A stretch of 64,000 nucleotides of DNA from Monocercomonoides exilis PA203 (GCA_001643675.2 LSRY02000012.1:558001-622000); one strand, 5' to 3'. Shown: positions 1-64,000, numbered from the stretch's first letter. The notes: generated by a model not told the origin, from the letters alone. Numbers and translations: made by a program.

Positions 1-3000
1 TGAATTTGGAAGAGATGCTGTACCTTTTGGATTATATTGGGGCACAACTCCAAATGAAGACGTATTAAAAACAAATTGAGGAGGAAGAACACGAGGAGAC
101 AAAGGTTGAGGGCGAGTTGGTGTGGGATGCAACGGTGGTGCAAGAAGTTTGAGATTTTGAAAAGCTGCTGGATGTTTTGGTGACTGAGCAGGTGTTACGG
201 ATGGAGAAGGGGTTGTCGAAGAAGATGATTTTTGAGCAGTGACAACCGGGAAAATAGGTAAATATGTAGGCGTGGGAATTCTTGGTGCACGAGGAGATGC
301 GGGAGGAAGTGAATTATCTCGTGACGATTGAATTGAAGAGGATTGTTCTGCACTTTCTGTTTGTGGCTGCGAATTTTGTGGAGTTGACAGAGGAGAAACG
401 ACAGAACTTGCTTGATTCACAACATGTAAGGAAGCAGTTGAGATGGACTGCGGTATTGGTGATAAAGAAGAAGGTGGGTTTATCGCTACTGAAGGAACAA
501 ATGACCGAGAAGAAGAGGGTGCAGACAATCGACCAGATCGCATATTCGCTGATGCATTTAATGAATTAACTTGTGATCTTCCCTGGGAGTTCAGTGAATG
601 AATAGATACAGACGATTCAAGTGATTGAGGAGTTGGTATAAGACTTGCCGAAGTCACTGATCGGTTCAAAATGGCGGATGTTCTCGCTGAAGAAGGAGCT
701 GACTGATTTTGTGTTTGCTGAGAAGACGAAAAGATTGCCGGAGGCATCGCAGCTAATGAAGATGATGTATTGAAAGAAGAGACTGTTGATAAAGGTGATG
801 TGATTGGATAGGAAGACATCATTAAGATAGATGCCTGTCGTTGCAATTGATTAATTTGATTTTGCCTTTCTGCTTCGCTCATTTGATTTGTCAGTTGCCT
901 CATATTCGACAAACTGGCAGCTGATTGCTGTCTCATCAGTTGCTGCTGCAGTTCTGCAATCTGAGAAATTTGGCTGTGAGTGAAGTTTCTCATCAATTGC
1001 CTTTGTGACTGTTGCTGTTGCAGAATATTTGGAGAAATCGAAGGCTCTGGAGAACGAATTGAAGGCGGAGCAGATATTCGTTTGAAGCATTCATTAGAAT
1101 CTGATGAGGATTCATCGTCAGAAGAATCTGAGGAAATATCATCAGAACTTGTACTTGTATCATTTTCTGAATCACTAACAGGAAAATCGATGTCAAAAGT
1201 GTTGTTTCTTGGAGTTGTGTTGACAGATGAAGATCTTTCCACACTTTCCAAATTGGGAGCAGCACTGAGACAACGTTTTGTGTTCGTCCTTTTCATTGCC
1301 TTTACATTCCCAGAATCATCAGCTGTAATAATTTTGACTGTTCGAAGCCTTTTCTTCTTGTAATTCTCCTCATTCCTGCTGTTTTTATTTGTTTGTTCCT
1401 CAGAAACCATTTCTATTGATCTGCTTGTCTCTTCATTTGTTCTTTGGTTTTCGGTAACAATCACAGCACTTGTAATTGTCACTGTTGGTTTTTTTCCTCC
1501 ACGCCTACCTTCCTCCCATGCTACCCAATGTGTTCTTCCATTCATCATTAGCAGCAAAGATGGGACTGAGCAAATCATTATTGCTGCAGATATAATAAAT
1601 ATTGTCCCCATCAACCCAGCCAGTTTCAGAAGAATTGGATCAAATAATGCAAAGAACGAAGCTCCAAACGAAGCCACCGAAAACGATAGAGAAATACTTT
1701 TCGAAGCATTCACAATCTGTGGCTCAATTACTGATGCAATGAATTCCTTCTCTTCTGCACGCCTTTTTGTGCTTAGAGAAACATCTCCATCAAGAAGCAA
1801 TGGGTTAACTAAGGGATCAGTTGAAGTGAGACGATTGGCTTCTGAACGAAAAGATTCAAAAAGTGCAGTGAAAGAAGAATTTAAAGGATTCTGAGATGCA
1901 TATTTCGTTGAAAAATAGCCTTTTACAGCTGACCGAAATGCAGATGGGTTGAATAGCATGTGAGAAGTGAACGACATTTCTGAAGAATCCGAATTAAGCC
2001 CAAAGAAAGAAAAAAATGCGGTTGATTTCAATGACGAACGGAATGATGAAGAAATATCTGTCTGTTGATTTCCCTTTCGATTGTATTGCTGCTCAGCAAA
2101 TAGAGCTTCTGATTCATCTTTAATCCACATCTCTCCAAACCATTTTTGCACTGCTGCTCCTAATCCATTATTTGTTGTGTTACCATTCTGAATATCACTG
2201 GAAGTAAGCATTGATGCGAATTCTCCGCCATAAAACCATTTCCCAACATCACCAATTAGGCAGCTCAAAGCACCAATTGCAATGCATACAACACCCAATA
2301 GTACCCCAACAACAATGAATGTACACACAATCAAACATGATAAAAACGAGCTGCTTGCACAACATAAAGAATCAAAAAGTTCCACCAAAAACAAAAATGT
2401 ACAAATTATAAAGCATCCAGCAATAGAAAACATTGTAATTTGAACTACATATTCAGCTGATGGCGATGCTGTGATAGTGGTGAAAAGCTCGTCTGCAGCT
2501 TTTGATAATTTCGGATAAGTTGCATTCAACGTATTTGTAATGGATGATACTTGCGATGCAAGATCTACGTTCAATGTTGTGATTGTTGTATTTAACTTTG
2601 TAAGCGTTGAAGCGATAGTCGAAGAAAGTGTTGTAAGAGAAGACAGAATTGGATAGATTTGTGCGTTGAGATCCGATTTAATCTCAGAAGAAAGCAGATT
2701 GAAGATGGAATCTAAATTCGCAGTCATATGTGTTGGTTGTGTTCCCGGATCGGTGAGTGACGAAGATATCTCTCTTTGAAGATCAAAAACATCACTCAAT
2801 GAAAGCTCTGTTGACATTTCAGGAATTGTATCAAGCAAATACTCTGAAATATCCAGCAGTTTCATCTTTGAAGGAGCATTTTGCACAGGTGTTCCAGTGT
2901 CATATGTTTTTTGCATTTGAGGATGAAGTTGTGTTGAATAATTTTGGATTGGATAATTGGAGAAAATCGCTGAGTTTGACGAAGAGAAATTTTCAAAATT

Positions 3001-5255
3001 TTGAAGCATGAATAAGCCAGTATCATTCAAATTCGAACCTTTTTGCGAATCAAATGAATTACCATTCCGAAGGACATTGGCACGATTGCTTTTGAACTGA
3101 CTTTGAGATCCAAAAACTCTTCTGCAAATCTCTTTCTTTTCCTGAAGTGCGATCAAGCCACTTCTTTCACCAATTCCAGCGCAGTGCATTTTTGCATCAA
3201 TAATATGAATCATCTTACTCGCCAGCTGAGTTGCGTGCTGAACAGCCACAGAAAGAAATTTAGCATTGGACATAAGTTTACTACGACAGTTGGAAATCAC
3301 AGTTGCTGCTTCAGAAACTGACAAAGTGATTGCATTCAATGTTTGCTTCACAGATGGAATATCTATAAAATTATCTATCAATTCTGTGTATTTCACAAAA
3401 AATCAAATATTTAATAATTTTTTTTTTTTTGAATAATTTAACTCAATAAAAAAACAAATGATTTTTAACACTTTCAAATCACAAGCTTTCTTTCTCTTTC
3501 GTGATTATTTCTTTCTCTCTTTCTTTCCATACCATCTGCATTTTCATTTAATGTATTCATTCGCAACGTAAGATTACTCGCAATCCAGCTTAATTCGTCT
3601 GCAAGCTGCACAGTCTGCTCGACAAGCAAAGAAGCATTTGCAGCAGTCGAAGATGAGAGTGTGTTCAGTGATGAAATCAAAGAGAGAAGATGCGAGTCGC
3701 TGTTTGTAAATCCTGAAGGTGTTGGATTTTCGAGATGAAAGCTTCGCTGCTGAGAAGTTGAATCCAGATCTTCAACCACCTTTATTACAGAACGAATCAT
3801 ATTGATTTTTTGGAAAAAAAATGGAAAAACAATGAAACAAAACTTATTACTTAAATAGTGAAGGCAAACATCGAAAGTTACACTTGCCAAGAAGTCAATA
3901 TCACTTTCTGGAACACTTGCAAAATATGCTGAAGATAACCTCAGAAGCGGTTGTATTGTGGTTAAAGTCCTTCAAATTTGTTTCAAAAATAAAAAATATT
4001 AATACGAATTTCAAAAATGCAGGAAATAAAAAATAAAAAATAGGCAAATAAAACAACTTTAAACAAAATAAAAATTCACATACCTGGTTAAGTTATTCAT
4101 TATAGAATTAACTGGATTATACATATCTTTCACCATGGTTTGAGCTGATGTCTCATTTAGAATTGAAGTAGCAAAGGCTCTTGTATGATCTAATATTGCC
4201 AGAGGAACTAAATATACGCATTGTTACATAATTAATAAAAAAAAAATTAAAATCGAAATTCAAATTTATCAAATTAATTTTTTATAGAGCCATAACAAAA
4301 GTTGTCCATTATCAAAGAAAGAAAATAAACATCTTAAATTCATGCAATAAAAAAATGAGAGCTTCAAACCATTGTTAACAAGAAGGGAAACTTCTATAAT
4401 TCCTTTCATTCCTTCATCATAACTTGCTATTCCTTGGTACACTTCATCCAAAGAAGATTGGATAAAAAACGTTTCAACAATTCCACAGACAGAAAGAACA
4501 CTTAATTTCAAGATATATGAATATAGATATTAAAATTTACAAAAAATTTAAATTCAAATGCAGTATCTGCATACAGTAGAATTATTGATACAAATACAAA
4601 TATGACTTTGGTCAAATTCACCCACCATTTCAAAGGACCATTTTTCCAACAACACCCACGACACACAGGATCTGGACCTTTACAACAGCAACGTTTGAAG
4701 CACTGTGCAAATGTCCAACCCAAAAGCCAAAAGAAAATGACCACAAATAATATGAAAAACGGAAGAATAGCTTTGACATATGTCTAAAAAAACAAATGAA
4801 TAACAATATCGCAAGATTAATTCTTTTGAAGATACTGCAACACAATATTCAAATTCCAAACACAAATAAGCGTCTTATAATCCATATTAAAAAAGTCAAT
4901 TTGAAGAGAGTCTCCTCTTACAAATTCCTTTTCAAACATTTCACCAAAAGTAGAATATACTTTTACATTCCAGAATTTTCCAACTCCTAAATTCCTAAGG
5001 GAATTTGTAGAGATTTTTGCAATTGAGTATGGAAATCGCGGCTTTTCGTATCCTTTCATGAAATTAACAAACAAAAAAAATCATAGGGAAAACAAAACAA
5101 TATTTATACCATCCACTCCATAAGAATAGGATGATGTTAGCAGTCTTAATAAAAGAACAACTAACATTTACGTTTGAAATTTGATAATTCTTCCCATAAC
5201 ATTTTAAATGATAATCCGTTATATTTATTATGTTTTTATCATTCATTTCAGCCAT
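1..5255 (-). CDS. Multi-exon 5-TM membrane protein with prominin/Tweety-like topology; 3' end runs off the window
   Basis: Minus-strand frame from an acceptor at ~3362 to position 1 was open in every segment I translated (absent from the ORF track because it has no stop in the window). Upstream exon pieces lie at 3483-3779, ~4370-4510, ~4560-4785 and ~4900-5255 (ATG 5255). Hydrophobic segments: ILPFFILFVVIFFWLLGWTFA, Cys-rich loop CFKRCCCKGPDPVCRGCCW, TM2, long loop, TM pair at ~2460-2260 (VVQITMFSIAGCFIICTFLFLV; SCLIVCTFIVVGVLLGVVCIAIG), loop, TM at ~1620-1550 (LAGLMGTIFIISAAIMICSVPSLLLM), then an S/P-rich tail. Confidence 0.7.
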
Positions 5256-5360
5256 TTTATATCATTATTTCAAACAATTTTTAAAAATTTTGATGAAATC
5301 ATGATCATGAATGGTATAAAATTTTAATTGTTATAGTATTGTTTAATTTTTCGTGTAAAT

Positions 5361-8300
5361 ATGAATCAATTTTGTTGCCCAACATGCGGAAGACCTTTTC
5401 CTAAAAGATTTTTTGCTAGATTAGTGGAATCAGTATGCATAATGTTTTTGATATTTTTTGCATGTCAAATTAATAATTATTCTTTTTATGCCAATGTTTT
5501 GATGACTTATTAGGCAATAAATCAATCAGCAGATTACTTCGAATTATTAAACCAATATTTTAGATCACCAGCAGCCCAGCAATTTTTTTCATTTCAATCA
5601 AGATTTGCTCTTCCTCCTGAAACTCCTCCACCTCTTTTAGCTCGATACAATCCACCACAAAGATCACCTTCTCCGATTCCTCCTGCAAAAATTGCCGTTG
5701 CTCCATCTCATTCACCCCCACAAACATCTCTGGAAACATCAGGATATTATTCTCATTTTTTTATAGAATTAGAAACACTTGGAAGTGGACGTTATGGAAG
5801 CGTCGCACGTTGCCGTCATGTACTTGGGGGTTTCGAACTAGGAGAGTATGCAGTTAAAAAGATATCCCTTGGAATTATCGACGGCGACGATGAAACAATT
5901 GAAATTGATCAACCAAATCGTATTCAAATTGTGAATGAAGATGAAGATGAATCAAGCGATGAGTCTCAATGTGAGTGCGAATCAGATAGCACTGATTCAA
6001 AGTCTAGTTGTGAACGACAATTTAAAAATTCTCACATTAAACAAAAAAAGTCATTAGATAATTCAAATCAAACAAATAAAATGTCTCAGAAACAAAAGCT
6101 TTCGTCAAAGCAATGGCTAATGATGTGCTTAAGAGAAGTGCGCATTTTGGAGCGTTTGCATCATCCGCAGATAGTCAGCTATCGACACAGCTGGATAGAA
6201 ACAATATCTCAATCTCCTTCGTTTGTAATGCCATCAACTGACGATGGTTCATTCCATTGTGCAGGAAGCGCAAGAAGAGCAGGAGATTACCCAGCCAGAA
6301 ACGTGATGTCTTCAACACCCACGATGCAGCTGTTTGTGCTGATGGAGTGTGCGAACGGGGGCAATCTTGCTGACTACATTCTGCACTGGAACGAGTTGTA
6401 TGATGAACAGCAGGTTAGGCAGCTGATGAGAGAGGAAGAGCGAGAGCAGCAAGGGATGAAGGAGATGATGACGCTGACGAAGGAAAACGAGCGGAAAGAG
6501 AGGCGAAAGATGCGCCGGATGCGCGAAAAGGAGAGGAGAAGGAGAAGGAGAGAAAGAGAGAGAAGGCAGAGGCTGAGGAGAGAAAGAAGGAATGCAGGCG
6601 AAGGAAGCGAGTCGAGCAACGGTAGCGAAACAACCACTTCCTCATCGTTTTTGTCGCTTGCATCTTCCTACAACTCTTCTTCTTCTTCTTCTTCTTCTGC
6701 GTTCCTCTCCTCAACTGTCCCTTCATCCACCTCCACATCTTCCGATGTCGAGTCATCAGCTGCTCATCACTCAGCCCACAAAGACATTTCCCAGTCACAA
6801 AAGCCCCCGTCCATTCTGAGAGAGTGGCACGTCTGCCTCGGCGGGGTTAAGTCTGCTGCTGACCCGTCTGTCGTTGTCAGCGGCACGTCGGCGGAGGTCA
6901 TCCAGCGGAAGATGAAGAAGGAGAAGGCGCGGCTGGCTGCGATCAAACAGAGGCGCAGAGAGAAAGAGAGAGAAAGAAGACGCGAGGCACACAAAAAGCT
7001 GAGGCGCGCCAAAAGGAGAGAGGATCTTGCGTCCATCAAGCAGCGCCTGTGGAGCCGCCGGCGGCAGTTCTTGCTGAAGCAGAGGGACTTTGCATTGCCT
7101 TCCACCGAAGTACCGTCTTCTCCTCCAGAAGATTCAGACAAAGCGGGTCTTCTGCTTGATTCTGCCTCTTCATCGACGGAGTCTTCAACAGCAGGCAGCA
7201 GCTACGGCTCTGACAAGATCCGCACATTCGGTGGGTTTTCATCTTCCACACTGTTTTCTCCGTATTCGAAGACTCTTCCATTCAAATCAAGCCCGTTTTC
7301 AGCTGAGCCACGGCGCATCCTGTCGAATGCGGAGCTGTTTTCGCTGCTTGTGCAAATTTGTGAAGGGGTTGGGTATCTTCACTCGATGGGCATAGCACAC
7401 TGCGACATCAAAGGGGAGAATGTGCTGCTGCACCACACGATCAGCCCGAACGAGGCGTGGCAGAAGCAGAAGGCGCTGAGAAGAGAGCAGAGAATGGCGA
7501 AACGGCGCGAAAGAGAGAGGAAGTGGAGGCAGCGCGTGAAGGAGCATCTGGTCAGCAAGTGGAAGGCAATGTGGAGACTGAATGAAGAAAGACACAGCCA
7601 GAGAAATGAGCTTATTCAGCTGGCAGAAGAGAAGCAAGGGTTCAAACAGCCTTCAATTTCTCACTCACACAGCAGCGGCCATCACACAGCAGAAGAGGCA
7701 GAAAACAGGAAAGTGCATCAAAGACAGCACCATTCGCAGTCATTCACTTACGACTCACCATTCACACTGTCCCATCGATTGTCCACTCCGCAGCTGGCTG
7801 ACAAATCACCACAAGTGCAGCCAGTGCAGTCACCTTCTGTCTCTTTGTCTGTCTCTCTTTCGTCGCCTGCTCTTGTTCATCCACGTTGTGTTCAGTCTTC
7901 TTCTTCTTCTTCTTCTTGTTCTTCTTCATTCTCTGTCTCCGATTCTGAATGTGGCGACTCTTTCAACCAGAGCCAGCAGCATTCGCCTCCTTCGCTCTCC
8001 GTCTCCTCTCATTACGGTCTGTTAGATACCTCATCTTCCCACTCCTCCCCTCTCCTCCGCTCTGAAGACCATTCTCTGTCTCCACCTCCATCCAGCCAAG
8101 TGCCTTCCCCTCTTGTCAACGTGCCTTCTCCTGAAACATCCCCCGACCCTTCCCCTTCTCCCACACAGACCCCGCCGGCTGTTGAGACCCCGATCATCAA
8201 CCCTCTTCTGCTGTACAACGCATCCAACGCACTGGCTGCACTCCCACTCATGCCAGAAGGCAAAGAGGCGCTTCTGCCACAAGGACAGCTGCAGACACAT

Positions 8301-9143
8301 TCTCACTTCACTGAAGCTGTTGCATCGCCTCCTGTTTATTCGCTTCCACCTGAGCCGTCTTCTTCATATTCATCATCATCATCAACAACACCTTCTTCTT
8401 CCTCCTCCTCTTCTTTGTCGCTTGTTCCTTCCTCCCAAATCTCGAACGACACACAAGTTGTTTCGTATTCTCCTCACTTCGATTCCTCTCTTCTTCTGCA
8501 AAGAACATCCGCAGCACATCAATCAATTGCTCGTCCTTCTCTTCCTTCTTATCCTTCTTCATTATCCTCTTCTTCCTCTTCCTCATCCTCTTCATCCTTC
8601 TCCTTTACATCCAACCCATCTCTTCTCAATGCTTCATCCTCCTCCTCTTCTTCCTTCTCTTCCTCTTCTTCCACTGCTATTTCTCTTCCTTCCTCTTCCG
8701 ATTCCCCTCATCCACTCGCTTTTTCATCAGAAGCTCCTCTTCAGCTCAGCCAGCACCCCCTCATCCACATCTCATCCACCACACACTTCCCTTTCTTCCG
8801 CCCAATGAACCACGCCCTGCTGCCTCCACCGAATTATCCCTTCATTCCTCGCCCGTTTCCGGCAGATCAATCGTCATTTACTCCACTTTTATCTGCAGAT
8901 TCAGCTTTTTCTACTACTGCTACTTCATCATCATCTTCATCTTCTTCTTCTTCTTCAGGCTTTTCAAAGCGTCCTCCCCGCTTCTTTATCCACACCCGTG
9001 CACTTATATCTGACTTTGGGCAGAGCATGCTGCTGTCTCCAACACACCACCACGCACACAGAACTCGGCAGAATACTTCTGCTTCTTCTTCTTCCTCCTC
9101 TTCTTCTAAGTCTTCTACTACTGTTGAATCATCATCATCATCA

Positions 9144-9174
<31 letters not shown>

Positions 9175-9689
9175 TCATATCACCAGGCATTTCTCATTCC
9201 TTTTCCTCTCCTTCCATCACATCCACACACCACAGTGGCACCATTGGCTATATGGCACCTGAATTATTCACTGACTCCAATGCCGGCTGCAGACAGCACA
9301 GCGACGTGTGGTCACTTGGCGTCTGTTTGTATCTGCTTCTGTTTTCAGCGCTTCCATTCGACGAAGCAGCAGATTCATCATCAACAATGGCTGGCGTGTG
9401 CAGAAGAAGAAAGCTGACACAAGATGAAACAATAGAGGAGATTGTTCATTGCACTGGACCGCCTCCTCCACCTTATCCATTTGCACCAATAACACAAGAC
9501 AATCAGCAGGGGCAGCAAGAGCAACAACCCGATGGTGCACCGGAAACTCTTGTTCACAGACCTAAGGCGTTGATATTCCTTTTGAAAACAATGATGAATC
9601 CAGATCCGCATTTAAGGCCAACCGTTCAGCAAATATTGAATTTCTTGGAAGAAAACAAAGAAGAAATAATAAAAACGCCACTCTTATGA
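5361..9689 (+). CDS. IKS1: IKS1-family Ser/Thr protein kinase with very large low-complexity inserts
   Basis: Exon 1 5361-5432 (MNQFCCPTCGRPF...); GT..AG intron 5433-5513 keeps frame with ORF 5931-9689. Motifs: GYYSHFFIELETLGSGRYGSV, CRHVLGGFELGEYAVKKI, LREVRILERLHHPQIVSYRHSWIE, HCDIKGENVLL, ISDFGQS, GTIGYMAPE, SDVWSLG, RPTVQQIL. The N-terminal CPTCGRP and the 'GY..FF.E...LG / HVL.G..LG.YA.K / SYRH.W.E' pattern are typical of the IKS family. Confidence 0.85.
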
Positions 9690-9763
9690 TAATAAACACC
9701 ATAATATAGTTAGTTTTTTTGTGTAAAAATTTTTAGAATCAAAAAGAAACCCTCTTTTCTAGT

Positions 9764-12700
9764 ATGGGTCAAAAAATGAGTCAAAGTTAGTTTTTCTTTT
9801 TTGATTGTTAATAGATGACCCTAACTTAAACAATGCGCTCATTTTCGTTTTGCGTTTTTCTATTTTTCATTTGAACAGCAGTCAACTTCACTGAGTTTCT
9901 GTTATCACAAAATCAGAGTGAGGTTTGAAATAATAATTTTTCAGGGAAAGTGCATGCTAATACTCCTTAAAAAAATCATTGATTAAATGCATTCATAGGA
10001 TGTGAAGCGAACAAAAGAGGAGTTGACTCTTGATCGAATTGTTTCACACAGAAAACGTCTTGAACAAGAACTGAACTATTTGCTCTCAAGGGCCCCTTCT
10101 GAAATACCAGGACAGAGTTTGGAAATTTCATAAATATTACATATAGTTGTTAATATTTAAAAAATATGAAAATTAGTGGGAAATGTTGTTCCGACTTACG
10201 ATTCTGTCGAAGACATGATAGAAGTTGAAGAAAGGAAGAAACGCTCTATTATAAACATTGTGAGCTTATCTTTTTATCTTCTCAAATTATTACTTGAGAT
10301 TTTTCTTATTTAGCAAAAACGTATTTTTGAATTACAGCAACAGGAATCTTTACTCCGCGAGGAGATACATAAGGCAAAGCGTCATCCACCTGTACCCCAC
10401 GTAATACCACAAAGGCCAATATCCCAAAACGCTCCAACTTTCCAAGAGCAGAGTGATTCATTTGTTGCTTCTTCATTCTTTGACCAATTAAAGCAAAAAC
10501 AAATTGAAGTTGTTCGCGAAACTGTTGATCAGACACGCTTTACTGGAATTGAAGTAAAAGACGGTCGCAGGAAATCGTCAGAAGGCATTGAAGAAGAAAA
10601 AACTGAAGTGCAAGAGTTTTTTAATGAGTCAAAGTTTCCAGTTGAAGAAGGCGAATATTCTGAGGAGGAAGATTATCAAGATGCAATTGAAATTCCTCCT
10701 CCAGAGAGAACGGTCACTCCAATATTGCCCTCTCTTCTTGATGAAAAACCTTCAAACACTTCACCTCCCTCATCTTCACCATCTCCCACAGCAGATTCAC
10801 CATCACCATCACCAGAACCATCTTCATCACCTTCTCCATCTTCATCTCCATCAACATCCTCATCCTCATCACATTCAATTCTTCCTCTCCTTTCCTCCTC
10901 ACCTCAAACAGCCACAATCCATTCATCTTCCAAAGCATCCAGCACCTCCCCTTCAGACTCCGAGCACCAGCCAGCCTCCGCACTGATCCACGCCCCTGCC
11001 CCGCTGCAAGAGAGCGGCAACGACGAGTACTTCACCATCGACAGCACCACAGACGCGTTTGGGAAGCAGCTTCTTCTGAAGTGCCCGAGTGTCGTATGGG
11101 AGGCGCTGCTGAACTTCCAAAAGGCTGGTGTGAGATGGCTGTGGGAGCTGCACTTGGCATCAGTGGGTGGAATTCTTGGGGATGAGATGGGACTGGGGAA
11201 GACGATCCAGACGCTAGCGTTTTTAGAGTCGCTGTGCTGTTCGGGTTTGTATAAGACGTCTCTACTGCTTTGCCCGGCGACGGTGATGAAGCAGTGGAAG
11301 GACGAGACGAAGCTGTGGGCTCCGCATTTGAAGGCGGTGATTCTGCACTCGAGCTTTGAGATGGAGGCAGAAAGAGAAGTGAGGCAGGAGAAGCAGGAGA
11401 GGCAAGAGAGGAAGGAGAGGAAGGAGAGGAGAGAAAGAAAAGAGAGGAGAATGTCGCTAAAGAGGAAAGAGAAGGCAAAAGAGAAGGTGAAAGGTAAAAG
11501 AAAAGCGAAGAAGAATGATAAAAGCAATAAGACGGAGAAGAGAAGGAGAAGGAGAAGCAGTAACATTGGTAATGAACGTACAAATAAGAAGAAGAAAACA
11601 AAAATAAATGGAAATTCTGAAACACAAGGCAACAAACTTGAAGATCAAGAAATAACAAATTCACTTGAAGAATCTTCTTCACCGCAAAAATCTTTTTCTC
11701 CAAACACTCCAAAGGAAGAAATTGAAGAAAATGACAAAATGAAAGACGATGAACTTCAACCAAAAAAAAGGAAAAGAAGCGATTTAAGCTCAAAATCTCA
11801 ATCAAGTGATCCTGACACAGGTTCAAGTGATGCAAGAAAAGACAATTCAAAAGCAAATGGTACAAAAAAAAGGATGAGATTGTCAAATAAAAAGCGGAAA
11901 ACATCTTCAAGTGCAGAAGAAGATGAGAAAGAAGAGGACAATTTTGAAGATTTTGAAGAAGAAGAAGAGGAAGAGGAAGAAGAATCACCAGAGGATGATA
12001 GCGACAGTGAATTCTTTTTGTCTGATGTTGATCCAAAAAGCATGCGCAAAAAACAGAGTGAAGTGTCAGAGGACGAATACAATGAAGCAGAAAGCAACGA
12101 ATTTGATGAAGAATTTGAGGATGGAATAAGTGATGATGAAGAGATAGAGGAAGGTGATGAGGAAGAAAATGATGAAGACGAAGATGAAGACGATTCAAGT
12201 GTTCAATTCAAAGATGAAGACGAATACGAAAACGGCGAGCTTTCCTCAGATCTGTCTGAAGAAGACTCTGACGAAGATCTGCTTGCGCCTCTGCGGGCAC
12301 AGCGCGCCAGGCAAAGCGGGTCTTCCTCTCTCACTGACCAGCTGTTCTCCTCTATTTCCAGTCAGATTGGACAAAAAAGATTCAACAGGCATCAGGAGCA
12401 GATGATATCCTCAAGGGAGCTTCTGCTGTCTGACAACATGTCTCTGAAGGAGGCGCTGCTGTGTCCATCTTCTCAGGACGAGGCACTCAACATGACACTG
12501 CAGCGGTGCATAAACAAGCAGAATGTGCTTGTGATTGCGACTTATGAGTCCGTGCGCCTCAGACCTGCCTCTTATCTGTCTCACGAGTGGCAGTATGTGG
12601 TGCTGGACGAAGGGCAGCGCATCAAAAACACAAAGACGCTCATCTCGAGGGCTGTGCGAAGGTTCGACACGCCACACAGACTGATTCTTTCAGGCTCGCC

Positions 12701-15700
12701 CATTCAGAATGCACTGGATGAGCTGTGGTCTCTTGTGGACTTTGTGTTTCCGGGGCGTCTGGGAACACTGGCAGCATTCAAGACTCAGTTTGGAGTGCCC
12801 ATCACGCTGGGCACAAGATCGGGTGCATCGCCTTTCTTTGCGAGGATTGCGGTGCAGTGTGCGGTTGTGCTGCGCTCGCTGATCAAAACGGTACTTCTGC
12901 GGAGGGTGAAGAAGAAAGTGCTGCTGCAGATGCCTCCGAAACAGGAGACGGTGCTGTTCTGCCGCATCACATCAGCACAATACAAAGAGTACATCAAGTA
13001 TTTGCAGTCAGGAGAGATTGATAGGATTATCTATGGCAGGTCACGAGGGGATGAAGGAGATGGCAGAAGATATCGCTCGCAAAAGGGGAAGTACAACGGG
13101 ACGTATGGAGCTATTGATGTGCTGAGGAAGATATGCAACCATCCTGATCTGCTGCTACTGAAGGAGAAGGACACAAGAATACTTCCAGCGGATTACAGAC
13201 ACTGGAACAAGTCAGGGAAGATGAAAGTGCTGAGAGAGCTGCTTTTGCAGTGGTTTGCTGATCATCCTGCAAACAGACAGAGGAAGAGGACTTTGTCTTC
13301 TTCCTCTTCTTCTGCCAGTCAACAAGGCCACAAAGTGCTTCTCTTCTGTCAGACGAGGCAGATGCTGGACATCATAGAAGAGATGGTGTATGAGCACGGC
13401 TTCCCCTTTATGCGGATGGACGGTTCAACTTTGATCAACCAGCGGCAGAAGATGATTGAGCGGTTCAACACATCCCCCAATGAGTTCATTTTCTTGCTCA
13501 CCACAAGAGTGGGAGGGGTGGGTGTGAACTTGACAGGAGCTGATAGGGTTGTCATATTTGATCCAGATTGGAACCCCTTTACGGACATACAGGCGAGAGA
13601 AAGAGCGTGGAGACTGGGGCAAGTGCGGTCTGTGCAGATATTTCGGCTGATTTCGTCTGGCACGATAGAAGAGAAGATATATGAGAGGCAGATATTCAAA
13701 GAGGTTGTGGGGTCGAAGGTGATCCAGGCAGCAGACAAGACGGTGGGGAACTTAGCTCTTCACTCAGCAAGTTCGCAGGCAAACAGCCGTTCGACAGATG
13801 GGAAGACGCGCAAGGGGAAGAAGCTGTCTGTTGGCGGGTGGGAGATGAAGGATCTGTTTGCAGCACCGAAGGACCCAGCTGAGGAAGAGAGGCAGATTGC
13901 AGAGATGGAGAGAAGAAGGCGTGTGTTGAGGATGAAGCAGAAACGGAAAGAAGAAAAAGACGAAGAAATGAAAACAACTTTAGAATTGGGTGATGCTGCA
14001 AATAAAAAGAAGGATAGTGAAAACAATTTGAAGTCAATGGATTCTGATGGGATAGAACAAAATGACATACCCAATTCTGAAGAAGAAGGAGAAGAAGGAG
14101 AAGGAGAAGAAGGAGAAGGAGAAGAAATGAAAGAAGAAGACAACGGAGTGAAAATTGGTGACAAACAAATGGCAGAAACAGCAGCAGATGCGTCTACAGG
14201 TACAGGTACAGACACAACACAAATTGACTCGCTGCTCAAAGGGTTGATTGTGAGAAGTGGGACAGAGCAGTCTGAGAAGGAAAGGGCGAAGAAATTGGTG
14301 GAGCAGATGAAGATGAAGGCGGAGGAGAAAGCAAGAGATGAAGAGAAGAGAAAAGAAAAAGAAGAAAAAATGAAGAATGAGATGAAGACAAATGTGAAAA
14401 AAGAAGAGGAAGCATTGGAAGAAGGAGAAATAACATCAGATGATGAAGCAATAAAGCCAGAAGCAGAAAGCGTGACTGATCAGAAGTCTTCAAATGATGA
14501 GATAAAAGAAGAGAAAGCAACAACTGACAACACATCAGTTTCTCAAATAGCATCTTCTCTTTCAAACAATTTGAGCAATGCAGAGAAAGATGAAGGAGAA
14601 GGAGAAGGCGAAGGCGAAGATGATGAAGACGAGCTTGTCTCCATTCTTTTGGGGAACAAGAAAGACGAAGTGAATGAAGATGCACATTCTTCATTGCAGA
14701 GGGCTATAGGCGATGCGATGGTGCAGAGGAAGCTGATGGGCACAGCAGAGTTTGAGAGGACGATGCTGAAGGCGCTGAATAAAGAGGAGCAGAGAAAGAA
14801 GATGAGGGAGATGGAGAAGAAGAAGAAAGAAGCGAAGGGGAAGAAAGGGAAGAATGGGAAAGAGGCAGATAAAGATAAAAACGTAGAAAAAGAAATGAAT
14901 AACACCAAAGAAATCAAAACAGACAGAGCAATCACACCAACAAAGCCCAAACCCAAACAAAAGCAATTTTCTCTACCAATTGCTCTTTTAGATGCAACAG
15001 CGTCACACGATGTGCTTGTGGGCGACAAGGACGAAGAGGAAGACAACGAGGCAAAAAGAGAAGAGGAAGAGAGGCTGTGGGCGCTCCGAGTAAAAGAAGA
15101 CCAGGAAATACAAGCATTTGCGAAGCTGAAGGCGGAGAATCTGAAGAAACTAAGTCGATCGTTCTCTCGCTCGCCTTCTCCGTCACAGTCGCCAACATGT
15201 TCAAGTCTTTCCTTGTCTTCTTCTTCTTCTTCTTCTTCTTCTTCTTCTTCTTCTTCTTCTTCTTCTCCATCTTCTTCTTTTTCACACACATCATCATTTT
15301 CTTCTTCTTCTTCTTCTTCTTCTTCTTCATCCAAGAAACATTCCACTTCATTGAAGAAACAATCTCCTGCAACTTCTCTATTCATTCCATCTCCTTCTCC
15401 TCCTCCTTCCTTTTCTCCATTCATCACCAGACAGCCTCCTCAGCCTTTTCAGCCCATTGCACCTTCTCCCACATTCATGCAGAAATCCAAAGATTCCTCG
15501 ATTTCAAGCAATTTATCAGCAAAACCACACATTTTCAGCCAAATTCAAACCCAGCTGCTTTCCCATCCTTCTCTTCCTGAAAGAGAGCTGTCATCAGCCG
15601 AGCTGAGCGAGCGGCGCATCGACGAAGACGCGAAGTTTGTGGCGAGCCAGGCGCTGACAGCAATCAAACAGTCAGTTCATCACAAGACACACCACGACCT

Positions 15701-15944
15701 TATCCACGAGAATGCTGAGAGTGTCCGGTCAATCATCAGTGGAGACGCGAAAATGACGAAAAGTGTGACAAGGGCTTCTTCTTCGCCGAATAAACGACAG
15801 CAGGAGCTTGTGAATGGAAATCATGAGACGAATTTAAATGTGAATGAACGAGCTCCGCTGTACCAGCTGAAAACAGGGATGCATCCAACAAGCTCACAAA
15901 ATGTTATAATAAAAGGCTCAATTGCATTGGGGAAAAAATCATGA
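9764..15944 (+). CDS. ERCC6: SNF2-family DNA translocase ERCC6/CSB/Rad26 (transcription-coupled repair)
   Basis: ORF 10608-15944 has [86 protein letters not shown] and FLLTTRVGGVGVNLTGADRVVIFDPDWNP.TD.QARERAWRLGQ (CSB/Rad26 signatures). Four short 5' exons from ATG 9764 join in frame via GT..AG introns; the start is less certain. Confidence 0.9.
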
Positions 15945-17196
15945 TTTATAAAAAAAAAAAAAGAAAGTTTAAAGGGATGCGTGTTATATCAATAGGAACC
16001 ATGCAATAATGCCTTATCAATTTTATATATTTGAATTTTGGATATTTTTGTTTCTATATTTATTTTTAATTTTGAATTGGCTTTTGAGGGATTATTGAGA
16101 CCTATCATTTGCTTGAAAATATGAGTGCCTGTAATACAATTTTAAAACTTTTCGATCGAAATTACAAAAATAATATTTATAGTAAGAAATTTTCTTTCAA
16201 ATTTCCATTTTTAGAAGAATCAATTGGAGTAAAATTCTTACATTTATAAAAAAAAACAATGATTTGTTCCAAACAATTTCTGATATTTTATCATAATATA
16301 TCTTTCATTCTCATGCATAATTTGGCATATGATAACTTCACGTAGTCATTGAAGTGTTCACAAAAATTTAATACATAAATAAAACGAGATTAAATAGAAT
16401 AAATAAAACACGTTCAGCATCGAATTTTCGGTTTTTAATCTCACATTTTTTTAGATAAAAAACCTATCAAATAGTTAAATATTGTGGGAGAGATCAATTT
16501 TTGAAAAAATGAAAAAGTAAATATTTCGCATTTTGGTTATGTATTTAATAACGCATTTAATAAAAATGAAAGATATATTAATTAAAATAAAATTTAAAAA
16601 AAGATTCGACGTAAAATACATTTGGAAAATGAATTTTTTTATTTTCATTTCTTAAAATAAAAAATATTTAGGGTATTTTTCAAAAAATTTAAGTTGAAAA
16701 TTTTTTAAATGTTTCTTTTATTTTCGAACCTATTTGTTATTTATTTATTATTTAATATACAACATAAATAAAAATATAGACAAAAAACATATTCTCAGCG
16801 ACTACGTTAAGTTATCATTAGTCCATAATTATATAGAATACATATTTATATATAGAAGAAAAAATTGAATGGAACAAAATATTTGAAGCAAATAGATATC
16901 ATCCCATTTGTCTTTCAAAGTTAAGTTCAAAAAAATAAAAAAACGACTTTTTTTTCAATCATATAATAACTTCAAACCATGATGGAAGGAATGCAGTGCA
17001 ATTTGATTTTTCTTGAATTCTTCTTTTGGTTATCAACATAAATTTTCGAAAAATAACAATGAAATACATATTATCTTTTTGTTTTGGGAGAGAATGATTA
17101 TAATGATGGGATGATCAGAAATAATTTTATAAAAATTGAAGCAAACCCCTTTAATTTAATTATTATTAAATCATTAAAGGAAACAACACAAAAGTC

Positions 17197-18789
17197 ATGA
17201 TCCATTATAGTGGGAAAAAAGTAAGTTCATCAAAAAGGAAAACAGAATTAACAAAGAGGGATAAATGGGGAAGGACGAAAGCAATGCGCTGGATCATGGA
17301 GAAAAAAACAGAACCACCAAAGTGGATGATACATGATACTTCTCAACGCAATAACAATGGTTATACTATGGCCATGTATTGGATTCAATTTGTGCAGACA
17401 GAACCTCCAGAATGGATGCGGCATGACAACGAACTTGCCAACAAGGGAGGGTGGACGATGGCAATGCATTGGATTATTACTGTTAAGACTGAACCGCCAG
17501 AATGGATGCGGCATAATAATAAGCTTGACAACGATAAAGGAATAACAATGTCTATGATTTGGATTACACATGTGAAAACAGAACCACCCAAGTGGATGAG
17601 ACACGGAATTACTCTTGTTGATAATCGTGGATGGACAATGGCGATGTATTGGATTCAGTTTGTTCAAACAGACCCACCAGAATGGATGAGACACGACATC
17701 ACATTTTGCGATAAATACGGAAACACTATGGCCATATTGTGGATCGAAAAAGTTAAGGCAGATCCGCCAGAATGGATGAGACATGAAATTACTCTTGCTG
17801 ATAACAAAGGATGGACAATGGCCATGGCATGGATCGAAGAAGTTAAGACAGAGCCATCGGAATGGATGCGACACAATATTACGGTTGCTAATAAGAGAGG
17901 AGAAACAATGGCAATACTTTGGATTTTTCATACAAAGACGGAGCCACCTGAGTGGATGAGACACAACATTTCACTGCGTGATAATAGCGGACTAACGATG
18001 GCCATACACTGGATAAAGCAAGTTAAAACAGAACCTCCCGAATGGATGCGTCATGATGCCACACTTTGCAATAAAAATGGATGCACAATGGCCATGACAT
18101 GGATAATACACGTGAAAACAGAGCCACCTGAGTGGATGAGACATGACATTGCTCAACGTGACAATTTTGGATTGACAATGTCCATGTACTGGATAAGATT
18201 TATTGAATCTGATCCTCCACAATGGATGAGACACGACCTCACATTTGCCGATAAAGCTGGAAATACTATGGCAATGACATGCATCGAAAATGTCAAAATA
18301 GAACCACCGGAATGGATGAGACATGAAATAACACTTTGCAACAATTTTGGATCAACAATGGCAATGCTGTGGATTATGTGGGTTGGAACAGAGCCACCAG
18401 AGTGGATGAGGCATGACATAACACTTTCTCAAAAGGATGGAGGAACGATGGCCATGTTGTGGATTCAGTTTGTTCAAACAGAGCCACCTGAATGGATGAG
18501 GCATGATTCTTCACTTGCTGATAAGGACGGTTGGACAATGGCTATGATATGGATCGAAAAAGTTAAGACAGAGCCACCTGAATGGATGAGACATGATATT
18601 ACGATTGCTAATAAGAGAGGAGAAACAATGGCAATACTTTGGATTTTTCATACAAAAACAGAGCCGCCTGAGTGGATGCGTCATGACATTACAATAAGAG
18701 ACAATTTTGGAAGGACAATGGCAACATTTTGGAAAAAGAAATGCGTGAATAAGCCACCAAAGTGGATGATCACTGATGATTCCACATGA
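17197..18789 (+). CDS. Intronless tandem-repeat protein: 20-aa basic leader plus 17 x 30-aa ankyrin-derived Trp/Met-rich repeats
   Basis: 530 aa = 20 + 17x30 with no indels. Consensus x[DN]xxGxTMAMxWIxxVKTEPPEWMRHDITL; 90-bp DNA periodicity; TGA stop at 18789. Confidence 0.9.
   Translation: MIHYSGKKVSSSKRKTELTKRDKWGRTKAMRWIMEKKTEPPKWMIHDTSQRNNNGYTMAMYWIQFVQTEPPEWMRHDNELANKGGWTMAMHWIITVKTEPPEWMRHNNKLDNDKGITMSMIWITHVKTEPPKWMRHGITLVDNRGWTMAMYWIQFVQTDPPEWMRHDITFCDKYGNTMAILWIEKVKADPPEWMRHEITLADNKGWTMAMAWIEEVKTEPSEWMRHNITVANKRGETMAILWIFHTKTEPPEWMRHNISLRDNSGLTMAIHWIKQVKTEPPEWMRHDATLCNKNGCTMAMTWIIHVKTEPPEWMRHDIAQRDNFGLTMSMYWIRFIESDPPQWMRHDLTFADKAGNTMAMTCIENVKIEPPEWMRHEITLCNNFGSTMAMLWIMWVGTEPPEWMRHDITLSQKDGGTMAMLWIQFVQTEPPEWMRHDSSLADKDGWTMAMIWIEKVKTEPPEWMRHDITIANKRGETMAILWIFHTKTEPPEWMRHDITIRDNFGRTMATFWKKKCVNKPPKWMITDDST
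17257..18786 (+). repeat. Coding tandem array, 17 units of 90 bp
   Basis: The core GA(A/G)CC(A/G/T)CC.GA(A/G)TGGATG(A/C)G.CA recurs every 90 nt, with synonymous variation between units. Confidence 0.95.
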
Positions 18790-20073
18790 ATGTTAGTCTT
18801 TTCGAATTGAGAATCTTCTCGTTTTTTAATTTGAATCAGCAGAAAAAAATAGCATCTGATTTTAGTCGTTGCAACAAGAAAATTTGACAATTTCATTTCA
18901 ATGAAAATTTAAAGTTATTGATCAAAAATGTAGCGGAGAACTTTATGCTCCGCCAAATATCCAAATAAGCCTTATTGGCATTCATTTTTGTATCTCCACT
19001 TTTCTTTTCTTTTCTTTTTTTTTGTTTGGTCTATCGTTCAATTTCAATAATTTTATCAAACCATGTCAGTTTTATCTTTTTCTGAAAAACAATAACAATT
19101 TGATGAATCTTATGCATTTTTCAAATTAAGGCACAATATCCAGTATTCCATGAGTTAACCTAGAAGCAGAGGAAAACAACAATATTTTTGGAAGACAATT
19201 GAAGAATGTGGATTGCCAATTTTTCTAATGCTGGCAGTGATGTTGAAATAGTCAAAGTTGTCATTATAATTTCCTTTTTTCGCTCAAAATGGCTGTGTAT
19301 CGAAGAGCGTAATCCAGATTCAATTTACCATTATGCTGTTTGATTGTATCATATATCAAACGATTGGATACTCTTTGTCGGTGTTTCTCATGTCTTTGGC
19401 GTATAATTTTTGCATTTATGAAGAAAGCAATGATTGTTGCAAGCTTTTTCTGCAATAATATCATAAAAAGTCAACCATTACAATGCAAACAAATGCAAAA
19501 AAAAAAATTAAAAATTGAAAAAAAAAATCAGAAAAATTTGTTAGGAACAAAATTCATAAAGTGAATAATTCTGATCCAAATAGATTTTGCAAAAAGAAAA
19601 ATTTGGGAAAATTTTTATGAACTGCAGAAATAAAACTGTATTTTTCTTCAGACTTAACCAACTTTTTTTTTCCTTATCTATTTTATTGTGAAATAATGCA
19701 TTTTCCCCTCGAAATTTTTTTTAAATGATTTTATTCAAAAGATTGAACGATGATTATTTTGATATCGTTCTTTTTCAAGGAAGAAGAGAATAATAAAAAA
19801 GATGTGAACGAATATCAAACTAGAAAAATGAAAATTTTTTCGTAGAAAGCTGTTTTGTTGTTAAGAATGAACTTTTATTTATTGCCTTCAAAATCTTTCA
19901 AAAAGATTCTTTATTTTTTGAGAAAATAATAGAAAAGATTCTCAATGAGTTTTCAATTTTTCATAAATACTATGAAAAATTAACGGATTATAGTATTTTG
20001 TTATTTATTTCACAAACAAATATGAAAACTTTTTATTGAAGATCCAGTCCCCATAGTGCGCTTTTGTTTCCAA

Positions 20074-23000
20074 ATGTGTTTCATTGTGTTTTATTTATTG
20101 TTCCTTGCTTTTGCGAAGCCAACTGATCGGTCCGTGATAGTATCAACACAAGCCCCGTTTCAGCCAGTTTCGCTCTTGGCAGAATCGTGCGAGTTCTTTG
20201 CACAACTTGATTCAGATTATTATTGGGGATTTTTGGACTATGCATTTGAACAAGGACTTGGAAAGAAGAACGAAGAAGAACTAATGAAAATTATATACGA
20301 TTTTACAAAGGAAGCAACCGATTCTTCTGCTCTTGCTGCTTCACTTCGAGCAACACTGCATGTTCATACATTTGCTCCATTTATTGAATCTCAACATCAA
20401 ATGGCGATGAACGATTGGCATATGTATGCAAGTTCGGCTCAACTTTCAAAATATTCAACTCCTCCACCAATTTTTGCGGTTCTTGTCCAACCTTATCAAG
20501 ATAATCAGGCTAAACCTGGTAGACCTAATGGAGAGAATTATTTGCACAATAACAGAAGTGTTATATTCACGTCACCTGAAGATTTGAAAACGAAACTGAC
20601 GTTTTCTAAAAGGCAGAAATTGGACTATGCCAGACTTTATGGATCCAGTCCAATTCAGCCAGTTGAATCTCCCACCCTCTTGAATTCTGATCACATATTT
20701 CCATCGACAATAAGTAGAAATACGAATTTGCCCATTGTGATTTTATATGGATCAGTTAACGATGAAGGAATGCAAGATTGGATCAAAATGCTGAAAAGCA
20801 CTCAAGAAGAAACACTTCGAAAAGGGCCAAGTGGCGAAAATCGCGAGCATTTCCCATCTTTCATCTTTACCGTGAGACATTTCAGAAATTATGAAAAAGA
20901 ACCACAAACAATGTTAAAGAAAGAGAAAACAGAAAATATGACTGTGTGTGGATATGGAATTGAGCTGGCATTGAGAGATTCTGAATACAAATTTGGTGAC
21001 AAAGGAAAACATGGAAATGACGCAGAAGAAGATGATGGAGACGAAGAAGGGATAAGTCAGAATGCAAAAGATGGGCGTTTTGACATCCTGCCTCCAGAAT
21101 ATGACCTTCCTGATGATGTATATGACACACCTGTTTTAGGCATTAACATCAAGAAAATGGCACAGAGACACAGACATTTAGCTGCCTTTGCGGAAACCCC
21201 ACGCAGTGAGAAAAACGCGACAAGCTGGGCGAAAGCAGACGAAGAAGAGGAAGTTGTGATTGAAGGGCGAAGCAGATTGGATCGCTTGTTCCGTGGGCTG
21301 ATTCACGAGTCGTTTGCGGGATTTCTTCCGATTGCACGTGTGAAGGACATTGGGACGAAGACTACACTTCACATCAAAACACAACCAGATCCACTTGGAG
21401 CACTTGTTGACTTGAGCGACAACTTCCCTGTGGTTGGGCCATCCATCGCGAAAATGCCGATGTCGATGGAGCTGCGTTCGCATCTGATGTCCGTTCAGCC
21501 GTACTTCCAAGGCGACGATGCACTGCTCCTCGTCAACGGGCGGGCACTCACTGGGAAAATGTCTGTGTGGTCGCTGCTGTCTGCTGTGACAGACGAGCTA
21601 AAGCACGCTGTGGCGCTGCAGCAGATCGGGATGCACAACACCGCCATCCGCAAGATTGCTCAGATTCCTGTCTTCACCCCGAACTTGCACACACGTGGAT
21701 ACGACCGCATCCGCACTGAAAAGTCCTCCTTCGTCACAGAAACCATCCGTGTCATTGCGCGCCCACCAAGCGAGAAGTACTTTCTGAACAACATCGAGAC
21801 AGACAAGAAGTACAATGAATGGTCTGGTGACATAACTCTTCTGGCTGAAATCGACTTAAACCAGCAGTATGTACCCAGCGTGCGCCGCAATCTGGTTGTG
21901 GTGACGGCATTTTTGGATCTAGCGCGCCCGGAGTCGCAGCAGACGATTGTGAACATGCTTGAGCTGCTCGACCAGGGCTATGCCATCCGCTTTGGTGTGG
22001 TGCCTGTTGTATCTCCCTTGCTGTCACCTACAGCTGCTCAGCAGTCTTCTTCGGCTCAGCTGGCGCGGTGGTGGCTGGCAGAGATGAGAAGAGGCGGGGC
22101 AATGAATGCAGCGCGGATGGTACGAGGGCTCGAGAAGAGGAAGCAGCAGCTGTCGATCAACAATGTGCGCCAAATGGTTGTTATGTCTCAGCACAAGAAG
22201 GGAGTGCAGAATGCGTGGATGACACTCGAAGACTGGAAGAACGTGACAGAAGGCAAAGACAAGCAGATCGAGGAGGATATGAAGGAGATCAAGATGGTGC
22301 TGGAGGAGACGCTTGTGCCTGTGCCGTGCTTGTCATTCAATGGGATCATCTGCCCTGTGGACAACATTGAGCAGACAGTGAGGGCATACTACCCACAGGA
22401 GCTGAGGCTGATGAGGCAGCTCGTCATGCAAGGCGAGCTCAGCATCCCGAAGAAGAAGAAGAGAGAAGACTTGTATCTAAACATCCCTGGCTTCCAGCGG
22501 AGCAACGCACCGGTGGAGATCCTGTGGAACATCACACGAAGAGAAAGGTGGGTGGAGAAGGCGAGGGAGATTGGAGCGATTGGGAGACTGTCGCTGACAG
22601 GGCGCAAGGAGCTGGATGCAGAGAGGATCAGGCAGGCAGAGAAGGAGCTGGGAATCACTGTGGAGATGAAGATGAAGCCAAACGCGACAGAGCTGGAGAA
22701 GAAGCGGAGGGTGTACCAGACAGCTGCCGACGGGTTTGAGAGAGAACGGGCAGTGAAGCGGTTTGAGGAGAAGAGTCCAGCGTGGGTGGACAAGATGACG
22801 AAGATGCGGCACATGGAAGGGTTCACGTTTGTGACAGAGACGAAGTGGACGCCGCAGATTCTGAATGCTCACGAGCCACTGGGAGGTGCCGGCACACGCT
22901 CCAGCAGCGCCGACAAGGACATCCTCGCGACGTCGGTCTCTGCGACTGATTTTTATGCGCAGTCGAGTGGCACTCCCGCCGCCAATGCGCATTTTGTGTC

Positions 23001-26000
23001 GCCCACTCTGTTTGCGAAGATGATGCGCCGCGCGTCGGCCACTGCGCAGTTCGTGCAGCCGGCGTCACGCCCAACACAAGCGAGCAAAGGCGCGGGGAAA
23101 AGCAAGAGGCTGGCGGGGATGTCAGAGAACAGCATCGCCTCCCGCCTGCTGCAGACGAGCTCACCACTGACACATTTTGTGGCAGTGGATTACACACAGA
23201 AGCCGCAGATGGAGGCAGCTAGTTCCATCATTTCTGCAATGAGCGGGGGAATTTCGCGGGCGGCGCTTTTGTTTGCGACGAAAGGGACAGTGAAGCCCTT
23301 GTCGTTTCCGTCTGTGTTTCTGTCGACGATTGGCATTGTGCACCCGCGTGTGACACAGTCATACACCTCCTTTTTGATCCGACTGTACTACACAATGAAG
23401 CTGGAGCCACCAGCAGGGCAGTCTGTGAACCAAACAGCATCTCCAAGCAGCAAAAGGGAGAAAGATCAGACGAATGAACATCTCCTCACAGAAGACGTGC
23501 TTGTGGCGCAGATAGCAAAATGGGCAGCGGAGGAAGCGAAGATGGTGAAGGAGACGACGAAAAAGACGTCCAACATGATGATCGAAGACCTGTTCAAGTG
23601 GAATGCAACGCTCCTGGCACGCATCCACAATTTGGCACAGCAGACGGCTGTCAGCAGCAAAGTCAAAGCGATTCTGGAAGAGCACAACGAAGTCATAAGA
23701 AAGCTTAGCTTGAACGTTCCTCTGACTCCATTGGAACTTCAACTGCACTCGTCTCCAACGTCACCGCTGGCTTCAGGAAGAGAAGAAGGAATTGTCGATG
23801 CATCAGTCAACTTCTTGGGATCAGAGAAAGGACAATCATCATCTTCATCATTATCTTCTTCTTCTTCTTCTTCTGCAAGTGAAGGAAAGCCTGTCATTCC
23901 ATGCACTTTCCTCATCACCAACGGGCTTGTCCGACCGATCACAAAGGCACAAACTGCATCTCTTCAGTACAACCTTCTCTCATTCACAGCTCTTCAGAAG
24001 GAGACGTCAGTGAAGATCAATCATTTCTACAATGCCGAGCGTTCTGTGCCTGTTGTGGACAGTGTTATGACGAAGAGCCAGATGAAAGACTTGGAAGGAT
24101 GGGAGGTGGCGAGGAGGTGGATGCCGCTGTGGAGAGGGCTGTTCAACTGCAAAGAGGAGGAGCTGACAGACGAGGAGATATCGCTCTCGTGGTTGACTTC
24201 AGGGGACGAGAGTGAGAATGAGAAGACAATGAATGGTGAAGGAGTTAATGAGAGAGATGCAGAGGAAAGAGTGGAAGAAGAGGACGGATCGTCGTTTCTG
24301 GCTATCCTGCAGCTTGTGCAAGGGTTGCACTGCTTCAGATACCCACGTGCGGCAACGGTTGATAGAGAAGTGTTCACAGAATGCAACCGCTTGGACAACA
24401 CATTCAATCTGATGGAAGGAGCAGAAGAACAAAAAGAGAAGAACTTGCTGAGGAAGAAGAAGTATGAAGAGTGGGGGAAGAGGAAAGACGAGAAAGATGC
24501 ATCAGCAACAAGCAAAGCAGCTAACAAAGACAAAGAAGGCAATGATGATGATGATGATGACAATGAAGATTCCGAAGACGAAGAGCAGAACACGAAGTAT
24601 CTCAACATGATGGTAGCGATCAACCCACTTGTTGAGACGCAGCGCCATGTGGGCCATCTCCTTCTCTTTTTGCGGTCGCAGCTGGGCGACTGGATCGAAG
24701 GGAAAGTGGTGCTGTGCCCGACACTCACACACCACTCGCTCCCTCTTCGCTCTCTCTACCGCTTCGCTCTCTTTGACACGCCCAGATACACTCAAGGGGG
24801 ACAGCTCATTCAAGGACCCAAAGTCGTGTTTCCGCAGCTTTCTCCTTCGTTTGTGTGGACACTCAACCACCACCCACCTAGCGGCTGGGAGGTGCAGCAG
24901 AAGGAAGCGAAGGATGACTTAGACAACATCCAGTTTGAAGACTTGGATGCGCTTGGAGGAGGGAAGGAGAGGAACGTGACAGCAGTCTACAGAATCAGCA
25001 ACTTCCTGGTGAAGGGCCACTTCCACGACATCCTTAACTCCCCGGCCTCTGGAATGCCCCTCGCCATTCACTCTTTGCACGCACCCACTGAAGCATCGCC
25101 AGCACCTGAGGGGTCAAAGCTTGTGCCGTCTTTCTCTACAACAGTTGTTCTCGATGCGAAGGGTTACTTCCAATTGCCCGTAGCATCACCAGGCATCCAT
25201 CTCTTATCTGTCTCCCCTCACTTAGACAACTACATCTCAGTCGCTGCACTTTCTGAACAGCGTCTGCTTTCTCTGTCACGCGATGGCTCTCTTTTGGAGT
25301 CTTCTGTGTCGCCTGTGCTGGGTGAGGCAGTGCTGCACAGAAGCAAAAACGGCGGGTGGCTGGTGGTGAACAGCTGGGAAGGGAGTCGAGTGATGGGGCG
25401 CATCAACATGCTGTACAGAGATGTAAACTTGTTCAGCGTGGCGCGGTCGGAGCAAGAGAGAGCGAGGCAGAAGATGGAGAGGAATGCAGGGAGGATGAAG
25501 GAGAAAGGGAAAGGGAAGAATAGTGGTACATTGTCACTCACAGGCGTGCCTTCCACAGAGAACAAGCCAGACACGATTCACATCTTCACGATATGCTCAG
25601 GGCATTTGTATGAGCGGCTGGCGAAGATTATGATGATGTCTGTGCTGAACAACACGAAAAAGCCAGTGAAGTTCTGGTTTCTGGAGAGTGTGATATCGCC
25701 TTCGTTCCGTGCCGAGCTTCCCGTGATGAGCAAGAGAATGAAGTTTTCCTATCAGCTGGTGGATTATGCGTGGCCAGACGGCGTTGTGACGAATGCGCGG
25801 ACGAAGATGCGGAGTGTGTGGGCATACAAGATCCTGTTCCTGGACTTGCTGTTCCCGGTTGACTTGGAAAGGGTCATATTTGTGGATGCTGACCAGATTT
25901 GCAAGACGGATATGGACGAGCTGATGAAGATGGATCTGCAGGGCGCACCATATGGATACACACCGTTCTGCAATGACAGACCGGAGATGAAGCCGTATCG

Positions 26001-26740
26001 ATTTTGGGAGGTGTGAGAAGAGTGTTATTGTATCTTTTTTTTTTTTTTTGGAAATGCATTTTTTATTTTTTTATGATTATTTCTTCTTTTCTTTTCTTTT
26101 CTTGTTTATCTTATTAATCTTTTTTGTTTCATCAAATATCACATTTTTTTTTATTAACTTGAAATATTCCAAATAAACAATAATCATATCAGACTGGCTA
26201 CTGGAAAGAGGAACTCCAAGGCAAGCCATACTACATTTCCGCTCTTTATGTAGTTGACTTGAACCGCTTCCGTGAGATGGGTGCAGGCGATACATTACGC
26301 CACATCTACGAGGGCCATGCAAAAGATAAGAATTCTCTGGCTAATTTAGACCAGGACCTGCCTAACACTGCACAGTCAAGTGTGCCCATCTTCACTCTCC
26401 CGCAGGAGTGGCTGTGGTGCGGGTCGTGGTGCTCGGACGCCACGAGGAAAAAGGCGAAGACGATTGATTTGTGCAATAACCCAAGAACAAAGGAACACAA
26501 AATTGACTATGCAAAGAAAAATATTCCAGTTTGTGATAATTTTTATTGAATCGGTCTTTAAAGTCATCCTTTAATTTTTAAATATTTTTTCCCCCGAAAA
26601 ATTTGCAGGAATGGAATCAATATCATGAAAAACTGCTACAACTTGAAGATTCGTTGTCAAATCTGACAAGAAATGCAACACACGCTACAAAAAAAGAACC
26701 AAAAGTTCAGCGTAATGAACAAATCAAGACAGAGCTTTAA
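20074..26740 (+). CDS. UGGT: UDP-glucose:glycoprotein glucosyltransferase (GT24)
   Basis: Signal peptide [14 protein letters not shown]; [16 protein letters not shown]; [11 protein letters not shown]; GT24 domain [83 protein letters not shown]. Introns 26011-26192 and 26529-26608 restore FWE|TGYW and IP|EW. C-terminus ...QIKTEL* is a KDEL-type ER retrieval signal. Confidence 0.95.
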
Positions 26741-26883
26741 CTTCAAATTTTCATTTCAATACTTGCGTTATTTCTTTTTTAATTAATGTTTTACTATGTT
26801 AAAAATATCTTCTCCCAACTTGTTCTTTTTGAAAATGTACCCATCATCTTTTCTTTTCTTCAAAAAACTGTTTATCAGATTTT

Positions 26884-29800
26884 ATGGAAGAGCCAACGCA
26901 AACAGGAAGCTTTGGCTTTACAATTTATCATGATGTAACCGACACGTTAGTCAAGAGAGTGCAAGCAAATGCATTGGCAACAAGGCAAAAGCTTGCAAGT
27001 CTTTTTTCAGAAAATGCTTTGATTCAAGAAATAAATGAGTCAAATCACAATAAAAATGTTTGGATGCAAAATTGTTTTATTAATTAAAAATATTGATTTG
27101 GTAATGCTGGAAAAAAATTTTCTTATGAATGCAAAAATTTTTAAAACATAATGAGTTAGATTAAACTTATTTCTCAAAAGAGCGATGCCCTTTTTGTCGA
27201 ATTTGTTCAAGCCATCCTTGGATCAATTGATTATCTAAGGCCATCCATTGAATATTCCAAACAGCATATTACAGTTTTGTTACCTCATAATAAAAATATC
27301 ATTTTTTGATTAAAATTTGGTTTTTTTAATAGGAGGATTATGACGTTGAAGAAATGCTTTTGAAATTGAATGAATACGAACTGAGGAATAGAAAATTGGA
27401 AGATGAAAACACTCAACTGAAATCTCTTTTAAAGAAAAGAGAAAATTTATTGAATGATCAAAGAGCGCTGTTCTATAAAGAACTTCTCGTCCTACGCGAG
27501 CAGCTTTATCAACGAGAAAGAATTGGAACGTCATATAGGGCTGATGAATTTAATATATTCAATCCTCGTGAATGGTTGGATGACTTGTTAGGTGAAGAAA
27601 CCAAAAAAGAAGAGAGCATAGAATTACTGAAGCAAAAAGTTGAAGAACGCATAAAAGCAATAAATGAACAATATGCAAAAAATAAGGATGAAATGGAAAA
27701 TCGAATGATTGTTTGAGAAGTTTTATTAATACAAAATTCTTTATCATTTTTTTATCTCTGAATGTTTGTTGAATAATAATGTTTGTGTATTTTAGCAACT
27801 GGAAAAGGATAGAGACACACAAGTCGAGCGAGTCAAAAAAATGATGAAGATGAAAGAAATTGAAATTGATTCGATGAGAGAGCAGCTTATTGCATTGAGA
27901 GAGTATGCGTCATTTATATGTTTATTTATTCCTCATTCACATTTTTTTTGTAAAATTTCGTTTTATTGTTAAACCCACAAACTTATATTTAAAAAATATC
28001 TTAATATTTTCTGATAATTTTTTACAGAGAGACAAACGGAGAGAGCGCCAATCGTGTTGAACAGAGCGAAGCGACAAAGGCAGAAGTGATTGTGTGGAAG
28101 AGTCGATTGGAAGAGAAAGAGGAAGAAGTGAGACGTCTTCAAAAGCGGATTGCAGAGCTGGAAAGCCAGTTGGCTCAGATTAGAAGCAAAAAGAAGGCGA
28201 AAGAAGGAAATGACTCTTCGTCTGAGTCAGATGAGGAAGTTGAGGAAGGAAGTGATGAGAAGAAGAAGGACAAAGGCAATAAAGAAGACGAGGAAAACGA
28301 TGAAAGCAACAAGAAGGATAAGAATAAGAATAATAAAAAGAAGAAGAAGAGAGAAGAAGAGCTGGAAGAAGAGCTGAGGCTGCTGAAGACAGAGCTGCGT
28401 GTGCAGATGGAGAATGTGCGGCATCTGAAAGAGGAAGAGAGGCAGAGCAATGAATACGAGGAAGAGAAAAAGAAGAGAAAAGAGGCAGAAGCAGAAGTGA
28501 TGCAGATGAGGAAGCAAATGGAGGAGCTGTCACAGGAGAACAATCAGCTTCTGATGGGCGAAGAAGACCCCAGTCTGCTGAAAGAGCAAGGGAGAAGGGC
28601 GAAGCTGATGAGGATTCTGAAGAATTCCGCAGGACGCAACGGAAACAACGGAAACGAAGAAGACGAAGACGATGCGATTGTGTTGGAGCGGTTTGAGAAG
28701 ATGAAAGGGGCCATACGCGAAGAAGACAGGATGAAACACGAAAGAGCGGTGCATAACTGGAACCTCATGCACAAGAGGCTGAAGTCGAAGTACTTCAAGG
28801 TTGGATTCAAATAGCACTGTTTAGATAAGATTTTTTGAATGATTTTCTTTTATTTCTTTTTTCTTTCTTTTCTTGTTGTTTTTAATGCATTCTTTTGCAT
28901 ATATGTTGCATATTAATTTGTTACAATATGATGCAATCATTTGTGATAAATGAATTAAACTGCTACAGGACAAAGTGACAGCTCTTCGCAACGGCACATA
29001 CGACGCATCAAAAGATCCATTTGTCTCGTTTTCTTCTTCATCATCATCATCTTCTTCTTCTTCTTCCTCCTCTTCATCATCATCATTATCTTCTTCTTCT
29101 TCTTCTTCACCATCTTCCTCAGACGACGAAGAAGAAGATAATAGTAACGACGATGAAACCTACGACAGATACGGCGGATGGGGCGACCACTACACCGAAG
29201 AAGATGAAAGAAAAGCGGGAAAAAGCAAACGAGGCGAATTTCTCACCGAAGCCGACGAGAAAGAGAAGAAAAGCCAGAAGCTTCAGAGGAATGAAGAGAA
29301 GAAGCAGCGGAAGCGGAAGAAGTTTGTGTTTGTGAACGTGGCTTTTTGTGAGCGGATGGCGCAGCTGAAGGACCGAGCAGCGGAAGAGCTGAGGAGGCTG
29401 AAGGAGAAGATCGAGGCAGACCGAAAGAGGAACTTCGAGATGATGATGAGGACAACGAAATCGCTCGTGTTTGGATTCCCAATACAGGGATCATCTTGTT
29501 CTTCTTCCTCTTCCTCTTCTTCTTCATATTCTTCCTCTTCCTCTTCCTCCTCTTCCTCCTTTTCTGATGCATCTTCCACTCCTTCTGCCTCAGATGTGTC
29601 CCCCACCTCCACACCAACACGTGCTCGCTCACATTATCTCCTGCCCCTTCAGCCTGCTCATCAGCCAGCAAACAGATCGCCTTTCATATCACCCACATTC
29701 GCCTCTTCTCGTGCTCCTCTTGCTGCCTCTTCCCTTTCTGCCCTTTCTTCTCCCTCAGAATTGAGATACATGTCAGCTTCTTCTCCTTATGCTTCTTCTT

Positions 29801-32253
29801 CTCTTTCTTCTTCTTCTTCTGCTTCTGCTTCTTCTTCTGCTTCTGCCTCATCCCCCTTCCAACGCCGTTCCACAGAGCCACAGTTCTCCTTCCGCCACTC
29901 CGCCAGCCACGCTCTCCCTTCGTCTTCGCTGAGCTACGATGAAACCTTGCCCACTTCTGCCTCCTTCTCTGCGTCTTCTGCACGTGGAAGCTCGCCACAA
30001 TCTCATCCTCCTCCTTCTCTTCCACTGCCACCTCTTCCTCCTCTGCCTCCACTGCCACTGAGCCAGCTGTCTTCATCAGCGTGTTTTGTGCTCCCTCCTT
30101 CGGTGCATCTCAAAATCGTCAAGCACAATGGCAAAATCACAGACAGAGACAGAGACAGAGACAGTGAAAAGCAAGGGGAAGGAGCAAACGACGAGAGAAA
30201 AGGGAAAGATGGCGGTGGGGCGAAGACGTCCCGGAGCTGCTCGTCTGAAGTGGCAGGAAGCACAGAAAGAGAGAGACATGCAGATATTCCATCGTATGAA
30301 CACGACCACGCACACTTCATTCCACACACTTTGCCTTCCATTTCATTGTCTTCGCCTTCTTTTGCTCTCATTTCAAAAAGCGCTGCTTCTTCTTTCTCTT
30401 CTTCTTTCTCTTCTTCCTCCTCCTCTTCTGCTTCTCCTTTGTTTTTGTCTTCTGATGGAGAGCTTCAGCGAGCCAATGCACTTCTGCAGACGCCTCGATT
30501 CCACCACTCACCATCTCCTTCACATGGAATGCTTGCATCGACTTCATTTACTCCTTCTTCTTCTTCTTCTCTCTCTTCTTCTTCTGTATCGTCCTCATTG
30601 TCATCATCTTCTTCTTCATCTTCATCCACGTCATCTTCTTCTCCTGTTGTCACCACATCTGCCTATGGCCCTTCCAGTTCATTTGCCCCACAGCCCAACA
30701 CAACCTTAGCGCCTCTTCCTCTCTCCACACTTTCAGCCCAGCTGCCTTCACCTCCTCTCTCTTCTCGTTTGTCTTCCTCACTCAGACACTCCAAACAGCA
30801 ATCACAGTCAATAGATGCTTCAGAAGCTTCTTCTTCTTCCTCCTCCTCTTCTTCTCCTCTCTCTCGCTCGCAGCAGCTGCCGGCAAAGCGATATCCAGAC
30901 TGGCGAGAGAACGAGCAGCTGACTGTGGATGCGATCCGGAAGAAGATGGACTCAGAGAAGAGGAAGAGGCGGCTGAAGGAGAAACCGCCCAGCCCAATTG
31001 AAGAAGAGGAAGATGCGAATACAATACAGAAAATGCCTGGAAACGATGGAGAGTTTTCTGAGTGGGTTGAGGCGTCGGTTCCAACAGCAGGGAAGAAGCA
31101 GTCTTCGATGTTGCTGCGTGGTTCGAACAAGAACACTTCAGTGAAAGCGGAGGTAGAGAAGAATGAGGAAGGAGCAGTGAATGCAAAAGCACAAGGTGCA
31201 ACTGGAGGTTTGACTTCAGCAGCATCTTCGTCTTCATCAGCAGCAGCAGCTTCTTCATCAAACCCTGTTTTGGAGCAGATTCCTCAGTCTTCATTGCCTT
31301 CTCCTCCAACCAAGCACCAGGCTCCTTCAGACGTTAATTTGTCGCCTGTTCAGCTGGCATCTTCGTCGTCTGCAAATCATTCACTTCACAATGGAAAAAC
31401 AACGGGAGCATCACATTCAGTTAAAAACGATGCTTCCTCTGCTAATTCTTCTGCATCTAATTCATCATCATCATCTTCTTCCTCCTCCTCATCATCTTCC
31501 TCTTCTTCCTCTTCCTCTTCTCCTATTGCAAGCACACAGTCCAAGCGAAAGCTCAAAGAACCCGACCACATTCAGCTAGCCTCTCGTTCTCTTCTGACAG
31601 ACGATGACGACAACTACTCGGAAGAGCGGGCGAAGGGAAACAAAGATAGCACTGCGAAGACAGACGCAGCAACTATCCAGTACATTTCGTCGCTTGTCCC
31701 TGTCGAGGCGCAGGATCGCTCCGTTTTCGCATCTTTTGCTAAGCGCACGGTGCAAATGAGGAATCAGTCGTTGTCTTCGTCATTGTCTTCTACGACTTCT
31801 TCTTCGTCTTCTTCATCTCCTTCTGCATCATCATCATCATCATCTGCACAAATGTCAACTGTAACATCTTCATCTCCATCTCCACAGTCATCCTCAACTT
31901 CAACATTATCCTCATCTTCTTCTTCTGTTTCTTCTTCTGCTAACGCTGCTCCAATTCAATTGGCATCAAATGCAGACAATAAAAAAGCTAGCAGCACACA
32001 TCCTTCTGCATTACCTCCACTTCGCTTGGCTTCTAAAGTTGATTCTTCTTCTTCTTCTTCTTCCTCTTCCTCTTCTTCTTCCTCTATTTCTTCTTCTACT
32101 ACTTCAGCATCAGACTCCACATCACAGAACAACAATGCTCTTCACCCTCCAAATCTTTTGAGCTCGTCACTTCCTCCTCTTTCGTCATTGACTGAACAGC
32201 CATCTCATTCACCTGCCTCGTCGTTGCTGTATTCTGCGCCTGGAAAGCAATGA
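26884..32253 (+). CDS. Multi-exon hypothetical protein: N-terminal coiled coil, C-terminal Ser-rich disordered region
   Basis: Colinear plus-strand ORFs 26884-27087, 27354-27716, 28086-28814 and 28975-32253 are separated by AT-rich GT..AG introns. E/K/L/R-rich heptads, then poly-Ser. Confidence 0.65.
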
Positions 32254-32826
32254 AAGGTTGCCCTTTCTTCAAACAGATCATTGAGCCATTGAGTTTTTTG
32301 ATGAAATTATTGAAATGTTAGTTAATTATCTATTGGAACTTATTTATTTTGTTTTTGTATGTGTTTTTTTTATTATGTTGTTAATAATGACTTTAAAGGC
32401 TTCTGTTTGTTTTTTTATCCACAAATACCTTGATTTTCTTGTATTTTTGTGTATTTTTGCGATATCCTCTCAGATTTTTAAATGGATTTGTCGAAAATTT
32501 TGAGTTAAAGATTTAATGATTCTTATCTATTTGGGAATTTACTTTGCGTTTCGTTGGATATTTTTTAAGTTGAAAAGACTGCAAAAAGCAAAACGTTTTC
32601 TATTAAACATGCCTTTTGTTGTCTTGTTCATCTCGTTGACTTATCTTGTTTTTTTTTCAAAAAAAAAAACAAGAAAAAGAAAAATATTTTATTTTGTTGT
32701 CTTCAACAATTCATTGAGAAATCTTTAAGTTTTTCAAAAATAAAATAGCTGAAGTGATTCAAAATGAGCAAAATACAAACAGCATGAAATGGCTGAAATA
32801 ATCGAAATGCTGAAATGTGTATTTAT

Positions 32827-33107
32827 TTAATGGATATATCTGAATGTTTCAACAAGATGTCTTGCAGCTTCAGGAATATCTGTCTCCCCCATGATTTCGC
32901 AAGAAATGAACTTCATCAAATCTTCTGGGTTTATTTCCACAAACGCACGCTTACCCCAGCTGTACTGGATCAGCGCCCCTTCTGTCGCCTCTGCAGTTGA
33001 TGCTGCTGACTGCGTCATTTCTGCTGCTGTTATTTTGCGACGAGTAAGATATCTTTTTTGTGATGTTTTGCAATTTATAGCATAATTTGAAAAATTATAT
33101 GTGAAGC

Positions 33108-33143
<36 letters not shown>

Positions 33144-34291
33144 GAAAAGAAAAGAAAAAGAAAAAAGAAAAAAAAAAAAGAAAAAAAAAAAGAAAAAAGA
33201 AAAAAAAAAAGAAAAAAAAAAAGAAAAAAGAAAAAAGAAAAAAGAAAAAAGAAAAGAAAAGAAAAGAAAAGAAAAGAAAAGAAAAGAAAAGAAAAGAAAA
33301 GAAAAGAAAAGAAAAGAAAAAGAAAGAAAGAAAGAAAATACAATTCCAGAAGAATGAAAATTAAATAAAAATGAGCCTGAGCAATGAGTTCACACTTTTC
33401 TTGCACAAAATTTGTGACGGTTTGTATTACAGATTGCTTGTTATAAACTTCGTCATTCTGTTTTAGCCCAGTGAATTGAATGAAGAACAGAAGCTCTTCT
33501 TGAGAAATAGAACCCCCAGAAAGCATAACTAGCGATAGAACAATAAACAGCAATGCTTGTAACTTTTCGTCTTTTGGAGGTGGCAATCTTAAAAGATCAG
33601 CTTCATCAAGAGCATTGACCAAGCAGTACCCATCAATTCCTTGTGATCCTGCAATAGTGAATTCTTGAGAAGGAGACGGTCCCAATGAAGACGACTGCGA
33701 AAAATGAGAAGGGGTTTGAGAAGGTGACGGAAACGCTTGACTTTCCGTTTCTGGTGTAATTTGCGTCAATATCTGAACATTATCAGAACCTTTCAGGAAA
33801 AATTATTGCAAATTGAAGGGATGAAAAGCAAACCTAAGGTACGTTTTCGTTCTTTTTCCGAACTCTTAAAAGAAATTTCGACAACTCGTAGTCCAAACAT
33901 ATCTTCAAGATGATAGTTAATTTCTTTGAGAAGATTCTCTCGTTTTAACTTTTTTGCCTGAAAAAAAATAATAAAAAAATTCGAAAATGCAATTTTTCCT
34001 TCAAACATTTGGATGCTGAGATATAATTTTTGAAAGTTCCATTTGCGTCATTACTTTGTTTTGACCCTGCTTGAACAATAGAAATCGAATTATGTCTGAC
34101 ACAAGATCGCTCTAATTCAATAAATTTGCAAATAAAAAAGGATGTGAGGTTATAAAAATGAATTATCGATTTAAATTTCACAGACAGGCTTATCACCCTT
34201 CATATGTGGCCCCTTTAACAAAAGAAAACATAAAAAAATAAAGAATGCAAAATTAAAAAATGAATACATCAAAGCCACCACCAGCATCCAT
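32827..34291 (-). CDS. NSE3: NSE3/MAGE-domain subunit of the SMC5/6 complex
   Basis: Spliced pieces LLKEINYHLEDMFGLRVVEI, YCLVNAL, LLFIVLSLVMLSGGSISQEELLFFI..GL and YSWGKRAFVEINPEDLMKFI match MAGE winged-helix motifs (L...FG..L.E; LL..IL..I...G....EE.L; W.RA..E). Probable ATG at 34291. Confidence 0.8.
33108..33338 (+). repeat. Intronic (GAAAA)n / A-rich microsatellite
   Basis: About 230 bp of A/G only, in the NSE3 intron (polypyrimidine on the sense strand). Confidence 0.95.
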
Positions 34292-36005
34292 TCGGTTAAT
34301 GAAAATAAAGGTTTAAACTTGACAATATATTCAAAAAATATATCTAATTTCCTTTGTAATGTTATTTGTTGACTTGATCAAATGCATAACAAAATATTAG
34401 TGATAAAAATAAACAAATAATTTTTGTCTTTCAAAAATATTAAATTTTCTATGTGAATATGACAATATTTTAAATTTTCCTTAAAAATTCTTTTCAACTT
34501 GATATATTACACGCAAAATGACATTTAATAAATTGATTAAAAATTCAAAAAATTGTATTGAAATAGAGGATTTCTGCAAAATGAGTTGATGTACAATTAG
34601 TATCATTGCAAATTATCCACTTTCGTATATAATCAAAAACAAAATCTTCTTCTTTTATTTCCTGATTCGAATTTTGAAAACATATTTATTCGATAAAAAT
34701 CAAACGCAAACAAAGATCAAATCTAAAATCCCATTGATGAGATGAAACATCAATATTAAATTTATTTTCAATTTAAAATTTATGTTTTTTGAAGCATATA
34801 TTGAAAAAATGATGATTATTCAAAAAACAATTTGCTTCCGTTTAGAATGTTAATTATGAAGAAAAAGTTCAAAAGAAAAATAAATGCGAAGAAAGTCTAA
34901 AGGATTGTCTTCATTTCTTCCTTCTCTTCCTCTCATCCTCTTCTTTCATTTTCTTCTTCTTCTCCAGCTCCTTTATTATCGTCATTTCCATCTTTTCCAT
35001 CTATTTCAATCTCTCCTCAATGCTATCAACCTTCGCTAAATGCAGAGTTCCAAATATGTTGATTCTATTCGCAAAATTTTAGTGTTTTTTTCCTCGTCTC
35101 TCGTTCTTTGAGCAAAGCACGATAAACGTGTGGTAAAAATAGCGAAAAACTCCAAGTTTCAATGTCATTGCATTGAATTGCTTTCAAGCCTCTTTCAATT
35201 AATAAATTTATTCCCTCTGAATGGTCAACAACTTTCCTTTCCGAAAAGCACAAAAAACTGCTCTCCATCCTTATGTTCCGAAATGCTTCAAAATTTTGAT
35301 TGATACAACTTTTTCATAAAATTCCTTCTTTTTGCATTCATTCAATAAAACATCATCTGAATTTGTTTTCATCTCTTGCACCAAATAAAAATTATGAAAA
35401 ACCTGACAATTGTGCATATTATCCTATTAGCTAATTTTCACACAATAATCAGCTTCATTCTCATCGTACTGCTCTCCAAAGTCGAGATTTGCCATTTCAA
35501 CAAAAACTCATATTCCTGCACTTTGGAAAGGATACAGATGGAAATATCTTCACAATCAATAAAACAATTAAAAATACAATCATCCCGATGTTTTCATCCA
35601 ATAATAAAATTGTTGTATTTCGTCTGTCATCCAATTAACAAAAATCAAAGGTCAGAATTTCAAAATCGATGCATTGCCTCATTTCTTGTTGCATCCACAG
35701 GAAATAATATTTCTAGTTCTATAGATAATATTCATTCACGGAATTCTCAATCGGTGCATGAAAATTCCAGTTCAAAGAAATTTGAAGATCATTAAATCCA
35801 TTACTACAAACATTAAGAAAAAACGTTCTTTTTCTTCGTTTGAACAAATAGAAAATGTTGTTACAAGATAGAATGGCTTGAACACACATATTTTTATAAC
35901 TATTTTGAGTTTTTATTTCTCATCTTATTCTTATATCCAATGAAATGCGGATTCTATGTGAATGATAAAAATTGTGTTGTTTTTTTGAATGCAATGATTT
36001 TAAAA

Positions 36006-37444
36006 ATGCAGACGACAGATATTGCAAAAAAGTATTCAGGTTTGCACTCATTGTTGCATGGAAATCTTCTTTATTTCATTTCTTTTTCATTCTTTTTCAG
36101 AGTTGTTTGATGAGCTGGAGCATTGCGCAGAAATTGAACAGAAACAGAAAATCAAAGCAATGAATATACTGATGAACGAGATGGATGAAGAAGAATTCAA
36201 TTATGTTTTCACAACAGAATTGTACAACAAAATTAACAAAATGAATGAAGAAAAGAAAATTACAATGGGAAATGCTTTTTATTTGTTGAAGAGCATCGGA
36301 TATTGCAAAGCACTGAAAAGTCTGTGGATTGATGACTTTAAAATGTCTTCGTTGAGCAAAAAATTTGAGAACATGATTGTTAAAGAAGAAAAGAAAGTGA
36401 AAGAAGGAAAGAATGAAAAGCTTCTTACTAATCTTTGTGAATGCTATATTTTGCTGAACGACAGGTTTTCTTCGGGATTTCTTCGTATTTGCATTCCTTG
36501 TCTTTTAAAAGCTGCCTTGAAGAAAGACGAAAGCAAGGAAACGCAAAAAGAAGTTGAAACAGCTTTGATGACTTTGAACTGCATTGAACATTGGGGAGTT
36601 TGATTTGTTTTTTGCTGATTTTTTGATTTTTTGCTTAATTTTTTATGTCTTTCTTTTTAATAAGAAAGAGGAGCTTGAACTTCTCAATATGAATGAAATT
36701 AAAGAAATCATTAAGTATCATCAGAAATGTGGCAATCTCACTTGTCTTGCATATTATTGTGCTTGGAAATTTATGATATTCGGATTTGGGGAAGATAAAA
36801 GTTTGGAAAGCTTGATTGTGAATGATCTGCATTTTGAGAGAAAGGCAGCAAGGGAATTGGACGAACTGGCAAAAAGAATAGATTGGAAGAAAATTAATGA
36901 AGAGGAAGAGCAATTGAGAAGAATTGACTCAAAAGATTTGCTTGCTTTGATGGGATGGCTGGAAGTACTGAAGTTATATTTTGGCGTGTGCCAACTGTGG
37001 AGCAAAGAACATGTCGAACTTATCAACAGCATTGTTCAGGTGTTTCGGGCAGGGAAGGATTATTGCAGAGAAATTTGTGATGATTGCATTGATGTGTTGA
37101 AGATCATGACGATATTTGGAACTTTAAAAGTTGATGATTTGTTAAAAGGTGGAGCTGTTGATGTTGTTCTGGAAGAGATAAAGCAACCCACAATGGAAGA
37201 CAAAATGGAATATGAAATTTTGATAATCTTTATGGCAATTTCAAGGAGATTGATAGAAAATAAGGATTATGAAACTGATAAAGCGAAAAGAAAGGAAGCC
37301 AAAAGGAAATTGTTCGAAATGATGGAAGATGAAGGATTAGAAGATATCATCACAAGCTTATGTGAAACATTTGATTTTCTAAACAATAAATATTTTGGTG
37401 ATCTATTGTCGTTTAATATTTCTGATAATTTTGTGAATGTTTAA
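36006..37444 (+). CDS. Member of a lineage-expanded helical (ARM/HEAT-like) hypothetical protein family
   Basis: ATG 36006; intron 36040-36100 gives MQTTDIAKKYSELFDELEHC; intron 36598-36664 joins ORFs 36022 and 36584 in frame. Motifs CIPCLLKAALKK, KEVETALMTL, EIKEIIKYHQ, KAKRKEAKRK, EGLEDIITSL and terminal FVNV* resemble (from recall) the large Monocercomonoides hypothetical family. A decayed paralog lies at 48.6-49.4 kb. Confidence 0.75.
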
Positions 37445-38954
37445 AAAAATGAGATGTTAAAAATTTTATTTCTCATAACATTAATTTTTCTTATTTTGAA
37501 AAATATTCAATGATCAAAAAAAAATTATTTGTACAATTATATCACTTGGCAAAATGAGAGATATGTGAGTGAATATTTTTTTTGTAGAACAAGAAATATT
37601 ATTTCGTTTGATGGAATGAATCACTGGAAATGCGTCGCCGAAGAAGGAATGATGAATGAAAATTATTGCCATTTCGATGGACAAGGAAACACAACAATTT
37701 TATTATTAGATGAAAATATCAGGATGTTTGTATTTTTAATTATTCAATTGATTGTGAAGATATTTCTATCTGTAGCCTTTCCAGAGTTCAGGAATCCAAC
37801 TTATTGTCAAAATGGCAAATCTTCGCTTTGTGGAGCAATACGATGAGAATGGAGCTAATCACCACATAACAATAAGCAGATAGGAGAAATTATACAAGCG
37901 TCATGCATTTTATAATTTTTATTTGGGGCAAGAGATGAAAATAAATTCAACTGATGTTTTATTGAATGAAGACAAAAGGATGGAATTCAATGAAAAAAGG
38001 AAACCCAAAAAAAAAAGCTTTTGGTTTTATTTTTATGTTTTTCTTGTTTCTCGTACAGCGCCAGATGGATTTGAACTGCGAAGAATTTCTGTTTTTCAGT
38101 ATGTTTTCGAGCAAAAGCAAATGAGAAAATTGTTTCATTTTATTCATTTTTAGACTGTGATGCTTCAGTTCCTGTCTCTATTGATGAAAGTACTTTGATT
38201 CCCTTTTGGATGATAACATTTTATTCATTCATTCAACATTTCGGTTCTTCTCAACTTGTGTTTCATCTGCATTTTATTTCGACGTTTTCAAGCCAATCCC
38301 CATGCTTTGGGTGTTTATTCTCGTTTCTTTCTTTTGAGCAAAGGAATAGAAAGTACTACATATAATAATTTTTGGTTGGGCACTGATATAATTTTTATGG
38401 TGCATACGTGGAATCAACACTCAATTTGCAAAGTGATTATGCTGCAGAAATGAAGCTCAACGCAGACTCTTTTGAAAAAAAGAGAGTGCTTATTTTTTAC
38501 AGAAATTGCAGTTTGTTTATCTCTTCTATTTCTTCTTCGTCTTCAGCATTCTTTTCAGAATATTTGTTTTTTCTGATTCTTTCTTTCTTTCTTTCTTCCT
38601 TCCTTCCCTTAAATGGAGTGGTTAAAAAATCAATAATTTAGAAATTTTCAAGTTTATTCATATTTACAATAAAAACACTAAAATAAGCATAAGCATTCAA
38701 AAAAGTGGATCTCATTCACATTCATCTTTTTATTCATGGAATTATTATGTGATTTCCCAAGGCAGTTATATGCTCTGTAATAATATCTTGTTTGATTCGT
38801 AATATAAATTTAAGAATGTTCCTTCTCTTCAGTGGGTAAATTTGGCAAGCTTTCAAAACTCACAAAAATTTCCCTCATTCGCTTTTTAATCGATCTTTTT
38901 TTCCAAATTTATTTTGGATCTGTCGAAAGTTGTTTAATGTGCACCATATCTCGT

Positions 38955-40340
38955 TCAAGAAAAATCAAATTGTAGTTTCTTTCTTCGGTCGCGTTCTCTT
39001 TCCTGCCCTTTTCCTTCGGCTTCCAATTTCATCATAGCCCTTGTCCTTTCATCGATCAATGGATGGCCGGTCCATATTTCCTTTTCCAAATCGCATTCTC
39101 CATATGCCTTCGCTTTCTCTCCTCTGCGGATCAGTGCAACTCCATTCATCCCCCACTTGGTTCCCCAACTATTCACAACAATCCAGTATTTTGTACCATT
39201 TTGGTTTCGAACTTTATTCACTTTTTGATCCTGACTGAAAACATTTGTTTCAACTCTTTTGTTTTTGATGCTTGAATCTTTCATTTCATATTTCTTCAGT
39301 AGCTCTTTATCGTCGTCTTCGGTCCAAACGCCCCATCCAATGATCTTCATTGAATGCTTTCCGAGCAACTTCCCTTCAACGTGATGGTAAACTCCTCCTT
39401 TATAAACAGAAAAATCCTCGTAATGATTCATTATTCCGGTGACTGGTCCAAATTCAAGAAGTTCAGCCATAATACTTGCTTCCATTCCTCCTAAGGTGTC
39501 ACTTTTGAAGTCACTTAAAGGAAAAACACGATACGCAGACGAAAGATGCACCTTGCTTTCCTGAGGAAGATATTCAATTTTTGTTGTTGAGACAAAAAGT
39601 TTGTAATTATTAATTTATCAATTCTCAAAAGTTATTACAAATGACCATAAGGGATAGGCAAACATTGTAACTTATATTTGGGTTTGAACATTGTCTTTGA
39701 CATTTTGGATTTGGACAGACATCTTCAACACATGTTCCTGCTTGATATCTCATGCAATCTTCAGATACAATTCCTTCCCGTTTCATTAATTCAAGAGCTT
39801 CGGATGTGTAGCCACTAAAAAATCATTATCATGAAAACAAAAATGTATTGTTGCGAGTCATATCTAAAAAGTGAAATACCCTTTGCAGCCAAGTGATTTT
39901 TTCTCACATGCTGTTATATATTCAAAAGAAAGATGAAGTTGAACCAATCCATGAGTTTGCATGCAGAAACGATCTTGAGCTGCTTCTCCAGTGCAAAATG
40001 CCCAACAGCATCCGCATTTTCCTTGTTCATAAATTCTGCCAATCGTCGAGCATTCAGGATACTTTATGCGCGGATCAAAAGATTCAGGTAGATCTTCATA
40101 TTTTATATTTGAGCGAACTGGATTAGAGATTTCTTTTTTGTTGTTAGAATTATCATCACTACATGAAAATGCTCCTCCTAGTTGGGCAAATTCTTCTTCA
40201 GTTAAATTTTGTGTTCTCTCGTTTATTCCTGCAATCCAATGAATATCGTTTCGCGAATTAATTCTATTCACTAATTCTCTTTGATTCCACGCAATTATAT
40301 TAATTGAAAGAAAAAGAATAGAAAGAAATGAAAGCAACAT
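38955..40340 (-). CDS. Cathepsin B-like cysteine protease (papain family C1A)
   Basis: Signal peptide, propeptide (ELVNRINS..WIAG.N), LPESFDPR, catalytic QGKCGCCWAF, DRFC, GPV, EDFSVYKGGVYHH, catalytic His GKHSMKIIGWG, YWIVVNSWGTKWG. Three exons at ~40340-39880, ~39815-39673 and ~39561-38955. Confidence 0.92.
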
Positions 40341-40669
40341 AAAACACTTCAAATCATGAATTTTATTATGGTTACATTCGAAAAACTAATTCCGAAAAAA
40401 TGAATTAACAAAATCAAATGAAGCAAGTGTTAAATCAAACATAACAAGTTTTTTTTTTAAAGTTGTGTCTATTCTTCAATTTGAACTGAGGAATAAAAAA
40501 TCATGTAAAACTAATTTTATCTCTTGAGAAATGTTTTTTATCAAATGACAGTAAAGTGAAGTGCTATACCACAAATTGAAATGATCATCGCGATGTGAAA
40601 CAGTTTTGAAATGTAATTATTTCAAATGGAATGCTTGATGAAGTGAAAGGATGGTTTGATCTAATTATC

Positions 40670-47172
<6,503 letters not shown>

Positions 47173-47929
47173 TAAAAATTATATGCAAAACAAAAAGTTT
47201 CTTAAAAAAAAACTCGATTTATTATTCAAATTCTTAGAATTTTTGAAATCTCCATTCCAAATATAGAAAAGATTTCTATAATAAAAGTTCATAGAAAAGA
47301 TATCATATTGAAAGAAAATTTTTTATTTATTATAAATTGTTTTATTGTTTTTGAAATGGGGGATAATATGGCACTTCGAGCGTTTTCAGTGAAAGAATTT
47401 GCAACTGAAAAAAAATGATTTCAAAGCTTGAGAAATGAGTTTTTTGGAACATATTAATTTGAAATTTTTGACTTTGCAATAGAAAATTTTTTCAACAAGT
47501 TGTGCATAAAATGCTTGAAAGTTTATATTTTCCCCCAAATCTCTTTTTTATTCAATTCATTTCTTTCGGAAAAAAAAAAGAAAAAGAAAGAAAAAAAAAA
47601 AAAAATATGAATGAAGGAAAAAAACATTATTATTATTAAAATTTTTTATGTACTGTCGTGGACTCAAATGGCAAGATGGAGTCATTCGAACTGTTATGAT
47701 ATTTTTCTTTTAAAAAAAACCAAAGACTTAATCGAAACAAAGCTTAATGAACTCATTAAAAAAATAACAGTCATTAACGTTTGATCAAATGTTTATCTTT
47801 CCTGCAAAATATACGAGCCTATTGAGATTTAAAAATGATCAAATTAAACTTTTCGATCCATTGTTTATTCTGTTTGTATTTTTCCTTCGATTTTTTATTG
47901 TAAATTATCACAGAACCTAATTTGTTTTT

Positions 47930-47968
<39 letters not shown>

Positions 47969-48042
47969 GAAAGAACCTTTTGTTTCATTTTTTTAGTAAA
48001 AAATGAAACAAAAGAAATTTTGGAAAAAAAATAATGCATTCT

Positions 48043-48381
48043 GCAAGTTCCAAATATATCGACCGTCAATAAAAATTTTTATCTATATTAATAATGAAAG
48101 AAAATGGAACATTAATTTATTTGAAATTAGTTATGGCTGTCGAAAATGCATTGTTTGAAACTTTCATTTTTTCATTTGATCTGTCCCATAACATTTTCTC
48201 GTTTTTAACTGGTTAGAAAATTTTGTTTTTTGTTCGAAGGAAGCATTCTTCGAACTTTAATGTTAATTATATAGAATTGGAATCGATTATATTTAGAAAT
48301 GCCAAAAATAATTTTCGCGATGTGAATATAAAACGTTGCAAATGTTTGATATTGTTTTTGTGAAGAATTTCTCAATAATAT
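48043..48381 (-). repeat. 339-bp inverted copy of 50531-50869 (5' part of the Merlin element)
   Basis: Reverse complement of 50531-50869; no mismatch seen on reading through. Confidence 0.92.
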
Positions 48382-48636
48382 GGGTAATTATTTTTGAAAT
48401 CATAACATTTTTCGGGATGAATATTTTTCAAAAATTGTTTGTCAAAATGAAGAGAATTTGTTTTCAAATGCAAAATTCATCAAACATGTTGCATAATCCA
48501 ATGTCTAAGCTGAAATAAAGATGAAGATGTTACAAACAGGCCTTATTCGTTTTCGGTGTTTATTTGTTGATATCAATGTGAAATTTTCAAACCGAAAATT
48601 CTGAGAGAAAAAATATGATTTAAAAAATAATCACCC
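48382..48636 (+). mobile_element. 255-bp MITE, GGG...CCC TIR family, ATAT target duplication (copy 1)
   Basis: Left end GGGTAATTATTTTTGAAATCATA; right end TATGATTTAAAAAATAATCACCC; ATAT on both sides. Confidence 0.85.
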
Positions 48637-48644
48637 ATATTAAT

Positions 48645-49412
48645 TTCATTTTGAAAAGTATTTTCTGAAAGAGAACAAAGAAATAATTGAAAATTATTGA
48701 TAGCACAGAAGTCTTATGCAGAATGTCTGTCAGTCTTCTTGTAAGCTTTTGATGTACATATTTATGAGTGATAATATTTGTGAAGCAACTGTGTATGAAA
48801 TACATTTCGTGAAAGAATCAACAAGCGAATAATTAGAATTGAAAAACGAGTGGATTGGAAGAGACAAGAAGAAAAGAAGGATTAAATGTTAAGAAGAAAT
48901 GAGAAAGAAAACCTTCTTTTGATGAGACGGTTTGAAACGACATGATTTTATTTTCTCATTCAGAAAGTGAAATGAGGAATACATCTGCCTCATTGGTGAC
49001 AATGCTCAGATCTATCATTCGACAAATGAAAATAACAAAGATATTTCATTGTGATGCCTTCATTTTCCAAGATGAGCAGTAGATAAAAGAGCTTAGGAAG
49101 TTAAAGACATATTGAAAGTTGGAATCGTTGCTGTTGTTTTGAAAAAGATTTGGCACTCAATGGAGAACGACAAGATAACATATTATTGCTTGATATATTT
49201 ATTTTGGTATTTTCGAAAAGACAAAACGAAAGGGAATAATATGAAATGGATGAAGCGAAAAGAAAAGAGTTGGAAAGAAAAGAAAATGAAAAGAATGAAT
49301 AAGAATGAAATGAAAATGTCAATGTTCGTTTTTAAGATATATTTGGTTTTTTCAACGAAAATAATCATGAATATTTATGGTTGGATATATCAGATTATCT
49401 TGTGAATGTTTG
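48645..49412 (+). pseudogene. Decayed 3' half of the helical-repeat family gene seen at 36006-37444
   Basis: Remnants YFLKENKEIIENY*, VKDILKVGIVAVVL, MDEAKRKELER and terminal YLVNV* parallel EIKEIIKYHQ, VDDLLKGGAVDVVL, DKAKRKEAKR and FVNV*. Contains stops and frameshifts. Confidence 0.75.
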
Positions 49413-52400
49413 AGGAAATTCATAGTATTTTGTGACTTTTAATTTTCAATTTTCTCTTTCATATTCATTTCATTAAAAAGAAAAATAATTGTTGCATTTT
49501 TGTCATTGCTTTTATTAATAATTTTTCGAAAAAAAAAAAAAAAAAAAAGGATAAAAAGAATATAATATTTCTTTCTTCAATTCTTTCAATTATTACCCTC
49601 CATCTTTGTCAAAAAAGATTCTTTTAAATATATGAATCAAATTGTTCTGTAATAACCTTTTGAAGCTAATTGCATTCTTCACTTGTAATCTTTCGCTTCA
49701 TTTTCAATGAATTTGAGGAGAAAAAAAAGAATGCAATGATATTTCTGGTTTTGAATACGAAAAATAATTAATAATAATAATAATTAAAAAGGAAATGTTT
49801 CCAGAAGAAAACAATTGTCAACATCTTTTGCGTTAAACAAAACAGTAAAAAAAATTACATAGAATAAGAATGAGAATTTATTTCTTAAACTGCGAGACTA
49901 AAGAATTTTATTATGACTGAACGCTTTCTATTTCTATTTCCTCTTTCTCTTTTGGAAAGATAACTTCAATTAAAATTCAGCAAATTTTTATTTCATTGCT
50001 CTTCACTTCCATTCCATCCATCATCTGTAAGTAATTCAATCCCAATTCACCTGAGTTGTCTGATGTCTTTCTTGTCGAAAGTGAAGGAATATAGAGAAGA
50101 AAGAGAATAGTTTATTTGAATTTGTTTGGTTGCTGATTGTTGCACTTAATCTGGAATGCATGAATGCAAATAATGATATGAATGTGGCAATTAATACATA
50201 TTTCAACAGAAGAAAAAAATAATAAATGTTTTGTTGAAACAATGAGCATTTGTGGAGTCAAGACAAGAATGAAAGTGTTGCTGAAATACAAAGTTCAATA
50301 TGTGTTGCAAGTTGTTAATATCATTTTTTAAGGATGTTTTCAAGACTTGCTATTGTTGATAGCCTGACATCTTTCTATAACTCCTTCTTCCTCATGATTT
50401 TCATTGTTGCCGCAAAAACTGATTCAGCAAAAGTTTGAGTTATTTCTTCGTTTTTTTTTAATGCAATTCATAACATGAATAATAAATCAAAAATATACTT
50501 TTCAAATACCAATTTTTCGAAACAAAATTTATATTATTGAGAAATTCTTCACAAAAACAATATCAAACATTTGCAACGTTTTATATTCACATCGCGAAAA
50601 TTATTTTTGGCATTTCTAAATATAATCGATTCCAATTCTATATAATTAACATTAAAGTTCGAAGAATGCTTCCTTCGAACAAAAAACAAAATTTTCTAAC
50701 CAGTTAAAAACGAGAAAATGTTATGGGACAGATCAAATGAAAAAATGAAAGTTTCAAACAATGCATTTTCGACAGCCATAACTAATTTCAAATAAATTAA
50801 TGTTCCATTTTCTTTCATTATTAATATAGATAAAAATTTTTATTGACGGTCGATATATTTGGAACTTGCCGTGCCCGAAATGCACAGAAAAAACATCAGT
50901 CAACAACAAAACCATTTTTGAAAATATGAAGACTCCATTAGGAACAACATTCTTTATTTGTTTGTCCTGCTTGCTCAATATTCCAATAACAACGATTTCA
51001 ACTATTCTTGGAGTTGGAAAAAGGACAATGGGACTTTGAGAGAGCGTCATTCGTGTGTGCTGTTCAAAATTATGGAATTCCACACAGATAGTTGTTGGTA
51101 AGGAAAGGAAAGATCGTTGAAATTGACGAGGTGATATGGAGAAAGCGAAAATATGGAAGATGGAGAAAGAAGGATCAGATTTGGATTTTTGTCGGGGTTG
51201 AAAGGCTCGAAGGCGGAGGGGCAGGATCTCGCTTTATGATCATTGTGCCGAATAGAAAAAGAAATACATTGATCCTTGTTATCCAAAAATACATTCTGCC
51301 GAAAACAATGATTATTTCAGACGAATGGATAGCGTATTCATGTTTGGAATCGATTGGATAAGGGCATCAAACCGTCTGTCATAAGAAAGAATATATGTGT
51401 CATTATTTTTGATATCATATCTTTTTTCGGAGAATTGATTTTTCTAAGATACAGATTGTGTAAAAAATACCGGACATCGCAAAAAATACCGGACAAAAAT
51501 TAAAAATAAGGTTCGATCAAAAACTCATTTCCTGTATTAATTTAAAGCACATGCACATCTGAGCGCAAAAACACTTTTTTTTCATTGAGTTTCTCATATG
51601 AGAAAAGATGATTTCACCATTATTTTATGGGACACTTATCAAAAAAATAAATAAGTCTTATTGAATTTAGCTCACTTAAGAAGAAAAAAATTATCGAAAA
51701 TGATTGTTTCGGTTCCTAAAATTGAAAGCGATAATGTGAGCATCAAAAATATATTGGAAAACAGTTTCTGTTTTTGATTTCACCACTTTTCAAAAAAGTT
51801 TAATTTTTTTTTTATTCAGAAGTAATTGGCTCGTGATAATGGGAAAAAGTCTATAAATGAAGCTCGTTTTCTGGATATATGCAATTACAGTTTGTGTAAA
51901 TCAATACAACAGTGAAGTCACTTTCAAATAATCCTTTGAATGAATAAAACATAATGAATGACAACTTTTTTCGCTTGTTATTATCCGAACATATCTGTTC
52001 ATGCAAACGCAACGAATTTGAAAAATGAAGCGACTTTATTATGATAATCTAATTTAACAGATGGAAAACTTTAATTATTTGAAGAAATTGTGGAAATATG
52101 AATATTATTGATACACTTTGTCATATATTATAGTTTCCTTTTCAGTCATTATCTTTTTGCTATTTAATAGGAAAAATCTGCTCAACTTTTATTTTTGTTA
52201 TCAATACACAAAACTCTGTTGTTGATCGAAGCATGCTCATTTTTTATTACATGAAAACTATTATCAGATTGCAAAAAATGTGGCGGATATTTATATTTAT
52301 TGCAAAATGAATAATAAAAAGACAAAATCAAATTCATCAATTTTCAAAGGAAAAATAACACGTTCAGAAATGATAATTTATTTTTTCTTTGAAAAATATC

Positions 52401-52665
52401 TTGAAATTTTTCGGTTCTCTCTAAAATAAAAAGAATTTTGATAAAGAATAGAGTGAAAAAATAAGACAATAACAAAATTCATATATTTTCCAAGAGATAT
52501 CTTCATCATTTCTGTGTTTATGCTTCTATTTCTCGACAGTTAAGTCACATCATCCTCATTAGTCATGTTGATCATCGAAACAAAAATTGATTCTTCTTTC
52601 AATTTTTCTTTTAACATCTCAAACTTCTTCTCTCTTTCCACATCCTCTATTTTATTATCACTAGA

Positions 52666-53972
52666 TCAATCAAATTTCTCTGTCCTTTTCTCATAAGCTC
52701 CAAGATACCTCCCCACTCCTGCCCTCTCCCTCTCCATCACCAACTGCACCATCACCAGCATAGACTCAGCTCCACGAAGCCAACAGACTCCCACCAATGG
52801 CGGGTGCATCTCATTCGCCTCATCTTCCACTGCCAACTCCTTTTCAGCGAGTGATCCCACCTTCTCCACCTGCTCTGTGAACGAGGATACAAGTTCTGGA
52901 GGAAGAGGCGGTGCTCTCATGATCGAGTTCAATGAAGGCTCACAAGTGTCAGAATCCTCCTTTTCCATCGCCAATATCGTGTTTTCAGCCAACAAGGCCA
53001 GTGTCGGAAGTGATGTGCATTTTGTTTGTGAATCCCTTGTTGTTTCAATAAAGCAACCTTTGTTTGCCTTCATACGAAGCATCACTCAGAAAGATAAATC
53101 GCTTGTTGGACATGACAGAACAGAAGCAGTCGGAGATTATGAAGTCGGCTTATTCATATTTATCAATGGATATAAGGCTGATTTGGTGTTTGTAGATGGA
53201 ACATCTGGAATCAAGAGGTGTATTGTGGTTTGGAGAAAGCACATTGTGAGAACGTGAATTATGGGATGGAGCGTTTGAAGAGAGCACATAATATAAAAGA
53301 AGAAATTGCTGTGTGTTCGAAATCGATAGAAGCTGGATGTTTGGATATGGGAGGAATGAATGTGAAGGCCAAATCAGAGACAATTGTGGAGATAGAATGC
53401 CAAACAGAAGTGAATGGATCTGAAGAAGATTGTGTTCTGAAATTTTCTTGGGTGATTATTTTTGAAATCATAACTTTTTTCGGGGTGTTGATAATTTAGA
53501 AAATTTCAAGAAATGGAAAATAAAAATTTTGTTAATGATTTATTCATCTCTATTATCAAAATTGAGAATGTGTGATGTGAAAGAAATACAGAGATGTTTT
53601 GAATTGGAGTTTTCACTTTTCTGTATTCATTAACAAGCATTGGAAGTGAATATTCAAACCGAAATTTTTATTAAAAAAATTATGATTTCAAAAATAATCA
53701 CCCACTTCTAAACAAAAATAATGTTTATTGGATTTGTCGATCCATTAGGTTTTTGCAGAATGATCACATCAATGATAGAATTAAACTTCCAAAACGATGA
53801 GCTGCATACGAAGAAGTGCGCAATGAATGCGATTAAAGGGAAGGAAAACATAATTGAATTTTCCATAATGAAATCCGCAGGAAAGATGGATGAGTTGGAG
53901 TTAGTCACGATTTCAGATGAAAAATTTGCAGTCTATAAATTTCATTCCGTCTTTCATCAAGAGTGCGAATGA
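52666..53972 (+). pseudogene. Fragment of a beta-helix-like (pectin-lyase-like) surface-protein family gene, interrupted by a MITE
   Basis: Overlapping ORFs 52877, 53218 and 53721 contain NGGCI, FSTCSV..SGGRGGALMI, FSANKASVGSDV and VFVDG..G...CG....C motifs; frameshifted and cut at 53450. Confidence 0.6.
53450..53703 (+). mobile_element. 254-bp GGG...CCC-family MITE (copy 2)
   Basis: GGGTGATTATTTTTGAAATCATAA ... TTATGATTTCAAAAATAATCACCC, a perfect 24-bp TIR; flanks TCTT/ACTT (imperfect 4-bp TSD). Confidence 0.88.
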
Positions 53973-55986
53973 AGGAGCCAATTCAGTTCAATGAAGAATC
54001 AAGTGATAAGTTTACAAATGAAATGATTGTGGATTGATTTGAGACAAAACTGAAGGTTTCCAAATTTCTTGAAGTTTGTCCTTCATTGATTATCAAACAG
54101 TGAAGATAAAAAGAAAGAAATTTTATGCAAACATTGTTGATAACTAATTTTTTACTTTGTTCATTAATTAATCGGAAAAATAACTTTTCAACCAAGGATT
54201 TCTCATATTATTTATTATATTTCCAAATATAAAATTAATGGGCTTGCTGATCAAAACACATCGCCTCGTTTGTTATTTTCCTTCATGCTTTCCTTGAAGT
54301 TAAAATGACAAAGAAAAAACAAATAATCTAATAAAAGGTTTGTTATAATGATTTCTTCACAAAAAAATCCATTTCTTATGAACAATGCTGTTGCTTTTTT
54401 TTGAAAAGTCATATGCTTGAATACGATTTATATAGTAAGATGTTGGTATTGTCATTTGTGTCATCCTTTTTTGTTTTCTTCATTAACACAAAAATGCTTA
54501 CCAACTTTTCCCTGTTTCCTTTTTTTCAGAATTACTGTTTTCAACTGTCGATCTTGTTCTATTTTCATACGATCATAATGTTTTTTGTTTTATGAAATAA
54601 AGAGTTGTTTTGCATTATTTCTTGATTTCGTTGTTTTTTTTAATAATTCCATTTTACTAAAAAATATCCTTCAAAGCATGTCAAGAAATATTTTTTGTTA
54701 TCAATTTGGATTTTGTGTTTAATGTTGCTTTTTGAAGGAAGGGATTTATCTTTATTCATTTCTTTCTGAAAGAAATTTGTATTGTTTTTCTATTTGAGTG
54801 TGCATATGTATTTTTATTTATCACTTCATTCTATTTATTATAAAAATATTTTTTTAGCTTTGTGTGTGTATTTATGTATTCGTTTTGTGAATCAGTGATA
54901 TTTTTGTTATGACAGTAATTTGCAAAAGGCGTTCATCGAAAAATATCATCGAACAGCAATTATATAATTACAACGAAGTTTTAATGGGTTTGAATATTGA
55001 AAGTTATTGAAATAAATACAAATAATTATTTTATTTTCGCATCGTAATGAGTTTTGTTGTTGATATTTTGATTTAACAAAAAAATTCTGTGAGAACCTTT
55101 ATAGTTAATGTTGTCCGGTATTTTTTGCGATGTCCGGTATTTTATGCGCAATCTGTAGTTTGTCAATGGGAAGTGTTTTTGTATTCAGATGATAAAATAA
55201 TGACAACTGTTTCAAAAACAAATGTTATTTCCAAATCAAAGATAAAAATGTCTTCAATATACCTTTTTCCTTTGCAATGTTCATTTGTTAATATTCAAGA
55301 GAAATTTTTGAACCGAAATTTTTGAATGAAAAAATATGCTTTCAAAAATAATCACCCATATGAACAAAGAGACTCATACCTGTACAAACACGATTGAAGG
55401 CCTATCGTCACATTTGAGAGCGTCTTTTCCATGTTTTGGAACTAGAAAACAGTTTATTTCTGATCATATCGCAATGTATTTGGTGAAACCCTCAATGAAA
55501 TTGAGTTTTTTGGAACAAATGCCTCATGTTTCAAAATATAAACCAGAAAAATAAACAGAAAAAAAGGAACATGAAGAAGAAGAAGAAGATGATGATGAAA
55601 TCGACGAAGATGTGCCTTTTATTGAAGATATATTAGGAAATGATGAGAATGAGACAGATAAAAAAACGGAAGAAGATTATTCAGATAATGCCGGTGATGG
55701 AGATAGTGCTTCCGAATATTCTCCATAATGAAAAATATATTTATCTTTCCATTAAATTTTTGACAATATTTTTTTTCATATCAAAAATTTCATAGACCCA
55801 AAAAAATTTTTTGAAAAATTATTTTTTGTTTTTTTGAACATAAATAAGTTTCCGTTCAGAACAAACAACATACTCATGCTTTGTTTGATATTTCCGATGC
55901 ATCTATACCTAAAAATATCAAAAACTAACATGACTATATTGCACCTTTATTCCAAAAAACAACAATTTTCCGTTATTTTTTAACCA

Positions 55987-58900
55987 TAGTTCAGAAACCC
56001 GGGAATTTTTCGAAATCCCGGACTTTTTATTAAAATTCATATGGGTGATTTTTTTAGATATCATAAAAAATTTCGACGTTTGATCAAAAAATTTTTTCAT
56101 TAAGGGTGGGATTGATACGAGATTTTTTATTTGAAATTACATAAAAATAAAGCTTAATATATTATTATTATTTATTATTTGTTTATTTCAATTTGTTTTT
56201 AATTTGTTTTTGCTTCATGTTTGAAAAAAAATATAAACTTTTTCCAAAAAATTATCGAAACTTCAATGAACAGAAAAAATAAAAAGTTTTCTGGTTTAAA
56301 AAAAATGATAACAATAATCACAATAACGATTTAAATCAATATTCTAAGTTAAAAACAGTTAAATAATATTATTGAAAAAATATAAAATAAGATTAGTTGA
56401 AATCGATAAATATTTAATGAAAACATTCAATTTTCAGCGTTTCATCATCTGATTCGCAAACAGTCCTTTCTTGAAGTCATATCAGCTTCAAATGCCTCTA
56501 TTTCACTCTTCTGCAAAAAGTGAGATTTATGCATTCTATTCAAATCTCACCTTTCTCAATTCAAATCCAATCAGATTCATAAGAAAATGTCAACGCCAAT
56601 TCCCTTCCCAATCACTTCACCCTGGGTACTTTCCATATGGATTCGCTCTCCCAACTCCATAGCCACCCTGGACAACGAGATATCCCGCCTTCATTCATTT
56701 TCATTCATTTCCGCCTCCTGCCCTGAAAACAACACAAAAACATTCAACAGATAAATATTCATATAAAAAAAAAATAAATAAAGGCCAAACTGCTCTTTGA
56801 CTGTATTTTGCCAAACAACCTCATTTCCACAACAATCATCATTCAAAAAATCAATCTCTCCATTTCAGCCTCAGAATGGTTGAATACAGTACTGAATGCA
56901 TCTCCACAAAATACATCGTGTATTTAACTGGAGGGTCTTTTCAGCCCGTACACATTGTGGTGTATGTCCAGAGGGGTTTTTTCTGTTTTTGTCATGATCA
57001 TCTCCTTTAATAATATTCTCAACAATACAAAAAAGTATTTGATGTTTATCTCATCAACACCATGCATAGGAGGGATATTTTGCAGGGAAGAGATGGAAGA
57101 GAATTATTTGCAGCAGGGGGTGGAAGTTGAGTGTTTTTTGGAATGTTAATATTTCAAGAGGTGTTTTTGATTGAAAGAAAATCTGAGGAAAAGGGATGGG
57201 GATGAGCAAGTGGTGATTAATAGAAGATAGTATAGAAAATATGAAGAGAAGTGATTGGAGATGATGAAGAAGGTGATTATTATTGATTGGAGAAATGGAT
57301 TTGGAAAAGAAAGAAAAGAGGGCAAAAGTGTGCAAGAAGAGGGAAAATGAGAAATATTCAAATGGAAGAGGGGTATTTTTTATGAGAGGAGAAGAATATT
57401 TTATGGAAGAGACCGAGAATTCTGAAGAAAAGGAGGGGATTGATATTTTCTGATGATTTTGGGGGTTGAATGGAAGAGGAAAAATAGAAATGAAAAGAAA
57501 ATTGAGAGATATTTTCATTTTTTTTTTTTTGAGGGGAAAGGAGAGGGCATTGCAAAAAGAAAGTGAATTGATTGGAAGAAATTCAACTTTATTGATAAAT
57601 AACAGAACAACAGCCAGAAATTCTTCAATTTAGATTTTTGTTTCCTTGTGAAGTTAACTTGTTTTATACGGCATTGCATCAATCGCCAACATCACATGAA
57701 ACATATCAACCTCTTCACTAAATTTATTGGAATATAAATGGATTTCTCAATCACCATAAATATTTATTTTCATCATCATCTCATCTTCTTCACCTTATTT
57801 CTCATCTTCCTCATAATTTCCTTCTTCTTCACCTTCTCCAAATTCTTCACCTTCTTGACCTTCTTTTTTGGTTCCTCTTTTCACTTTGTGTTGCATCACA
57901 TTCAACCTTCAGATGTTTGTAAGCTGTTCAATCAGCATCACCAGTTTGCCTTCCAAAATGAAATCTCAATAACTATTCTTCCTCTCTACAGTGTCTTCGT
58001 CGCTGTATAAGCCTTCTGTGAGATAACGAAATGTGCTTTTGAACTATTTTCTTCTTCCGAAGAGGAACATTCCGCTCCGCTTCAGCACTTGGATCGGCTT
58101 CCGCGCTCCGGCTGTGCTAAATAAGGTGAATGAGGTGAATGGGCATATCACTACAAATGGAAGTGGAAGAGGGAAGGAGCTTCAAGGCACATTGCGTTCA
58201 TCTGCTCGGTTAATGATACTTCCATGAAGCGAAGAGAGAGGAGGACAAGTTCAAATGGAAGAGGCAAAGAAGGCGGATTTCAGAAGCAAATTGAGCGCAG
58301 AGCAGAGGAAAGGAAGAAAGCAGGAAGAGCCAAAGGCGAAGACGAAGACGAAGGAGAAAGACGAGTTTCACACATCGCAAATTGACACTTTCAATACAAG
58401 ACTTGCACAGGTAGCAACAGAAAGAAGGGAAAGGGAAGAGAAGAGAAGAGAAGAAGGATGAGAAGAGGAGTGCAAATGAGTTTGTAAATGATAAAGATGA
58501 AAAGGGATCGTTGTGTCTGACAGATAAATGCATAGATAATGAGAAAAATGAAGGGGAAGAAGAGGAAGAAGAAGATGGATTTGACAAACACATTAGAAAG
58601 GCTCAGAAAGAAAGAGGAGCAAAAGAAAAAATAAAAACAACAAAAGAGAAGAATAAGCCTGTAACGATTCTAACCACTCTTTGCTCAGATTTTCTGCCTG
58701 AAATCAAAAATCGAAGAATGATACAGCAACAAATATTGGAAAACAATTCACTTTCTCAACATTTTCATCTGCTAACGCATCATCTTCATTCTCAACTTCT
58801 TCGTTTCCAACTTCATCACCATCCTTTTTTGCTTCAACTACTTAATCTTGTTCTTATTTTTTCTTTTATTCTAGTTTTTTCATCAATTTATCATTTCTTT

Positions 58901-61900
58901 CTCTTCTTCTTCACCTGATTCATTTAAATAACATAGAAGAAATTCCTCAAAATCATCATCCACTTTTACAAGTGACGCCAATCAATCCTCCTCTTCCAAC
59001 GGCCAATTAGATACAGGCAAATCAATCCAATCTGTTCAAGATACCTCGTTCAGGTATTCATTCTTCACCTGTGTCATCGTCATTGGGAATATATGGAACT
59101 TATTCTTCTTCCTCCTCTTCCTCTTCCTCTTCTCATTAAAATTCTTCTTCCTCTTCTTCTTCTTCTTCCAATCAACCAAATGAAATTCCAGCTGTTTTTC
59201 AGCGTTGAACCGAAGACAAACAGAAAAGAGTAGTCGAAATGGCAATTTTGTGGGGGAAAAGAGAAAAAGAAAAAGAGGAAAAGAAAAGAAAAGAAGAAGA
59301 AAGAAAAAATGTGATTTGAAACGACAAATCGGAAGAATTAGCAGAAAGAAAGAGAATATGAGACGAAGAAGAAATGAAAAAATGGATAGAGAAGAAGAAA
59401 GAGAAGGAGAAGAGAGAGAATGAAAAGGAGAAGGAGAGGAAGAATAAGGAGAGGAAGGATTTGGTAGTGAAAAAAGGAAAAGAAGGAGGAAAAGGAGGAA
59501 AGGGAAGAAAGGGAAGGAAAACAAGAAGAAGAAGAAAGAAGAAAAGAAGAAGAAGAAAATACAGATGAAGACTATCAAGATGAACTTTTGCTTTTGAAGC
59601 TAACTTCTCTTTTCACTCAGCAAAGACTGAAAGAAATCGAAGAGAAGAAGCAATTGACAAAAATGCTGGCTTTGAGAAAAGAAGAAGAAGAAGAAGATGT
59701 TGTTGGGTATTATTTTGCTGGCAAAAATAATTCGAAAAAACAAGGCGAAAAAGGGTATTTAAAAGGAGAAAATAAAAATAAAAATAAAAATGATGAAAAG
59801 AAAGACAAAAAGAAAGAAGAAATGAAAAAGAAGTGGGAAACCAAAAATAAAAAAGAAATTTCTCCGTCGCCGCTAATTCTCCAACTGTATTTTCACGATA
59901 TAAACACACAAGCGGAATGGTTAGCAGCCGAAGAAGCGAAAAAGACGAAGGAAAACGAGAAAGAATTGACGTTTCATCCGATTATTTACTAAGGGACAGA
60001 TTGGATTGAAAGAGAGAAGAAAAAGAAAACGAAAAAAATACATAAAGAAATTAAGAAAAAATAGAAAAAAGAAAACATTAAAGCATTATCTTCTAAGCCA
60101 ACACACCATCAACCAATCTTTTCCAATCTTCTGGGAACAAATAAGGCATTCCATCTTTTGTCATTCTTTTCTTCCAAAACAAAAAGAAGTTGATTTCTTC
60201 ATTGCACTTGTTGTGAATGGAGCTGATAGAAGAGATGGATTTGGTGGGAGGATAAAGAAGAAGAAAATGAAAAAGAAGAAGAAGAAGAAGAAGAAGAAGA
60301 AGAAGAGGGATCGGAAGAGGAAGAGGAAGAGGAAGAAAAAGAAAAAGAAAAAGAAAAAGAAGAAGCAAAAGCAGAACTTCTCTTTAAAGTGAGTGTTTCG
60401 CTTCCGAGCGGTCCAGCTTCTTTTCGTGTTTTTGAAGGGGACTGTTTGGAAGAGGATGTGAAACCGTTTTGCGAGAGGTATTTTTTGAGAGAAGAGAAAG
60501 AGAGGAGGATAAAATAGGTGGTGGAGAACGCATTGGAAGGGAGAGAGAGAGGGAAGAGAAGAAGGAAGAGAAGAAGGAAGAATGGAAGAAAGAGAAAGAG
60601 AAAAGAAAGAAAACTGTGCTGTGAGAGACAAACATTCTAATCAATCACTTCATCCTTCGTCTTCATCATCGTCATCGTCGTCATTTTCTTCTTCTCATTC
60701 TTTTTCATTTTTGAATTTTTATTTTTATTTTAATTTCTTCTTCTTCATCATCTTCTTCTTTTTATTTTTCTTCTTCTTCTTCTTCTTCTTCTTTTTCTTT
60801 TTCTTTTTCTTCTTCCCACTCGAATTATGGATCAACCTCTTCTTCTTCATCCTCCTCCTTTGCTCACCTCGTCGCTCACACAGCGGCCAATGAACTTTGT
60901 GTAAAGGAAAATTTGTTACCAGAAGAGTTTCACAAGCAATTGTAGTTATTGAGGAATTCAACGAGAAGAATGATGCAGAAAGAACCGGAGAGGAAGCCAA
61001 CAACACCACAGGTATTTTCGAAGGGAGAATTTTGATTGGGCAGAGTGGAAATGGAAGGAAGATGAGAGAGGATGGAGAAGGAAGAGGGAAGGACAAGTGA
61101 TGAGAAGAATAAAGAGTAAAAAGACTAGTTCGAATAAGTTTTATTCATTGATTTTCGATTTCATTGTATTTCATTCAACGTTTGATGAAGAAACTGAATC
61201 GAAAAGAAAGGACTGATATATTGTAATGATATTTCCGTCGAAGAAATAGATAAAGTCAAGAAAACAAATTGGTTTCAAAAGTTTGAAGTTAAATAATTTT
61301 TAATTGAAACAAATTTATAGCAAACTACTTCAATTGTGTTTTTCAAAGTATTTTTTATTTATTAGGATAGTTTTAGCAAGTTGAGAAACTTGATATTTTT
61401 ATCCAACAGTTTTATTTTTTATTTTTCACATTATTTTTCTTTGATCAAAAAAATTCTTTTCCACAAAAACCTCAAAAATGTATGTTTTTTTTATATAACA
61501 ATAAAACAAATATATATTACAGATATTTTAGCTAAATGCTGAAGAAAAATCAATTTGATTTTTTGATCAGTAATACCACAATAGTATTTATTTTTTCGAT
61601 TTTTGATCTTTTTATATGATATCAAAAAAAATCACCCATATTTCTCGACGAGTTTCTAAAGAAAAATTATAGTAATTCACATTGTTATGCATTAGCATAT
61701 AACACATCTAGCCATATACAAATTTTTGATAATTGTGTTGTATTGATGAATAAATAAATAATTTTTATTTTTGAAAATCTGACTTATGATGAATTTTTCT
61801 ATTCTAATTAAACGATTCAGTTCATCTTTTATACATATAACTTATTTTTTCTTTGTTGTGAACTGTTCTGGTTATTTTTTATTTTCCACAATTTGCTCTT

Positions 61901-62644
61901 TCTAATGGAATGAAAAACCGTCATTTTTGAAAAATCATTGCCAATGGGATAACTGAAAAAATATTTTTTGCAAAACACAAAAACATCCAAGTGAATTTAA
62001 CACATGCATCAATAAATATGTTAGTTATACAAAATTACTACATAGTTGAAATTTTTAATTATTCCATATTCATTTCATTTATAAAAATTATTTTCTTTTT
62101 TGACGATTTTTGATTAAAATTTTTATTGAATATTATTCCAAATTGTATTATTTGAAATGAATATAAAATTATTAAAAATTTCAACTATGTAGTAATTTTG
62201 CATAACTAACATATTTATTGATGCATGTGTTAAATTCACTTGGATGTTTTTGTGTTTTGCAAAAAATATTTTTTCAGTTATCCCATTGGCAATGATTTTT
62301 CAAAAATGACGGTTTTTCATTCCATTAGAAAGAGCAAATTGTGGAAAATAAAAAATAACCAGAACAGTTCACAACAAAGAAAAAATAAGTTATATGTATA
62401 AAAGATGAACTGAATCGTTTAATTAGAATAGAAAAATTCATCATAAGTCAGATTTTCAAAAATAAAAATTATTTATTTATTCATCAATACAACACAATTA
62501 TCAAAAATTTGTATATGGCTAGATGTGTTATATGCTAATGCATAACAATGTGAATTACTATAATTTTTCTTTAGAAACTCGTCGAGAAATATGAATTTTA
62601 ATAAAAAGTCCGGGATTTCGAAAAATTCCCGGGTTTCTGAACTA
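55987..62644. mobile_element. Foldback element (~490-bp arms, 75-bp loop); left arm interrupted by the 5.6-kb element
   Basis: 55987-56042 is the exact reverse complement of 62589-62644. 61638-62077 is a near-perfect reverse complement of 62153-62592. Confidence 0.85.
56043..61637 (+). mobile_element. 5.6-kb non-autonomous GGG...CCC TIR element with ATAT TSD, carrying decayed host-like coding fragments
   Basis: ATAT|GGGTGATTTTTTTAGATATCATA ... TATGATATCAAAAAAAATCACCC|ATAT. Excision restores the foldback arm. The interior has only short broken ORFs and microsatellites. Confidence 0.8.
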
Positions 62645-62914
62645 GGGTACTTACCTTTTCGAAATTTCTGATACTTTATTAACATGCTTATTCCTTCTTC
62701 TTCCTCTAAATCTCGCAACAAACAGCTACCTTTTCAACAGATTGCAGAAAATACTCCAATGAGCAATAATGATTCATTCGCTTCGTAAATAAAAAATGAC
62801 AATTTCAAGTTTCACTTCCTCTCGCTATTTGGATTAAGTTATGTGAAATGGAAATATTTAAGCGAGCTGAGGTAAAAAGAAAAAAATAATAATAAAAACT
62901 TAAAGAATGAGGTG

Positions 62915-64000
62915 TTATTGCGTTAATGAATTCGGCCGCTTCGAGTTCTTCTTCTTTCTTCCTGATTTCTGCTTCTCTGAAATGTCTTTCCAGCGCTCAT
63001 CAACTCTGAAGAATTTGTTCGTATCCTCTTCAATCTTCCTCTGCAAATAGCCCAGCGCAGCCAAGTTAAAAGACAGCTCGTCTCTTTTCTGCTCCAGCGA
63101 CTTCTCCAACGCTGACGCCACCGCCGTCACAGCCGCTGTGTCTGCTGCGCTGTGCACAGGCCCCGTCAGCTGCGAGTTGTGGATGGTGACAAGCGTGTGC
63201 GCCACACGGTGCAGAAGCTCAGACTCCTCCATGTGCGACGACAGCACTGCTGGGACCAGCGAAAGAAGACGCCCTGCATTAGCATAGGAAAGTGCAGATA
63301 GCACTGTCGGAAGCGAAGCCCGAGGAATAAACTTAAGCTGGCGGAGCAGGGGCGATTCTGTTGGTTGCTTTGGAGCCGAAGTGGTGACAACATACATGTC
63401 TTCTTCATCTTCTTCCTCGTTCTCTTCATCCATTTCCTCATCCTCCTCATTCTCCCCGTCTTTCCCTTCCTCTCCTTCTTTTTTGCTCCTCTTCATCTTC
63501 TTTGCTTCGTTCTCAGACTCAGCAATGGACGACAGCTGTCTCTGTAACCTCTCCTCTTGCTCAATGCCTTCCAGCAGAGCATCTACGCCTTTCAGCGTCT
63601 CTGCTGTTCCTTTCTCAACAATCGCACCCGTTCCCCTCTCCCCAGTCGACGTCTGCGCCTCGTCAATCATCTCAATCATCTCCTTCTCCAGTATCTCCTC
63701 ATCCCTGTCTTCCTCATCTTCCCCTTTGAAAATCTGCGCCTGTGTCCGAATCCACAGCCGCACTCCTCTTTCTGTCCCCGCAGCAAACACTGCTCCTCCG
63801 TCTGAAGACACAGCGAGGCCAAGCAAAGACCCAGCTGGGTTTCCTCGGAGCGTCTGCGCACAGTCAAAATCGTCTCCGTCCCACATTTTGATGTCCCCTT
63901 CTCTTCCGCAGCTGAGGCAGTAGTGCGTCCCTCTAAGAGGCACAATTCCTGTGATAGGCGCCGTGTGCCCGCGCATCTTCCCTCTCAGATCTCCCCGCTG
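62915..64000 (-). CDS. UTP12: U3 snoRNA-associated WD40 protein UTP12/DIP2/WDR3, C-terminal part (5' end beyond the window)
   Basis: WD40 repeats (GHTAPITGI..CLSCGREGDIKMWD; LAVSSDGG..AGTERGVRLW.RT), ETLKGVDALLEGIE, Utp12 C-terminal domain (L.FIPRASLPTVLSALSY..., FNLAALGYL) and a basic tail. Confidence 0.88.
   Translation of the reverse strand, partial: QRGDLRGKMRGHTAPITGIVPLRGTHYCLSCGREGDIKMWDGDDFDCAQTLRGNPAGSLLGLAVSSDGGAVFAAGTERGVRLWIRTQAQIFKGEDEEDRDEEILEKEMIEMIDEAQTSTGERGTGAIVEKGTAETLKGVDALLEGIEQEERLQRQLSSIAESENEAKKMKRSKKEGEEGKDGENEEDEEMDEENEEEDEEDMYVVTTSAPKQPTESPLLRQLKFIPRASLPTVLSALSYANAGRLLSLVPAVLSSHMEESELLHRVAHTLVTIHNSQLTGPVHSAADTAAVTAVASALEKSLEQKRDELSFNLAALGYLQRKIEEDTNKFFRVDERWKDISEKQKSGRKKKNSKRPNSLTQ

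Follow-up and report, generated by a model that had tools for sequence, protein, structure and literature searches.

The textbook ankyrin unit has 33 residues and folds into two antiparallel helices and a beta-hairpin loop. In canonical ankyrin repeats (PF00023, PF12796, PF13637) a G-x-T beta-turn is followed by the inner helix, and the stacked units give an elongated solenoid. Designed ankyrin repeat proteins (DARPins) consist of near-idealised, almost identical units with cap-like ends, whose varied positions include 1, 4, 6, 14 and 15. In ANK-RING and other ANK-E3 ligases (MIB1, XB3/XBAT31, HACE1, ASB/FEM1) ankyrin arrays are joined to a RING, U-box or SOCS-box, and giant viruses encode ankyrin proteins of their own. 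The metamonad Giardia has a large family of ankyrin-only proteins (protein 21.1) located on cytoskeletal structures. Strings of almost identical units that differ at only a few residues are also found in TALEs, whose 33-35-residue two-helix units form a right-handed superhelix round DNA and carry one repeat-variable di-residue, and in PPR and PUF proteins, which are made of helical hairpin or three-helix units of 35-36 residues.

Here we describe a gene of Monocercomonoides exilis PA203 that lies in a 64,000-nt stretch of DNA (the window) and encodes an array of 30-residue units. Within the ankyrin clan, the array forms a divergent branch. With the canonical repeats it has in common the G-x-T turn leading into an inner helix, the elongated solenoid and the variable positions; one 30-residue unit corresponds structurally to one ankyrin repeat (Z up to 15, TM 0.74), and its H-D-(P) loop stands where ankyrin repeats have G-A-D-(V/P)-N. 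It differs in the length of the unit (30 versus 33 residues), in having TMAM for TPLH and Trp-Ile for Ala-Ala, and in the outer helix, which is complete in canonical repeats whereas here it is broken by Pro-Pro, reduced to the single turn EWM and three residues shorter. DARPins are designed, whereas this array is natural, comprises 17 units of 30 residues and varies at position 11 but not at position 3; nothing marks it as a selected library. The fusion of array and RING finger known from the ligases occurs in its closest relatives, while the protein itself has no effector domain and no zinc-finger match. In contrast to the viral ankyrin genes, the gene is situated among ordinary eukaryotic genes. 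TALE, PPR and PUF proteins share with the array only this formal design of the repeats; they have a different fold, and the array lacks a basic groove and varies at six positions. On this comparison and the results below, we consider it likely that the protein is a stand-alone, divergent ankyrin array of 17 units that serves most probably as a protein-binding scaffold or adaptor.

Gene Structure and Repeat Anatomy

The open reading frame extends from 17197 to 18789 on the plus strand, starts with ATG, has no introns and encodes 530 amino acids. An earlier note on this DNA, made from the sequence, had described the product as 20 residues followed by 17 indel-free units of 30, and cutting the translation yielded exactly this arrangement, i.e., a 20-residue leader and 17 gapless units. 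The following features were assigned:

17197..18789, plus strand: complete, intronless gene; 530 codons and a TGA stop, about 63.5 kDa, pI 7.7 (ORF list, translation)
17197..17256, plus strand: basic leader of 20 residues, MIHYSGKKVSSSKRKTELTK (from the sequence)
17257..17346, plus strand: unit 1, N-terminal, cap-like and divergent, net charge +4 (43-56% amino acid identity to the other units; charge)
17347..18696, plus strand: units 2-16, internal 30-residue repeats (column statistics, AlphaFold DSSP, HMMER ankyrin register)
17797..17976, plus strand: units 7-8, older copy of a two-unit block (nucleotide identity to units 15-16; Tandem Repeats Finder period of 180)
18517..18696, plus strand: units 15-16, second copy of the two-unit block (nucleotide identity to units 7-8; codon differences)
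18697..18786, plus strand: unit 17, C-terminal, cap-like and divergent, net charge +4 (30-50% amino acid identity to the other units; charge)

The frame is open over 1593 nt at 37% GC, and a long shadow ORF runs on the opposite strand of the gene. The protein is rich in Met (9.1%) and Trp (7.4%), and its units follow the consensus x[DN]xxGxTMAMxWIxxVKTEPPEWMRHDITL. Column statistics agree with the earlier reading that G5, T7, P20, W23 and M24 are invariant and that four further positions deviate in one unit each: W12 is replaced by Cys in unit 12, I13 by Lys in unit 17, P21 by Ser in unit 7 and H26 by Thr in unit 17. The di-residues at positions 14 and 15, which had been listed for all 17 units, also matched the translation exactly.

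Units 1 and 17 had been likened to capping repeats owing to their basic character. Both indeed carry a net charge of +4 and are the most divergent of the array, with 30-56% amino acid identity to the others, which fits cap-like repeats at the two ends. The protein terminates with unit 17, and no domain is present beyond the array. In the leader, DSSP assignment of the full-length model predicts a short helix at residues 11-18, which may cap the first unit; the leader might possibly act as a nuclear localisation signal.

Codon Usage, Selection and Unit Duplication

The mean identity between units is 64% at the DNA level and 57% at the protein level. Residues that are invariant or nearly so are encoded by several synonymous codons, namely three each for G5, T7 and P20, four for P21 (CCA, CCT, CCC and CCG) and five for R25 (AGA, AGG, CGG, CGA and CGT), the last drawn from both the AGR and the CGN family. 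Over all pairs of units, codons for the same residue were identical 0.47 of the time, while 0.37 is expected at saturation, i.e., if synonymous codons were drawn entirely at random according to their usage in the neighbouring genes. Since the observed value is close to this expectation, the repeats must be old. An invariant scaffold over nearly saturated synonymous sites implies purifying selection and not recent copying or gene conversion; the scaffold residues are therefore held by selection on the protein. A lack of such selection, together with a lack of expression, had been named in the earlier note as a finding that would refute its reading; the multiple synonymous codons and near-saturated synonymous sites support the presence of this selection.

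Units 7-8 and 15-16 are an exception to the age of the repeats and represent a younger duplication of two units. Nucleotide identity amounts to 84% between units 7 and 15 and to 88% between units 8 and 16, compared with the mean of 64% for all units. The codons of units 7 and 15 differ by 4 synonymous and 7 non-synonymous changes, the latter including positions 4, 11 and 15, and those of units 8 and 16 by 5 synonymous and 3 non-synonymous changes, none of them at the positions that correspond to a DARPin paratope. Tandem Repeats Finder detected periods of 90 and 180 nt with 66-72% matches, and the longer period results from the duplication of this two-unit block.

Predicted Fold

With 80 aligned relatives as input, AlphaFold2 gave a pLDDT of 96-99 for residues 20-160 and lower values for the remainder. 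For a seven-unit fragment (residues 15-230) the pLDDT was 96.5 and the pTM 0.91. According to DSSP, each unit is composed of a 9-residue helix (positions 8-16), the linker KTEPP (17-21), a 3-residue helical turn EWM (22-24) and a 13-residue loop that bears the G-x-T turn, the beta-turn loop being formed by positions 27-30 and 1-7.

The fragment was compared exhaustively with 48,161 PDB chains by VIA-align, and the best 50 of the 101 matches with Z ≥ 8 were all ankyrin structures. The best match was the DARPin 6moj_A (Z 15.0, rmsd 3.2 Å, 199 of 216 residues aligned). In the alignments, seven units are paired one to one with ankyrin repeats, e.g., R8-14 of AnkB, and the matches listed include the ankyrin domains of MIB1, HACE1, ASB and FEM1B. 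Similarly, a Foldseek search of the PDB with the fragment returned 107 matches at E ≤ 1e-3, of which the best 50 were all ankyrin, and the fold search with the full-length model gave only ankyrin among the matches listed, from the same families as the fragment. In the viral library of Foldseek the best structural matches were giant-virus ankyrin proteins (Mimivirus L93, Catovirus, Hokovirus, Klosneuvirus; E 3.8e-9 and TM 0.66 for the best); this library also gave poxvirus ankyrin proteins, and sequence identities were ≤18%. The identical sequence is present in the ESM Atlas with a model of its own (pLDDT 0.85), which superimposes on canonical ankyrin clusters with TM 0.56-0.74 over 403-515 residues (0.74 at 515). 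Language-model features in the ESM Atlas place an Ank cluster as its nearest neighbour (score 0.91, 172 shared features).

VIA-align, Foldseek and the Atlas model agree in showing stacked L-shaped units that form an ankyrin solenoid. A solenoid had been anticipated before any model was available, and the one that was modelled found ankyrin matches only among those listed. The unit is not a 33-residue helix-turn-helix; it has 30 residues, with one 9-residue helix and a 3-residue turn. Because it lacks the two-helix unit of 33 residues and escapes detection by the curated models, the array is a divergent variant and not a standard member of the clan.

Sequence Relationship to the Ankyrin Clan

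With the threshold relaxed to E ≤ 10, a Pfam search of the 530-residue protein still listed no Ank model; a search against NCBIfam returned nothing relevant. When the protein was compared with PDB sequences by phmmer, only titin and antibody noise was obtained (E ≥ 0.04); a profile built from its own units likewise retrieved no ankyrin chain from the PDB sequences and the same noise at E ≥ 0.04. A profile of 50 family sequences, when searched against the PDB, matched the designed ankyrin proteins 4hb5 (E 3.5e-4), 5kwd (E 1e-3) and 4gmr, and in addition KANK1/2, NI3C and FEM1B. The top 16 rows were all ankyrin-repeat chains, recognisable by their names or, for engineered chains, by the printed repeat sequence. 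Among 150 relatives, 13 had weak matches to Ank_2, and P0055 alone (30.3 bits) exceeded the gathering cut-off of 27.3 bits. As the protein itself matches neither Pfam nor, through its own profile, any ankyrin chain, the link at the sequence level is carried by the wider family; it suggests a profile-level homology that is weak but specific.

The register was consistent over four consecutive repeats of the family profile alignment. D27-P28 corresponds to D-P(N) of the ankyrin repeat, G5-x-T7 to G-R-T, x8-A9-M10 to P-L-H and W12-I13 to A-A. K17 to R25 are aligned with H-K-E-I-V-K-L-L-L, after which the ankyrin repeat has three extra residues (S-K-G), and H26 is aligned with A. Within the signature G-x-T-P-L-H-x-A-A, G5 and T7 are invariant, while P-L-H has become M-A-M and A-A has become W-I. 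It is the end of the outer helix that is three residues short, and Pro-Pro occupies the site where this helix would start.

Because this alignment places both the G-x-T turn and TMAM over TPLH, the register proposed in the earlier note is correct. Its view of the array as a shortened ankyrin offshoot is borne out by the listed fold matches, which are ankyrin only, and by the family profile in the same register. It had further suggested that TPLH became TMAM and that KTEPPEWMRH replaced the outer helix, and KTEPPEWMR does lie over the outer helix with a deletion of three residues. A named family with this consensus, which its author had not known, was found in neither Pfam, NCBIfam nor the literature; in the literature we searched, on ankyrin proteins of Monocercomonoides and Preaxostyla and on shortened ankyrin repeats, the family is not described. 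Rather than a new recognition code, the array represents a well-known fold in an unusual form.

Variable Positions

In units 2-16, the most variable positions are 4, 6, 14, 15, 11 and 1, with entropies of 2.2-3.2 bits. The earlier note had listed 1, 3-4, 6, 11 and 14-15 as variable, which holds for all of these but position 3, where only K, N or D occurs (1.25 bits). In the register of the 30-residue unit, the positions randomised in DARPins, as Binz and colleagues are said to have described in 2003, are 1, 3, 4, 6, 14 and 15. Of the six positions that vary most in the array, five belong to this set (hypergeometric P = 2.4e-4). Since natural ankyrin repeats in general display such a pattern, it is by itself no sign of a special library.

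A helical wheel places positions 11, 14 and 15 in an arc of 100 degrees opposite the conserved M8, W12, V16, A9 and I13, an arrangement that fits a single exposed face. We infer the exposure of the variable positions from the register and the helical periodicity, and it is plausible that together they build a diversified binding surface. The 17 units contain 13 distinct di-residues at positions 14 and 15, and the recurrent ones (QF, EK and FH) track the ancestry of the units. The protein has a net charge of +1; its internal units range from -2 to +2 and are mostly net negative.

Relatives and Genomic Setting

When 1.84 billion representatives were searched exhaustively with HMMER, 206 relatives (clusters) were identified, 125 of them at E ≤ 1e-10. 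None is close, the best one (P0001) showing 41% identity at E 9e-96. A homologue search limited to the allowed length range found 3 relatives. The modal period among relatives is 30 residues (208 spacings), with 29-33 as minor variants, and the family shares the signature G-x-T-x-A-M-x-W-I-x6-P-P-x-W-M-x-H-D-P. From the segment KTEPPEWMRHD, the wider family keeps P20, P21, W23, M24, H26 and D27 but not K17, E19, E22 and R25. Of 150 relatives, 13 bear a C-terminal RING finger, the best match among them, and the close relatives with this finger are P0001-P0005, P0014, P0038, P0041, P0052 and P0091; in these fusions the array is the only candidate for the substrate-binding part. An N-terminal motif, MKIEEAxEIIxRCPYxF, is conserved in 15 relatives.

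A metagenome scan yielded 19 loci of the family. Three of these (L016-L018) have a GC content of 19-24% and dense ATG-initiated ORFs on both strands, mostly ORFans; their products include helicases of the Dda-like and DEAD types, together with a serine recombinase, a patatin and a class-I aminoacyl-tRNA synthetase. This profile appears typical of giant viruses, and the virus-like contigs carry small members of the 30-residue family. Searches of the AT-rich metagenomic contigs with PHROGs gave helicase and recombinase matches only. The contig of another relative (P0007) has 55% GC and is eukaryote-like. The contigs of P0019 and P0005 are too short for gene context. Pattern scans based on the protein's own units retrieved no relative from IMG/VR and none from the bacterial and archaeal genomes of GTDB.

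Within the 64,000-nt window, tblastn with the protein found no second copy. The gene is flanked by genes for a SNF2 helicase and UGGT, with kinases and WDR3/Utp12 nearby, and its chromosomal setting is that of an ordinary eukaryotic gene. Of the words sampled from 16800-19200, 24-39% recur in contigs of four RNA-labelled runs, all from a single study, which is compatible with transcription of the gene.

Discussion

The best-supported role of this protein, judged by its fold, the placement of its variation and its RING-fused relatives, would be protein binding along the variable concave face, exerted without a RING or other effector domain. In the predicted structure, the inner helix is kept and lengthened (TMAMxWIxxV for TPLHLAAxxG), while the outer helix is broken by Pro-Pro and cut to the one turn EWM, with the loss of three residues at the junction of helix 2 and loop. 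The space that the lost helix leaves in the core is probably taken up by bulky Trp and Met residues. The units stack into an elongated, ankyrin-like solenoid whose concave face would be lined by positions 1, 4 and 6 of the beta-turn and by positions 11, 14 and 15, which share one side of the helix, and the resulting groove could hold one long partner or several along its length. That the ligand would be a protein is suggested by the general role of ankyrin arrays and by the close relatives fused to RING fingers, in which the array would be the substrate receptor of an E3 ubiquitin ligase.

The indel-free units, fixed scaffold and variable di-residue, along with the basic leader KKVSSSKRK and the net charge of +4 of the terminal units, could also be read as a TALE-, PPR- or PUF-like code in which each unit recognises one base through positions 14-15 and the leader is a nuclear localisation signal. 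The earlier note had raised a TALE/PPR-like code of this kind, which did not withstand the present analysis and which we regard as very improbable. Neither TALE nor PUF or PPR structures are among the best 50 rows of the VIA-align, Foldseek and full-length model searches, and PPR and PUF repeats have no Pfam match either. The Atlas model instead superimposes on ordinary ankyrin arrays (TM 0.74) and therefore has a shallow curvature and not the superhelix that wraps nucleic acids. Moreover, the protein is nearly neutral (pI 7.7, net +1), as are its internal units, six positions per unit vary and not two, the recurring di-residues follow ancestry, and the relatives are fused to RING fingers and not to nucleases or activation domains. 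It is even less credible that the gene is non-functional, i.e., a decaying tandem repeat or an ORF open by chance. The missing domain match and the shadow ORF would be in line with this, but a frame of 1593 nt at 37% GC has stayed open through 17 units free of indels, its amino acids are strongly conserved over near-saturated synonymous sites, the model is very confident, and 206 relatives as well as RNA-run contigs with part of the stretch are on record.

Two further explanations accept the ankyrin fold and assign it a different task. K17, E19, E22, R25, H26 and D27, which would be exposed on the outer side, are unusually conserved within the gene despite synonymous saturation, and a structural scaffold, in which the outer ridge KTEPPEWMRHD binds a periodic polymer such as the cytoskeleton or self-assembles, would account for this, with the ankyrin-only 21.1 family of Giardia as a parallel. 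However, K17, E19, E22 and R25 vary across the wider family, and since only P20, P21, W23, M24, H26 and D27 are kept throughout, the ridge looks structural; Pfam gave no match to any cytoskeletal domain, and we consider such a scaffold quite unlikely. Alternatively, the array could belong to a library of natural binders that diversifies fast, with diversifying selection acting on the paratope among paralogues and with variable targets, for example proteins of symbionts, viruses or prey. The coincidence of the variable positions with the DARPin paratope, the 7 non-synonymous versus 4 synonymous changes between units 7 and 15 (the former including positions 4, 11 and 15) and the relatives on giant-virus-like contigs, which would fit a host-virus conflict, point in this direction. 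Against this, the pattern of variability is generic to ankyrin repeats, units 8 and 16 differ mainly by synonymous changes and at no paratope position, and the near-saturation of synonymous sites indicates that the variation within the gene is old and not rapid, so that we regard a library of this kind as unlikely.

Compared with these explanations, a protein-binding ankyrin scaffold or adaptor is the reading we prefer. A wider scenario, which we put forward as doubtful, would see in the family an old, separate ankyrin branch of anaerobic protists and giant viruses that is invisible to domain models, that serves as substrate module of RING proteins, and whose RING-less, paratope-diversifying arrays in this organism form a natural, minimal DARPin-like repertoire, possibly engaged in host-virus conflict.

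The family opens no new kind of molecular recognition. It is a blind spot of annotation, as a well-folded array escapes Pfam and NCBIfam despite 206 clusters of relatives, and a model of the 30-residue unit would annotate all members. For the structure and design of repeat proteins, it also indicates that an ankyrin solenoid can do without the greater part of its outer helix if Trp and Met occupy the core, and it offers a natural, near-idealised scaffold about 10% smaller. The RING fusions of its relatives suggest a concrete and testable role of the family as substrate receptors.

Sequence features within the gene

Both the opposite strand and the other frames of the repeat array contain shadow ORFs, which reach 238 aa at most. 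The long one lies at the following position, and several shorter ones are also found within the gene.

17248-17964, minus strand: long shadow ORF overlapping the gene

These ORFs are a side effect of the periodic sequence and do not represent separate genes. A GTAAGT resembling a 5' splice site was also observed at 17220-17225, in frame within the leader codons. Since the reading frame continues uninterrupted past this site, and since an intron reaching from it to the nearest AG would span only about 25 nt, the GTAAGT is probably coincidental.

Neighboring genes

Products could be assigned to five long neighboring ORFs of the window:

5931-9689
10608-15944
20056-26016
41183-42748, minus strand
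62915-63976, minus strand

Two of them encode protein kinases and one each an SNF2-family helicase, a UDP-glucose:glycoprotein glucosyltransferase, which contains thioredoxin-like domains, and a WDR3/Utp12 fragment; all five are ordinary eukaryotic genes. No Pfam matches were obtained for the ORFs at 28975-32253 (1092 aa) and 42925-44790 (minus strand, 621 aa).

Distribution and domain architecture of the 30-residue family

Small members of the 30-residue family, which share the shortened ankyrin-type repeat array, are carried by metagenomic contigs:

L016:1-7668, metagenomic contig
L017:1-12955, metagenomic contig; small family member at 2323-3024
L018:1-13479, metagenomic contig; small family member at 9968-10486

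The GC content of these contigs is 19-24%, and both strands are densely packed with ATG-initiated ORFs, the majority of which are ORFans. They also carry genes for two helicases, one Dda-like of SF1 and one of the DEAD type, as well as for a serine recombinase, a patatin-like phospholipase and a class-I aminoacyl-tRNA synthetase. By GC content, ORF layout and gene content, the three contigs look like giant-virus contigs.

The relative P0007 (714 aa), in which a region of about 300 aa precedes the repeats at the N-terminus, is encoded on a gene-dense, eukaryote-like contig of 55% GC (L001:1-10474), adjacent to NifU_N, Rce1-like, EF-hand and RNA polymerase subunit N genes. From the character of this contig, the family is also present in a quite different eukaryote.

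A conserved N-terminal start of about 25 aa, MKIEEAxEIIxRCPYxFTEEDIxF, was shared by 15 of the 150 relatives examined (P0010, P0019, P0027, P0039, P0040, P0070, P0111, P0119 and others). This motif has no Pfam match, and the window protein lacks it.

The nearest relatives, all encoded outside the window, are P0001-P0005, P0014, P0038, P0041, P0052 and P0091, in which the 30-residue array is joined to a C-terminal RING finger. This fusion implies that these relatives are putative E3 ligases, in which the 30-residue array would act as the receptor part.
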